From Prorocentrum cordatum (taxonomy: Eukaryota), in assembly GCA_963575745.1 (NCBI GenBank), contig CAUYUJ010000100.1:62001-118242 (forward strand): a stretch of DNA of 56,242 bases. The letters run 5' to 3'. This document shows positions 1 through 56,242 of this stretch, one piece after another. A program made the translations under genes and the position numbers. Under the pieces are notes generated by a model. That model had not been told where the DNA came from and did no database searches. It saw only the letters and a program-made list of their open reading frames with translations. Positions within the stretch are counted from its first letter, which is position 1. Each line of letters begins with the position of its first letter.

Positions 1-1464
1 GCGGCTGCTGGTCATCATGGCACTTGGTGGCGCCCCTGGACCGCTTGGGCGGCTTCGCCACCTCTGCGCGTGCTGGTTCGACCTCGCGCTTCTCGACGAG
101 CTGCTTGGTCGCCGCGTCGGCCGCGGGCGTGTGCTCGACGCCCTTGGCGGGCGCCTCGACAGGCGCACTGGTCTCCGCCTTCGGGGCGGCCTGGCTCGTG
201 ACCGTGCCCAGGGCGGCCGAGGTCGGGTTGTCGCCCTCCGAGTACTGGGAACAACTCACCATAGTTAGCATCACCACCATCATCATCAGCATCAGCATCA
301 GCATCATCATCCTCATCATCATCATCCATGTCCCCCCTCATCCTCGTCACCATCCTCCTCATCCTCGTCCACCGCCTCCGCCGCCGCGCCAATTTTCATC
401 CGCTCATTCCTCCGCAGCATCTCATCTTCATCAGCTCAGTCCCCCCCCCCTCAACTTTCCCACCCTCCGCCTCGTCATCCTCTACATATACAGCGCGACG
501 GCCAACAGTTCATGCCCCCAGTCCGTGGGCTTGGCCGTCAGCTGGCTCCACTCCTTGTGCTTGGTCCAGGCCTCCGTGAAGCAGTGGACGTGCCCCTTAT
601 ATGCCGCCATCGTGATTATCATCATCCTCATCGGTCTCATCATTCGCATCCGCACCCGCCCTCCCCGTCACCGCCATGATATCCCCCCCCCTCATGTTCC
701 GCATCGTCCGCCTATTATTCATCATCAGTGTCCTCATCCAACTACTCATCCGTCTTTTCGCCATCCCCATCGCCATCGCCAGCGTGGTTACGAACGCCAC
801 CATCACCCTCACCATCCTCCATCGCCTCGCCATCGTCACCCACATAGTCACATGCACCGCCACCTGCCATATCCGCATCCTCATTGCGATCCTCATCGTC
901 GCCACCCACATCAGCATCACCTGCCTCATAGATCAACTTCATAACATCGTTTACACTAGTCACACAACCAACAATGTCATCGTCACCATCAGTCATCGTC
1001 ATCAGCACAGCGGCATCGCCACCGTCGTCAGCATCACCATCACACGCAGCCTCACCACCAGTGCCATTATCATCATCACCACAGTCATCATCATTCGGTC
1101 ATGGGTTCGATATCGCATCAGCGTGTTAAGTGCCCCGCCGTCTTGCAGTGCAGCGCCTGGATCGCCTCCGACGCGTCGTCGAATAGGATCCACGGGGGGC
1201 CGATCTGGATGGCCTTGGAGACGACGCGGGCTGCCTGGGAGGACGGATAGTCGCCGCCACCACGCTGCCACCATCTCTCCAGATTGTTCCCAAATCGTCT
1301 GAGAGCACACCGCTCATCAGCACCACCCTCATCATCATCATCATCACCATCAGCAGCACCATCATCATCTTGATGCACCCGTCTCCCTCCGCATCCGCAT
1401 CATCACCATCAACAGCAACATCGTCATACTTCTAGTCCACACCACCCCTCGTCATCATCATCAT

Positions 1465-1514
<50 letters not shown>

Positions 1515-2460
1515 CCATCATCTGTCCACTCCTCCATCTCATATACCGTCATACCTTGGCATCCCATCATCATCAATACATTCTCCGCCCCCCCCCCCGC
1601 CGTCGCGACATTCAGTATCACCGTTCGCGCCTGTCGCCAGCCCAGGGCCCCTCCGCCGTTGATCCAGGCGATCCGCCCCACGGGGCGGTAGACGCCCTTG
1701 ACGTAGACCTGGCGCTTGTCCTCCTTCGTGTGGGTCCGCTTGTCCTGGGGCGGCGGTGGCGGCGCATCTCCATCGCTCACCATGCCCATCCCCTGATCAG
1801 TCGAGCCCCCTTTGCATCGGTCCCTCGGCCCCCCTCCCCTCTATCTTTCCGCCGGCGCATCGGTCCATCGGTCCTCGGGCCATGGGCCCATCGGCCCTCG
1901 TTGTCATGTCTCCCCCCAGGGTTGTGCACGCTGCGTTTCTGTTGGGGCCCAGTGCCCATGAATGTGTCGAACTCGCCTTTGGCCCAGCTCGCCCTGAAAT
2001 CTTTCTTTTTGGCGGTGCTGCCCTTGCCCTTGCTGGCGTCGTACTCGGCGCGCAACTTCTTCCCCGCGGGCGTGTCCGCTCCTTTAGCACGTTGCCATTT
2101 ACCTGCTGCCACCACTTCAAACTCGTCGGTACATTGCCTGTGCTCGAGCGGAAACTGGAAACTGTGTTTCTCGAGCGCCTTCCAGAAGTTCAACTGCTCC
2201 GCATCATCCTTGCCGCCCTGACTCTGGGCGCCATCACTCGTGTCACTTGCCTTCGCGCTCGGGCCGAACCAGTTGCTCTGGTTCTGCAGGTAGCCGCCGC
2301 TGCTGATGTCGCGCATCATCGCGCCCGTCGTCTCGCTGATGTTGTCGCGGCCCTTCTCCGCGAAGACCCCCCTCGGGCTCTTGTTGTTGAACAGCTCGAG
2401 CAAGAGGTCGTTGATTGCCAGCTCGTCGATCTTGTCCCCGCTCAGGGCCTTGTTCAACTT
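1..2460 (-). CDS. Multi-exon gene of unknown function, partial (exons about 1957-2460, 1652-1745, 1140-1258, 510-600, 1-260)
   Basis: GC3-rich coding islands separated by (CAT)n/(CCT)n tracts read coherently: KKKDFRASWAKGEFDTF / DKRTHTKEDKRQVYVKGVYRPVGRIAWINGG / GGDYPSSQAARVVSKAIQIGPPWILFDDASEAIQALHCK / KGHVHCFTEAWTKHKEWSQ. Splice sites were not resolved. Confidence 0.6.
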
Positions 2461-3759
2461 GTCCTGGCGGGGCCGAGGGATGGGGCCCTGTCTTCAGCAT
2501 GCCCGCCCCTCGCCTTGTGCCCCCCTCCCCATCTGGTCCATCCCTGCACCCTCCCGTGAGATCACTCCACATCCCTCCGACCGTCACCGCCAATGACCAC
2601 CACCACCCGATCGCTCTCCGCTTCCCTCTCCGCTCATCCCGCGCCCCATCGAAGGGGGGGGGGGGGGCGGTGATTTCAACCGCGCGGACAAGGGGGGGGG
2701 GGCGGTGGGCGAGGCAGATGAGGCATGGGATGACGACGCCCAGACAGACGCAACATCCCAACGCAAATCCCAACGCATTGTGATTTGCATTGGGATTTGA
2801 TGCGGCGTCGTCATCCCCCATGCCGCATCATTCTCATCCTCCTCCACTATCATCATTATCATCCTCCGCTTCTTCCTACGCCTCCTCCTCCCCCTCCTCC
2901 TCATTCTCCTCCTCCTCCTCCTCCTCCTCCTGCGCCGCCCTCGCACCTTCGCCCTCATCCAGTGTCATCGGATCCGCCGCTGTCCCATTGCGACTCGTCC
3001 ATCATCCCCCTTATTTCCTCATCTCCCCCCTCTGACGGCACGATGCCACGATGCATCGATGCCGAACGCAACGATGATGATTCGACATCTGTGCGCTCGG
3101 CTTCTGTGCAACAGTATCGCACCATCTGGCGTCAACTTGAATCTGGCGAGCTCAGGCGCGGCCTGAACGTCGCGCAGCTGCTTGGGGCCGCTCTTCAGCG
3201 GGCGCGGCGTCGACGCGGTACCGACCAGCGCTGCGCGAACTAAATCCACCTTCGGAGGAGGTGCGCCGAGCCTAGATGGCCCCTGCTGCGGGACCGAGCG
3301 AGGAAGCGTGCTAGGCGCTGCAGGCGCTGCAGGGTGGGTCCGCATCGCCTTCTCCTCGGGCGCACCTGGCGGCTGCTCACCATCCGTTGCGGACGGTCGC
3401 TTCCTGGATGCGGCCGGCCTCTTCTTGATCAGCACGGCGTCGCCATCGGCGCCATCGGGGACCTCCGCCTCCTCCCCCCCCCTCCCCGGCATGCTCATCT
3501 GGCTGGTCGGCCGCGTCGTCTCCGTCAACGTCGGACCCGTCCTGGTCGTCATCATCTCGATGAGCGGGCTCTCCATCGCTGGCGGCGCGGCCGGCCTCGT
3601 CGTCGCGGCAGTGCTTGGACGGCTTCTTGGTGACCTTGGTGCCGCCCTTGGCCTTGGCCGTTGCCTTACGCTTGCCCTTCGGAGCGCTCGTCACCTCGTC
3701 CTGCTTGTCCGTCGTCTCCTGCTTGCCGTGATCTCGAAGAAAGTCGGCCTTCGCCGCCT

Positions 3760-3776
3760 CGATATCGGCCTTGTCC
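3760..3776. repeat. Target-site duplication, left copy
   Basis: CGATATCGGCCTTGTCC, identical to 12724-12740. Confidence 0.95.
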
Positions 3777-3924
3777 ACACATGGTCCATGTATCTACCTT
3801 GGCGCTCGTCCGCGGTAGCATCGTATATCCACCAAGTAAGTACCCTGCTCCACTAGGTTGCCGAACAGGGAGATAGCATTCAAGTCCTCAAACACCGTCA
3901 AGGTCACGATGTCGAAGTGATACT

Positions 3925-4058
3925 CAGCAAAACATGGCAACGTGAGCCTAGGGTGTTCCCACGCATTCGGGGCTTCCCTAGGACTTGCGTTCTGCCAGCA
4001 AACCATGGCAACATGGTCTGAGGTGTTCCCACGCATTCGGGGCTTCCTCGAGAACCGT
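3925..4058. repeat. Tandem ~70-bp hairpin duplication in the LINE 3' UTR
   Basis: The 26-nt core GGTGTTCCCACGCATTCGGGGCTTCC is identical at 3952-3977 and 4022-4047. The flanks differ between copies but are self-complementary in each. Confidence 0.9.
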
Positions 4059-4192
4059 ACTCTGTAGTGATCGGGCCTTCCACGGCCCACTCTTTTCCAG
4101 GATAATATTCATGTTTGCCCGCACCCTGCGTAGTATTCACGAGGCTGCAGTAAGTATAAGATTATGCCATCACCCTGTGTACGTGTGATGAG

Positions 4193-7100
4193 CTATCGTC
4201 CAGTGCAGATGGCTGCACAGAACTCGAAATACTTCCGTTTGGCTGACTTTTTGGAACACTTCATGCACTCGAGCTCCTGACAAACTCGTGCTGGTCGAAA
4301 GGTAAGTAGGACGTGGCATCGGTTGCCTGGCTTCTCGGTGCGTATGTTGTGCTCCACGATAAGTTTGTCGTAGTCCTCTGGCGTACGTTTTTGTCCACAC
4401 TGATGCGGCCCTGACGGCAGGACCCCTGGTGTGCATAGTAGTCGTGGCCATGTGCTGAAGCGTCCAATCCCCGGCGTAGTGAACTTGCACTGTATGCAGA
4501 GCAGGTGCGGGTCTTGGTCTCGCTTGGCTCCAGTAAGCGGACCAAGCACATGGTATCCTTGCTGGCGGGCCTCTCGATTATGTAGAAGACGCTTCTGCTC
4601 ATCAATGAGAGCACGTCCTTGAAGACCCTGAAATTCTCGTTCTTCGTCTGTCGTCCATGTGATCACATTGCGCAACTTCTGGACGGAGACAACGTTCCTG
4701 GTGTGGGTACCCCTCTCTGAGAGTGATGCCACTGATTGCATTGCTCGTGAAGAAAGGTCACTGTCTCGCACTGTCTTGACTATGTTCTCCTTGAGGCAGG
4801 GGACGCTCCATATCGGCTTCGGCGGCGAGCACCAGTCTGGACATACGTCGAGGCTGCCCCTACGGTCAGTAGAGGCGAGGGCCAACGCGTACATCACCTT
4901 CATCGTGTGCTGGTGAGCCACAAAAGACGCTCGGCATTTAAATCCTGGGGCCTTGCGAAGTCCAAGTGGTATCAAGGCGCTTATCTCAGCATGGGTCTCT
5001 CTTGGAGCCAATTTGCATTTGCATAGCTGTGCCATCCTCGTAGCTGCAGTGCTGAAGTATCTGGCCATGCGCACAATCTTTGCCTCACTAGCGCTCTCCT
5101 GCGGCGTGACAAGAGAGAGGCCCGTTACAATAGTGAAGTCGATGGCAAGCTCTACCCAGGATACCGACATTGGCGCTCGTACCGTGTCATCGGCCTCCCA
5201 TTGTAGCTGTGAGAAGTACCATACCACTGCAGGAAATAACGCCTGTTGGTAGTACCAAGCTCGATTTGCCACCGTCTCAGGTAGTATTGGTTTGAACTTC
5301 CAATCGTAAATATTTGGTTGGATTGGTTCCCACTGATAGCCAGGAAATGCTGCCTTCGGGGTCCAATTTGTCGGGTTCGTAGTAGCTTGGTCCAGTGCTA
5401 GTCCCGTGCATGTCTCCTGAGGTCTCGAGCTCGATGACGAGCTAGGTTCCTCAAGGATGGTGGCTGGTGGATCTTCTTCTGGAGCTGCTTTGCGTAGTAG
5501 TCGGCGCCTTGGTGCAGGCGGGGCCGTTGGTGTTGGCTGGGGTGATGTCGAGGAGGTCCGTTGTGGCGGTAGCTGGGGTTGCTCGTCGTCCGAGTCCATG
5601 CCCAGATGCGCCCACGGGTCCTCCTCGTTGTCTTCATCAAGCTGTGCATGTTGTTGACCGTCCAACTCAGCACGTTCCATAGCTTGGGCCTGCTCGCATC
5701 TGTCATGATGTGAATCTCGGCACATTTCTTTGAGCTCTTTTGCTCGGTGCATGAGGATGACCGTCGCCGTGTGCTGAAGAAGATAACATAATTTCTGCTC
5801 CTGCCGATGCTGCTGGCGAATGGTGTCTGGAAGGCCGTGTGACCTTGCCGCACGCACAGCTCCTGCATCTGCCTGGCGATTCATCTCCCACAAGAGTCGT
5901 TCATCTGCTGGGACGTCGCGCTCGCTCGTGTGGGCTTTGACCTTCTGTATTCGAAATAGCTCTCGTCCTTTGGCATTGAGTCCTGTCTCGATGGCCTGCC
6001 AGAGGTCGGTGTGCTGCTTGGTGTTCAGCGCTTCCCCTCGGAGGAGTGCTGAGAAGTTGCGAACGCAGCAGCTGCTGTCCGTCAGGTAGATCTGTTTGCC
6101 CCAGCTCCACGCGACAAAGTGCCGAAGTGCTGCAACCTCTGCTCTCTGAGCTCCCTGTGCGACACTGCGCAGGGGCACTTCAACATTGCATGGATGACCT
6201 CTGCCGTAGTACAGTGAGTAGCCCGATCTGCGTAGACGTAGGTCCGACGCCTGGCCAGGACATGACCCGTCACCAGCTACGACAGTGTAGTCATCGATCT
6301 TTGTGAGAATGTCCTCCTCGTGTCCTCCCACCTCATGCTCACCGTCGGCGTGATGTGGCGGTGCATGTAATGGAGGATCATCTGGCAGTAGTTCACATGC
6401 GAAGGCATCATATTCTGGCTTGTCTGGCAACTGTCCACAGCACAAGAGGCACGTCGGTAGCGCAAGAAGCTCTTCCTTCGTGTAGCTTTGCAATTCCCAT
6501 CTGGGGCAGTCCAATAAGATATGCTGCATAGTCTCGTCAAGGGCGAGGCAAAATGGGCACTTCTTGTGGGCTGGATTCTTGGTGATGTAGTGCAGTCTAT
6601 GTCCTGTGATGGTGCCTCCCTGGAGGTAGGCACGCAAGAACGGGACCTGCTTGGAAGTAAGTTTAGGTACTGGTATGTCCGTGGATCCAAGAAGCAACGG
6701 GGGCTGCTCCTTCGGCTCGTCGTCCACGTCCTCGTCGTCAGGCTTGGTGGTACGGTCAGCTTTGCGCAAGATGGCCGTGGTGACGTGGTAGTTCAGGCCA
6801 ACAGCACAGCCCTTCATGTCCTTGCGCTCCTGTAGCTGAAGATCGGTACGCCACACAAATCGTCGAAGATCCTCTCTCAGTGTATGCTGCCACCAGCCCA
6901 TCGGGTGCTTGGTGAGGTAGATTCGTTGCTGGTTCGCCCTCTCGAAGTAGTCGAAGGCTGGCCATGTCCATTGTAAGTCCTTCAACACAGAGCGTATCCT
7001 GTTGATGGGGCCTGTGTCGTTGTCCTTCACGGTGAATGTTACTCGATGCTGCAGGATGTCCCAGCACTGCTTCGCACGTCGTAGTAGTCGTGCTGCGCTT

Positions 7101-10100
7101 GGGCTGGAGAAGAGCCTTCTCGCAATCACCAGTGGTTGCGCAGTGGCAATCTGCACGGGGTCAAGCAGATGACCTCGAGTAACAAGAGTAAGTGTCATTG
7201 CTGGGGATCGATATGCTCTCCCTCTTCGCCACATGCTTTTTATCACTGCCGATCTAAAGTTAAGATGATTGTGTTTCGGCAGTCGTCGGTATTCTAATCC
7301 TGGCGCAAGTCGTGGTAAGGCTGCTGTTGCCAAAAGACGCTGCTTTCCTTGGAGTCCGAGTGGGGCGGCACCGGTACGCTGAGTTACGCGATATGCTGAG
7401 GTATACCTTCGGCGTCGCTCCGCCTGTGGGCACATTCCCAGCGTACATATCTCTCCACCCACCAGAGTAAAATTCTTCACAATCGATGCTTGGACATGTC
7501 CTTGAGCGTTGAGATGGTGCCTTAGCTCCTTCTCAGCCTTGATCGATGTGGCGAAGTGCTTCGTCTTCTCAACATTGGTCTGAGTACCTGAATGCTGATC
7601 AAATTCAACTGAAATAGTTGTTGCTTTGGCAGTCCGAATAGCATGCTGAGGTCCTTCGGCTCTGAAGTTGCCGTCGTCGATGAAGGATGCGACCTTGACC
7701 TCTGCTTCTTTCTCAAGGGCATGGCTCCAAATCGACATCAATGCGAGCGCCTGCTGCAGGGACCAGGAGTCACCTTGGATAAAACCGTTGCTGCGCTTTG
7801 TCTCTGGGCCTACTGCACGTGCTACCTTCCATCTCGCTCGAAGATCCTCGTAGAAGATGGTGGACGCATGCATGACACCCTCAGGGCAGCCCAGTGCTTT
7901 CATCAATCTGTTGCCTATCTCGTACTCGAGGAGGTCAAAGAACTTTCGGCGATCTGCTGAACATCCTGAGGTCGGAGTACCTGTGATGTGTGCATATTCA
8001 ATGTCCAGCGCCAGTTCCCAGGATACAGCTTGGTAGTGATATCCTTTCCTGGCTCCAATAGCTCCATCATGCAACCAAAGCTCGCGCCAGGATGCCATTT
8101 GAGTAAATCTGTCGCCTGTGACAGCGGTGTATATTGGGCTCAGATTGGTGATTGGCCTCGTGTCCGAAATTGAAGCTGTCCACACATTGTCTGGCTCAAT
8201 CTCTGCAGCAAGGTCAGCCTCCTGATCCCATTTCGGGAGGCAGCTCGTAATTCCAAGAGTCATTGCACGCGGCCATCTCAACCAAGCATCCTCTACTCCT
8301 TTGCAGAGGGTGGCGAACAGGTCACATATACAGGGTGGTAGTAGTCGAAGTTCAGCAACTCTCCACCCGTCAGCTGCGGCAGCGCGGTGCACATTCATTT
8401 TGCAGAATTGTCGATGAAGTCGATGGCCTGTTATGTCCTCGATCTCACATGGATGTTGCTTGATGTATTGGCCGAAACGGGTCTCGAACTTGTCCCATGC
8501 TTTCAGCTCGCCTTTGTTGAAGATCTTGCTCCAGAAAAGATCAACCTGCTGGAGCATCTCCTTTCTTCGTGTGTGAATCTGCGTAGGATCTGCATGACCT
8601 CGTACTGCATGAATTGTTTGGTACTGTCGTTGTTTGATCCACGCATAGACCTCACGTCCGCCAGAGTATCGTAGAGAATCTCTGAGTGTCTTGCGCCAGC
8701 TGTCGATCCTCGCCAGCTTGCGCTCTTTGACGTGCTTGCTGTGCTTGTTCTCCAATGCTGTGGTCCATTTCCCAATCTGGGTAGAACTCGGTAATCCAAT
8801 CGGTATGTCAGCTGGTAGGTTCAGCTCACGTCGTAGTGGTCCTCGTACTTTGCGCCAGAGCGCTTGGGACTTCAATTTCGCAGAAAAATTGGGATGTACG
8901 GCTCCTCGATGCTGTTGTAGTGCCAACTCGGCTAGGCGGCTGATGAGGTTCTCCAGGCGTCGCAGAATGGTCGCCGTGGGTCCTTCTTTCAGCTTGTCTC
9001 GGCCTGCAGGTGGTGCCGTACTTTCCCACGTGGTTAGTTCAGGCTCTTGACTTCGGCCGTGATATACGGCTCCAAAGGTAATGCCAGTGTGCTCAAGTCT
9101 CTTTTCCAGGTAAAGCTCTCCAATTTTTCCGACCAGGGCCCAAGCATCCTCGGCCCGTTCGTCAATGAGTGCTTGCTCGAAGGCTTCGTAGTGTACTTCA
9201 ATGCATTGGCGTCCAAGGGCATCGCTGTCCTCGGCGCTGATCTTCATGACAGACTCCACTGGGTAAGCTCGAGGGATTCTGATACTGTCGAAGGTGTTCG
9301 TGAGCAGTCCAACGTTCAGTGTCATCTCGAGCCCCAGGTGACTTTTGATTCCTAGGTCACGTCGTAGTCGGAACGTCTTGATGGCGTCCCTGGCCGCCGT
9401 GTTGACTATGATGAGGTCTGGGCGACTCACATTCGTGCCGTGTGTAAACTTGCCCCACGAGGGGTCAACTCCATATGTCGGCTCAGCTCCAAACATAGCA
9501 CCTACATCATGCCAACGTCCTGTGGCAAGAATAGCTGCAAGCGTGGAGGAGTGCCCCGTAGTAGTGTTCGCGTCCATGCAGATGACCACAGCTTGATCGC
9601 CAAGGCCTTCAGCATCCTCGAAGGTATAGTGCAGATTCCGATCATTTCGGGTCCTGATCATGTTGTCATGGCCAGCTTCGTTGTAAAGGTTGACGAAGTG
9701 GATGGGACGCGAGCCAAAGAGAGCTACAACCCGAAGCCAGCGGGTCGTCGCATACATCTCCTTGGCTGCTCCATACTTGCGCCCGCCTGGGAGCGTGACC
9801 AGAGATCGCTTAGCAATAGTGGCAACCCCACCCTGCTGCGTACGATGATATTTATCTCCAAGGCATTTCTGAGGTCTGAGTGGGTGCCCAAAAGTATCCT
9901 CATACCCATGAGCTTGACAAGCCTTTGAGCAGCCCATTTGTTGTTTGTAATCCAATCGCGTTTCTTGCAATAGTAGTAGGTCGACGTCCATAGTGCCCAT
10001 ACGTCCCACGAACGAATTCCAAGATGTAGCATTTGCTGACAGAATAGTAGCCAGAGCAGGAATTTCTCCCTCCACTGCCGCCCTCTGAGGTGGCGGCTGT

Positions 10101-10129
10101 TTGCCTCGCATGCGTCGCGAGGCCATCAT
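4193..10129 (-). CDS. Retrotransposon ORF2 polyprotein: apurinic-like endonuclease, reverse transcriptase, CCHC zinc knuckle, RNase H, C-terminal Cys/His region
   Basis: 1978 aa uninterrupted. EEP motifs: ILSANATSW, LLLLQETRL, GGVA, ICMDAN, SRPDLII, SHLGL. RT motifs: AADGWRVAEL, RPITNLS, DRRKFFD, GFIQGDSWS, SFIDD. Zinc knuckle: CPFC...HILLDC. RNase H: GDGSC, AQRAEVAAL, YLTDS, KVKAH, NRQADAGA. Confidence 0.97.
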   Translation of the reverse strand: MMASRRMRGKQPPPQRAAVEGEIPALATILSANATSWNSFVGRMGTMDVDLLLLQETRLDYKQQMGCSKACQAHGYEDTFGHPLRPQKCLGDKYHRTQQGGVATIAKRSLVTLPGGRKYGAAKEMYATTRWLRVVALFGSRPIHFVNLYNEAGHDNMIRTRNDRNLHYTFEDAEGLGDQAVVICMDANTTTGHSSTLAAILATGRWHDVGAMFGAEPTYGVDPSWGKFTHGTNVSRPDLIIVNTAARDAIKTFRLRRDLGIKSHLGLEMTLNVGLLTNTFDSIRIPRAYPVESVMKISAEDSDALGRQCIEVHYEAFEQALIDERAEDAWALVGKIGELYLEKRLEHTGITFGAVYHGRSQEPELTTWESTAPPAGRDKLKEGPTATILRRLENLISRLAELALQQHRGAVHPNFSAKLKSQALWRKVRGPLRRELNLPADIPIGLPSSTQIGKWTTALENKHSKHVKERKLARIDSWRKTLRDSLRYSGGREVYAWIKQRQYQTIHAVRGHADPTQIHTRRKEMLQQVDLFWSKIFNKGELKAWDKFETRFGQYIKQHPCEIEDITGHRLHRQFCKMNVHRAAAADGWRVAELRLLPPCICDLFATLCKGVEDAWLRWPRAMTLGITSCLPKWDQEADLAAEIEPDNVWTASISDTRPITNLSPIYTAVTGDRFTQMASWRELWLHDGAIGARKGYHYQAVSWELALDIEYAHITGTPTSGCSADRRKFFDLLEYEIGNRLMKALGCPEGVMHASTIFYEDLRARWKVARAVGPETKRSNGFIQGDSWSLQQALALMSIWSHALEKEAEVKVASFIDDGNFRAEGPQHAIRTAKATTISVEFDQHSGTQTNVEKTKHFATSIKAEKELRHHLNAQGHVQASIVKNFTLVGGEICTLGMCPQAERRRRYTSAYRVTQRTGAAPLGLQGKQRLLATAALPRLAPGLEYRRLPKHNHLNFRSAVIKSMWRRGRAYRSPAMTLTLVTRGHLLDPVQIATAQPLVIARRLFSSPSAARLLRRAKQCWDILQHRVTFTVKDNDTGPINRIRSVLKDLQWTWPAFDYFERANQQRIYLTKHPMGWWQHTLREDLRRFVWRTDLQLQERKDMKGCAVGLNYHVTTAILRKADRTTKPDDEDVDDEPKEQPPLLLGSTDIPVPKLTSKQVPFLRAYLQGGTITGHRLHYITKNPAHKKCPFCLALDETMQHILLDCPRWELQSYTKEELLALPTCLLCCGQLPDKPEYDAFACELLPDDPPLHAPPHHADGEHEVGGHEEDILTKIDDYTVVAGDGSCPGQASDLRLRRSGYSLYYGRGHPCNVEVPLRSVAQGAQRAEVAALRHFVAWSWGKQIYLTDSSCCVRNFSALLRGEALNTKQHTDLWQAIETGLNAKGRELFRIQKVKAHTSERDVPADERLLWEMNRQADAGAVRAARSHGLPDTIRQQHRQEQKLCYLLQHTATVILMHRAKELKEMCRDSHHDRCEQAQAMERAELDGQQHAQLDEDNEEDPWAHLGMDSDDEQPQLPPQRTSSTSPQPTPTAPPAPRRRLLRKAAPEEDPPATILEEPSSSSSSRPQETCTGLALDQATTNPTNWTPKAAFPGYQWEPIQPNIYDWKFKPILPETVANRAWYYQQALFPAVVWYFSQLQWEADDTVRAPMSVSWVELAIDFTIVTGLSLVTPQESASEAKIVRMARYFSTAATRMAQLCKCKLAPRETHAEISALIPLGLRKAPGFKCRASFVAHQHTMKVMYALALASTDRRGSLDVCPDWCSPPKPIWSVPCLKENIVKTVRDSDLSSRAMQSVASLSERGTHTRNVVSVQKLRNVITWTTDEEREFQGLQGRALIDEQKRLLHNREARQQGYHVLGPLTGAKRDQDPHLLCIQCKFTTPGIGRFSTWPRLLCTPGVLPSGPHQCGQKRTPEDYDKLIVEHNIRTEKPGNRCHVLLTFRPARVCQELECMKCSKKSAKRKYFEFCAAICTGR

Positions 10130-10560
10130 TGCTCCGACTTTATTTCCAAGGACGTCTTGAGCTTCTTTGTGAACTCCTCAAGCTCGGCCTTCCGTTTGCG
10201 TTCTTCATCGGTAACAAGGGTCCCTGTCGCTGGCGATGGCGGTGCTGATGTGGGCGCTGGGGCGATCATCATGTCCAAACATCGCGCAAGTCCCTGACCT
10301 TGAAGATGTAATTGTGATAAAAAAAAAAAAAAAAAAAGACTAAAAAAAAATATGTTAAAAAACAGAAACAAAAAATAAAAGAAAAAAAAAAAAAAAAAAA
10401 AAGAATTAAAAAAAAAAAAAAAAAATAAAAGAGCCAAAAAAAAAACACAAAAAAAAAAAAGGAAAAAGTAATAAACAAAAAAACAAAAAAAACAAAAAAA
10501 AAAACAAAGCAAAAAAAAAAATAAAAAACAAAGACTAAAAAAAAAGAAAACAAAAAACTA

Positions 10561-10592
<32 letters not shown>

Positions 10593-12619
10593 AAAAAAAA
10601 TTATATTGCAGCATTGTGACTCCCCACCGCGGCCCCGATGGCTGACGTTAGAAATTCACGAAATTCTTTTGATAGTCCAGCTCCTGCTTCTGGCTGCTGA
10701 GCGGGTTGTTGCGCACGAGGTTGCATCTGTACATCCTGAGCTTGCACCGGCACGTTCGGTCGAGTCAATTGCGTGGCAATGCTCTTCTTAGTTGTGACAG
10801 GTGGCTTCGGCGTAGACGTCGATGTACTTGCAGAGTATTGTGTGACAAGCTCAGCCCACGTAGGTGCTGTGGTCGGAGCTTCCGTAATCTTTTCCACTCT
10901 TGGATTGATCGTTGCCTGACATCCTCCAATAGATATATCACGACTAGCAGGGGCTGACTCAGCACGCGCTCGCACCACTGGGACACGTCGTTTGCCGTTG
11001 CCTCGCTGCCGTATGCTCACAAATTCAGATTGCCATCCCATCTGCGTCTTGAGCTGGTCGCAGAGGGCCTTGCCGTCGATCAGCGCTGGCAGCGGGGAGA
11101 TCTCGTAGATCGTTGCCGCTGGTGGCGCTCTCTGTTGTAGTGCTTGCCATGCTGCTGCTGCACTTTGCTTTTTGACACGAAAGAACAAGTTATGTGATTT
11201 GAAGTGGTAGCCGAGGCCGCATGCTCCTTCCAGGGTCGTCGTCAGCTCGATGGCCTCGCTGATGGTCTTGCCACGCTGGAATGGCACAAACTCCTCATCT
11301 TCTTTTTCTTGCTTGAGTACAGCTCCATCACTCCCAATGTTCGATCTCTGAAAGAAAACTCCATCAGGACCAGAGACTTCACGAAGCTGTTGGACTCTGT
11401 TTGCTGGTATACGAAATAACGCTGATATGACACGTCGACCTGCATCATCCTCGTTGAACATGCGCCCGCTGTAGCATATGACTTCAAGGTCCGTCGGGAT
11501 GAGCTTGGTCTTCACAATATTGGCCATCTCGGCATCCAAAACACGCCAAGGCGGCAGCTCGTTGTACTTCTTTCGTTGGCCTCCTCCTCCTGCTTCAGCT
11601 CGCTTGTCGCGGGCCGCTGTAGCTTGTCGGTGAAGACGCGCCAGTTCTTTGAATAGCTTCTCTGTCGAGTGTTCTTCCAAGACCGCCACAGACATGAGAA
11701 CCTCTGATTGGCACTCGATCTTTGTGGGGACACGCGTAGGTTTGATGTCCGCACCCTGCACACCAACATGTTGCCAGACAAACAACTTGCGTAGCTCACG
11801 GCGGCCGTCTGGGTGGGTAAGCGGTACACTTAATAATGATATTTTATCCGTCAGCCCTCTTTGTGCACACTGAAGGACAAGATCTTTCGGAAGACTATCT
11901 GGCGGCTGTGCCAAGACGAACCCAAAGGGGTCTTTCGGCAACTCTTTGCTCCAGAAATCCTTGTCTGACAGAAGCTGCGCCAGCTCGTTCACTGTGACCA
12001 GGTGGATCCGCTTCATGTCATCATATTGCGTTGGTAGCCCGCGTACAGTCGGTAGTGACCAGTCTGCATCGTCGAGCTTGGTTGTCAGTTGCCACGTCGG
12101 CTGTGGTGTGGTCGCTGACTTCTTTTTCTTTTTCACTTTCTTCTTCTTGGGCTCCGTGTCCGTGTCAGGGAGCTTCGAGCCAAGCGGTCTCTCCTTGAGC
12201 CACTTAGTGATCTCTGGAAAGATTTTCTCGGCCTCCAACTTTGATATTTCTGCCATTCTTTCTTTGCTGATGTTCCGCAGGTGGTCATACGTCTTCTGAG
12301 CCTGGGATACCTCTTTCATTTCGAGCACAGTCATGACTCGAGATGCCATCATCGCTGGAGTGTTGGCCAGCTTCGCCAGTCGTTTGCGTAGTGCAGTCTT
12401 CGCCCCCGGCCCATTGCCGTGGAGCGCGTGCTGAAGTCGATTCCACTCCTGGTGGGTAATAAGCCACCTATATCCAAGTGAATATTCTCGATCCCCTGGA
12501 AAGATGAAGCCCCAACAACATCTCTCCACAAAATTGATGCTAATATTCTGAAGATAATATATGTGGACGTACTTCGCGACGCTATGGACAAACTCGTAAT
12601 ACCCATGGTCCGTCGTCAT
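10126..12619 (-). CDS. Retrotransposon ORF1 (nucleic-acid-binding/gag-equivalent), interrupted by an A-rich insert; start at 12619 or 12352 uncertain
   Basis: Long open frame directly upstream of ORF2, with a basic NLS-like KKKKVKKKKK. Deleting 10321-10603 joins ...HNAAI to LSQLHLQG... in frame. The stop overlaps the ORF2 ATG. Confidence 0.8.
10321..10603 (+). other. 283-nt degenerate poly(A) insert within ORF1 (probable read/assembly artefact or poly(A)-only insertion)
   Basis: Almost pure A with scattered C/G/T, no flanking duplication; removing it restores the frame. Confidence 0.75.
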
Positions 12620-12723
12620 GACAACCGAGAACCTGAAGCTGTGGTTCAGAAGGTTGTACGTCTCGGCAGAGTCGCCCTTGGAGTCTCTGACGAGGCCCCT
12701 CTGGTCGATCTCCACTATGTCAC

Positions 12724-12740
12724 CGATATCGGCCTTGTCC
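12724..12740. repeat. Target-site duplication, right copy
   Basis: CGATATCGGCCTTGTCC, identical to 3760-3776. Confidence 0.95.
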
Positions 12741-13829
12741 TTCTTGCCATCGCAGTAGTCCTTGCCCATCTGGATGATGAGCGATTTGGCAGCCTCGAAG
12801 TACTTCTCGTCGCACCCCACGAGCTGGCAGAGCTGTTTGCCTCCACGACTAATTCGAACCCACGTCCCCTTCGCCTTGTGGTTGACAATCTCGCACTTGA
12901 TGGTCTCCTGCTTAGGGCGCGCGCCTCTGAACAAGATCGTCGGGGATGACTTTTGCTGCCCGGCCATCCCTGGCGACGCGTCGGGCACTGGCCACCGATG
13001 CCCGTTGCTCCAGGTCCCGACCAGCAGCTCAGACTTGTCCTCGACGACCGCCCTGACGTACACTGGAATGCCACTGCCGCCCGCGCGAAGTCTCCACGCG
13101 GACTGTGGGTGGTCAGAACACCTCCGAACGACGTTTGGCGATCACCGACCACAGTCACGCCCCTCACACTCCGTGTGAATTCAATGTTGGATGGGAACGG
13201 TTTTCGCTGAGACGTCGCCTGAAGAGGTCCTGACCACCCGAAGTGCCAGCCGTCGGCGCTGTGAACGATCTCGAGCCCACATCGGCTGTACCGCCTACCG
13301 TCCTTGACAATCACGCTGTCCGATGAGGTGCGTGTCGCTGTGCGTTCGCCCGTGGCATCCTTTTCTGGTGCCTCCCCTATCCACGTTTGTGTATTGATCG
13401 CGTGCATGGCGTCTCCCCCAACCTCCTATCTTACCTTATACCACCCCCGCTCTACGTGTGCGAATCTCCCCCCCGCTACTTGCCCCCCCCCCCCCCCCTC
13501 AGTCTGTAGCGTGGACAGGGTTGGCAACATGTCCTGGGGACTCGGGACATCCTGAGGCTCGCGTTCCCCGATCCCGCTGCTATCGGCGGAGATGTCGATT
13601 TGCGGCTGGCTCTCGTAGGAATCGGCGGGCGGGTCGTCGGCGTCGTCGCCGTCGTCGTCGCCACCCCCCTCCTTCGCTGGCCCGAAAGCCTCTTGCGCCC
13701 ACGCGGTCTCCCTCGGGCGTCGGATCGCACGACTGGCCCCGACCAATGCCCCCGACCCCTGCCTTCGAGTCTCGAATCCACACCGCGGCGACGAGCACCA
13801 GCCCCTGTGCCGACAACATCAGTGACACG

Positions 13830-14290
13830 CGTTTTGGCCCACCCGCCGGTCTTTATCAGTGGTTGGCTGACGTGTCGCAGCATGCTCCTTAACATTTTTG
13901 ATGTGTCCTTGACCCACTTGCGGGACCCCTTGCTCGCGAGATGCCAGCTAGCTTCCTTCTTCCGCGCAATTTCTGTAAGCACTGCCTCGGGGAGGGTGAC
14001 CGAGCACGATGAGGAGAGGAAGGAGCACGAGGGGGGACGGGGGGCTGGTGATGACAGACGGGGGACGGAAACTGAAGGCACTGTTGATTGTTGTTGAGAG
14101 GTGACGTGTTTGGAGTGTCACCATCAGCTTTCGCTGTTACGGGGTTTACTTTCATGGCGATCTCACGGGTGTCCCTGAGCAACTCCCTATGGCGTAACAG
14201 TGCACGTTTGTCGGACTTCGCCTCGAGCACATCGTCAGTTGTGTAGGTGATCGAGTCGGCCTGCGCGGGGCTGGTGAAACTAATCAATTG
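13830..14290 (-). CDS. Probable upstream exons of the same unknown gene (about 14150-14290 and 13830-14000)
   Basis: Protein-like stretches PDQLISFTSPAQADSITYTTDDVLEAKSDKRALLRHRELL and EIARKKEASWHLASKGSRKWVKDTSKMLRSMLRHVSQ. Boundaries are approximate. Confidence 0.5.
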
Positions 14291-14320
14291 GTCGGGTGTG
14301 GTGTGTGTGTGTGTGTGTGT

Positions 14321-14377
<57 letters not shown>

Positions 14378-14450
14378 GGTATCGAGGTGGTATATCCGTA
14401 AGGGCTTCGCCCCCTGCCGCCGGCCCCCTCTCTCGGAGAATGGGCCATGG

Positions 14451-14550
14451 NNNNNNNNNNNNNNNNNNNNNNNNNNNNNNNNNNNNNNNNNNNNNNNNNN
14501 NNNNNNNNNNNNNNNNNNNNNNNNNNNNNNNNNNNNNNNNNNNNNNNNNN
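14451..14550. other. Assembly gap (100 N)
   Basis: Run of N. Confidence 1.
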
Positions 14551-14551
14551 G

Positions 14552-14983
14552 GAGCACGCCAGGTGTGACGAGGTGGCGCTGGTCAGGCTGCTGGAGCGCC
14601 TGGCCGCCGGGCGGCCGCGCGGGGAGAAGGTCTTCAGGGGCACCTACCAGCACTTCCGGAGGTGCCACGACGCCCTCGTGCAGTTCTTCGGCATCGCGGC
14701 CACGGAAGCGCACGGCCTGACGCCGGCGTCGCACCGTGGGGGAGGTGCCACTTTCTTCTTCCAGCAGAGCGAGGACCTGCCGCGTACGCAGTGGCGCGGC
14801 AGGTGGAGGCAGCTGAAGTCCATGGAGATTTACATCCAGGAGGTCGCTGCCGTCGCGTTCGTGCCGAACCTGACGCAGGCCTCGCGCGAGCTGGTGGGCA
14901 GGTTTGCCGCCGCTCTGCCCGGCCTGCTCGCTCGCGCCACCGCCTCCGTAGCGTCGGCGTGGCCCGAGCGTGGCAAAATCTGA
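14552..14983 (+). CDS. Tyrosine recombinase C-terminal catalytic fragment (DIRS/Ngaro/PAT-like YR element), 5' part lost in the gap
   Basis: LTPASHRGGGAT (box II, HxxR-like), RGRW and MEIYIQE (catalytic Tyr) occur in the canonical order and spacing. Confidence 0.85.
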   Translation, partial: EHARCDEVALVRLLERLAAGRPRGEKVFRGTYQHFRRCHDALVQFFGIAATEAHGLTPASHRGGGATFFFQQSEDLPRTQWRGRWRQLKSMEIYIQEVAAVAFVPNLTQASRELVGRFAAALPGLLARATASVASAWPERGKI

Positions 14984-15063
14984 GTGCTGCTCTTCTCACT
15001 GCCCGGGGATCGTCTGCCCCGATCTCCCCTTGTGCTGTTTTCGAGCTGTGTGGAGGTTTGGGT

Positions 15064-15363
15064 CAGGAGCCGTGGAGCCTCGTCCGAGCCCGTCTCCGGT
15101 TCGGTGCGTTTTTTTAGATCGGCTTCGCCATTGCACAATCCCTGAGTGCCGGAGAAAACACTTGCGGTAGGAGGGAAGCCTGACTCGTAGGCTTCAGGAC
15201 GGGAGCAATGGCCTCAGCCGTCACCCGCCCGCCTCCCCGCGCCTCCAGGAGCCGTGGAGCCTCGTCCGAGCCCGTCTCCGGTTCGGTGCGCTTTTTTAGA
15301 TCGGCTTCGCCATTGCACAATCCCTGAGTGCCGGAGAAAACACTTGCGGTAGGAGGGAAGCCT
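15064..15363 (+). repeat. 118-bp direct repeats (15064-15181, 15246-15363) separated by 64 bp; probable split-direct-repeat 3' end of the YR element
   Basis: Near-identical copies (one substitution seen) starting 80 bp after the YR stop codon. Confidence 0.85.
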
Positions 15364-15544
15364 ATTTAGCATTTTTCCTGACAGGGATGATGGGCCTGCG
15401 CGCAGTAGGCAATATGCCGGCACCCCTGTCCAGAAAGCGTGCAACGTGTTCTTTTGGTGCCTCTTGGGGCATCTTGGGCGGCTCTTGGGGCCCTTGGGGG
15501 CGGCTGATTGGGGAAGGCGATCCTCACCCCTTGGTTTGGGGCTT

Positions 15545-16410
15545 TACGTAGCGGAGCGGCGCCCCGCAAAGGGCGCGACGCAGTCGTGCTCTTTTCGTTT
15601 GACGTCGCTTAGCAGAGCAGCGCTCCGCTAGTGTGAGATCGCAAGTGTAAGCCCTGGCTGGATGCCAATTTGCGGAGCGGCGCTCCGCTGCTGGGCGCGA
15701 AGCAGTTGCAATGCCTCCGTTCGGGCTCCGTGTGCAGAGCGGCGCTCCGCTACCACTGGGAGCGACTCACTCCCGACCCCCTGGCTCGAGGCCGCGTGCC
15801 AGAGTGGCGCTCCGCTGGCGGGAGCGAAGCGCTCGTGACCCCCTGGTCTGGGGCCACACAGCGGGGCGGCGCTCCGCTGAGGGGAGCGAAGCAGTCTGCC
15901 AACCCCGCTCCGCTAGTGGGAGCGAGGCAACTCCGAGTCCTCTGGTCTGAGGCCACTCAGCGGAGCCCCGCCCTGCCAATGGGCGCGAAGCAGTCGGCCG
16001 TCCCCCGGGGTCCGAGGCCAGTTGACGGCGGGGCGGCGTCCCCGCCAGTGGGGGCGAAGCAATGCCGAGCCCGCCGGCTCGAGGCCACTTCGCGGAGCGC
16101 CGCCCTGCCAGTGGGAGCGGGGCGATCGTAGTCTTGTGGTTTGGGGCCGATTCGCGTATAGTCAAACATAGGCAGACAATAGCCTGGGGACGACTGCTCG
16201 ATTCTTGGCGATCATCACGGAGCATTTTTTCATTTTGACAACCGTTTTTCTTCAACATCTGCCTGTAGGAGGACATGCCCGTCCTGAGGTTAGCGGAGGG
16301 GCGCTCCGCGAATGGGGGCGAAGCAATCGTAATCCCCTGGTTCGAAGCCAATCTGCGGAGCGTCAGCGCGCAAACTTTGGCGCCAATTCGCGGAGTAAGC
16401 GCTCCGCTAT
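15545..16410. repeat. Degenerate ~60-bp GC-rich minisatellite (GCGGAGCGGCGCTCCGCT...GGGGGCGAAGCA)
   Basis: Recurring GGCGCTCCGC and GCGAAGCA motifs at about 60-bp spacing. Confidence 0.65.
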
Positions 16411-17242
16411 TCCGACGCGGCACATTGGCAATTTATGCCCTGGCGCTCATAAAGACTGTTGAGGAATGGGGATTAAGGCTTAAGGGATCAGGCGAAGGAC
16501 CTGAGGACACGCCCGCTCCGTGCCCAGAGGCACGGTGGCGGATGCGCACATGATACCGGGGTTTCCGCGCCGAATAGTTGGATGGGCCCTCTGCTGTTGC
16601 CCCTTTGAATTTGTTGGGTGGATCCTGTCAATTGTTGCATATGTGTCGGGTACGTCCCTCATTTTCTGTCTCTTGGAGACCCCCCTTGTCGGGCGTCTTG
16701 AAGGCATCTTGGGCCATCTCGGGCTATCATAGCCGTGTTCGAGGCGTCCTGGTTGCCATTTCGGCCCTTTTTGGGACCGTCTTGGGCGAGCTTGAAAACG
16801 TCTCGGGGTCGAACTGCACCATCAAGGCAGTCGAATGGGACATTTGGAGCACGGCGGTAGAGGACGACGGACAAACATGAATCAACCGTGTGTCTCCAGT
16901 TCAGCACGTCAGGCATTCCGCTGCAGAAGAAACGGGGGGCGGCCGATCGGATACGCCAACGCCGAGTCACCGCCGCCCCTGGCCTTTCACAACAGCACCA
17001 CCCTGCTGGCCCTCCGCATCCTGCACGTGCCCCGCTTCCTCCGCTCTCCTCCTCGGCCTCCCCCTCCTCCTCCTCCTCCTCCTCCTCCTTCTTCCCCTCC
17101 TCGTCCTTTTCCTCCCCCCCCCCCTCCTCCCTCCCTCATCTCATCTCCCCCTCCCCCCTTCTGCCCCCTCTCCCGCCCCCCCCCTCCCCCTCGGGGCACA
17201 CCCCGGAGAGAGCTCCCGCGGCCCCCTCGCGGGGCGGCGGGC

Positions 17243-17320
17243 AACCTGGTGAGGAGGAACTGCCTCCACTTCTGCGACGAGCTGTGCCGGGCGCTGGGCG
17301 TCGAGCCCATCCCAAAGTGG
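17243..17320 (+). CDS. Isolated exon or fragment of a PPPDE/DeSI-family peptidase containing the catalytic Cys
   Basis: NLVRRNCLHFCDELCRALGVEPIPKW matches the family pattern Y-x-L-x-x-x-N-C-N-H-F...L...LGV..IP.W. Confidence 0.75.
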
Positions 17321-17669
17321 ACCAGGAGACGGGCAGAGGAGGCCGGAAAGATCGTCGTGCGTGGGTGCTTGAGTCGGGGGTGGACAGAACCCCCAGCAGT
17401 GACACGTCGATTAGTGAACTGTCCGTCTTCGGTTCTCGAGAGGGCGCCGTGGCCGTCATTTTCCAGGCCTGGGCCCGCCTGGTTTGGGCCTCAGGTCGTT
17501 TTCACTAAACCACGTTTTACTAAAGGGAGGTCTGTCCATCCCCGGTTGAGGGGTCGTGGGGGGGAGGTCCTGACCCCCCCCTCTCCAGAATCCCCGGCAC
17601 TTCCTGCCCCCCTCTCCAGGGGGTCGGCCCCGCCGTCCTTCGAAGGTCGGGGGGGCAGGGAACGACGGC

Positions 17670-18120
17670 GATGACGACGACGACGACCACCCCCCTTGCG
17701 CGCCGGCAGCCGACGGCGACAACGACGACGAGGCCGACGACGACGCCGCCGCCGACGACGACGACGACGATGACCACGAATACGACGGCGACGGGGCCAC
17801 CGACGTCGACGTCGACGGCCAAAAAAAGGTGGACGACGACGACGACGACGACGGACGACTCGGTAAACACGAGGATTACGGCGACCACAACGACAACGAA
17901 AACGACGAAGATCGGGGACGACCGACGACTACGTCGTGTCGACGGTGGATACGATAAACACGATGAGGAGCACGACGCTGACGAGGACGACAACGACGAC
18001 AATAACGACGACGACGATGACGCTGACGACACTGACGACGACGCGGACAATGACGACGACAATGACGACGACGCTGATTCATACTGACTCTGTCGACGAC
18101 GCTGACGTTGGCGACGACGA
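17670..18120. repeat. Degenerate (GAC)n microsatellite
   Basis: Direct inspection. Confidence 0.9.
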
Positions 18121-18749
18121 CGGCCCGTTACCCACGAGCGAGTTTCACATGTAATGGCCCGCCCGCCCACTCGCGTTCCCGCGTCACGAGTCGAGCGAAC
18201 TAGTACTTCTTTTTGCTTCGCCCCTCTGCGTTGCCGCGGCTCGAGTAGAGCAGATGAGGATGATGAGGATGCGGGTGATGATCTGATGATGTTTCTTCCT
18301 CGACGTCCGGACCAAACAACACACAAAGAAACATGAGTCGTGTGCAATCGAGGGTCCGTCGCAGAGAGCATCCGATGCTTTCGTCCTGCCCCGCATGGGC
18401 CCGTCATCCGTGGGTGCTGCACAAGGGGGGTGTCCTGCGCGGCGCTAGCCAGGCGACGAAAGAATCTCGGCATAAGCTGACACTCGTTACATGTCTCTGC
18501 GTCGAACGTAAATCGAGGCCATGTCCGCATCGACTACAGCAGCGTGCGTGCTCGGGCTCGGGCGTGGCTGAAAATAAGAGAGACCGAGACATAATGATGA
18601 AAGGCTCTAGCAATGCGTGTGCGTGCTCAGTGGAGCCCGCGGTAAGCGTCGAGGTCACTGTTGTAATCGATAGCCAAATCGTTGACAGCCATCACCGCAC
18701 CGTCCTGTTCCCAGAAGGGGTGAGAAACGGTGGCGTCGAACACACGCTC

Positions 18750-19500
18750 GATGGCTGAGCATACCATCTCCTCGCTGCTCCCCGTGAGGCGGGTCATCTT
18801 GCTGGCGATGGCCTGGTTGATTGCGTCGCGGATTTCGACGGGTATGATTTCATCGATGGAGTCGGTCATGGAAGGATCCTCCGTGCCAGCGTAGCAGGTG
18901 TCAACAGCCTCGTGCTCCTTCGGGCGGCTGATCTCGTGCCTTGTGGTCGAGGTATGGTGGCACTGCGTACCCAGCTTGAGGTGACTGCCCAATTCTCTCC
19001 GAAACTGCTTTCGTCCACGTTCGTCTCGGCCATCTCGGCGTAGTTGGAGTCGGTCATGGAGGGAGCATCCATACCAGCGTAGCATGTGTCAACAATCTCG
19101 CGCGCCTTCAGCTCGTCGCCGTTCGTCTCGGCCATCTCGGCGTACATGTCCAGCGGCTGGTTCGTGTTGAGCTCGGCCACGTAGCGCGATCCCTCTTCAA
19201 CTGTGTGAGAGAAATCGCACGTGAACTGCTTGCTCTCGTTTTGAGCTCTCTTCGGGGACGAGGTCGTGCATGCGCGTGGGCTCGGGCACCTCGTCGGTGA
19301 CGACGGCGGTGTGCGGTAGGTCATCTGCATGTCGTAGAACTGGTCGGTCCTCTGCTCGTAGCTCAAGTCCTGGCGGAAGGCCAGTGGCAGCACCCATCCG
19401 GAAGTGGCGCCGTCGAAGCCGATCGCGGTGCGCCTGAGCTCGTGAGCGCCGCCCACCTGCGGGGGCGCCACAACGTGCTTGACTCCGCCGAGGTCATGTG
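18750..19500 (-). pseudogene. Decayed intronless coding fragment with internal duplications, product unknown
   Basis: GC3-rich; VDTCYAG...PSMTDS and YAEMAETN each occur twice; frameshifts between protein-like segments. Confidence 0.5.
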
Positions 19501-19684
19501 GTGTTCGGCCCTCTGAAAGTGTTCGGCTGGTGCGCGGCGCCCGCGCGCTGGAGCACCACACGGCGACATGGCGACATGGCGGTGTGCGGGGTATCTTCGG
19601 GCCGTCCGCCTTTTGGGCTAGGCGGGGAGGGCGCTGGAAAAAGGCCGCTGCTCCTTAAGAAGACCTGAGCGCGCGGCGGCCTTT

Positions 19685-21920
<2,236 letters not shown>

Positions 21921-22779
21921 ATGGAGGATGATGAGGAGGAGGTGGACGTGGAGGAGGACGAGGAGGGCGGATGAGGAGGGCGGTGAGAGGAGGGAGGGTG
22001 GAGGATGTGCGAGGAGATGGGACGAGGGAGGATTCTGGGAGGCAGGGGAGGGCGGAGGACGGGATGGGGCAGGGGATGGGTGGAGAGAAGGGTGATGAGG
22101 GAGAGGGGCCGTGGGGAGAGGCAGTGGGAATAGGAACGGGAGGAGGGAAAGCGGGAATCGACTAGGAATCTGGCAGACGTGGGCGCTGGGCTGCACACCT
22201 GCCAGCTGCACTTGGCCGAGCGGTGCGACAAGATGGCGCCCCTTCCGTTCCTGCGTTGCGGCCAGTGCGCGGACGAGCCGCTGCGAGAAGAGATCGAGGC
22301 AATCAACGTACTCTGAGCGGAGTCGTTTGCGCCACAGTCAAACATCTACTTGAGAATAGGGCTACTTCTGTAGGGGTGCCCTGGACCCTTGCACCCCTGA
22401 CTCTGTCGGCTCAACGTAAGGAGTTTTGGGCGTCCACGTGTCTTGTGTGGATGTCCACGGGTCTTGCATAACTCCTTTAGCATCCTCAAGTTTGGTTTTG
22501 ATTGTGTTGTGATGTCCTGGCGGCAGTGCGGAGAATCTGGGCACAAGATTGGCCATGCCATACGGCAGGGGTACCCTACTGTGCATAGAGTGGGCTGCAA
22601 TATTTTGTGCCCCTTAAGCTGATGCGAATTCTTGGTCATGGCGATTGCTCTGAGCCTGAACGCTTCGCGCATCTCCACAAGCCCATCCAGGAACGCTGCC
22701 CAGGAGAGCTGCCCTTATCGTGGGAGCGTGGCATCATCGGGATGCTGCGGGGAGCCTCGGTGGGCAAGAGGCCTCTTGG

Positions 22780-23920
22780 ATGCCGGCTCCGGTATCTTCG
22801 GGGGTCTCTTGGGGGCCTCTTAGAGGCCCATTGGGGCCTCTTGCGGGCCTCTTGCTGGCTTTTTGGGGGCTTCCTGGAGCGTCTTGGGTGCCTCTCGGGG
22901 GCTTTTTGGGGCCGCTTTGGCGCCTGTTCGGGCCCTCTTAGGACTCTGTTGAGGGCTTTTCGGGCCGTCTTCGGGCCATCTGGGAGGCCAGCGGGTAAAA
23001 AAGGGGGCGGCGCAGATTCGCCTCACTCTCCTCCCCCCGAAGCCCCAAGCCAGCACAACGTCGAAGGACAACCAGTGATGGTTTGCTTTTTCGCGAAGGC
23101 CATCTTGGACGCTCAGACTGCTCGCGATTCCCCCCGCCCAGACCCCAAGGGGAGGGACTTCTCTGGAAAGGGCCGGCGATACTCTGCAGGCAGCGCTTGG
23201 GCACGGGACCGGGGATGCCTGCTGCATGCCCGCGCTTCCAGACGGTCCCAAGAGGCCTTCCAAGAGGTTCCAAGAGGCCTCCAGGGCGGCTCAAGTCCAG
23301 GGAGGAAAAACCACCCAGACACCGACAATTGGCTTTTGCTGAACGGCCCTGGGCATTTTCTAAACACCCCTGCCCTGTTCGATTCCTCCCTTGGGGGCGT
23401 TTGCTAAGCGGCTTTGCTTGTCGGGGTGATTCTTATGGGGGTAGATTTTCTGCCCTCTATCAAGACCACCCAAGACGCCCAAGATGGCTTGACCAGTGTC
23501 CAAGAGGTTTTCAACGATGCTCCAATTGGGCTTCACGAGGATCCCCAATAGAGCTCCAAGGGGCGAACGCCGTCACAGCCTCATTCGGAAAGCATGCACT
23601 TTTAGCATATCTGCCTTGCTGCTCTAGCCAGAGCCCCAGATGCCCGGAAGGGGCTCTCGAGGTGCCCCAGAGGAGACCAAGACGAGCCCAAGGGCCCCCA
23701 AGGCGCCTCCAAGACGCGCCCAAGAGGGACCCATGAAGGCCCCAGACCCTGGTTCGCAACATCCAACATAGGACCAACTAGGGGTATCGTCCTTGGCGCT
23801 CATTTTGGCCAAGAGGCCCCCCAGCATGCCCCGAATGGGTCCCCAAGAGGTTCCCGAAGATGCCCCAGGAGGCCTCCTAGAGGCGCCCACGAGGCCCCCA
23901 GGGGCCCCCAAGAGGCTCTC
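22780..23920. repeat. CCTCTTGG/CCAAGAGG-rich dispersed repeat (both orientations)
   Basis: GGCCTCTTGGG motifs at 22790-22980 and their complement at 23250-23920. Confidence 0.75.
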
Positions 23921-24558
23921 AGACCAGCACGGTGGACCAGCACGGCAGACCAGCACGGCAGGCCAGACCAGCACGACAGGCCCGCACGGCAGACCAGACC
24001 AGCACGGCAGACCAGCCCTAGAGCTCATCATAGGCCCCGCAGCACACAGCCCTAGAGCTCATCACCGCAACCCAGACCAGCGCGGCAGACCAGCACGGCA
24101 GACCTGCACAGCAGAGCAGCACGGCAGACCAGCACAACGAACCACACAAACACAGACCAGCACGGCAGACCAGCGCGGGAGGCCTGCGCGACAGATCGGG
24201 GCGGCACGACCGACGGGCCCGGCAGACCCCCAGGCAGGCCACCGCGGTAGACCAGACGAGCACGGCAGACCAGCACGGCAGACCAGGCCAGCACGGCAAG
24301 CCAGACCAACGCGAACGATCAGACCCAGCACGGCGGCGCAATCGGTCTGCCGTGCTGGTCACAGCCCACACCCGCATTGCCGCGCTGGTCTGCAATGTTG
24401 GTCTGGTCTGCCGTGTTGGTCTGGAACTGTCCTGTTGGTCTCACGTGTTTGTGTGCCGTGCGCTGGTCTGCTCTGTCGCGCTGGTCTGCCGTGCTGGTCT
24501 ACCCAGTCGTGCTTGTGTGCCCTGCTTGGCGTACCCTGCTTGACTGCCGTGCTGGTCC
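23921..24558. repeat. Foldback: (CAGCACGGCAGAC)n left arm facing an inverted (GTCTGCCGTGCTG)n right arm
   Basis: The 13-bp unit switches orientation at about 24335-24345. Confidence 0.85.
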
Positions 24559-24769
24559 ACCTCGTCCGTCTAGTGTGCTGTGCTTGTCTGCTGCGCGAGT
24601 GTGCTCTGTTCATTCGACTCTCAAGGCTTTGTCGAGGGTGGAAGTCTTGCGGTGTGGGGCAGGGGGAGGGTAGACCTCTTCCCGCTGGGGAAAAATTTGT
24701 GAGACTGGAAGAGGAAACGCCTTAAGCCACCTCATTCCAGAGGGCTGGTGGGATTGCTGCGACGCCACC

Positions 24770-25240
24770 TGTGTAGCGCTCCGCTCTGCGGATACTTGAA
24801 CTTTTTACCCCTCGTCGCCGTAGTTTTCACAGTCAATGCATCTTCTGGCAGTCGGAGCTGACTGTCTGTGAGTCCTGCCGCAGGGTGTGGCAGCCAACGT
24901 GGTGCTTCGCAGTGCAGGCGCGCCCCGGCGCCAAACCTCGTCACGAGCGACGTGCTGCACGCACAAATTGAAGCGACAGGTGCTGGATGACGGGTCGTGC
25001 TCGCGCTCGTCCACCCCACTGGGGATGGCGCCCGTGCTTTTCAGGAGGGCGTGGAAACCGTTACCATCGCAGGGAACGGGCTGACTGCCAGTTGATGCGA
25101 CAACAGCCCGAATCTGGACGGAAAGCCTCGCAAGTGGAGGGGACGCGGTGGAGGGACGCGGTCGAGAGGAACGCCGTGTACGCACGCACTGCGATGTCAT
25201 CGTGCCAGGCGCGCTCGCCTGCACGAAACCGGCGACTGGG
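24770..25240 (-). pseudogene. Possible decayed OTU-like cysteine protease fragment
   Basis: VPCDGNGFHALL resembles the OTU Cys box (PGDGNCLFHAL) but lacks the Cys; QHVARDEVW and WHDDIAVRA resemble the WG box; frameshifted. Confidence 0.3.
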
Positions 25241-25249
25241 ACAGTGGTC

Positions 25250-25615
25250 TTCTCCTCTCCTCCTCATTCTCCTCTCCTCTCCTCTCCTCTCCTCCTCCTC
25301 CTCCTGCTCCTCTCCTCCTCCCCCTCCTCCTCCTCCTCCCCTCCTCCTCTTCCTCCTCCTCCTCCTCCTCTCCTCCTCCTCCTCCTCCTCCTTCTCCTCC
25401 TCCTTCTCCTCCTCCTCTTCCTCCTCCTCCTCCTCCTCCTCTTCCTCCTCCTCCTCCCCCAACTCCTCCCCCTCCTCCTCCTCGTCCGCTTCGATTCGAT
25501 TCGATCCGATTCGATTTCGATTTGTTCCGATTCCGATTCGATCCGATTATTCCGATTTTCCTTCGATTCGATTCGATTCGATTCGGTTTCTCCGATTCGA
25601 TTCGATTTCGATATA
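25250..25615. repeat. (CCT)n tract followed by (TTCGA)n pentamer array
   Basis: Direct inspection. Confidence 0.9.
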
Positions 25616-25647
25616 TCGAAGAAGAAATACACACGCACACAATTTTT

Positions 25648-25776
25648 TGGCGCTCCGCGCGGATTTCTTGGATCCGCGCCTGGGCCACCTGGCTGCGCCT
25701 CTGGCGCCGCCCTGGCGCGCTCCGCGCGCCAGAGAGGGGGTCCAGCGCGGATCCAAGAAATCCGCGCGGAGCGCCA
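25648..25776. mobile_element. Palindromic MITE-like core with 32-bp perfect inverted repeats
   Basis: TGGCGCTCCGCGCGGATTTCTTGGATCCGCGC at 25648-25679 and its exact reverse complement at 25745-25776; related to 44583-44753. Confidence 0.75.
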
Positions 25777-26213
25777 GAAGGTTCTGTTGATGTTTTAATT
25801 CATCTAGATTTGGGATCCTATTTCTCAATGGATTCCCCACTACTCTGCCGGTTCCCTCCGATTCGACTCCTCCCGACTTGGCTGCCGATTTCAGCGGATC
25901 CGATCTATTTCGATCGCCGATTCGACTTATCGATTCGATTCTGGGCTCTCCTGGGCCTGGGGGCGAGAAGCCAGAGGCGCTGGTGCCAGAACTCAGATCT
26001 CTGTACCCATGCCCCCCTCCAAAATCGGTGTCCAGGTGAAGGCAGCTGATGGAGAGGGGGGACCCCGAGATCCGATGTCGTGAAATAGGTCACGACGCCG
26101 AGCAAAAGCGGTTTAGAGCTCTCGGCCCCATTTGTATACGGTAGGCTCTTGCGCCGATGCCGCACCAGCGACGCTGGCGAAGGCGTTCAAGGTTGAATTC
26201 TAGACGCTTCGCG

Positions 26214-27920
26214 TAACCCTACCAGCCGACCCGTCCGAGCCTACGCGCAGTGGCTTCCACGTCGTCGCTCGCAGGAGCGACTACCACTTCTGACCCCCAT
26301 ACACATGGGCGTGTAGCCCGTGCGGTCGGCCGATATTTGCTCACCCACGGTTTTGGCCGCTTGCCAGCCCGCGGCGGACAGGGTCGATGGCCACAGGCAC
26401 CGCCCTGCCGTCTGAGCTAGATGTTGGCTCTGGCCACAGTTTGCGCCTCCTGGGAGCAGAGGCGCCACACCGCCATGGTACGCGCGGCCCCCGTGGGCGC
26501 CCTCGCCTGTGGTCGGCTGCAATAACCCCACCCAGGCCTTGATTGGGAGTGCGGGCCGTGAGGCAGAGGCACTGGCTGAAGGCCTTCACTTTGCGTCATC
26601 TACCATTCGTGAAGTATGCTCACTGGCCCAACCCCCCTCGGTGGCTTGTGTGTGGCCCGCGTGCACGCTGTCGCTAACGCACTGGGTGTCAAGTGAGTGG
26701 ACTCGGCACGCTTCCCCCTTAGGTTGTGCTGCCCTTCTCTCTTCTCGCGCCTTCTGATAGTCGGTACTCCACCTGCGGGTCCGGCCTGGTTCCACCTGCC
26801 CCCGGTTGCCCCCCTCTGCCGGCACACGCTCAGCGGCTTTTGGGGTCTGCTTGATGGCCGCAGGGCTTCGGCTGTCTCCATCGCGGTTGCCCGCTTCTGT
26901 TGACACACGCTCAGCGGCTGGGCTCGCGTTCGGTTCGCTCCCACCCGCGGGCTGAACCGTGGCCGCCTCTTTCTAATTATCTGCTGGTGCACTCTGCGCG
27001 GTGTCGCGCCAATTATCTGTCGCTGTGCCCCAGCCTCGGTCATACCGCCCTCTGGACTTCTCCTTGCGGGCCGCGAATCAAAAAAGTAACCCTACCAGCC
27101 GACCCGTCCGAGCCTGCCAGGCAGGTCTACGCCGTCGACACGGCCCTGGCCCTTGGCGCCCTCTGGCGACATGATCAGTGTGTACCTGGCCTTCACTTAC
27201 TACAGTGTTTGTGCGGATCGTGCGTGTAGGACACTCTGACTCGGCATGGCGCCTACACCGTGGTGGACTGGCGCCGCGGCGTACAGTTGGGAATTCCTTG
27301 GCATTTTGCCACAGGTCCGCATGATGCTCGAGCTTCCCTGGGCGTTGCAGTTCAGCCAGTCAGCCCCCCGCCGCCGCTGCCGCAGTTGCTGCCTCTGTGG
27401 GCTGGCCCAGCCGGCTCGCGCTGCGCCTTGTAGCTAATTCGGTTTGCCCGTTGGCCCGGACACCCTGCTCGCCGCCTGCGCTTTCGCTCGCGGCCGCGAC
27501 CAAAAAAATAACCCCACCAGCTCCCATGGTACCCACAACGGGTCCGAGAGTGCTTGCACCCCTCCGACTCTGTTCTCCTGTCTGCGCGTTGTCGACCTGG
27601 GTTTTTGACCGACAGGCGGTGCGGCCTCGCTGGTCGGACGCTTGGTCGGTCTCCTACTGCCCAGGCCACGACGTCCCCTGGCGTGCAGTTTACAATTCAC
27701 CCTGATGTTCCGTCTGGGTCTCGCACGTGTGCGGCGTGCAACCCTGGCCGTTTGCAGCCAGCTCAGCCAGCTCAGCTTCAGCCAGCTGCCCCCCCCAGCA
27801 GTAGGTTCTGATCCCGCGCTCGGTCGCTGTATAATTAGGCTCGCGCGTATCCCGCTCGACCTTTTCGGACGCCCCATGCGATTTCGCTGGCGGCCGCGAC
27901 AAAAAAAAATAACCCCACCA
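26214..27920. repeat. Diverged ~400-430-bp tandem units marked by GGCCGCGA..AAAAAA.TAACCC.ACCA
   Basis: Motif at 27069, 27492 and 27892; the 29-mer TAACCCTACCAGCCGACCCGTCCGAGCCT is shared by 26214 and 27087. Confidence 0.6.
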
Positions 27921-27979
27921 ACCCATCCAAAAACGATGCCCAGTGGAAGTGGGCAGCACACGGAGGTAAGATTCCCCAG

Positions 27980-28938
27980 TGGAGGCCTCATGGAGCGTCT
28001 GGGGGGCGTTTTCGCGGTCCCGGACGCCTCTTGGAGCGTTTTGGGTGCCTTGGAGAGCTTCTTGGGGCCTCTTGGTGGTCTCTTGGGAACCTCTTGGAGG
28101 CCTCTTGGGCGCCTGTTGGGACCTCCTGGGGCCTCCTGGGCGCCTCTTGAGACCCTCTTGAAGCGCTCTTGGGAGCCTTGGGAGCGCTCTTGGAGCCCTC
28201 TTGGGCCATCTTGGAGCCATCTTGAAGCTTCGGATAACCATCGGGAGCGAGAAGGCGAGAAAGCCAAACACATAATTAAAAACATATTTGTTGAAGAATG
28301 TTGGCCGCTTCGGGGCCTCCTGGGGGAGCTCTTTGGCCACTTGTAGCCGTCTTGGAGCGGTCTTCGGGCCTCTTAGAGCATCGTGGGAACCATCTTGAGG
28401 CATCTTGGGATGTCTTGAGCCATCTTGGAGGTCATTTTGGGCTCTCCCAGGCGCTTTTGGAGTCATCTTAAGCAGTGCCCCCCCCCGAAGGAGGCCAACA
28501 TGTGGCCAACATTTTAGTAAACTCCATGATCTTGGCATTGTCGCCGAGGCCTCTTGGAGCGTCTTGGGTGCCTCTTGGGGCCTCATGGGGGCCTCTTGGG
28601 GGCATCCTGGGGGCCTCTTGGGAGCCTCTTGGGGCCTCCTGGCCACCTTTTGGGGCCCTCTTGGGGCAACCATCTCGGAGGAGATCGATCAAAGAAGAGG
28701 GGAGCATTTTGCAGCCTCGCCCCCCGAAGAGGCCAAAATGGGGCCACAACCCCAGTAAAACCAATGATTGTGGCTTCCTCGCCGAGGCCGTTTTCGACGC
28801 TCCGACCGCTCGCGAAACGCCCCGTCCAGGTCCAGGGGAGGGGGTAGGGGGAGGGGTAAACCCCTCCCCGAAGGGGAAGAAGGGGGTGGAAGAGGAAACA
28901 TCTTAAAACCACCTACGTCCTGAAGGGCTGGTGGGATT
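27980..28938 (+). mobile_element. CCTCTTGG-rich dispersed element ending in a hairpin plus GGGCTGGTGGGATT
   Basis: Body of GGCCTCTTGG repeats; GGGGAGGGGTAAACCCCTCCCC hairpin near 28848-28869; the same end sequence occurs at about 24660-24755. Confidence 0.6.
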
Positions 28939-29142
28939 CAACGACGCGGGAGCACCGAGGGACATGGTGACGCCGCCGGACCTGTCGGAATTCAACGTTG
29001 AACGATCGGTGCCGCGATCGATTCAAGGTTGAACGATCGACGCGGTGTCAAAACCGTTGCGCGCGCCGACGCCGCGCGAACTACCGTATTTTACCCCCCC
29101 CCGTGTGCCAACACGAATGCGTATCTCCTCCCTTGCCCGACG

Positions 29143-29164
29143 TCCGTGGTTATTTTGGCTCAGG
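29143..29164 (+). other. Relic dinoflagellate spliced leader
   Basis: TCCGTGGTTATTTTGGCTCAGG versus DCCGTAGCCATTTTGGCTCAAG: 18/22, all four differences are transitions. Confidence 0.7.
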
Positions 29165-29639
29165 CGCTTGGCCGTTTGTTAATGACGGTTGGGCGCTGCT
29201 GCTGGCCCTTGGGCCTGCGCCCTCGACTCTGCGCTGCGGCAGACACGAGGAGGTCGTCTTCACAGGCGCCCGCCATGTCATCGCGCAGGAATGCGGCAAA
29301 GGGGGCCAAGGCGGAGGACCGCGGAGGAAGGTCGAGAGCGTGTGGCAGTCAGTGCTCCACGAATCTTTCGCGACGGCAGCCAAGCCGCCAGGTTGGCACG
29401 GCCCCCCTCTTGCCGAGCTTTCATTCGTGCGAAGAGCACCGGCAAGAGTTATGTTGCTCCCATCGTACTTCAGGACCACATCCCAGAACTCATTTCGAGC
29501 ACCCAGAAAAATATCGAAGCAGTGTCGAACGAGTATCGTTTCCCAGGGCCCGACGCGTGCTAACCATCAAGTTTCGGTACTTTTTTGGTGCTCGAAGTTC
29601 TTTATGGTGATCAGGGCTAAAGTAGGCTGCGACATCAGA

Positions 29640-30860
29640 AGGCAAAAAGTCAGAGGAGGACTGAGGACACGGGGCCACAGAGATCTCGGCCAAAATGGAG
29701 CTGACGCCCTTCGCCAAGAAGGCGACGGCGCGCGCAAGTTCGTCGGCGCGACCAACCCGGCCGAGTGTCACTATTGTGAGAACGTGCAAAGGTAGTATTT
29801 GTCTTAGTCCTGGGCTACGAGGGTGGTGAGACTCCACGGTTTCATGGCATCAGCTCGGTCGTCGCGCACGAGCACGTCGCCAAGGCCATGAACGGCGAGT
29901 GCCCGAAAACGTTCGGTCACGCACTCCCGGACCCCTTGCGTCCGTGTCGCTACATGTGGGTCAGGTGCCGCGGATGCAAGCGACACAATGATGCGGACTT
30001 CTGGGTCAGCCTGGGAACCGACAGCCTGAAGGCCGGATGGTTCAAACCTGAGGGACAAGCAACAAAGAATTGCCGTCGCAACGAGCCAAACCCATCAAGC
30101 TTGGCATGGAAACATATTTCGCGAAACAGGGGCGGTCCTGTAGTGCAGAACGTCGAAGCGAGTAGACGTAGGCATCTTGAAATACGAGAGTCTGGGGGCT
30201 GCAGCGGACTTCGCGATCGCTTTCGATGGGGATCTCGGCATCGTGTGCGTGTGCCCGCACTGCAGGACGCCCCCCTCAAGGCGAAGGAGTGGGCGCACTG
30301 CGCGGTGCCGACGTGGCTGAAAGAAGTGCGTGACAAAGAGGCGCGGCCGCGGGTGGTTGGAGAAGGGCGCCGACGCGTGGGAGTACGCGTCATCATTACC
30401 CCGTCGCGCTCCATCATCGCGGAAGGCGGCGTGGGGACGGCCAGCGACAAGGAGGTGAGGCATATCGAGAAGTCCCAGGGGCACTGCCCAGAAGACCAGG
30501 CGGACATGGTCTATTTCGTCCACGGGGCGCCGTAGCAGGAGGGCGCCCCGACGGTCCTGAGGACGGCCAGGCTGACGTCCTTCGTCGGCGCCGCGAGGGG
30601 GGGAGATATCAAGCTGGGCGGGCTGTTGGAGGGGGGGCTCGGCGCAGTCATGGGCGCCAGGCTCGCAAGGCCTTGCAAAGAACTCATCAAACAAGTGCCC
30701 GCGTTCTCGGAGAAGGGGATCACCGAAGACATGCCAAGGGACTTGCAGATCCGCTCCAGCTGCGAGGGTGCGCGCCTCTCCAAGGACGAGTTGGCCGGCA
30801 ATTGCCGCGCCGTCCCGCCCGAAAAAATTCCCATGCTGAACCAGTCTGCTCTCGTTCTCC
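29640..30860 (+). pseudogene. Decayed coding fragments of unknown product (Cys/His motif WVRCRGCKRH)
   Basis: Protein-like GC3-rich blocks at about 29805-30060, 30260-30350 and 30415-30750, with a stop and frame changes. Confidence 0.35.
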
Positions 30861-33371
30861 GATTTTCCGGGTTCCGCGGGCGAGCCGCAAACAGCCAAAA
30901 CGGGCGGGGATAGTGGGCGGCTCTCGAAGCTGCGGGGGCGCGTGCTAGATGGCCAGAAGATGGTCGCAGAGGACTGATCGAGCGCGGCAGCAAACTCTGA
31001 TCAGAAGATCGATGGTGCCCGACGGGGCGCTCGGGCGACAGCGGTGGCGGCGCCCCACGCGGCGGGCCAGGGTGGAGCGCCGCCATCGCGCAGAGTGAAT
31101 GGCCGCTGGGCAGCCGAGGACAGTGGACCGCCGTGTGGCGACGGCTCGCCGCGGCATTAGCGGGTCGCGAGGCTCGGGCGGCGCTGCGTGAACGCTTGCA
31201 TTCGAAGTGTGGGGTTCCCTGGGGCGTGTCGGGGCGCGGGCTCCGCTGGCGGGGCAACGTGTGAAACGGCCGCAGCGAGGCCCAGAACGCGTGGGGTGCA
31301 GCGGTCGCCTCGTGCTCGTGAGCAGGCGCCTCTCGACCCCGCGTTCCCCCCATGGGGGCCATGCGACCGCCTCGGTGGGGGAGGGCGGTCGAGCTTGGGG
31401 GGGGACCAAACGGCCGAGAAGAGGAACTTGGGCCACCCTCCCGCGTGCCTTCGGGGCGTTCTCGAAACCCCGCCCTCCAGTGTGCCCTCCGCGGTGGGGG
31501 GCCCTCGCTGTCGTCCTCTCAGGGGCCCTCGCCCCTCCTCCGCGGGCGGGGGCGGGATCCAGGGGGGATGGGGGCCTCGAGCACGGAGGGCCCCCGGGGT
31601 AGGATTTCGAAACCGCGGCCCTCGGCCGTTGGGCGTCGGTGTCGTAAAAATGAGGGGGTATGGGGCGGTGTGAGAAGGCGGTTGGGCCCCCTGGCGCTAG
31701 CAGTATCCGGGGCGGGGGGCCCGGCATTCCCCTCTCACCTGTGGGCTCCAATCTCCCCCCCGGTCGGTTTTATTGGTGACTTATTCCATCGCAGAGAGGG
31801 GCATCAACTTCCTGGGAGTCGCAGTGTGTCCTGCGAACAGGGCCCCTGGCAACGCCGCCCACGCAAAAGGAACCGCCGTCGTCCCACTCTTCCTTTCTGC
31901 CACCATCGCGCTGCCATTAGGTCTCATCGAACATGCGGCCCCGTGTGTCAACAGGAGTGTGTAGCTTCGTCATGGCCCAACGTTTGGGTTCAGGCGTTCC
32001 GCCGTTTCTGGATACGCCCACAACCACCTTGGGGCATCAAGTCTCTGGGATTGGCAGATGCCCAGCGAACAGGGCCCCCGGCAACGCCACCCATAAGCAG
32101 GAATCGCCATCTCTTTTCTTTTCGTTTTTCATTCGAACTCATCGAAGATACGCATAGCAATCGAACATGATCGTTCTGCGAGGTCCGACGGTTAAAAACA
32201 AAACCGAAAGACAGTGCATCTTTGGTTCTAAACGACGCCCGCGTGCAGGGGAGGAAGAAGGGGGAGGCAACGGCTGTCCTTCCGACTCTTCGCCGCGCCC
32301 GACAGGTGGCAGGGGCGGTTCCGACCGGAAGGGCGGTGGCAAAGGTGGCCGCGGCAAGGAGCTTTTGTCAAGTTTGACTGGGGCGCGGGGTACGATTGGA
32401 AGGTGAAGGAAAAGACGAGGAGGAGGAGGAGGTGAGGGAGGACGAATGGAATTGAGGGGAATGGGGCGGCATGGGATTGACTTGGAGTCCCAAGCCTGGA
32501 TGCAGAGTAGTAGTAGTAGTAGTACGACTTCTGGCTCTGGTCGTATAGCATATGACTCGCAGCGTCGTTTCTCGAGATGGCGGGGGTTCTGGCCTCCACC
32601 CAGGGTCGAACTCGCTCGGTTCGCGCAGTCATGTCATGCGTTTTTTTTGTTGTTTTTGTTTTGTGTGTGTGTGAGTGTGTGTGAGTGTGTGTCGGGCCTC
32701 CCCGTGGAGTCGAAGAGCGAGCACGTACCGCCACAGTACTAAGTATCATTGGAAGCCCCTTGGAGTCGGGAGGCCTAGCCTGGAGAGCGAGACCGACTTA
32801 TCCAGCAGGGCCTGCGCACGACGATTGGGACACACGCCTCTGCGGCCGTGCCAGGGCCTCCAGGTCCAGGTCTCCACTTGCGCACGGGCGGCCTGACGTG
32901 ATCCTTCCTGCCTTGGGGCCGACCTCCGTACTGCAAGTCGAGAGTTTGCTGCTCACGACGACGTTTGGATGACGACCCCTCAGCGTCAAGAGCAGGATTT
33001 CCAGCGGCAGCGACGAGGGAACGACCGTTATTGTTCACGAGTCCTTCGCAGCCGGTCACGGGCAGGCTGTCCAGTGGCACGTCCGCAAGGCGCAAGGTAG
33101 GGCCTGCACTGAGCCGAGCTGCCCCTCATCTCAAGTGATGCCACGAGCGGCCTGCTCAGAACCTATGCGGACGTTGCCGCCGCACCTGGTTCTCGCATCG
33201 TGGCGGCAATCGTCGTGCTTCATGCACATGTGGGCCCGCCAGCCCGCGAGATCGAGATGGTGCAGCAAGCCGGGATCAGGACTCCCTGCGCCAGTAGCGA
33301 AGATGTGGCGTGCCGGTGCGTTTTTTATAGTGATGTTAGCCAGCGTGGACCCCAAACTGCGTTTTTCTAGC

Positions 33372-33545
33372 AATGTGTGTTGAACCAAATTTGTGGTGCA
33401 ATACATGTTGTGAAATCTATCAGTTGCCACTTATGTGGTGCAATCTACGTGGTGCAATAGATGTTGTGCAACGTATGTTGTGCAATCTATGTGGTGCAAT
33501 CTGTGTTATTCAATCTATGTTGTGCAATCAGTGTGGTGCACTCTA
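33372..33545. repeat. ~15-bp minisatellite (TGTGGTGCAATCTA)n; second patch at 34738-34802
   Basis: Direct inspection. Confidence 0.85.
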
Positions 33546-33649
33546 TTGGGAAGGGCTTACGGCCAGTGCCGCCGACCCTGAAGGGGGACGACCACGACGG
33601 CGGCGTCGGCGGCGACGACGACGCTGACATGGGGCAGAGTCATCGAGTC

Positions 33650-34280
33650 CTCAGCGATGCCTTGTGGGGCCTCTTTCGGAGCTCGCTCGCAGGTCTCTGG
33701 GGTGCAGTTTTGGGGCCTCTTGGGAGCATCTTGGGGGCCTCTTGAAGCCTCTTGAGGGTCCCTTCGGGCTTCCTGGGGGCCTCTTGGGTACCTCTTGGGG
33801 CCTCGTGTTGGCCTCCTGGGGGCCTCTTGGGGCCTCCTGGGAGCTTCTCGGGGCCGAGGGCTCGAAATGTTCGTTCGGCTCCCGTGTGGGCACCCTCTTG
33901 GAGCCGTTTTGGTTGCCTCTGGGGCCGTCTGGGAGGCCTCCAGGGCCGTCTTGGGCCCTCTTGGGTCGTTTTGGAAACCTTTGGGGGCCTCATGTGCCTA
34001 TCTTGGTGACATCTTGGGCCGTCTTAGGGCGCCGGGAAGCCGAAAGAGCGAGGACGCCAGAATATTTCAAATTCCCTCCAAAAGTAGAAACTTGATTTTG
34101 CCTGTTGGCGCCCTCTTGGTGTGCTCTTGAATGCCCCTTCGAGCGTCTTCGAAGCCGCTTGGGCTGTCAGGAGGCCATCTTTGGCGTCTTCGACCGGCTG
34201 TTCAGCGAATCGGGGCCCTCTTGGACCGTCTTGGAGGCCTCTTGGGCTGTCTTGGGGCCTTTCTGGGCCACAGGGCCCCC
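33650..34280 (+). repeat. CCTCTTGG-rich dispersed repeat
   Basis: Same motif family as 27980-28750. Confidence 0.75.
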
Positions 34281-34569
34281 CGGGGGATGTTATTCTGACC
34301 CGGGACCCCCCGAGGACCCCCCCTGGGACCCCCCCAGGACCCCCCCAGGACCCCCCAACACCCCTCCCCGGCGGGGGAAGGTGTCAAAGAGGAGGGGCTT
34401 CTTTTCGACTCAACTACGGCGTTCCTTCGTTTCGGTTTGGTTTCGCGTTGGCTGGTTCGCTATAGAAGGAGGGCCCAGCGAAAGGTGGGGAGCGACGACG
34501 AGGAGGGCCCAGTGAAAGGAAGGGGAGCGGCGACGGGCCCGGGAAAGAGGAGTCAAACGCGGGCAAACG

Positions 34570-35416
34570 CGACGACGAGGACGACGACGGCGACAACGAC
34601 GGAGACGAAGACGACGACGAGTACGACGACGAGTACGACGACGAGTACGACGATGAGTACGACGACGACGACGACGACGATGACGTCGAGTCAAACAGAA
34701 CAGTGCCTTTCACACACCGACAGGGTCGGCGGATTTTGTGCAATCCATGCGGTGCAATCTATGCGGTGTAATCAACGTTGTGTAATCTATGCGGTGCAAT
34801 TGATTTTACCCATGATTTGACACATCCCACGCTCTTGCAAACATCCCACCCACCCACCCGCACCTTGGTTTGCAAAACCTCTTAAGACCGACTACGACGA
34901 CACCGACGACAACGACTACGACGACACCGACGACGTCTCCGACGACTTCGACGACGACAACGACGCCGACGCCGACGACGACGAAGACGACCACGACGAC
35001 GCCAACGAAGACGACGACGAGGGAGGAGGAAGGACGACGACGGCAACAACGACGACAACGACGACAACGACGAGGGAGGAGGGAGGAGGGAGGACGGCGA
35101 CGACGCGAACGACGAAGAAGGAGGAAGGACAGCGACTCCGACGACGACAACGACGAGGGAGGAGGGAAGACGACGACAACGACGACGACGACAACGGCGA
35201 CGAAATAGGAGGGACGACGACGAGACGCCGACGACGGACGACGACGACGACGAGGGAGGAGGAGGAAGGACGATCACGGCGACAACGACGACGGAAACGA
35301 CCACGACGCCAAAGAGGACGACGACGACGAACACGAGGAAAGACAGAGGACGACGTAGGCGACGACGACGACGACGCGGGAGGAGGGAGGACGGCGACGA
35401 CGACGACGACGACGAC
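34570..35416. repeat. (GAC)n/(GAG)n low-complexity tract
   Basis: Direct inspection. Confidence 0.9.
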
Positions 35417-35895
35417 GCAAGAGCGCGCGCGCACGCTTTTGTTGAAAATCCGTGTTGCGAAACCTTGTGTTTTGATAAGTTTTTTGGACACACGATTTTG
35501 AAATCCTTCCGAAACCGATGGGTTTTCAAGGTTTTCGGCGTACGCGCGCGACGACGCGCGCGTCTGCACTTCGTCCCATGTTTTGCAGAGGATTCTCGCG
35601 ACGGCACACGCGCAAGGGCGTTCGACAGATTTCGACATGCGCGCGCGCGAAGCCCGTTTAATAGCATTTTGTGAAAATCTTGAAACATCTATGGTTTTAA
35701 CAAGATTTTGCAAGAGCTCGCGCGCAAACTTTTTTAGCAAATCAGTGTTGCGAAACCCTGTGTTTTTGTAGTTTTTTTGGAAACTCGAGTGCGAAATCCT
35801 TCCGACACCAGAGGTTATGGAAGGATTTCGGCATCCGCGCGCGACGACGCGCGCGTGTGCACTTCGTCCTATGTTTTGCCAGGGATTCGCGAAAA
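35417..35895. repeat. Diverged ~295-bp tandem duplication
   Basis: GTGTTGCGAAACC and CGCGCGCGACGACGCGCGCGT..GCACTTCGTCC each occur twice, about 294 bp apart. Confidence 0.8.
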
Positions 35896-36759
35896 AGTGC
35901 TATGCTTGAACAAAAGATGTCCCAGCATAGTGTTGTTTTACAAGGGACCCTCAGGGGGGTCGATACCGGCCCCCCTGGGATAGTGTAAGTTCAAATTTAG
36001 GGTGGACATGTGGTCAGAATCATATATGAGTTTACATGCCCGAAAGGGGTAGCGATAACTCCGGGGGGGGGTAGAGTCTATTTATTTCAAGGCTGCCGCC
36101 TCTGCCGCCGACCCCAAATCAGGCCTCGTGTTTTCTTTGGTTTCAGGTGGTCCCCGCGAGCTTTCCTGCAACAGGGGGGTAGTGTTCATATGGAGTATGG
36201 GTAGGCCAGGGCAATGCGCGCGTGTGTTTGGGCGTGTTTTTTCCTCTCTTTCTCTCCCTCTCTTCCTCTCTCCTTTGTGTCTTCTGCGGTCGTCTTCGAA
36301 TCTTTTGTGGGAGTTTTGGGTCCATCTGGGGCGTCCTGAGTCAATAATTGCTTCTCTCGGGGCCGTTTTGGCCCGACGTGGGCGCTGTCTTGGGGTCGTC
36401 GTCGTGGCCCCTTTTGGGGCTATCTAGGTTCACGAGGGCAGCCCTGAGAGATTCGAGAATTCAGAGTCCCGGTGGGGGTCGGAGTGAGCACGTGCCTGGA
36501 GGTGGTGGTGCGGGGAGCAGTGCGGGTTGCGGCGGCGAGGGGGGCGTGTCCGTATTGGAGGCCTCTTGGGCCGTGTTGGGCACCTGAGGCCATCCTTGGC
36601 AAGCTTGGGTGCAGAGTGGGCCGTCTTGGAGGCATTTTGGGGCAATCTCAGCGGTCTTTGGGGCTATCGTGGCCGTTTCGGAGGTGTCTTGGAGGCATCT
36701 CGGCCTGTCTTGGAGGTATCTTGGGGCGGACCGGGAATGCCGGGGCCGGGAGGGGGATT

Positions 36760-39700
36760 GCCGGAGCGTGGTGGGGGGTCCCGGCGAGGGTTTTGCATGG
36801 TGGGGAGTGTATGCGGTTGTGCCGGAGCCAGGAGGGGGGGTGCCGGAGCGTAGTGGGGGGTCCCGGCGAGGTTTTTGCAGAGCCGGGGGCCCCAAAAACA
36901 GAGCTCCAGAGGCTTGGGGAGCGGTCTTGGGGGCCTCTTGGGCGGTCGTGGAGCGTCGGAAAGCTGGAAAGCGAAAAACATTGAAAAAATCAACAACGAT
37001 TTTGGCCTGTTGGGACAGCGGGGTGCCGGGGCGCGGCGGGAGGTCCTGGGCGAGGTTTTTGCAGAGTCGGGGGGCCCAAGAGACAGAGAGCTCCAGAGGC
37101 GAGGGGAGCGGGCTTGGGGGCCTCTTGGGCGGTCGTGGAGCGTCGGAAAGCTGGAAAGCGAAAAACATTGAAAAATCCAATGGGAATCGATGATTTTGGA
37201 CTGCTGGGGCGGCGGGGTGCCGGGGCGCGGCGGGGGGCCCCGGCGAGGATTTTGCAGAGTCGGGGGGCCCACAAACAGAGCTCCAGAGGCTTGGGGAGCG
37301 GTCTTCGGGGCCTCTTGGGCGGTCGTGGAGCGTCGGAAAGCTGGAATGTGAAAAACATTAAAAAAACAAATCAATGGGATCAGCGATTTTGGCCTGTTGG
37401 GGCGGCGGGGTGCCGGGGCGCGGCGGGAGGTCCCGGCGAGGTTTTTGCAGAGTCGGAGCGCCCAAAAACAGAGCTCCAGAGGCTTGGGGAGCGGTCTTGG
37501 GGGCCTCTTGGGCGGTCGTGGAGCGTCGGAGAGCGGGAAAGCGAAAAACATTGAAAAAATCAATGGGAATGAACGATTTTGGCCTGTTGGGGCGGCGGGG
37601 TGCCGGGGCGCGGTGGGGGGTCCCGGCGAGGTTTTTGCAGAGTCGGGGGGCCCAAAAACAGAGCTCCAGAGGCTTGGGGAGCGGTCTTCGGGCCTCTTGG
37701 GCGGTCGTGGAGCGTCGGAAAGCTGGAAAGCGAAAAACATTGAAAAAGTCAATGGGAATCAACGATTTTGGCCTGTTCGGGCGGCGGGGTGCCGGGGCGC
37801 GGTGAGGGGCCCGGCAGGTTTTTGCAGAGTGGGGGCCCAAACACAGAGCCCCAGAGGCTTCGGGAGCGGTCTTGGGAGCTTCTTGGGCGGTCGTGGAGCG
37901 TCGGAGAGCTGGAAAGCGAAAAACATTGAAAAAATCAATGGGAATCAACGATTTTGGCCTGTTGGGGCGGCGGGGTGCCGGGGCGCGGTGGGGGGTCCCG
38001 GCGAGGTTTTTGCAGAGTCGGGGGGCTCAAAAACAGAGCTCCAGAGGCTTGGGGAGCGGTCTTCGGGGCCTCTTGGGCGGTCGTGGAGCGTCGGAAAGCT
38101 GGACAGCGAAAAACATTGAAAAAATTAATGGGACTCGACGATTTTGGCCTGTCGGGGCGGCGGGGTGCCAGGGCGCGGTGGGGGGTCCCGGCGAGGTTTT
38201 CGCAGAGTCGGGGAACCCAAAAACAGAGCTCCAGAGGCTTGCGGACAGGTCTTGGGGGCCTCTTGGGCGGTCGTGGAGCGTCGGAAAGCTGGAAAGCGAA
38301 AAACATTCTGAAAAAAACAATGGGAATCAACGATTTTGGCCTGTTGGGGCGGCGGGGTGCCGGGGCGCGGTGGGGGGTCCCGGCGAGGTTTGTGCAGAGT
38401 CGGGGGGGTCAAAAACAGAGCTCCAGAGGCTTGGGGAGCGGTCTTCGGGGCCTCTTGGGCGGTCGTGGAGCGTCGGAAAGCTGGAAAGCGAAAAACATTG
38501 AAACATCAAATGGGAATCAATGATTTTGGACTGCTGGGGCGGCGGGGTGCCGGGGCGCGGTGGGGGGCCCCGGCGAGGATTTTGCAGAGTCGGGGGGCCC
38601 ACAAACAGAGCTTCCAGAGGCTTGGGGAGCGGTCTTCGGGGCCTCTTGGGCGGTCGTGGAGCGTCGGAAAGCTGGAAAGTGAAAAACATTGAAAAAATCA
38701 ATGGGAGTCAACGATTTTGGCCTGTTGGGGCGGCGGGGTGCCGGGGCGCGGTGGGGGGTCCCGGCGAGGTTTTTGCAGAGTCGGAGCGCCCAAAAACAGA
38801 GCTCCAGAGGCTTGGGGAGCGGTCTTGGGGGCCTCTTGGGCGGTCGTGGAGCGTCGGAGAGCGGGAAAGCGAAGAACATTGAAAAAATCAATGGGAATCA
38901 ACGATTTTGGCCTGTTGGGGCGGCGGGGTGCCGGGGCGCGGTGGGGGGTCCCGGCGAGGTTTTTGCAGAGCGGGGGGCCCAAAAACAGAGCTCCAGAGGC
39001 TTGGGGAGCGGTCTTCGGGGCCTCTTGGGCGGTCGTGGAGCGTCGGAAAGCTGGAAAACGAAAAACATTGAAAAAGTCAATGGGAATCAACGATTTTGGC
39101 CTGTTCGGGCGGCGGGGTGCCGGGGCGCGGTGAAGGGTCCCGGCAAGGTTTTTGCAGAGTCGGGGGGCCCAAACACAGAGCCCCAGAGGCTTCGGGAGCG
39201 GTCTTGGGGCTTCTTGGGCGGTCGTGGAGCGTCGGAAAGCTGGAAAGTGAAAAACATTGAAAAAATCAATGGGGATCAACGATTTTGGCGTGTTGGGGCG
39301 GCGGGCTGCCAGGGCGCGGTGGGGGGTCCCGGCGAGGTTTTTGCAGAGTGGGGGGGCCCAAAAACAGAGCTCTCCAGAGGCTTGGGGAGCGGTCTTGGGG
39401 GCCTCTTGGGCGGTCGTGGAGCGTCGGAGAGCGGGAAAGGGAAAAACATTGAAAAAATCAATGGGCATCAACGATTTTGGCCTGTTGGGGCGGCGGGGTG
39501 CCGGGGCGCGGTGGGGGGTCCCGGCGAGGTTTTTGCAGAGTCGGGGGGTTCAAAAACAGAGCTCCAGAGGCTTGGGGAGCGGTCTTCGGGGCCTCTTGGG
39601 CGGTCGTGGAGCGTCGGAAAGCTGGAAAGCGAAAAACATTGAAAAATCCAATGGGAATCAATGATTTTGGCCTGTTGGGGCGGCGGGGTGCCGGAGCGTA

Positions 39701-40870
39701 GTGGGGGGTCCCGGCGAGGTTTTTGCAGAGCCGGGGGGCCCAAAAACAGAGCTCCAGAGGCTTGGGGAGCGGTCTCGGGGGCCTCTTGGGCGGTCGTGGA
39801 GCGTCGGAAAGCTGCAAAGCGAAAAACATTGAAAAAATCAATGGGAATCAACGATTTGGGCCTGTTGGGACAGCGGGGTGCCGGGGCGCGGTGGGAGGTC
39901 CCGGCGAGGTTTTTGCAGAGTCGGGGGGCCCAAGAACAGAGCTCCAGAGGCTAGGGGAGCGGGCTTGGGGGCCTCTTGGGCGGTCGTGGAGCGTCGGAAA
40001 GCTGGAAAGCGAAAAACATTGAAAAATCAAATGGGAATCAATGATTTTGGACTGTTGGGGCGGCGGGGTGCCGGGGCGCGGTGGGGGGCCCCAGCGAGGA
40101 TTTTGCAGAGTCGGGGGCCCCAAAAACAGAGCTCCAGAGCCTTGGGGAGCGGTCTTGGGGGCCTCGTGGGCGGTCGTGGAGCGTCGGAAAACTGGAAAGT
40201 GAAAAACATTCTGAAAAATTCAATGGAAATCAATTATTTTGGCCTGTTGGGGCGGCGGGGTGCCAGGGCGCGGTGGGGGGTCCCGGCGACGTTTTTGCAG
40301 AGTCGGGGGGCCCACAAACAGAGCTCCAGAGGCTTGGGGAGCGGTCTTGGGGGCCTCTTGGGCGGTCGTGGAGCGTCGGAAAGCTGGAAAGTGAAAAACA
40401 TTGAAAAACTCAATGGGGATCAACGATTTTGGCCTGTTGGGGCGGCGAGGTGCCGGGGCGCGGTGGGAGTCCCGGCGAGGTTTTTGCAGAGTCGGGGGGC
40501 CCAAAAACAGAGCTCCGGAGGCTTGGGGAGCGGTCTTGGGGGCCTCTTGGGCGGTCGTGGAGCGTCGGAGAACGGGAAAGCGAAAAACATTGAAAAAAAC
40601 AATGGGAATGAACGATTTTGGCCTGTTGGGGCGGCGGGGTGCCGGGGCGCGGTGGGGGGTCCCGGCGAGGTTTTTGCAGAGTCGGGGAACCCACAAACAG
40701 AGCTCCAGAGGCTTGGGGAGCGGTGTAGGGGGCCTCTTGGGCGGTCGTGGAGCGTCGGAAAGCGTGAAAGCGAAAAACATTGAAAAAATCAATGGGCATC
40801 AACGATAATGGCCTGTTGCGGCGGCGGGGTGCCGGGGCCGATTTTGGCCTGTTGGGGCGGCGTGGTGCCG
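36760..40870. repeat. ~190-bp tandem satellite, about 21 copies
   Basis: GGCGGTCGTGGAGCGTCGGA recurs 21 times from 36941 to 40740 at about 190-bp spacing. Confidence 0.98.
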
Positions 40871-41869
40871 AGCGCGGTGGGGGGTCCCGGAGAGGTTTTT
40901 GGATTGTGGGGGGGGCCCAAGAACAGCCTTTTCTCTCGGGATGGGTGGGCATGCCGGGGGCAGGAGGGGGGGTGCCGGAGCGGGGGGAGGCTGGCGGTGT
41001 CAGACGGTCCCGGCAAGGATTTTGCAGGGTGCGGGGGCCCGAAGAACGTATGCCCAGGAGCCTCAGGAGGCTGGCGGGGTCAGACGCGGTGGAGCCGTGG
41101 TGGAAGGGTCCCGGCGAGGATCTTGCTGGGTGCGGGGGCCCGAAAAACGTATGCCCAGGGGCCTCAGTCGGGGGAGCGTAAGACCCGGGTTTGCCGGGAC
41201 TCGGGTTCGCCATCCTTTTTTGACGACCGCGACTCGGATTTTGACGAGGAGGAGTTTCGTGGGATGTCTGCAGCGGGAGGCCTCGTCAAAATGCAGGCTC
41301 GGCCTCGTCATTTTTTTGACGACCTCGTCGGGGATTTCCGAGTCCCCCGTACCCGGGTCTTACGTCTCCCCGACTCAGGAGGCTGGCGGTGTCAGTCGCG
41401 GTGGAGCCGTGGTGGAGGGGTCCCGGCAAGGAATGCCAGGCCAGGAAGGGGTCCAGGTGGGGGGCGTTGATGGTTCTGGTCCAGGAAATGTCGAGTCGGG
41501 GTTCCCAAGAGCAGAGGGCGTGATCACAGCTATCTGGGGTGGGGGTGTGGCCGAGTTTGGTCACTTTCCCTCACGCGCCTCTGGGGTCGGCGGATTTTTT
41601 TTTAGAAAGGAGAATGACAGGGCGTCGACGAGGCTGCGACGGGGCGGCGACGGCGATCGCGGAGCCGCCAGACCGCCTCCCAGGCCCAGACGACGGGCGG
41701 CGACGAGGTGCCGATGGGGGCGGCGATGGCGAGCACGGAGCCGACAAACCCACGACAATCAGCCTGACGACGGGTGGCGACGAGGCAGCGACGGGGCGGC
41801 GAGGGCGAGCACGGAGCCGTCAGGCCGGCATTCAGGGCCAGTTCCTTAGAGGAGAAGTGAGAGAGGAAG

Positions 41870-42985
41870 AGCCCCGAAGTGCAGGCACTGTTTGGGGAAT
41901 TGGGGTCCCTTCGAGACTTCCTGTGAGCTTCAGGATTCTCGCAAACATGCTGGAACCAGCGAGCTGCTTCTCGACATCTCGCTGTACGACTCGAGCCGCG
42001 GACAGGTAATCTGCTGCGATCTCTACTTGTCAGTTGGCAACCTGCCCGCAGAGTGTAGTGCTTACGTGCTCGGCTATCGCTGAGCTTTGCGGCAGTGTGC
42101 TTGGGAAGATCCCACAAATCATGACCGTAGGATCCTTGCCTTCGTCAGGGCAAGCAGCAATGGCTCACGAAGCCCTCTTGAGGAATTTGGGAGGTGGTTT
42201 GCTGTCTGACCCATCCTGGACCGACTTGAAAGGATCAGCACTGATGAAAGCCAGCGTCGGCCTTCGCAGAAGCCTTTCTGAACAAGGACCAGTCGGAATG
42301 TCCTACGATGGTGGACGACAGTCCCGAGAATCGTTGTGGGCTAGTTTTTGAGACAACCACGCGCACCATCTCGCGCGCCCTGGACAATTCAAATGATCCC
42401 AATGGCAAGGTGTACGATCTCACACACGCTCTTCCAACTCTTGTCAAGGTTGGCGGTGCCAGTGCCGAGAGCAGAGGATGACGCTGAGCGACATCGACAG
42501 CGACGCTGGTGCTTGCGAAGAAGAGCGGCCCGGTTTCCGTGTCGCCGCGTGCCTCGAATGCCTTTCAGTCGGTCTCGCTTTGGGTTCCGCTGCCTTGGCA
42601 TAGCTTGCCCGAACCGGAACCTCCTCAAGCTTGTCAGATTCTTTCGTCCTGCTTCTCCTCAACGGCTGCCGTGCGTAACGTGTACGACAGGCCTTCTCGA
42701 CCGTCGTGCCGCCCATGGATGAAATGGGAGAGCTCGCTGCGCCGGTACGCCGAACATGCTGGTTTATGTGGATGGCATCATGCCGCTGGCTCACGATCAT
42801 AGTGGATCTCGCACGAAGACTTTTTCGAGCAGTTCACTTGCCAGAGAGCCAGGCTATATTTGTGTCCTGCCCCCTCGCGGGCCTCTTTTGAGCTAGGACT
42901 TCTTCTTTTTAATGTTTTTCTTCTTATTATTCCTCTTCTTCTTCTTCTCATTCTTCTTCTTAACCTTCTTCTTCTTCTTCGTCTT
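41870..42985 (+). mobile_element. Heavily decayed 3' part of a second LINE with a (TTC)n-rich tail
   Basis: RPSRPSCRPWMKWESSLRRY...GWHHAA resembles the post-RT C-terminus of RTE-like LINEs; multiple stops; followed by a TTC tract at 42898-42985. Confidence 0.45.
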
Positions 42986-43184
42986 CCTGCTCTTGGCCAA
43001 CTGCTCATTCGGCACGCGGTGCCCCAACCCCCTCCACTTCGGCGGGACGTGCCGCGCGGCCGCTGTCCCCAGCAACCCGAAGAGGCAGAGCTGCGCGAGA
43101 GCCGCCCCCCTTGTCAGGAGGCTCTGAGCCCCTCACGTTGCAGGGCTACATCCTCGCGCCCGCCCCTGCAACGTCATCTCCCTC

Positions 43185-43924
43185 CACTATCCTCCCTCTT
43201 CCCCTGCCCCTTCCTCCTCCTCCTCCTCCTCCTCCTCCTCCTCCTCCTCCTCCTTCTCCTCCTCCTCCCCCCCCTCCTCCTCCTCCTCCTCCTCCTCCTC
43301 ATTCTTCCCCTCCGCCCCCTCCTCCTTCTCCTCCTTCTCCTCCTCCTTCTCCTCCTCCTCCGCCGCATCGTCCTCCTCCGCCTCCTCCGCCTCCTCCTCC
43401 TCCTCCTCCCTCGTCCTCCGCCTCCTCCTTCCCGCCCCTCCTCACCGTCCTCCTCCTCCTCCTCCCCTCTCCGCTCCCCCCCTCCCCCTCCTTTCTCCTC
43501 CTCCTCCGCCTTCCTCTCCGCCTCCTCCTCCTCCTCCTCCTCCTCTTCTTCCCCCCCCTCCTCCTCCCCCTTCGCCTCCTCCTCCTCCTCCTCCTCCTTC
43601 TCTTCCTCTTCCTCTTCCTCCTCCTCCTCTTCCCAATCCCCCTCCAAACCTCTTGCTTCCATTCCCGATTTGACCGTTCGCGGATTCGATGCTTGGGCTG
43701 TCGTCGAGCTGTGCATTTCTCGCCGTCGGCGCGAGCATCTCACCTCGTGGCGCTCAAAATAACGATTGCAGAACGAGATGTGGGGGAGGAGGAGGCGGGC
43801 TGTTCTGGCAGGGTCAGGCTGTGCTCCTAGGAAGTATGAAGTAAGTGTGGCTCATTACAGCCGCCGGGAGAGAGAGAGAGAGAGAGAGAGGGGGAGAGAG
43901 CGAGAGAGAGAGAGAGAGCGATAC

Positions 43925-43955
<31 letters not shown>

Positions 43956-43982
43956 TATACATATATATAGAGAGAGAGAGAG
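43185..43982. repeat. (CCT)n tract (43185-43630) and compound (GA)n(TA)n(GA)n (43868-43982)
   Basis: Direct inspection. Confidence 0.9.
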
Positions 43983-44582
43983 ATGAGGCGGAAGAGGGGG
44001 AGAGTCTACTGGACCCCATTGTTGCGCCCCCTCTTTCTATCCTTGGCTCCCCTCCTAGCCCGCGCAAGGACAGCTGGACCGAGGCCGGGCCGCCTCCAGT
44101 AGCGCGGCTCTGTCGGGGCGCGTGGCAACGGAATGGCCAGGAGCAGGAGTCTCCATGGGGCGAGATAGAGGCGAGGGTAGAAGAAGGAAGGGGACTCGGA
44201 GAGGGCGGAGGAGGAGGTGGAGGAGGCAGCGGATTCCTCCAGCAAAGCACTCTGATAGCAGCAACGGTGGAGAGTCGGTCCGTGGAGTAGGTGGACAGCT
44301 ACGTAGTGAAAGCGTTCATTCCTGGGTATCCCCAGGAAGAGCACGGGATGGCGGCCGTCCGGACCAACAAACATGAAGCCGGCATTCGGGCGAGAGCACG
44401 GCTCCTGAATACTTTTTGAGGAAATCGTTGGTGAAGCGACGGCTGGGCCGGGTGGTCTCGGGCATGTTCACCTCAGAGTGTTCTTTTACGAGGGATCATG
44501 GCCGTTTGGGCCGATGTAGCTGGCATTGCGACAAGAGCAGCATACTGTTTTTTTTGAGGTCTTGCGATCACCCAAGTCATCT

Positions 44583-44753
44583 AGGGGAACGAACAATGAC
44601 ATGAACATAATCACTCAGACGTCCGCGCGGATTTCTCGGATCGGCGCTGTGGTCCCCTGGCGGCGCCTCAGGCGCCGCCCCTGGCGCGCTCCGCGCCCAA
44701 GAAATCCGCGCGGACCTCAGAATTTGTATGTTGAGGTCATTGTTCGTTCCCCT
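44583..44753. mobile_element. 171-bp MITE with 18-bp perfect TIRs and inner inverted repeats
   Basis: AGGGGAACGAACAATGAC / GTCATTGTTCGTTCCCCT; inner GTCCGCGCGGATTTCT / AGAAATCCGCGCGGAC; no clear TSD. Confidence 0.8.
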
Positions 44754-46277
44754 GTTATCGGGCCCGCGCGACCCCTGGATACCCTGATGTTGTTGGCTGC
44801 ACAGGCCCGAAGGGGGTGCGCAGAACTGGTGCGCGCGGGCATGGGTGGCTACCGAAAGCGAAAATGTTAGGTTTCCTGCCGTCCCCTCTCCCCCGATAAC
44901 CCGGGCAATCCTTGCAAACCAAAGAATGATCTCCAGGATTGTAACATGATTTTTTAGGAAGTCTCGGGCGAAACGGCTGCCCGACCAGGCGGTCTCGGGC
45001 ATGCGCACCGTAGTTTTTTTTCCGAGGAGTCGTGGCCGTCCGGACCAAAAAGGAAGCGGGCATTGTGGCGAGAGCAGGAGTTCTGAGTTCATAGTTGATG
45101 ATAGTTCTGCGCTACTGGACAAGGCTTCCTAGGGCTCCCGGGCTCCCCTGTCCCCCTTGTGAGACTCCTCTGTGTTTTTGTCGTCTTTAGCAAAGCGCTA
45201 TTCGGGAAACAAGAAGACGAGAAAGTTGGAGGGGCAGAGGGTGGAGGAGGTGGAGGAGGTGGGGGCGAACGAGGAGGATAGAGAGGAGGCGGTGGAAGTG
45301 GAGGAGGCGGAGGATGAAGAAGAGGTGGAGGTGGGCGAGGATGTGGAGGTGGGGCTTGGGGGTGGAGGATAACCAGGGTCGGGGAGGGAGGAGTGAGGGG
45401 TGGGGACCCGACCACTACGTTGCGCGAGGGGACCCGAGTGCAGTACACTGGCCTGGGGCGGTCGGGACCCCAGCATGCTACCCTCTGCACCCACCACCGC
45501 CCGATCCAGGGTGGTTTTGAGATGAGTGAGAGAAGAAGGGGGAGGAAGAGGAGGGAGGACGGGGTGGAGGAAAGGAGGGAGGAAGGCAAACTGAGTTTGA
45601 TGATGTTGATGTTGGTGTTGATGTTGATGTTGATGTTGTTGTTGATGATGATGATGAGGAGGAGTGTATCTGTAAGTCGCTTCTCGAATTTGAATTTGGA
45701 CATGACAGCGATATTGATGTCGAAGAACTGCCACAACTGCCACAACGATAATCGAACAGTGCATGCGTAAGATTAGACATTAGTCTACCGCTGGTAGCAA
45801 TTGCCTTGACAACGCTGGCAAAGGCCTCCTGAACTCAAATGACTGGCCGCTTGGTGCTGTCTAATGATGTGTGGCTCTGAGGGTTTTTGTTGATCAAGCC
45901 TCACAGTAGTTGGTGTCCCATCTTGGGGTTGCCCTGCGAGGTCTTACATATTCGCTTGCTGTTGCGTGCAGGCGTTGCGCAGTTGATATGCTGCTAGCTA
46001 TTTTCAGCAGCTGCTCGTATCACAACATGGAGTGGCTCCACATTATACGGAGTGTTTTTCAATGCAGTGGGGGGGGAAGGGAACGGGAGGAGGGGATGCC
46101 AATGGGAGAGGGGGATGAGGCAGGAGGTGGGGGAAGGAATGTGTGTGTGTGTGTGTGTGTGCTGAACCTTTCAGCGTGCGACGCTTCGTACGCTGTGCCT
46201 TCGACGATGTTCGATCGCAATTAGCACTTCCATCTGCTGCCTGCGCTTGAGGACCCTCGGCGCCGCCGACTGAATAG

Positions 46278-46340
<63 letters not shown>

Positions 46341-46700
46341 AAGTCTTCCGCCTCTGAGTGGCCCCAGCTCTCCCCCCCTCCGCGGCCGCCCTGTCCATCC
46401 TCTTCCCCTTCCTGCATGCTGGCCGATTCGCTTGTCGGTGCCCCGTCCAGCTCCAGCGCTGATGCAGCCATTCTGCCTCGCCGCCGACGGGAAAAAGTGT
46501 GTGTGTGTGTCCTCTTGGACTTGCTGACGATTTTCTTCCAATCACAGCGGGCGCACGCCGCCGGACAGGTCTTCTTGACGGGTTGCGCCACGCGCCAGGA
46601 GGACCGCCGCTCAACCCTTGTCTCTCCTGAAGCGGTCGCTGTCGCCTGCGCTATCCGCGCGGTGGACCGACGGCGTACCCTCCACTGGGACTGCTCTTAA

Positions 46701-46851
46701 GGCGGGCATGTCCCTCTACGGCTACAGGAGGAACGTAATAATGGTAATGCATAATGAGGGGGCGACCTTTCGTGCTCTTTTGTCTATTACGAAATATTGT
46801 TATCCACTGTAATTTTTTCCTGTATCCGTCTGTAGCAGGATATGCCCGACC
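46701..46851. mobile_element. 151-bp MITE flanked by TAA (Tourist/PIF-Harbinger-like or TTAA-type)
   Basis: TAA|GGCGGGCATGTCC ... GGATATGCCCGACC|TAA with an AT-rich interior. Confidence 0.7.
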
Positions 46852-47019
46852 TAAACTACTCCACCACCCACCACCAGATGTGTCGACCTCCAGGCGCTGC
46901 CAGAGGACCGCTGTCAACTGTGCCGCTGTCTTGAGGCCGCGGGTGTGGTCAACCCACCCGACCGAGGGCAGGGGCGTCCGCGGGCCAACCCCGCGCTCCG
47001 CTCCGCCGCCTGTCGCGCT

Positions 47020-47330
47020 ACCTTGGAGCCGACCGACTCCGACGACGGCTCCGTGCCAGTTACAGCTCAGCATGCGCCCATCCTCCGCATCCTGCAGCGG
47101 GCCCTGGCTGCTCGCAGCGCCCGTGACCTCGCGGCGCTTGTCGCGGCCCTGATCGACAGCGGCGAGGGCAGCGTCGAATGGCAAGCGTTCTGCGCCCGCG
47201 CATGGATCCACGAGGGCCACCCAGGCGAGGTCTCCACGAACCCGTCGATCTATTCGAAACTGCAGCTGACCAACTTCCTGGTCGAGCGGTGGTCCGACCT
47301 CGGCTTCGCCCCACTCAGCGGGAAGGGTGT
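47020..47330 (+). CDS. Coding-like exon with W-x-x-F-C...N-P-x-x-Y...L-x-x-F-L motif, function unknown
   Basis: ILRILQRALAARSARDLAALVAALIDSGEGSVEWQAFCARAWIHEGHPGEVSTNPSIYSKLQLTNFLVERW: helical and non-repetitive within a long ORF. Confidence 0.5.
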
Positions 47331-47877
47331 GCCTCAGGCTTGCGGCCACGCAGAGTTGCCGCCATCAGGCGCCGCGGCGCCGCGCAGCCCGTCGCTGCCA
47401 GATGTGGGCGACGCGCGCCCAGGCGCCACAGCCAAGCCGGCGGCGCCACCGCAGGCCTCCTCTGGCAATGACGCCTCGCCCGCGGCCGCCTGCGGAACTG
47501 GATTGTCCGCCGCCCCGCGTGCCGCCTCCGCTGACGGCCGCGGTCGCGGAGCCGCCCTCGCCGGCTGTCGCAGCCCCGTGGCGCCCGGGCCAGCTCCCAG
47601 GTCGGGGGCCCGAAAATATACACCGGAAAGAGGAGAGAAAGAATCGAAGTGGTGGTGGTGTATATTCTTTGAGCCCCCGCCAGGGACTCCGCCTGTGTCC
47701 CGGAACGCCTCCGCCGGCGGCGGCGCCCGCGGCCCGGCCCAGGGATTTTCTGCTGCCAGCCCCTCCTTGGGCCCCGCACCGTTCGCGGTAGAGGCTGCGA
47801 TTCGTGCCCCGTCCGCCGCGGGTGCCCAGGCTGGGGGCGAGGCCTCTGCGGGCCCTGCGCCAGCCGCCGGCAGTCCC

Positions 47878-48043
47878 AGGAGGAGGAGGAGGAGGAGGAG
47901 GAGGAGGAGGAGGAGGAGGAGGAGGAGGAGGAGGAGGAGGAGGAGGAGGAGAGTGAGGAGGAGGAGGAGGGAGGAGAGGAGGAGGAGGAGGGGTAGTAGA
48001 GTAGTAAGTAGTAGAGTAGTAGTAGTAGTAGTAAGTAAGCTAG

Positions 48044-48080
<37 letters not shown>

Positions 48081-48142
48081 GAGGAGGAGGAGGAGGAGGA
48101 GGAGGAGGAGGAGGAGGAGGAGGAGGAGGAGGAGGAGGAGGA
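47878..48142. repeat. (GAG)n(TAG)n(GAG)n compound microsatellite
   Basis: Direct inspection. Confidence 0.95.
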
Positions 48143-48720
48143 GCACGAGGGGGAGGAGGAGGATTCGTTGTCGTCCCTGGATTCTCGCGTCTTTCTTCCG
48201 TCTTTCCGTCGTCTCGCTTCGGCCGCTGGCCGTCAGACGGCTGCAAGCGTTCTGCGTGCTCGCCTCCAGACGGTCAACAGCAGCAGGGGGAGTCGGAGGA
48301 GGACGCTGCTTTCGAGCAGCCCCGCGGCGCCGAGCCCACGGCGCGCCCGGGATGTTTCGGGGCCCGGCTTTCTTCTCTCGGCGCGCGCTCCCTGGCGGCG
48401 GCTGGTAGCGCAGGTCGTGCCGGGGCTCCCTGTGGACGAGCTGGCAGGCGACCGCGGATGGCTTGGCTCGGTGGAGGGGCTGGGAGGGGGGGGGGAGTGC
48501 AGCGGCCTCGGAACAGCTGCACGCAAGTGCAAGTCCTCCCGGTCAAACCGCAGTGCTGGGGCCTCGTTGTGAGTCCGCAGTGCTCAAGGTCTCACCTCCT
48601 TCATCCTCCCCCTCTCCTCCTTGCCTTTGCTCTCAGCATCCCCCTCCCCCTCCCTGCCTTTGCCCTCCGCATTCTGTCCAGGGTTCCATTTCGGCACACA
48701 TCTCAGACGATTTGTGGCCC

Positions 48721-48780
<60 letters not shown>

Positions 48781-49390
48781 TTCGCGTTCACGCGTACGCC
48801 CGCCCGCACGCGGACGACATCGCTGGTAGCGCGTGCAGCGAATATCGCATTGCGTTCTCATGGGACAGCGCAGTCCTGCGCAGGCAGCGGGTGCTCAATG
48901 CCCTCGCCGCTGGGCGGCGTAAAATAGGGGCGTCGCGTCCCCGCGTTGCCGAGTGGGCCATTTCAGGCCCTGGCCGCTTCGGGCCTCCTCCCCCTCCTCC
49001 TCCTCCTCCTGCTCCTCCTCCTGCTCCTCCTCCTCCTCCTCATCATCATCATCATCATCAGCATCATCATCATCAGCATCATCATCATCATATCATCATC
49101 ATCATCTTCATCATCATCATCATCTTCATCTGCAGCAGCATCATCATCATCATCAGCACAGCAGCATCATCATCATCATCCTCGCCGTTGCAGCCCCCTC
49201 CCTGCCCCGCTCCCCGCCTTCCACTAGTCATCCTGCCTTCTCTCGCTCCTCCGCCTCCTCCTCCTTCTCCCCGCCTCCTCCCCCTCCCCCTCCTCCTCCT
49301 CCTCCGCCACCTCCGCCTCCTCCTCCTGCCACCCCCCCTCCTCCCCCTCCGCCTCCCCCTCCTCCTCCGCCTCCTCCCCTCCTCTCCCCT

Positions 49391-49421
<31 letters not shown>

Positions 49422-49623
49422 TCCTCCTCCCCTCCTCCTCCACCCCCCCTCCCACCCCTCCTCCTCCTCCTCCTCCTCCTCCTCCTCCTCCTCCTTCCCC
49501 GCCACATTCTGGCCCAGCGCCCCACCCTAACCAGCATGGGACCCGCGGCCCCGAGGCGCTGGCCAGCACGGGACGTCAGGGGGGCACTCTGCTGGCGTGT
49601 CCTCCGATCAGGCCTACGATTAA

Positions 49624-49946
49624 GTCGGGCACGGTTCAGGAGGGAAAAAAACACACAGACACAATTAATCTTCGCTTTCCCAGAAAATATGGGAAAATAT
49701 GGGAAGTGGGCGGGAAGACATACACCCAGAACATATGGGAAAATATAGGGGATTATTTTATTTGTGTGTATTTATTTGTGTGTCCTGGGGCCCCTTCAAC
49801 GGTTCTCTACAGGAGGAATATCCAAGATAGTAAAAACGTATTCAGGGGCCGATTTTTCGATTCTGTTTGACCAGGGTTACGCATTTTTTTGGGCAAGTTT
49901 GAGCTTCTCTTCCGCAGATTCCCCTTGTAGGAGGACATGCCCGACC
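49624..49946. mobile_element. ~320-bp MITE of the same family as 46701-46851
   Basis: TAA|GTCGGGCA ... TGTAGGAGGACATGCCCGACC|TAA with an AT-rich interior. Confidence 0.65.
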
Positions 49947-50014
49947 TAAGCCTAAGAGAGACATCTTATCCCCATCGATGCTGGGCTGAGCACCGCTATG
50001 CTTAAGCTCGCCCT

Positions 50015-50164
<150 letters not shown>

Positions 50165-51125
50165 ACGCGCTTGCGCTTACTCCCGTCCGCACGCAAGCGA
50201 AACTTCTGGTAGTGCGTACATTGAGGTTTACTCTTACTTCGATCCATTCACAGTGAAGCCCACTCATACTCAGTCTCCATATTCAGCCTCTCAAGCTCAG
50301 GCTTACTCCCACCCAGACCCACGCACAACCAGGTGCTCATACGCATACGCACTCGTAGGTATACCAACGGTTACAGTACCCACTCATACCTAGACCCGAC
50401 CATACCGAAAGGCTGCTCTATCCCGGTCACTCATGTCCAGTTCGGGCGCACACCCAGGCTCGGTCATACCCAGACCCGCTCATACTCGGGCTCGCTCTAA
50501 CCCAGCGTCAAACGTCCCCTGCCCCAGCCACTACTACTCAACCGAAGGCTCATTCATACACAGCTCGAACTCAGACTCGCTCACACACCACCCAGACATG
50601 GATGGTTAGAAAGCACATGCGCATCTTGGGATCCCCGTGTGGAATAGAAATGCTCTCCTCACCTTCGAAGTTCATGGAGGCTGTTCTCGGGCCCCGGGGC
50701 CCGCGACCAACGATGCGCACCGGAGCGCGGGCGCAGCGCACGGGCTCGAGAGGTCCTGGGAACAGCGCCATGCATGCCGAGGTCGGGCTGTCGGAAGTCT
50801 TGGAGAGGGAGTGATGGCAGCCTCGGTTTCCACGTGGCTGAGGCAACGCCGCGTCTCGTCCGCCCCTGCGCGCACGCCGCCTGCCTGCTGCTACTTTGGG
50901 GCTCAAGGCTGGGACCGCTCGTCCTGCCCGCCCACCCTTGGATTTTTTGTTTTTGCTGCTTTTTGCTGCTGCTGCTGCTGTTGCTGTTGAATATTCATTT
51001 CTACAGATAATTGTCGTTGATCTCTGGAAACGGTTCCGCGCGCTCTCACCTCGACGCCGGCTACATTTTCTCTGAAAGCGAGACTCCCGCTCGAGCGTTG
51101 GCTTGACCTTGAAAATGTGGGCCCT

Positions 51126-51440
51126 TGGAGGCCCAGCTACGACGACAAGGGCTCCTGCTCGATACGTCCTCACGAGTTGCTCCGAGAGCCCCTGGCCAAG
51201 AAGGCCACCGAACTCAGGAACGGCGCTCTGGCTCGAGACTTCCTCGCAATTCAGTTAAATTGGCAGAGGCCCAGCCACGACGACAAGGGCTCCTGCTCGA
51301 TACGTCCTCACGATTTACTCCGAGAGCCCCTGGCCAAGAAGGCCCCCGAACTCAGGAACGGCGCTTTCACCCGAGACTTTCCCGTAATTCAGGCAACTTG
51401 GTGGAGGCCCGGACACGGCGACAAGGGCTCCCGTTCGATA
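51126..51440 (+). repeat. 138-bp tandem repeat, about 2.3 copies, frame-preserving
   Basis: GACAAGGGCTCC at 51144, 51282 and 51420. Confidence 0.9.
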
Positions 51441-51631
51441 TTTCTCCATAGGTATTCCGAAAGCCTTTGGCGCTCTCGCTCGAGACTTCTTCGCACTTCA
51501 GTCAGTGGCCGACCAGAAGAATATTCCTCCCGACAGGGGGTGCAATCGTAGACGAAGTGGGCGGGTATCGAGGCTTGAGGTATACGGAATGCAAGACACG
51601 CGTGCCAGTAAGAGTGAACAGTCTTAAACTG

Positions 51632-51680
51632 ATTGTTGTTGTTGTTGTTGTTGTTGTTGCTTCCGCTGCTGCTGCTGCCG

Positions 51681-51735
<55 letters not shown>

Positions 51736-51744
51736 CGTTGTTGA

Positions 51745-51792
<48 letters not shown>

Positions 51793-51910
51793 CGTTGTTG
51801 TTGTTGGTGGTGTTGGTGTTGTTGTTGTTGTTGTTGTTGCTGTTGGTGTTGTTGGTGTTGTTGTTGTTGCTGCTGTTGCTGTTATTGTTGTCGTTGTTGA
51901 TGTTGTTGTT
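51632..51910. repeat. (GTT)n microsatellite
   Basis: Direct inspection. Confidence 0.95.
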
Positions 51911-52597
51911 ATTTTCTGTCCTTGTTTCCGCGGCGCTGCTGTGCCCGCCTGTGTGTGTGTGTGGGCCAGGGGCGGCCTCGGACCGTGGTACCTTGCCAAT
52001 GAAAAAAGAGGAGGGACATGAGCGGGTGGTAACCTGAGGAGTGGGGACGGAACGGGCGGAACGGCCGAGAGCAGCCCCCTCTCATCCATGGCGACGAGCA
52101 CGGTCGAGCGCAGGCTCTGCTGAGGACGGCTTGCGAACGCAGCATGTGTGTGTGTATGTGCGTGTGTGTGTGTGTGTGTGTGTGTCTGTGTGTGTGTGTG
52201 TGTGTGTCTGTGTGTGTGTGTGCGTGTGGCTTGGGCAGCCTCGGCTTTGACACCTTCGCTGTGCAGCCTTCACCCGGGACTCGTCCTCCCGCACTGGGCC
52301 CCGCCGCCCCCGGCCCGACGACGCAGCAGCCGCCGCGTGCCCCGCGGCGGGGCCGGCCGCGCCACACGCTCGGGCAGAGCTCTGAACTCTGAGCCGCCCG
52401 CCCCGTCCCGGTTTTCTTTCGGCCGCGTCCTTTCTCCTTCATCCTCTTGCAATTCGTTTTACGGGAACCCCGTTTAAGTCTCTCATCGCCAGCGCAGTCA
52501 CCCTCTGCCTAGCCGCCGACGCCAAAAGGTGTGTGTGTGTGTGGGTGGAGTTCGGTAGCAACTCGTGGGAGCGTCGTGCATCCTCGTAATTCGGTCT

Positions 52598-53070
52598 TTC
52601 GCGTCGATTGGTGTGGATTAGCGTCTGGGAGTCGATGAGGTCGCGTCGATTTAGCGTCGGATCGCGTCGATTTAGCGTCGGCTAGCGTCAATTAGCGTAA
52701 GAGCCGACAAGATGGTATGGGAGGTTCCCATGAGTTGCCACCGAAGTGGAGAGAGGTCCGAAGACATGGAGTGAAGTGGCCTCCCTGCTCGCCCCCTCCG
52801 CCCGTCCCCTAGGCCCCCGCCGCTCGTTCATTGACGATGTCACATGGTCGTGCTCACGCTCATACCCCTCCGTTGTCCTCGTTTTTTTTCGGTAGCAAAG
52901 CATTGTAGCCTGGTATACCCTCTTTATTCGGTTTTCAGCGCCGACTCGCGTCGATTTAGCGTCTGGGAGTCGATGGGACAGCGCCGATTTAGCGTCGGCT
53001 GGCGTCGGTTAGCGTCCACTCGCACGAACCGCCAGGATGGTATGGAAGGTTCCCATCAGTTGTCACCGAG
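52598..53070. repeat. Duplicated block with (CGATTTAGCGT) motifs and GATGGTATGG.AGGTTCCCAT.AGTTG.CACCGA
   Basis: Copies at about 52600-52745 and 52945-53070. Confidence 0.75.
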
Positions 53071-54444
53071 CGTTCTGTCCCCGTGTCCCCCTGGTTCCTC
53101 CTCTCGCTGGAAGGCGAGTGGCTGGACTCCCTGGGGCACACCGTGGCGGTCGAGCAAGGCGATTCGCGCGAAAGCTGAACGTGCACGGGGTGTGCTGTTT
53201 TGTTCCACCGCCCCAGTCCAGGGAGGCGTGGGAGAAGGAGGGAGGGGAGGAGGAGGATGAGGAGGAACATGCGGAGGAGGATCGCGAGAAGGAGGAGGAT
53301 GAGGAGGAGGGGAGGACGAGGAAAAGGAGGATGAGGTGGAGGAGGAGGAGGAGGAGGAGGAGGTGGAGGAGGAGGAGAGCTTGAGGAGAGGAGGAGGAGG
53401 AGGAGGTGGAGGAGGAATCCTTTCCCTTCCATTCCCTTCCCTTTCCTTTCCACGTCGCTTCCCTTCCTTACATTCCCTTCCCTTTGCTTTCCCTTCCCTT
53501 CCCTTCCATTTCCACTTCGCCAAACTCTTTCCTATCCGCCGACCTTGGGGGTCCCAGGGGACCTTTGTCTCCACCATGGCCCCATCGCCTGCTGCCCACT
53601 CAGAAGAGGCGGCTCTGCTTCTTGGAATAGGAGGAGTGGCTTATGCGCAGGGGATGGGCAGGAGGCAGAGGACGATGATGAACAAGGAGGAGGAGGACCT
53701 GGAGGTAGGGAGGCGGAAAAGGAGGAGGAGGAGGAGGAGGAGGAGGAGGAGGAGGAGGAGGAGGAGCGAGAGTTGCAGGATGACTAGAGGACGGCGGAAG
53801 CGGGGACAGGAGGGGGCTGCAACGGCGAGGAACGAGCCGGATCCAGGCATGTGGCCGCTGGTTGGGCGAGAGCGCCATTCTGAACGACAGGGGCAATGCG
53901 CCGTTCCTGACGTGGCCAGCGCTGCCTAGCGCTGCAGCGGGAGCACAAATCGCGAAGGGCCGAGGACAGTCCGATCGAAGCAACGCACCTCGGAAATCAC
54001 CTCCTGGAAATCCGGGGGAGGCGGTGCCACCACCGCAAAATGTCAGGGGAGATGGGGCATGTGTATTTACCGAAGACACCTGCGTACTGCGATTGGGCCC
54101 ACGAAGTTTTTGTGGCGGCTTGCGCAGCCTTCCGGGTGGCCGGCGGGTTTGGCCGAAACCCCAGGGGGAGTTCTTACAGGAAGCAAGAAGAACCATACTT
54201 TTAGCACGCCAGGCACCCATGTGATCAATCAACAGTGGGCGGCGGATCGCAGATGCTTACTACGGGGCACCGCCGCCCCCTGCCTTTTAGGATACGCCTG
54301 CGTGGCCCAACGTTTGGGCAAAGTCTGGCCACGCTATTGGACCATGCGTGCCCCCAGCCGTTGTGGAAGCCCTTCGGGGAAAATGTGGGGAAGGAAAAGA
54401 AGAATAGAGGGAGGAAAAGAAGATGAGGAGAAGGCTGAGGACGC

Positions 54445-55875
54445 GTCTTGAGAGCCTCTCGGGTCATTGTTGGGGCTTCCAGGGAGCTTTCTGGGGGCCT
54501 CTTGGAGGCCTCTTGGGGGCTTCTCTGGGCCTCTTGGGTGCTTCTTGGGGGCCTCTTTGGCGGTCTTACGGCGTTTCTGGCCCGTCTGACGCGGTCGGGT
54601 GCCGTCTTGGGAGCTTCTCTGGGCCGTCTTTGAGTCCTCTTGGGGCCCGTCAGGGTCGTCTTGACGGCCATCTTGGGCGTCTTAGAGGCCTCTTTGGGCC
54701 GTCTTGGGGCCCTTTGCGGGCTGTCTTGGGGCCCTTTCGGGCCGTCCTGGGGGAGGCCTCTTGAGGCAATCTTGGGTGCCTCTTGGGCCATCTTGGGCCG
54801 TTGGAAGGCCGAACAAGAGCAAATGCCAAAATCCTTCTAGCCTCTTCGGGCCCTCCTGGAGGACCTCTCGGAGGCCTCTTGGGCCGTCTTGGAGGCCTCT
54901 TGGGCGCCTCTTGGGCAGTCTTGGGCCGTCGTGGAGGCTTCAGGGGTGGACTTGGAAGTATCTTGGACCCTCTTGGGCCGTCTTGGAGGCCATCTTGGCC
55001 ATCCTGGAGACATCTTGGAGGCCAGCTCGGGCCATCTTGGAGCCGTCTGGAGAAGGAAAAACCTGTGCAACCCGGTCTTACGGTCCCTTACGGGTGGCCA
55101 GCGGATTGGGCCGGAGCCCCAGGGGAGAGCTCTCTTGGAAAAAGACAAAAAACCGACTGGATTCAGCACGCCAGGTACCCTTGTGGCAAGCCAGCAGGGG
55201 GTGACGGATCTAGTGGCTTCTGGCCCATCCCGCCACTGTGTCTGGGTCGTTGGTGAGAGGCCTCTTGGTTGCGTAATTCTTCGGGTATGCTAGGACGTCT
55301 CTCGGGGGCCTCTTGGATAGCTGTTGTGAGCCTCTTGTGGACTTCTTGGGGGCCTCTTGGGAGCCTCTTGGGGGTCTCTTTGGGGCCTCTTGGGCGCCTC
55401 TTGGGGCCTCCCCAGGGTCTCCCAGGGAGTCTCTGGGAGGATCCTGGGATTACCTCGGGATGTGCGGCTCGAAATTCCGCTTCGCGTTTCCCGTCTTGGG
55501 CCTCTTGGGGCCGTCTTGGGGCCTTGTGCCCTTTTAGGTGGCTTGGGGGCCGTCTCAGGGCCCTCTTGGGCCATCTTGAAGCCTTATTGGGAGCCTCTTG
55601 GGCCGTCTTGGGGCGATATTGGGATTCTCTTGGGCCGCTTTGGACGCTCTTAAGACAGAAAACGCGCATTTCCAATTAGAATGATTTGGGCGATTTTGGC
55701 CTCTTGGGACTGTGTTGGGGGTCTTCTTGGGGCCCTCTTGAGGCGCCTTGGGGGCCTCTTGTGCCGTTCTGAGGCCATTCTAGGGCGTCTTGGGGCGCTG
55801 TCGGGCCGTCTCGGTCGGGGCCCTCTTGGACAGCTTGGGGTACCTCCCGGGGTCCTCTCTGGCCGTCTCGGGGCC
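54445..55875 (+). repeat. CCTCTTGG-rich dispersed repeats (at least two units)
   Basis: Same motif family as 27980-28750 and 33650-34280. Confidence 0.8.
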
Positions 55876-56044
55876 TTCCGACCTCAGGAATAATCGTGCG
55901 AGATGTTCCAGGAGGCCCGCGGGGGGACGCGGGGCGCCCTTGAGATTCCGGCAACTGGACCTCTGGGCCCCTTATTAGTCGATAGTTGACGCTTCGCGTA
56001 TCCCCAGCAGCACATTCAGGAATGATCCCCATGAGGGTTGCTTG

Positions 56045-56242
<198 letters not shown>

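What the first reader, a model, noticed from the sequence alone, without database searches (positions are those of the whole stretch)
3760..12740. Young, complete, tail-less APE-RT-RNase H LINE with exact ends defined by a 17-bp TSD
Seen: a perfect TSD, an intact 1978-aa ORF2, and a sense-strand 3' end ...TACATGGACCATGTGT abutting the TSD with no poly(A) or short-repeat tail, ending instead in a small ACATGG/CCATGT palindrome. Established: APE-type LINEs normally end in poly(A) or short tandem repeats that template the start of target-primed reverse transcription. Inference: this is a recently active family that may start reverse transcription from a structured 3' end, possibly a poorly described dinoflagellate clade.
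Basis: partly seen in the sequence, partly recalled or inferred. Interest (0 to 1): 0.8.

Follow-up and report, generated by a model that had tools for sequence, protein, structure and literature searches.

The report
Young tail-less LINE of dinoflagellate type
This is a real, recently inserted, intact jumping gene of the LINE kind that ends without the usual poly(A) tail, but LINEs with this build and tail-less ends have already been described in dinoflagellates, so it is a new member of a known kind.

Summary
An 8,947-bp element (3777-12723, minus strand) is bracketed by a perfect 17-bp duplication. Taking it out restores one continuous host reading frame. It carries an intact 1,978-aa ORF2. 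Its sense-strand 3' end (...ACATGGACCATGTGT) abuts the duplication with no poly(A) or short-repeat tail. ORF2 reads endonuclease (APE), reverse transcriptase (FIDD), CCHC zinc finger and RNase H with its catalytic residues. After these comes a roughly 170-aa C-terminal domain of unknown fold, shared by 36 of the 150 best relatives. The family is multi-copy in one DNA run: contig depth is 30-76 inside the element against 3-10 in the flanks.

De Mendoza et al. 2018 (PMC5890265) state that dinoflagellate SymbioLINE-Dnmt elements (APE, RT, RNase H) have target-site duplications, conserved UTRs and lack poly(A) tails. On my RT tree this ORF2 falls on the same deep side as a DNMT-carrying LINE protein of that build. 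The nearest full-length relative is only 35% identical.

I could not obtain other DNA copies. Whether the whole family ends at this nucleotide therefore remains untested, and so does priming from a structured 3' end.

Verdict: new member of a known kind, of modest interest.

The parts
3760..3776 (.). Target-site duplication, copy next to the element's 3' end
   Evidence: 17 of 17 identical to 12724-12740.
3777..12723 (-). Whole LINE insertion, 8,947 bp
   Evidence: Bracketed by the TSD. Excising it restores the host ORF. GC 0.52 against about 0.6 in the flanks. No LTR or TIR.
3777..3793 (-). Terminal 17 nt: 7-bp stem with a GAC loop, ending on the last nucleotide. No poly(A) or repeat tail.
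   Evidence: RNAfold -4.4 kcal/mol. TRF finds no tandem repeat here.
3777..4192 (-). 3' UTR, 416 nt
   Evidence: Follows the ORF2 stop. Folds to -150.6 kcal/mol, z -2.9 against 100 shuffles. No Rfam family with E below 7.9.
3925..4047 (-). Two copies (70-nt spacing) of a hairpin module with an exact 26-nt core (3952-3977 and 4022-4047) and differing stems
   Evidence: The module has very high summed contig depth in run X1 (4147 at position 3979). It also occurs in other sequence contexts in marine metagenome runs X2 and X4.
4193..10129 (-). ORF2, 1,978 aa, intact
   Evidence: 1,687 relatives at E<=1e-3 in the representative library.
9260..10057 (-). APE-type endonuclease domain (about aa 25-290; QET 55-57, MDAN 185-188, RPD 236-238, SH 263-264)
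   Evidence: A profile of ORF2 plus 30 relatives matches the L1 endonuclease at E 1.7e-12 and exonuclease III / APE1. E56, D186, D238, N243 and H264 are invariant or nearly so. Pfam does not hit this protein directly.
7430..8452 (-). Reverse transcriptase (about aa 560-900; FIDD at 816-819)
   Evidence: Pfam RVT_1 at aa 674-864, E 7.6e-5, below the curated cut-off. The family profile matches human L1 ORF2p at E 2.8e-71 and R2 at E 2e-42.
6503..6655 (-). CCHC zinc-binding motif after the RT (aa 1159-1209)
   Evidence: Pfam zf-RVT, E 0.0031, weak. C..C..H..C columns are nearly invariant in alignment A2.
5855..6292 (-). RNase H domain (about aa 1280-1425; D1287, E1331, D1351, H1400, D1421)
   Evidence: phmmer to PDB RNase H1, E 0.0016. 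E 2.5e-24 to the Pfam-defined RNase_H stretch of relative P0013, and hits to 12 further relatives. No direct Pfam hit.
4850..5359 (-). Conserved C-terminal domain of unknown fold (aa 1591-1760, motif ELAIDF)
   Evidence: An iterated HMM finds it in 36 of the 150 listed relatives. AlphaFold pLDDT is about 90 for ORF2 aa 1619-1754. No convincing PDB match: Foldseek best E 0.64, VIA best Z 4.8.
10319..10600 (-). 282-nt T-rich (sense-strand) spacer between ORF1 and ORF2
   Evidence: TRF reports a period-1 A run on the + strand. Sequence read.
10126..10272 (-). 48-codon upstream ORF whose TGA overlaps the ORF2 ATG (ATGA)
10601..12619 (-). ORF1, 672 aa counted from the first in-element ATG. The frame stays open upstream through the junction. 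An alternative start lies at 12352 (MMASR).
   Evidence: No Pfam family, no homologue, no Atlas hit. The single-sequence fold is poor.
12724..12740 (.). Target-site duplication, copy next to the element's 5' end

Best explanation
This is a recently inserted, apparently full-length, autonomous non-LTR retrotransposon (LINE). It belongs to a deep-branching protist group that also holds DNMT-carrying LINE proteins of the SymbioLINE-Dnmt build.

Shown:
- Two sense-strand ORFs. ORF2 reads APE endonuclease, RT (FIDD), CCHC finger and RNase H with an intact D-E-D-(H)-D set. It ends in a conserved C-terminal domain of unknown fold.
- The element sits in a host open reading frame, in the same orientation, between perfect 17-bp duplications.
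- The element ends without a poly(A) or microsatellite tail.
- Related sequence is multi-copy in a DNA run.

Inferred:
- It moved by target-primed reverse transcription. The APE domain nicked the bottom strand at 5'-...CCTTGTCC/TTCTTG-3'. The freed 3'-OH primed cDNA synthesis directly on the last nucleotides of the element RNA. A second nick 17 bp away on the top strand produced the duplication.
- With no A-tail and no microhomology between primer and RNA end, the ORF2 protein most likely finds its template by binding its own 3' UTR in cis. This is 'stringent-type' recognition, as in L2-type LINEs and R2. It would then start at or very near the RNA's 3' terminus.
- The tail-less end is most likely a trait of this LINE group, as published for SymbioLINE-Dnmt, and not a peculiarity of this copy.
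For: - Ends and TSD. The TSD is not a chance repeat.
- The host ORF is restored by excision.
- No tail.
- Domains: RVT_1 and zf-RVT, both weak. The family profile matches L1 ORF2p at 2.8e-71, R2 at 2e-42 and L1 EN at 1.7e-12. Catalytic columns are conserved. RNase H is supported.
- Relatives: 1,687 at E<=1e-3, the best full-length one at 35% identity. Pfam on 31 aligned members: RVT_1 29/31, Exo_endo_phos 24/31, RNase_H 5/31, OTU 5/31, DNA_methylase 1/31.
- RT tree of 69 rows: the query lies on the 21-row side (SH-like 97) with the DNMT-bearing P0058 and 9 of the 13 RNase_H-labelled rows.
- Multi-copy with a 5' fall-off: in run X1 the summed contig depth is 30-76 in ORF2, 10-25 in the 5' 1 kb and 3-10 in the flanks. 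Of 489 laid contigs, 80 are >=99% identical, 138 are 95-99%, 136 are 90-95% and 135 are below 90%.
- Published precedent: SymbioLINE-Dnmt 'show flanking ... [quoted passage not shown]
- The 3' UTR folds better than shuffles, z -2.9.
- No primer/RNA microhomology: the TSD cannot be extended.
Against: - Only one copy could be examined at the nucleotide level, so the tail-less end is not shown to be shared by the family.
- The terminal hairpin is weak (-4.4 kcal/mol).
- No Rfam family matches the 3' UTR.
- The link to SymbioLINE rests on one unnamed protein, P0058. It is identified only by its domain build, is 25% identical, and sits on a tree of long branches made with FastTree and rooted at the midpoint.
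- ORF1 here has no DNMT.
- Pfam hits neither the APE nor the RNase H domain of this protein directly. Both rest on profiles or transitive matches.
- The host organism is unknown. A DinoSL search in the window found nothing.
- Run X1 may be the sample the window was assembled from, so its >=99% contigs may include this very copy.
Confidence: 0.7

Rival explanations
1. The family normally carries a poly(A) or short-repeat tail, and this copy is atypical. Reverse transcription started internally, or on a 3'-shortened RNA, so the true 3' end lies beyond what was copied.
For: Only one copy was seen. A 416-nt 3' UTR does not prove completeness. The list of contig 'loose ends' from run X1 was cut (73 rows not shown), so junctions at 3777 in other copies could be neither seen nor excluded.
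Against: Published LINEs of the same build in dinoflagellates lack poly(A) tails as a family trait (PMC5890265). The copy is otherwise complete, with intact ORFs and a perfect TSD. The end coincides exactly with the 3' arm of a small hairpin.
Confidence: 0.2
2. The tail-less end is a family trait, but no RNA structure is involved. The RT simply starts on whatever 3' end the processed transcript has, by end-to-end template jumping or non-templated priming as described for R2 (recalled). The small palindrome and the 3' UTR hairpins are incidental or serve other ends, such as RNA stability or transcript 3'-end formation.
For: The terminal hairpin is weak (-4.4 kcal/mol). A 6+6 palindrome in one copy may be chance. 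The abundant hairpin module lies 150-270 nt from the end, not at it. In another contig the module is followed by unrelated sequence (record 9 of X2).
Against: The 3' UTR as a whole folds better than 99 of 100 shuffles. The two module copies keep an exact 26-nt core while their stems differ by paired changes, which suggests selection on structure. The published relatives have conserved 3' UTRs.
Confidence: 0.25
3. It is not a transposition product. The 17-bp repeat would be a chance match or an assembly join, and the block a mis-assembled or horizontally acquired segment.
For: The window contains a 100-N gap at 14450-14549. No contig listed is shown bridging either junction.
Against: The 17-mer pair exceeds chance. 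Excising the block restores an open host frame exactly. The composition shifts at both ends. The content is a complete LINE. Depth steps from 3-10 to 30-76 at the borders.
Confidence: 0.02

Closest known systems
SymbioLINE-Dnmt of Symbiodinium (de Mendoza et al. 2018, Nat Commun, PMC5890265; passages read; the main supplementary PDF could not be read)
   Same: Two-ORF LINE. ORF2 has Exo_endo_phos, RVT_1 and RNase_H. It is flanked by TSDs, has conserved UTRs and is stated to lack poly(A) tails. A protein of that build (P0058: DNMT + APE/RT + RNase_H) is a relative of this ORF2 (E 5.4e-41) and lies on the same side of my RT tree.
   Different: ORF1 here has no DNMT or any other recognisable domain. 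Identity to P0058 is only 25%. The query's own clade (P0003, P0005, P0017; SH-like 100) is separate from it. The host is unknown, and the window's GC (about 0.6) is not evidence either way. The paper also mentions Symbiodinium LINEs without DNMT, but the passages I read do not describe their ends.
Stringent-type LINEs (L2-type zebrafish and eel elements; PMC4176376, abstract start seen in the listing) and R2 (recalled)
   Same: The proposed mechanism is the same: the ORF2 protein recognises its own 3' UTR or tail RNA rather than a poly(A) tract. R2 also has no A-tail (recalled).
   Different: L2-type elements end in short tandem repeats that are needed for initiation (recalled), and there are none here. 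R2 uses a restriction-like endonuclease and a single rDNA target. This element has an APE endonuclease and sits in an ordinary ORF. The family profile matches R2 RT at E 2e-42, weaker than L1.
Human LINE-1 ORF2p (PDB 8sxt, 8c8j and others)
   Same: It is the best solved-structure match to the family profile: E 2.8e-71 over the RT region and 1.7e-12 over the endonuclease. It is a bicistronic APE-type LINE that makes TSDs of similar length (recalled).
   Different: L1 ends in poly(A) and is a 'relaxed' type. It has no RNase H and lacks the C-terminal domain found here. Only L1 and R2 full-length LINE proteins are in the PDB, so this match does not assign a clade.
RNase H-bearing APE LINE clades (I, Ingi/Vingi, Tad1, Loa, Nimb; recalled from Repbase classification, not tested)
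   Same: Domain order APE - RT - (zinc finger) - RNase H.
   Different: The conserved domain after the RNase H (36 of 150 relatives) is not a feature I recall for them.
Dualen/RandI LINEs of green algae (recalled: APE + RT + RNase H + a C-terminal restriction-like endonuclease, with an OTU protease)
   Same: A long ORF2 with extra domains. 5 of 31 aligned relatives carry an OTU protease. A conserved extra domain follows the RNase H.
   Different: This ORF2 has no OTU hit. Its C-terminal domain gave no nuclease-like structural match. The best matches were weak winged-helix-like ones, Z 4.2-4.8.

Membership tests
APE-type non-LTR retrotransposon (LINE) | Reverse transcriptase of the LINE type with a YxDD-type catalytic box | tested here: met
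   FIDD at aa 816-819. Pfam RVT_1 E 7.6e-5, below the cut-off. The family profile matches L1 ORF2p at 2.8e-71 and R2 at 2e-42.
APE-type non-LTR retrotransposon (LINE) | N-terminal apurinic/apyrimidinic-like endonuclease with catalytic residues | tested here: met
   Profile positions 32-279 match L1 EN (1.7e-12) and exonuclease III. E56, D186, D238, N243 and H264 are conserved. There is no direct Pfam hit on this protein; 24 of 31 relatives hit Exo_endo_phos.
APE-type non-LTR retrotransposon (LINE) | Target-site duplication and no terminal repeats (LTR or TIR) | tested here: met
   Perfect 17-bp TSD. The only other internal repeats are the T-rich spacer and the 26-nt 3' UTR core.
APE-type non-LTR retrotransposon (LINE) | 3' poly(A) or short tandem-repeat tail (usual, not universal) | tested here: not met
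   There is none at 3777 or just inside it. This is not a defining feature, since tail-less LINEs are published.
APE-type non-LTR retrotransposon (LINE) | Multi-copy family with 5'-truncated members | tested here: inconclusive
   In run X1 the summed contig depth is 30-76 in ORF2, 10-25 near the 5' end and 3-10 in the flanks. Contig depths are not copy numbers, and no individual truncated copy was seen.
SymbioLINE-Dnmt (PMC5890265) | C5 cytosine methyltransferase encoded in ORF1 | tested here: not met
   No DNA_methylase hit, or any other family, in ORF1 at E<=0.1. No homologue.
SymbioLINE-Dnmt (PMC5890265) | ORF2 with Exo_endo_phos, RVT_1 and RNase_H | tested here: met
SymbioLINE-Dnmt (PMC5890265) | TSDs present and poly(A) tail absent | tested here: met
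   Met for this one copy.
SymbioLINE-Dnmt (PMC5890265) | RT nests among SymbioLINE RTs | tested here: inconclusive
   The query lies on the same 21-row side (SH-like 97) as P0058, the one DNMT-bearing protein, but in a different sub-clade. The tree is a FastTree with long branches and a midpoint root, and holds no named SymbioLINE sequence.
SymbioLINE-Dnmt (PMC5890265) | Host is a symbiodiniacean dinoflagellate | not testable with these tools
   No genome is held. Run organisms are coded. No DinoSL relic in the window.
L1 clade | RT groups with L1 references; poly(A) tail; ORF1 with coiled coil, RRM and CTD | tested here: inconclusive
   L1 ORF2p is the best PDB match, but only L1 and R2 are available there. 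There is no poly(A). The ORF1 fold is unresolved, pLDDT 38. No Repbase references were at hand.
I / Ingi / Tad1-type RNase H-bearing clades | RT phylogeny with clade references | not testable with these tools
   No reference sequences of these clades can be obtained. Only the domain order agrees.
Dualen/RandI | Second, restriction-like endonuclease at the C-terminus | tested here: inconclusive
   The C-terminal domain model (pLDDT about 90 for aa 1619-1754) found no nuclease fold. Foldseek best E 0.64, VIA best Z 4.8.

The most novel reading that the evidence does not exclude
The roughly 50-nt hairpin module that occurs twice in the 3' UTR has an exact 26-nt core and stems that differ by paired changes. 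The novel reading is that it is the RNA element by which this group of LINE reverse transcriptases recognises its template. Its far higher abundance than the LINE body in run X1, and its presence in other sequence contexts in marine metagenome runs, would then mean it is shared with non-autonomous (SINE-like) or many sister elements. That would give the first defined LINE 3'-recognition signal and LINE/parasite partnership in dinoflagellate-type genomes. The long poly(U) spacer and the AUGA stop/start overlap before ORF2 would be adaptations for expressing ORF2 in a trans-splicing host.
Probability: 0.15. Interest if true: 0.55.

Novelty: new member of a known kind. Interest (0 to 1): 0.25.

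Why it matters
LINEs are thought to drive the massive retroposition of genes seen in dinoflagellate genomes, yet very few individual elements have been described at nucleotide resolution. This copy has exact ends, intact ORFs and a clean empty site. It could therefore serve as a reference for annotating the family and for asking how a tail-less LINE picks its template. Its sequence is new: the nearest full-length relative is 35% identical, ORF1 has no relatives, and a conserved C-terminal domain has no known fold. The headline feature is not new, however. A tail-less APE-RT-RNase H LINE with TSDs is already in print for SymbioLINE-Dnmt, and recognition of a 3' UTR by the LINE protein is an established mechanism. 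The finding refines annotation but does not open a new question.

Tried and rejected
Searches for other DNA copies (the decisive test), all unsuccessful:
- No genome is held for the window.
- Viral contigs: the 3'-terminal 22-mer, the 22-nt hairpin core and the last 499 aa of ORF2 all gave nothing.
- Metagenome contigs: the 3'-terminal 20-mer gave one locus, L001. blastn showed it shares no other similarity with the window, so it is a chance match.
- Genome contigs: the hairpin core gave 0 matches. The ORF2 C-terminus gave 34 pattern matches, none confirmed.
- tblastn of ORF2 and the 150 relatives found no other LINE remnant in the window.
- Read laying lists no loose end at 3777 or 12723, but 73 rows of that list were not shown, so this says nothing.

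Other searches that led nowhere:
- The search for homologous proteins found nothing for ORF2 aa 1-1450 or for ORF1 among near-length proteins. The exhaustive search did find ORF2 relatives, so the blank reflects the word index.
- Rfam on 3600-4400 gave only E>=7.9 noise. ARAGORN found no tRNA-like part.
- The ORF1 single-sequence fold was unusable, mean pLDDT 38. The Atlas had no hit for ORF1.
- Fold search of the C-terminal domain gave no match worth naming.
- DinoSL 21-mer with up to 3 mismatches: 0 matches in the window. This is no evidence against a dinoflagellate.
- Pfam on 28 other window ORFs gave one hit above its cut-off (a PPPDE peptidase piece at 16835-17674) and nothing for the interrupted host ORF.
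- Earlier findings of this scan: none.

Literature:
- Searches for 'Ambal' and for dinoflagellate LINEs gave nothing on 3' ends.
- The readable supplements of PMC5890265 (the peer-review file and two others) say nothing on tails. Its main supplementary PDF was too large to read.

Tree and one rejected idea:
- The first IQ-TREE-type run did not finish in time. The FastTree result was used instead.
- I considered that the + strand A-run at 10319-10600 might be the poly(A) tail of a second, opposite-strand element. I rejected this because the + strand upstream of it is the antisense of ORF2 and has no coding capacity, and a single TSD brackets the whole block.

Full report
**1. What is in the sequence.** The 17-mer CGATATCGGCCTTGTCC occurs at 3760-3776 and again at 12724-12740. 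The bases just outside the two copies differ, so the repeat is exactly 17 bp. It is not low-complexity. In 20 mononucleotide shuffles of the window, repeated 17-mers appeared 0-2 times per shuffle, 6 in all. The 8,947 bp between the copies have GC 0.52, while the 1-kb bins on either side have 0.60-0.63. When the block and one repeat are removed in silico, the minus strand reads as one uninterrupted host frame across the junction. The ends of the insertion are therefore exact. The element lies on the minus strand. Its sense strand ends ...GGTAGATACATGGACCATGTGT, directly followed by the duplication. Tandem Repeats Finder reports nothing between 3735 and 10319, so there is no A-run or short-repeat tail. 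The element has no LTRs or terminal inverted repeats.

**2. Coding content.** ORF2 (4193-10129) is open for 1,978 codons. Pfam alone sees only a sub-threshold RVT_1 (aa 674-864, E 7.6e-5) and zf-RVT (aa 1159-1209, E 0.0031).

An exhaustive HMMER search with aa 1-1200 against 1.84 billion representatives found 1,687 relatives at E<=1e-3 and 137 at E<=1e-30. The best long relative, P0003, is 35% identical over 968 residues. A handful of short fragments are 87-99% identical.

I built a profile of ORF2 plus 30 long relatives (alignment A1). It matches human L1 ORF2p at E 2.8e-71, R2 proteins at E 2e-42, and the L1 endonuclease, exonuclease III and APE1 over profile positions 32-279 at E down to 1.7e-12. 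The endonuclease residues E56, D186, D238, N243 and H264 are invariant or nearly so in A1. The RT box reads FIDD at 816-819.

Residues 1280-1425 match PDB RNase H1 only weakly (E 0.0016). They match the Pfam-defined RNase_H stretch of relative P0013 at E 2.5e-24, and those of 12 further relatives. The catalytic set D1287, E1331, D1351, H1400 and D1421 is in place.

Beyond the RNase H lies a domain at aa 1591-1760 with the motif ELAIDF. An iterated HMM finds it in 36 of the 150 listed relatives. AlphaFold with a 30-row alignment models ORF2 aa 1619-1754 at pLDDT about 90. Neither Foldseek (best E 0.64) nor the all-against-all aligner (best Z 4.8, weak winged-helix-like rows) gives a usable match.

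ORF1 runs from 12619 or from 12352 down to 10601. It has no Pfam family, no homologue, no Atlas neighbour and no usable fold.

**3. Copy number and age.** No genome is held for the window. One DNA run, X1, holds the stretch. When its contigs are laid at >=85% identity, the summed depth is 3-10 in the flanks, 30-76 through ORF2 and 10-25 in the 5'-most kilobase. Of 489 laid contigs, 80 are >=99% identical, 138 are 95-99%, 136 are 90-95% and 135 are below 90%. This fits a multi-copy family with members of several ages and some 5' truncation. Contig depths are not copy numbers, though, and X1 may be the sample from which the window was assembled. Marine metagenome runs X2 and X4 hold short pieces 97-99% identical to ORF2. 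A seawater metatranscriptome contig (X5) covers 4060-4195 with one mismatch. That last point is only a weak hint of expression. Intact ORFs and a perfect TSD make this copy young.

**4. Where it belongs.** Pfam on the 31 A1 members gives RVT_1 in 29, Exo_endo_phos in 24, RNase_H in 5, OTU protease in 5 and DNA_methylase in 1. The methylase-bearing protein, P0058, reads DNMT (142-275), then APE/RT, then RNase_H (1823-1974).

That is the build published for SymbioLINE-Dnmt of Symbiodinium. The legend of Fig. 1e in de Mendoza et al. [quoted passage not shown] The text adds that DNMT-less LINEs coexist with them (PMC5890265; passages read).

I made a FastTree of the RT region from 69 rows: the query plus the 68 hits that covered at least 450 of the 591 query positions. 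The other 82 listed hits were left out for lack of coverage. The tree puts the query in a clade with P0003, P0005 and P0017 (SH-like 100). That clade lies on a 21-row side (SH-like 97) which also holds P0058 and 9 of the 13 rows labelled RNase_H. The other 48 rows hold the remaining 4.

Several caveats apply to this tree. Branches are long and the root is a midpoint. Four rows were never Pfam-scanned. No named reference of any LINE clade could be obtained. The placement is therefore suggestive, not a clade assignment. L1 ORF2p being the best PDB match means little, because only L1 and R2 full-length LINE proteins have been solved.

**5. The 3' end.** I could not obtain a second copy at the nucleotide level. 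Three viral-contig scans found nothing. Two genome-contig scans found nothing. The window holds no other remnant. Whether the family as a whole ends at this base is therefore untested.

What can be said is limited. The last 17 nt can form a 7-bp stem with a GAC loop that ends on the final nucleotide, but at -4.4 kcal/mol this is weak. The 416-nt 3' UTR folds to -150.6 kcal/mol, z -2.9 against shuffles. No Rfam family fits. There is no microhomology between the inferred primer (...CCTTGTCC-3') and the RNA end.

**6. Most likely mechanism.** The mechanism is ordinary target-primed reverse transcription. An APE nick on the bottom strand at ...GTCC/TTCTTG frees a 3'-OH. cDNA synthesis starts at the very end of the RNA. 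A second nick 17 bp away on the top strand gives the duplication. These steps are inferred from the anatomy. With no A-tail and no microhomology, template choice most likely relies on the protein binding its own 3' UTR. This is the 'stringent' mode known from L2-type LINEs (PMC4176376, abstract start seen in the listing) and from R2 (recalled).

I put 0.7 on the overall reading. Within that, it is near-certain that this is a LINE insertion. I give about two in three that the tail-less end is a family trait, and about one in two that RNA structure in the 3' UTR is what is recognised.

The rivals are:
- An atypical, internally primed copy of a tailed family (0.2).
- A tail-less family that needs no structure (0.25 for that mechanistic variant).
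- A chance repeat or assembly artefact (0.02).

**7. Comparison and novelty.** It works like a stringent-type LINE and looks like the published dinoflagellate SymbioLINEs minus the DNMT. It fails one defining feature of SymbioLINE-Dnmt, the DNMT in ORF1, so I do not file it under that name. I file it as a new, sequence-divergent member of the same kind of LINE.

**8. Things seen in passing.**
- The 3' UTR carries two copies, 70 nt apart, of a hairpin module with an exact 26-nt core (3952-3977 and 4022-4047). The stems differ by two paired changes. In X1 the summed contig depth over this core reaches 4147, against 30-76 for the LINE body. The module also turns up in marine metagenome contigs in other sequence contexts.
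- A 282-nt T-rich spacer on the sense strand separates ORF1 from ORF2.
- A 48-codon upstream ORF ends in a TGA that overlaps the ORF2 ATG.
- The same 25-nt start context (20 of 25 identical, both encoding MMASR) recurs inside ORF1 at 12352.
- The ORF1 frame stays open through the 5' junction into the interrupted host ORF, giving 820 codons.

These points feed the most novel reading that the data do not exclude: that the hairpin module is the recognition signal of this LINE group and is shared with abundant non-autonomous elements. I give that about 0.15.

Noticed in passing
window 3925-4047 (minus strand; cores at 3952-3977 and 4022-4047): A hairpin module occurs twice in the 3' UTR, with an exact 26-nt core and stems that differ by two paired changes. 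In run X1 its summed contig depth (4147 at position 3979) is far above that of the LINE body (30-76) and the flanks (3-10). It also occurs in marine metagenome runs X2 and X4, next to unrelated sequence. It could be a shared 3' UTR signal, a SINE-like unit or a satellite unit.
   Followed up: partly
window 10319-10600: A 282-nt T-rich stretch on the element's sense strand (an A-run on the + strand) lies between the ORF1 stop and ORF2. Short-read contigs break there. In a trans-splicing host, a long polypyrimidine tract followed by AG before ORF2 could be a splice-acceptor signal. This is speculation.
   Followed up: no
window 10126-10272 (minus strand) and 12328-12352 (minus strand): A 48-codon upstream ORF ends with a TGA that overlaps the ORF2 ATG (ATGA), an arrangement typical of termination-reinitiation. 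A 25-nt start context (20 of 25 identical, both encoding MMASR) is repeated inside ORF1 at 12352, where a short frame also ends in an overlapping TGA.
   Followed up: partly
window 12620-13063 (minus strand): The ORF1 frame has no stop from the element's 5' end back through the TSD into the interrupted host ORF. This gives an 820-codon host-LINE fusion frame. It is probably chance, since the insertion is in the same orientation and frame.
   Followed up: no
window 2000-3776 and 12741-13100 (minus strand): The interrupted host ORF has a lysine-rich middle and an acidic tail. It has no Pfam family in either half and low depth in X1 (3-10), so it is a low-copy sequence of unknown function.
   Followed up: partly
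window 19500-21600: About 2 kb of GAT/GCT-type trinucleotide-rich repeats (GATGATGCTGATGATGA recurs 12 or more times) with strong GC skew and GC down to 0.41. Long ORFs are open on both strands.
   Followed up: no
relatives P0027, P0060, P0076, P0088 (OTU) and P0058 (DNMT): Relatives of this ORF2 carry different N-terminal additions (OTU cysteine protease, C5 DNA methylase). Nearly all long ones share the ELAIDF C-terminal domain. This points to a large, modular and largely unnamed LINE group.
   Followed up: partly
window 14450-14549: A run of 100 N (assembly gap) lies 1.7 kb from the element's 5' side.
   Followed up: no

What the first reader, a model, noticed from the sequence alone, without database searches (positions are those of the whole stretch)
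3925..4058. Twin covarying hairpins in the LINE 3' UTR that fold best on the antisense/cDNA strand
Seen: two ~70-bp units share an invariant 26-nt core, but their closing stems differ while staying paired (CCTAGGG/CCCTAGG plus AACGTGAG/CTTGCGTT in unit 1; GAGG/CCTC plus ATGGT/ACCGT in unit 2). The outer stems contain G-T wobbles on the + strand, which would be A-C mismatches in the mRNA. Inference: the structure is under selection and may act in first-strand cDNA or an antisense RNA, for example as an RT or ORF1 recognition site, second-strand signal or small ncRNA/ribozyme. I do not recognise the motif.
Basis: partly seen in the sequence, partly recalled or inferred. Interest (0 to 1): 0.8.

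Follow-up and report, generated by a model that had tools for sequence, protein, structure and literature searches.

The report
Twin hairpin repeat after LINE gene
Two adjacent ~71-base hairpin-forming repeats with an identical loop sit just after the reverse-transcriptase gene of a jumping gene (LINE) in an unidentified marine protist, and most likely form the RNA handle by which the element's enzyme grabs its own transcript, a known kind of signal rather than a new antisense device.

Summary
The two units are real: 3925-3995 and 3996-4066, with an exact 26-nt core. They start 126 nt after the stop codon of an intact 1994-aa ORF2 on the minus strand. This is a two-ORF non-LTR retrotransposon whose relatives come from Symbiodinium and metagenome contigs.

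The arms differ between the units yet still pair, with three double compensatory pairs. Leader plus loop are 38/39 identical; the arms are 13/28. Unit 1's arms are complementary beyond 2000 of 2000 shuffles on both strands. Unit 2 is marginal.

The claim that it folds best on the antisense strand fails. Whole units fold equally on both strands, and equally as DNA. RNAalifold finds G-U pairs on both strands.

Public-run contigs show the core is a high-copy family. Its depth is 2672 against 16-90 for the LINE body, and other copies also lie in tandem.

Rfam, tRNA and spliced-leader tests found nothing.

Most likely reading (0.45): a duplicated 3'-tail stem-loop recognised by the LINE's own ORF2 protein and amplified as non-autonomous copies. 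The 3' end of the element and the acting strand are unproven.

The parts
3925..3995 (.). Hairpin unit 1 (71 nt): conserved leader, 8-bp distal and 7-bp proximal arms, 3x3 internal loop, 4-bp inner helix, 8-nt loop
   Evidence: Arm complementarity beats 2000/2000 shuffles on both strands.
3996..4066 (.). Hairpin unit 2 (71 nt): same leader and loop, different and weaker arms with two bulges
   Evidence: Arm complementarity is marginal: 125/2000 shuffles do as well on +, 362/2000 on -.
3952..3977 (.). Invariant 26-nt core, copy 1
   Evidence: k-mer depth 2672 in run X1 for bin 3940-3993, against 16-90 for the LINE body.
4022..4047 (.). Invariant 26-nt core, copy 2
   Evidence: An X1 contig at 98.8% identity runs from the ORF end through the unique UTR into this core (record 1, 4020-4279).
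4067..4192 (-). Unique part of the 3' UTR between the ORF2 stop and unit 2
   Evidence: Folds better on the sense strand: -40.2, z -2.63, against -31.5, z -0.49 on +. A 136-nt insert in an RNA library covers 4060-4195 with 1 difference (record 21, run X5).
4193..10177 (-). LINE ORF2, 1994 aa without a stop: endonuclease-like N-terminus, reverse transcriptase, zinc knuckle, RNase H-like stretch, long C-terminal extension
   Evidence: Pfam RVT_1 E 7.7e-5 and zf-RVT E 0.0032, both below the curated cut-off. Relatives at 25-33% identity over 93-99% of residues 560-1300. One relative carries the endonuclease family PF03372.
10319..10600 (-). T-rich (A-rich on +) 282-nt tract between ORF1 and ORF2
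10601..13141 (-). LINE ORF1, 846 aa
   Evidence: Residues 583-768 are 28% identical (E 1e-17) to the ORF that precedes ORF2 in the relative L001. No Pfam family. No near-length relatives.
13522..13567 (-). Weak, degenerate unit-like stretch upstream of ORF1 (arms and leader alignable, loop shortened). Possibly chance.
   Evidence: Local alignment score 25. 15 of 1941 random window stretches score as high, and the stretch was chosen post hoc after a 10-mer match. It does not form a good hairpin.

Best explanation
The two units are a tandemly duplicated stem-loop module in the 3' tail of a two-ORF non-LTR retrotransposon that reads on the minus strand.

Inferred mechanism, as in 'stringent-type' LINEs:
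- The sense RNA folds into a hairpin.
- The invariant loop and inner helix are read specifically by the element's own ORF2 protein.
- The outer arms only need to pair.
- Binding places the reverse transcriptase at the 3' end of the RNA for target-primed reverse transcription.
- Because the handle alone suffices, short 3' fragments or non-autonomous copies carrying it are amplified. They pile up next to each other. This would give a family of ~71-77-nt units in tandem that is far more numerous than the LINE body.

Shown here: position, anatomy, compensatory change, uneven conservation, and high copy number with tandem arrangement elsewhere.

Inferred, not shown: that the units belong to the LINE transcript, that the sense RNA is the acting form, and that ORF2 protein binds it.
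For: 1. Position. The units start 126 nt after the stop of an intact ORF2. The distant relative L001 likewise has about 95 nt of unique UTR followed by tandem repeats to the contig end.
2. Non-random association. The 56-kb window holds no other copy, so a chance landing within ~130 nt of the stop is unlikely. This step is inference.
3. Linkage in public data. An X1 contig at 98.8% identity (3 differences in 260 nt) joins the ORF end, the unique UTR and the unit 2 core (record 1).
4. Conservation pattern. The loop is conserved and the arms are variable but paired. Leader plus loop are 38/39 identical and the arms 13/28. There are three double compensatory pairs.
5. Family variants.
   - All 23 X1, 7 X2 and 1 X4 contigs covering 3979 read C where the window has T.
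   - Loose ends show other arm variants. One is a 3' arm that would pair perfectly with the 5' arm shared by 10 X1 and 3 X2 contigs.
6. Abundance. Depth is 2672 and 324 in the two unit bins, against 16-90 over the ORF in X1. In X2 the figures are 63 and 17 against 0.9-2.7.
7. Tandem copies elsewhere. X2 record 14 spans two cores, with 10 differences and a 6-nt insertion. Loose ends behind 3993 run into a new leader.
8. Precedent. Abstracts read of PMC4176376 (ORF2 of zebrafish L2 LINEs binds the cognate 3' stem-loop, with general recognition of the stem and specific recognition of the loop) and PMC1636434 (the eel UnaL2 hairpin is shared with a SINE and needed for mobilisation).
9. Sense-strand structure nearby. 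The adjacent unique UTR is structured on the sense strand.
Against: 1. The 3' end of the element is not mapped.
   - No poly(A) and no clear terminal microsatellite were found. TRF finds none at 3850-3930.
   - No target-site duplication was found.
2. In X1 only one contig covers 4102-4155. The diverged LINE paralogues seen over the ORF were not seen to run into this UTR. So no second LINE copy is shown to carry the units.
3. The 45-150-fold excess of the core over the ORF, and its tandem arrays with other flanks, would also fit an independent satellite.
4. The two distant relatives that hold a 3' UTR (L001, L004) have neither the core nor a covariance-model hit. Their UTRs are not alignable to this one. 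At about 30% protein identity this is weak evidence.
5. Trimmed to the hairpin proper, the RNA is 4.3 and 1.3 kcal/mol more stable on the antisense strand.
6. Unit 2 is not a significantly good hairpin on either strand.
Confidence: 0.45

Rival explanations
1. The units belong to an independent tandem repeat (a ~71-77-bp satellite or dispersed mini-array) that merely abuts the LINE. Arm complementarity is kept at the DNA level, for instance by template switching between the arms of an inverted repeat or by selection for a cruciform. No RNA has a function.
For: - The core is 45-150 times deeper than the LINE ORF in X1.
- Other copies are in tandem and have unrelated outer flanks (loose ends at 3930, 3945 and 3994).
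- No second LINE copy is shown to carry the units.
- Both strands fold equally, also with DNA parameters. That is what a DNA palindrome predicts.
- The window is very rich in other satellites and microsatellites.
Against: - The only two units in 56 kb sit 126 nt behind the LINE stop codon, in a window that otherwise lacks them.
- A non-palindromic loop that is identical in both units, beside arms that are half diverged, is not what DNA-level palindrome maintenance predicts. None of the 41 listed differences falls in the core, but 122 further rows were not shown.
- Template switching as a maintainer of hairpins is recalled from the literature. The search for it failed on a formatting error and was not repeated.
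Confidence: 0.25
2. The units are the LINE's preferred insertion target. The element integrated into or beside a pre-existing unit array, as site-specific LINEs do with repeated genes or microsatellites.
For: - Unit arrays exist elsewhere without visible LINE sequence.
- A weak, degenerate unit-like stretch lies upstream of ORF1 in the same orientation, at 13522-13567.
- Two copies of a related LINE lie head-to-tail on one metagenome contig (L002 and L004).
Against: - The upstream stretch is marginal: 15 of 1941 random stretches score as high, and it was chosen post hoc. It lacks the core and does not fold as a hairpin.
- No target-site duplication was found.
- No intact unit lies 5' of the element.
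Confidence: 0.1
3. One reading: the structure is selected on the plus strand, which is antisense to the LINE. It would act in first-strand cDNA or in an antisense RNA, for example as a second-strand priming signal or a small RNA.
For: - Unit 1 has 17 Watson-Crick and 4 G-U pairs, and mirrored on the minus strand those 4 become mismatches.
- Trimmed hairpins are 4.3 and 1.3 kcal/mol better on + as RNA.
- RNAalifold gives -16.9 on + against -13.85 on -.
Against: - The helices were chosen on +, so A-C pairs are excluded by construction.
- Folded in its own right, the minus strand has 20 consensus pairs. Six are G-U in at least one unit, and they include a closing helix kept in both units.
- Whole-unit energies are equal.
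- With DNA parameters there is no difference, which removes the cDNA version.
- At most three wobble positions are independent, because two are shared by both units.
- No strand-specific expression data exist. The one RNA-library contig stops at 4060 and has no strand.
Confidence: 0.08
4. The unit is a small mobile hairpin element or small-RNA/ribozyme gene of its own. One model is the hairpin-forming introner elements of syndinian dinoflagellates. It would have landed twice in the LINE's 3' flank.
For: - The family is high-copy and hairpin-forming.
- Hairpin-forming, repeated non-canonical introns with 8-20-nt inverted repeats and 3-5-nt direct repeats are described in Amoebophrya (PMC7789003; passages and section 10 read).
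Against: - No direct repeats were seen at the hairpin borders by eye.
- Here the arms vary and the interior is conserved, whereas the paper defines introner elements by their inverted-repeat motifs.
- The units are in tandem, and no host gene was found there.
- No known ribozyme or RNA family matches, even at E up to 10.
- No tRNA-like fold.
Confidence: 0.07

Closest known systems
3'-tail stem-loop of stringent-type LINEs (eel UnaL2 with UnaSINE1; zebrafish ZfL2-1 and ZfL2-2)
   Same: - A hairpin in the 3' UTR of a LINE.
- The loop is conserved and the stem needs only to pair. The abstract of PMC4176376 describes bipartite recognition: stem in general, loop specifically.
- An internal loop or bulge lies within the stem (PMC1636434 abstract).
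- The same tail is present in many more non-autonomous copies than LINE bodies.
   Different: - Here the module is ~71 nt, duplicated in tandem, and found in tandem arrays elsewhere.
- No terminal short repeat or 3' end is mapped.
- The LINE belongs to a different, protist group: two ORFs, an RNase H-like stretch, and only 25-33% identity to its nearest relatives.
- Binding and function are untested.
- There is no sequence similarity to those tails. I did not compare them directly. Rfam holds no match.
Terminal tandem repeats of LINE 3' UTRs, as in the related metagenome element L001
   Same: About 100-130 nt of unique UTR after the ORF2 stop is followed by head-to-tail repeats.
   Different: - L001's repeat is a 9-11-mer that forms no hairpin.
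- Its UTR folds no better than shuffles (z -0.54).
Satellite DNA with dyad symmetry
   Same: - Tandem units of tens of bases.
- High copy number.
- An inverted repeat within the monomer.
- Both strands fold equally.
   Different: - Only two units are present here, tied to a LINE stop codon.
- The loop is invariant while the arms are half diverged.

Membership tests
Stringent-type LINE 3'-tail recognition stem-loop | Lies in the 3' UTR of a LINE, on the sense strand, close to the 3' terminus of the element | tested here: inconclusive
   It is 126-267 nt after the ORF2 stop. The element's 3' terminus could not be mapped: no poly(A), no microsatellite and no target-site duplication.
Stringent-type LINE 3'-tail recognition stem-loop | Stem kept by compensatory change, loop conserved among copies | tested here: met
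   - Three double compensatory pairs.
- Loop and leader 38/39 identical, arms 13/28.
- Arm variants in public contigs.

Only two full sequences were available, so the statistics are weak (53/500 shuffles).
Stringent-type LINE 3'-tail recognition stem-loop | Present at the 3' end of other copies of the same LINE family and of partner non-autonomous elements | tested here: inconclusive
   - The core is 45-150 times deeper than the ORF, and it has other flanks elsewhere.
- Only one contig links the UTR to the unit, and it may be the same locus.
- No genome is held.
- There were 0 matches in JGI metagenomes, prokaryote genomes and viral contigs.
Stringent-type LINE 3'-tail recognition stem-loop | Bound by the cognate ORF2 protein and required for retrotransposition | not testable with these tools
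   Needs a binding assay and a retrotransposition assay.
Any Rfam family, including the self-cleaving ribozymes it holds | Covariance-model score at or above the gathering threshold | tested here: not met
   - 0 matches in the whole window at gathering thresholds.
- At E up to 10 in 3700-4300, four matches appeared. All were outside 3925-4066 and far below threshold.
tRNA-derived SINE or tRNA-like unit | tRNA-like cloverleaf | tested here: not met
   ARAGORN found 0 genes in 3700-4300.
Relict dinoflagellate spliced leader | Match to the canonical spliced-leader sequence (recalled from memory) | tested here: not met
   0 matches at up to 3 mismatches in the whole window. The resemblance of the unit's leader seen by eye needs gaps.
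Introner elements of syndinian dinoflagellates | Terminal inverted repeats of 8-20 nt with 3-5-nt direct repeats at intron borders inside genes | tested here: inconclusive
   Inverted repeats are present. No direct repeats were seen by eye. No host gene is recognisable. No splicing data exist. The definition is taken from PMC7789003.

The most novel reading that the evidence does not exclude
The ~71-nt hairpin is itself the unit of amplification. It would be a minimal non-autonomous retroelement: little more than the recognition hairpin of a protist LINE. Copies would be made and inserted next to existing copies, so it builds satellite-like tandem arrays. Its arms would diverge fast under a pairing constraint while the loop stays fixed. 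That would link LINE tail recognition directly to the birth of a satellite. It would also provide a natural series of stem variants of one RT-binding loop.
Probability: 0.15. Interest if true: 0.65.

Novelty: new member of a known kind. Interest (0 to 1): 0.4.

Why it matters
If the units are the recognition handle of this LINE, they give a compact RNA signal, defined by sequence, for a retrotransposon group from marine protists that has barely been described. Its relatives are in Symbiodinium and in metagenome contigs. The natural arm variants make a ready-made mutational series for testing how an ORF2 protein reads loop versus stem. The large excess of the hairpin over the LINE body would show how such a handle can seed tandem repeats. 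If the units are only a satellite beside the LINE, the finding is ordinary.

Tried and rejected
**Searches for the motif**
- Whole-genome search: no genome is held for this window.
- Exact 22-mer of the core: 0 matches in JGI metagenome contigs, prokaryote genomes and viral contigs.
- Earlier findings of this scan: nothing by place or by sequence. A word search failed on a formatting error and was not repeated.
- Motif strings in 8.4 million papers: 0 papers. Two topical searches found no description of such a hairpin in dinoflagellate LINEs.

**Relatives of the LINE**
- A protein-based scan of JGI metagenomes gave 6 loci at 21-33% identity. Only L001 and L004 hold a 3' UTR.
- Neither L001 nor L004 has the core or a covariance-model hit (R1 searched over the window plus 6 loci).
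- Their UTRs do not align significantly to this one: 47/200 and 200/200 shuffles do as well.

**Known RNA and repeat classes**
- Rfam, ARAGORN and the spliced leader all gave nothing.

**Element boundaries**
- Target-site duplication: the only 10-17-nt direct matches between the 3' flank and the region 5' of ORF2 lie inside ORFs or inside unit 2.
- The ORF downstream of the units (3377-3793, minus strand) is not a second ORF1.
- A possible terminal 9-11-mer repeat at 3879-3907 was seen by eye. TRF does not report it at score 30.

**Identifying the organism or host genes**
- 18 and then 108 further ORFs gave no Pfam family above noise.
- ORF1 has no near-length relatives.

**Coverage holes**
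- Holes such as 3400-3615 in X1 prove nothing.
- 122 rows of differences, 31 loose ends and 101 contig pieces were not shown. I therefore cannot state that the core is invariant in all copies.

Full report
**What is there.** The plus strand at 3925-4066 holds two head-to-tail units of 71 nt, at 3925-3995 and 3996-4066. They share an exact 26-nt core at 3952-3977 and 4022-4047, and a 17-20-nt leader that is 90-94% identical. No such pair arose in 100 shuffles. The 56-kb window holds no further copy at up to 3 mismatches, by short-word BLAST, or by a covariance model built from the two units.

**Fold of each unit.** In unit 1 an 8-bp distal and a 7-bp proximal helix, separated by a bulged A, close a 3x3 internal loop, a 4-bp inner helix and an 8-nt loop. 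In unit 2 the same loop and inner helix are closed by 4 + 2 + 5 bp with two bulges. A rival small hairpin in the leader competes with the distal helix.

**Is it more than chance?**
- For unit 1, yes. Its energy z-score is -2.9 (+) and -3.1 (-). With the interior fixed, none of 2000 shuffles of the 3' arm folds as well on either strand.
- For unit 2 alone, no. Its z-scores are -0.6 and -1.2. 125 and 362 of 2000 arm shuffles do as well.
- The comparison of the two units is more telling. Leader plus loop are 38/39 identical and the arms only 13/28 (Fisher P 1.3e-6).
- 89% of pair cells are standard pairs, against 27-57% when partners are slid by 1-3 columns. Three pairs (alignment columns 18-64, 26-55, 27-54) changed on both sides and stayed paired.
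- With two sequences the shuffle control is not significant (53/500).

**Context.**
- The units lie 126 nt downstream, in the minus-strand sense, of the stop of a 1994-aa open frame at 4193-10177.
- That frame gives weak Pfam matches to reverse transcriptase and to the zinc-binding RT domain.
- It has full-length relatives at 25-33% identity. One is named as Symbiodinium. One carries the endonuclease family PF03372.
- The 846-aa frame upstream (10601-13141, minus) is homologous (E 1e-17) to the frame that precedes ORF2 in the metagenome relative L001. The element is therefore a two-ORF non-LTR retrotransposon.
- It carries a 282-nt T-rich tract between the ORFs.
- No other gene could be recognised in the window. 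None of 18 and then 108 further ORFs had a credible Pfam family. No whole genome is held.

**Strand.** The title claim does not hold.

| Fold | Unit 1 (+ / -) | Unit 2 (+ / -) |
|---|---|---|
| Whole unit, RNA | -29.1 / -29.4 | -20.2 / -21.5 |
| Hairpin proper, RNA | -27.7 / -23.4 | -17.4 / -16.1 |
| Hairpin proper, DNA parameters | -12.9 / -12.0 | -6.0 / -6.1 |

- The plus-strand advantage appears only for the trimmed RNA hairpins. It vanishes with DNA parameters, which is what a first-strand cDNA would require.
- The wobble argument is circular, because the helices were picked on the plus strand.
- RNAalifold on the minus strand finds 20 pairs. They include a closing helix kept in both units, and 6 pairs are G-U in at least one unit.
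- On the plus strand it finds 13 pairs, 3 with G-U. The consensus energies are -16.9 for the plus strand and -13.85 for the minus strand.
- The adjoining unique UTR (4067-4192) is structured on the sense strand (z -2.63) and not on the antisense strand (z -0.49).
- The acting strand is therefore open.

**The family.** Laying contigs of four public runs on 3400-5000 shows that the core is a high-copy repeat.

| Run | Bin 3940-3993 | Bin 3994-4047 | Comparison depth |
|---|---|---|---|
| X1 | 2672 | 324 | 16-90 over 4048-5000; 10-60 over 3616-3939 |
| X2 | 63 | 17 | 0.9-2.7 |
| X4 | 2.45 | 0.05 | about 2.2 |

- All 23 X1, 7 X2 and 1 X4 contigs covering 3979 read C where the window reads T. The window's A-T pair 3950-3979 is therefore a private variant.
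- I could not see the partner base in those contigs.
- Other copies are also in tandem. X2 record 14 spans two cores, with 10 differences and a 6-nt insertion. Loose ends behind 3993 run into a new leader.
- Arms differ among copies. One X2 contig has a 3' arm that would pair perfectly with the 5' arm shared by 10 X1 and 3 X2 contigs that align from 4018.
- Outer flanks of some copies are unrelated to the window (loose ends at 3930, 3945 and 3994).
- One X1 contig (record 1; 260 nt aligned, 3 differences) links the ORF end, the unique UTR and the unit 2 core. It may be the same locus in a related strain.
- Only that contig covers 4102-4155. No second LINE copy is shown to carry the units.
- A 136-nt insert in an RNA library (X5) covers 4060-4195 with one difference. 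It gives no strand and stops short of the units.
- 122 difference rows, 31 loose ends and 101 pieces were not shown.

**Relatives.**
- The core 22-mer has no exact match in JGI metagenomes, prokaryote genomes or viral contigs.
- A protein-based scan gave six loci at 21-33% identity. Two of them (L001, L004) hold a 3' UTR.
- Neither has the core, a model hit or an alignable UTR.
- L001 does show the same layout, with about 95 nt of unique UTR and then tandem repeats to the contig end. But its repeat is a 9-11-mer without a hairpin.

**What it is not.**
- No Rfam family matches at gathering thresholds in the window. None matches at E up to 10 within the units.
- There is no tRNA-like fold.
- There is no spliced-leader match at up to 3 mismatches.
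- No paper prints the motif.

**Most likely mechanism.** I commit, at 0.45, to a duplicated 3'-tail recognition stem-loop of the LINE.
- The sense RNA hairpin would present an invariant loop and inner helix to the element's ORF2 protein, while the arms need only pair.
- This matches what is reported for stringent-type LINEs. I read the abstracts of PMC4176376 (stem recognised generally, loop specifically, by the region between endonuclease and RT) and PMC1636434 (the hairpin is shared with a partner SINE and needed for mobilisation).
- The excess of units over LINE bodies, and their tandem arrangement, would follow from amplification of tail-only copies next to existing tails.
- The main argument for a real link to the LINE is positional. 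The only two units in 56 kb lie within 130 nt of the stop codon. This is inference.

**Against it.**
- The 3' end is unmapped. There is no poly(A), no microsatellite by TRF and no target-site duplication.
- There is no second LINE copy with the units.
- The copy-number excess would equally fit a satellite.

**Rivals.**
- An independent satellite whose palindrome is kept at the DNA level (0.25).
- A preferred insertion target (0.10). The only support is a marginal, degenerate unit-like stretch at 13522-13567 upstream of ORF1. 15 of 1941 random stretches score as high, and it was chosen post hoc.
- A self-standing hairpin element, small-RNA gene or ribozyme, including an introner-like element as described in Amoebophrya (PMC7789003; passages and section 10 read) (0.07).

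**Verdict.** The element is real and structured, and it evolves under a pairing constraint. It is probably a new example of a known kind of signal (a LINE 3' stem-loop) in an undescribed protist LINE. The antisense claim is not supported. Interest is moderate (0.4). The boldest reading still open is that the hairpin alone is a minimal retroelement that builds tandem arrays.

Noticed in passing
window 22795-22939, 28026-28228, 28548-28666, 33710-33855, 34217-34268, 54492-55637 (+): There are many plus-strand arrays of an ~11-mer of the type GGCCTCTTGGG. The distant LINE relative L001 ends its 3' UTR with a similar 9-11-mer repeat at L001 7848-7908. These arrays may therefore be tails of related retroelements.
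   Followed up: partly
window 36837-40838: A 190-bp (or 382-bp) satellite with 21 copies at 90% matches. It is G-rich and contains the same ~11-mer motif.
   Followed up: no
window 19684-21934: A (TGA)n array of about 750 copies. It explains the GC dip and the strong GC skew in the 20001-22000 bin.
   Followed up: no
window 10319-10600: A 282-nt tract that is A-rich on + and T-rich on the LINE sense strand lies between ORF1 and ORF2. The relative L001 has overlapping ORFs and no such spacer.
   Followed up: no
L002 and L004 (one 51-kb metagenome contig): Two degraded copies of a related LINE lie head-to-tail in the same orientation on one contig.
   Followed up: no
window 3760-3776 and 12724-12740: A 17-nt exact direct match links the region just downstream of the units with the inside of ORF1. 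There is no wider homology.
   Followed up: yes
window 3778-3831: A ~45-nt stretch downstream of the units has raised depth (60) in run X1. Three contigs break at 3774 and three at 3820, which suggests another short repeat.
   Followed up: no
window 14451-14550: An assembly gap of 100 N sits just beyond a (GT)n/(CA)n array at 14296-14375. This limits any search for the LINE's 5' end.
   Followed up: no
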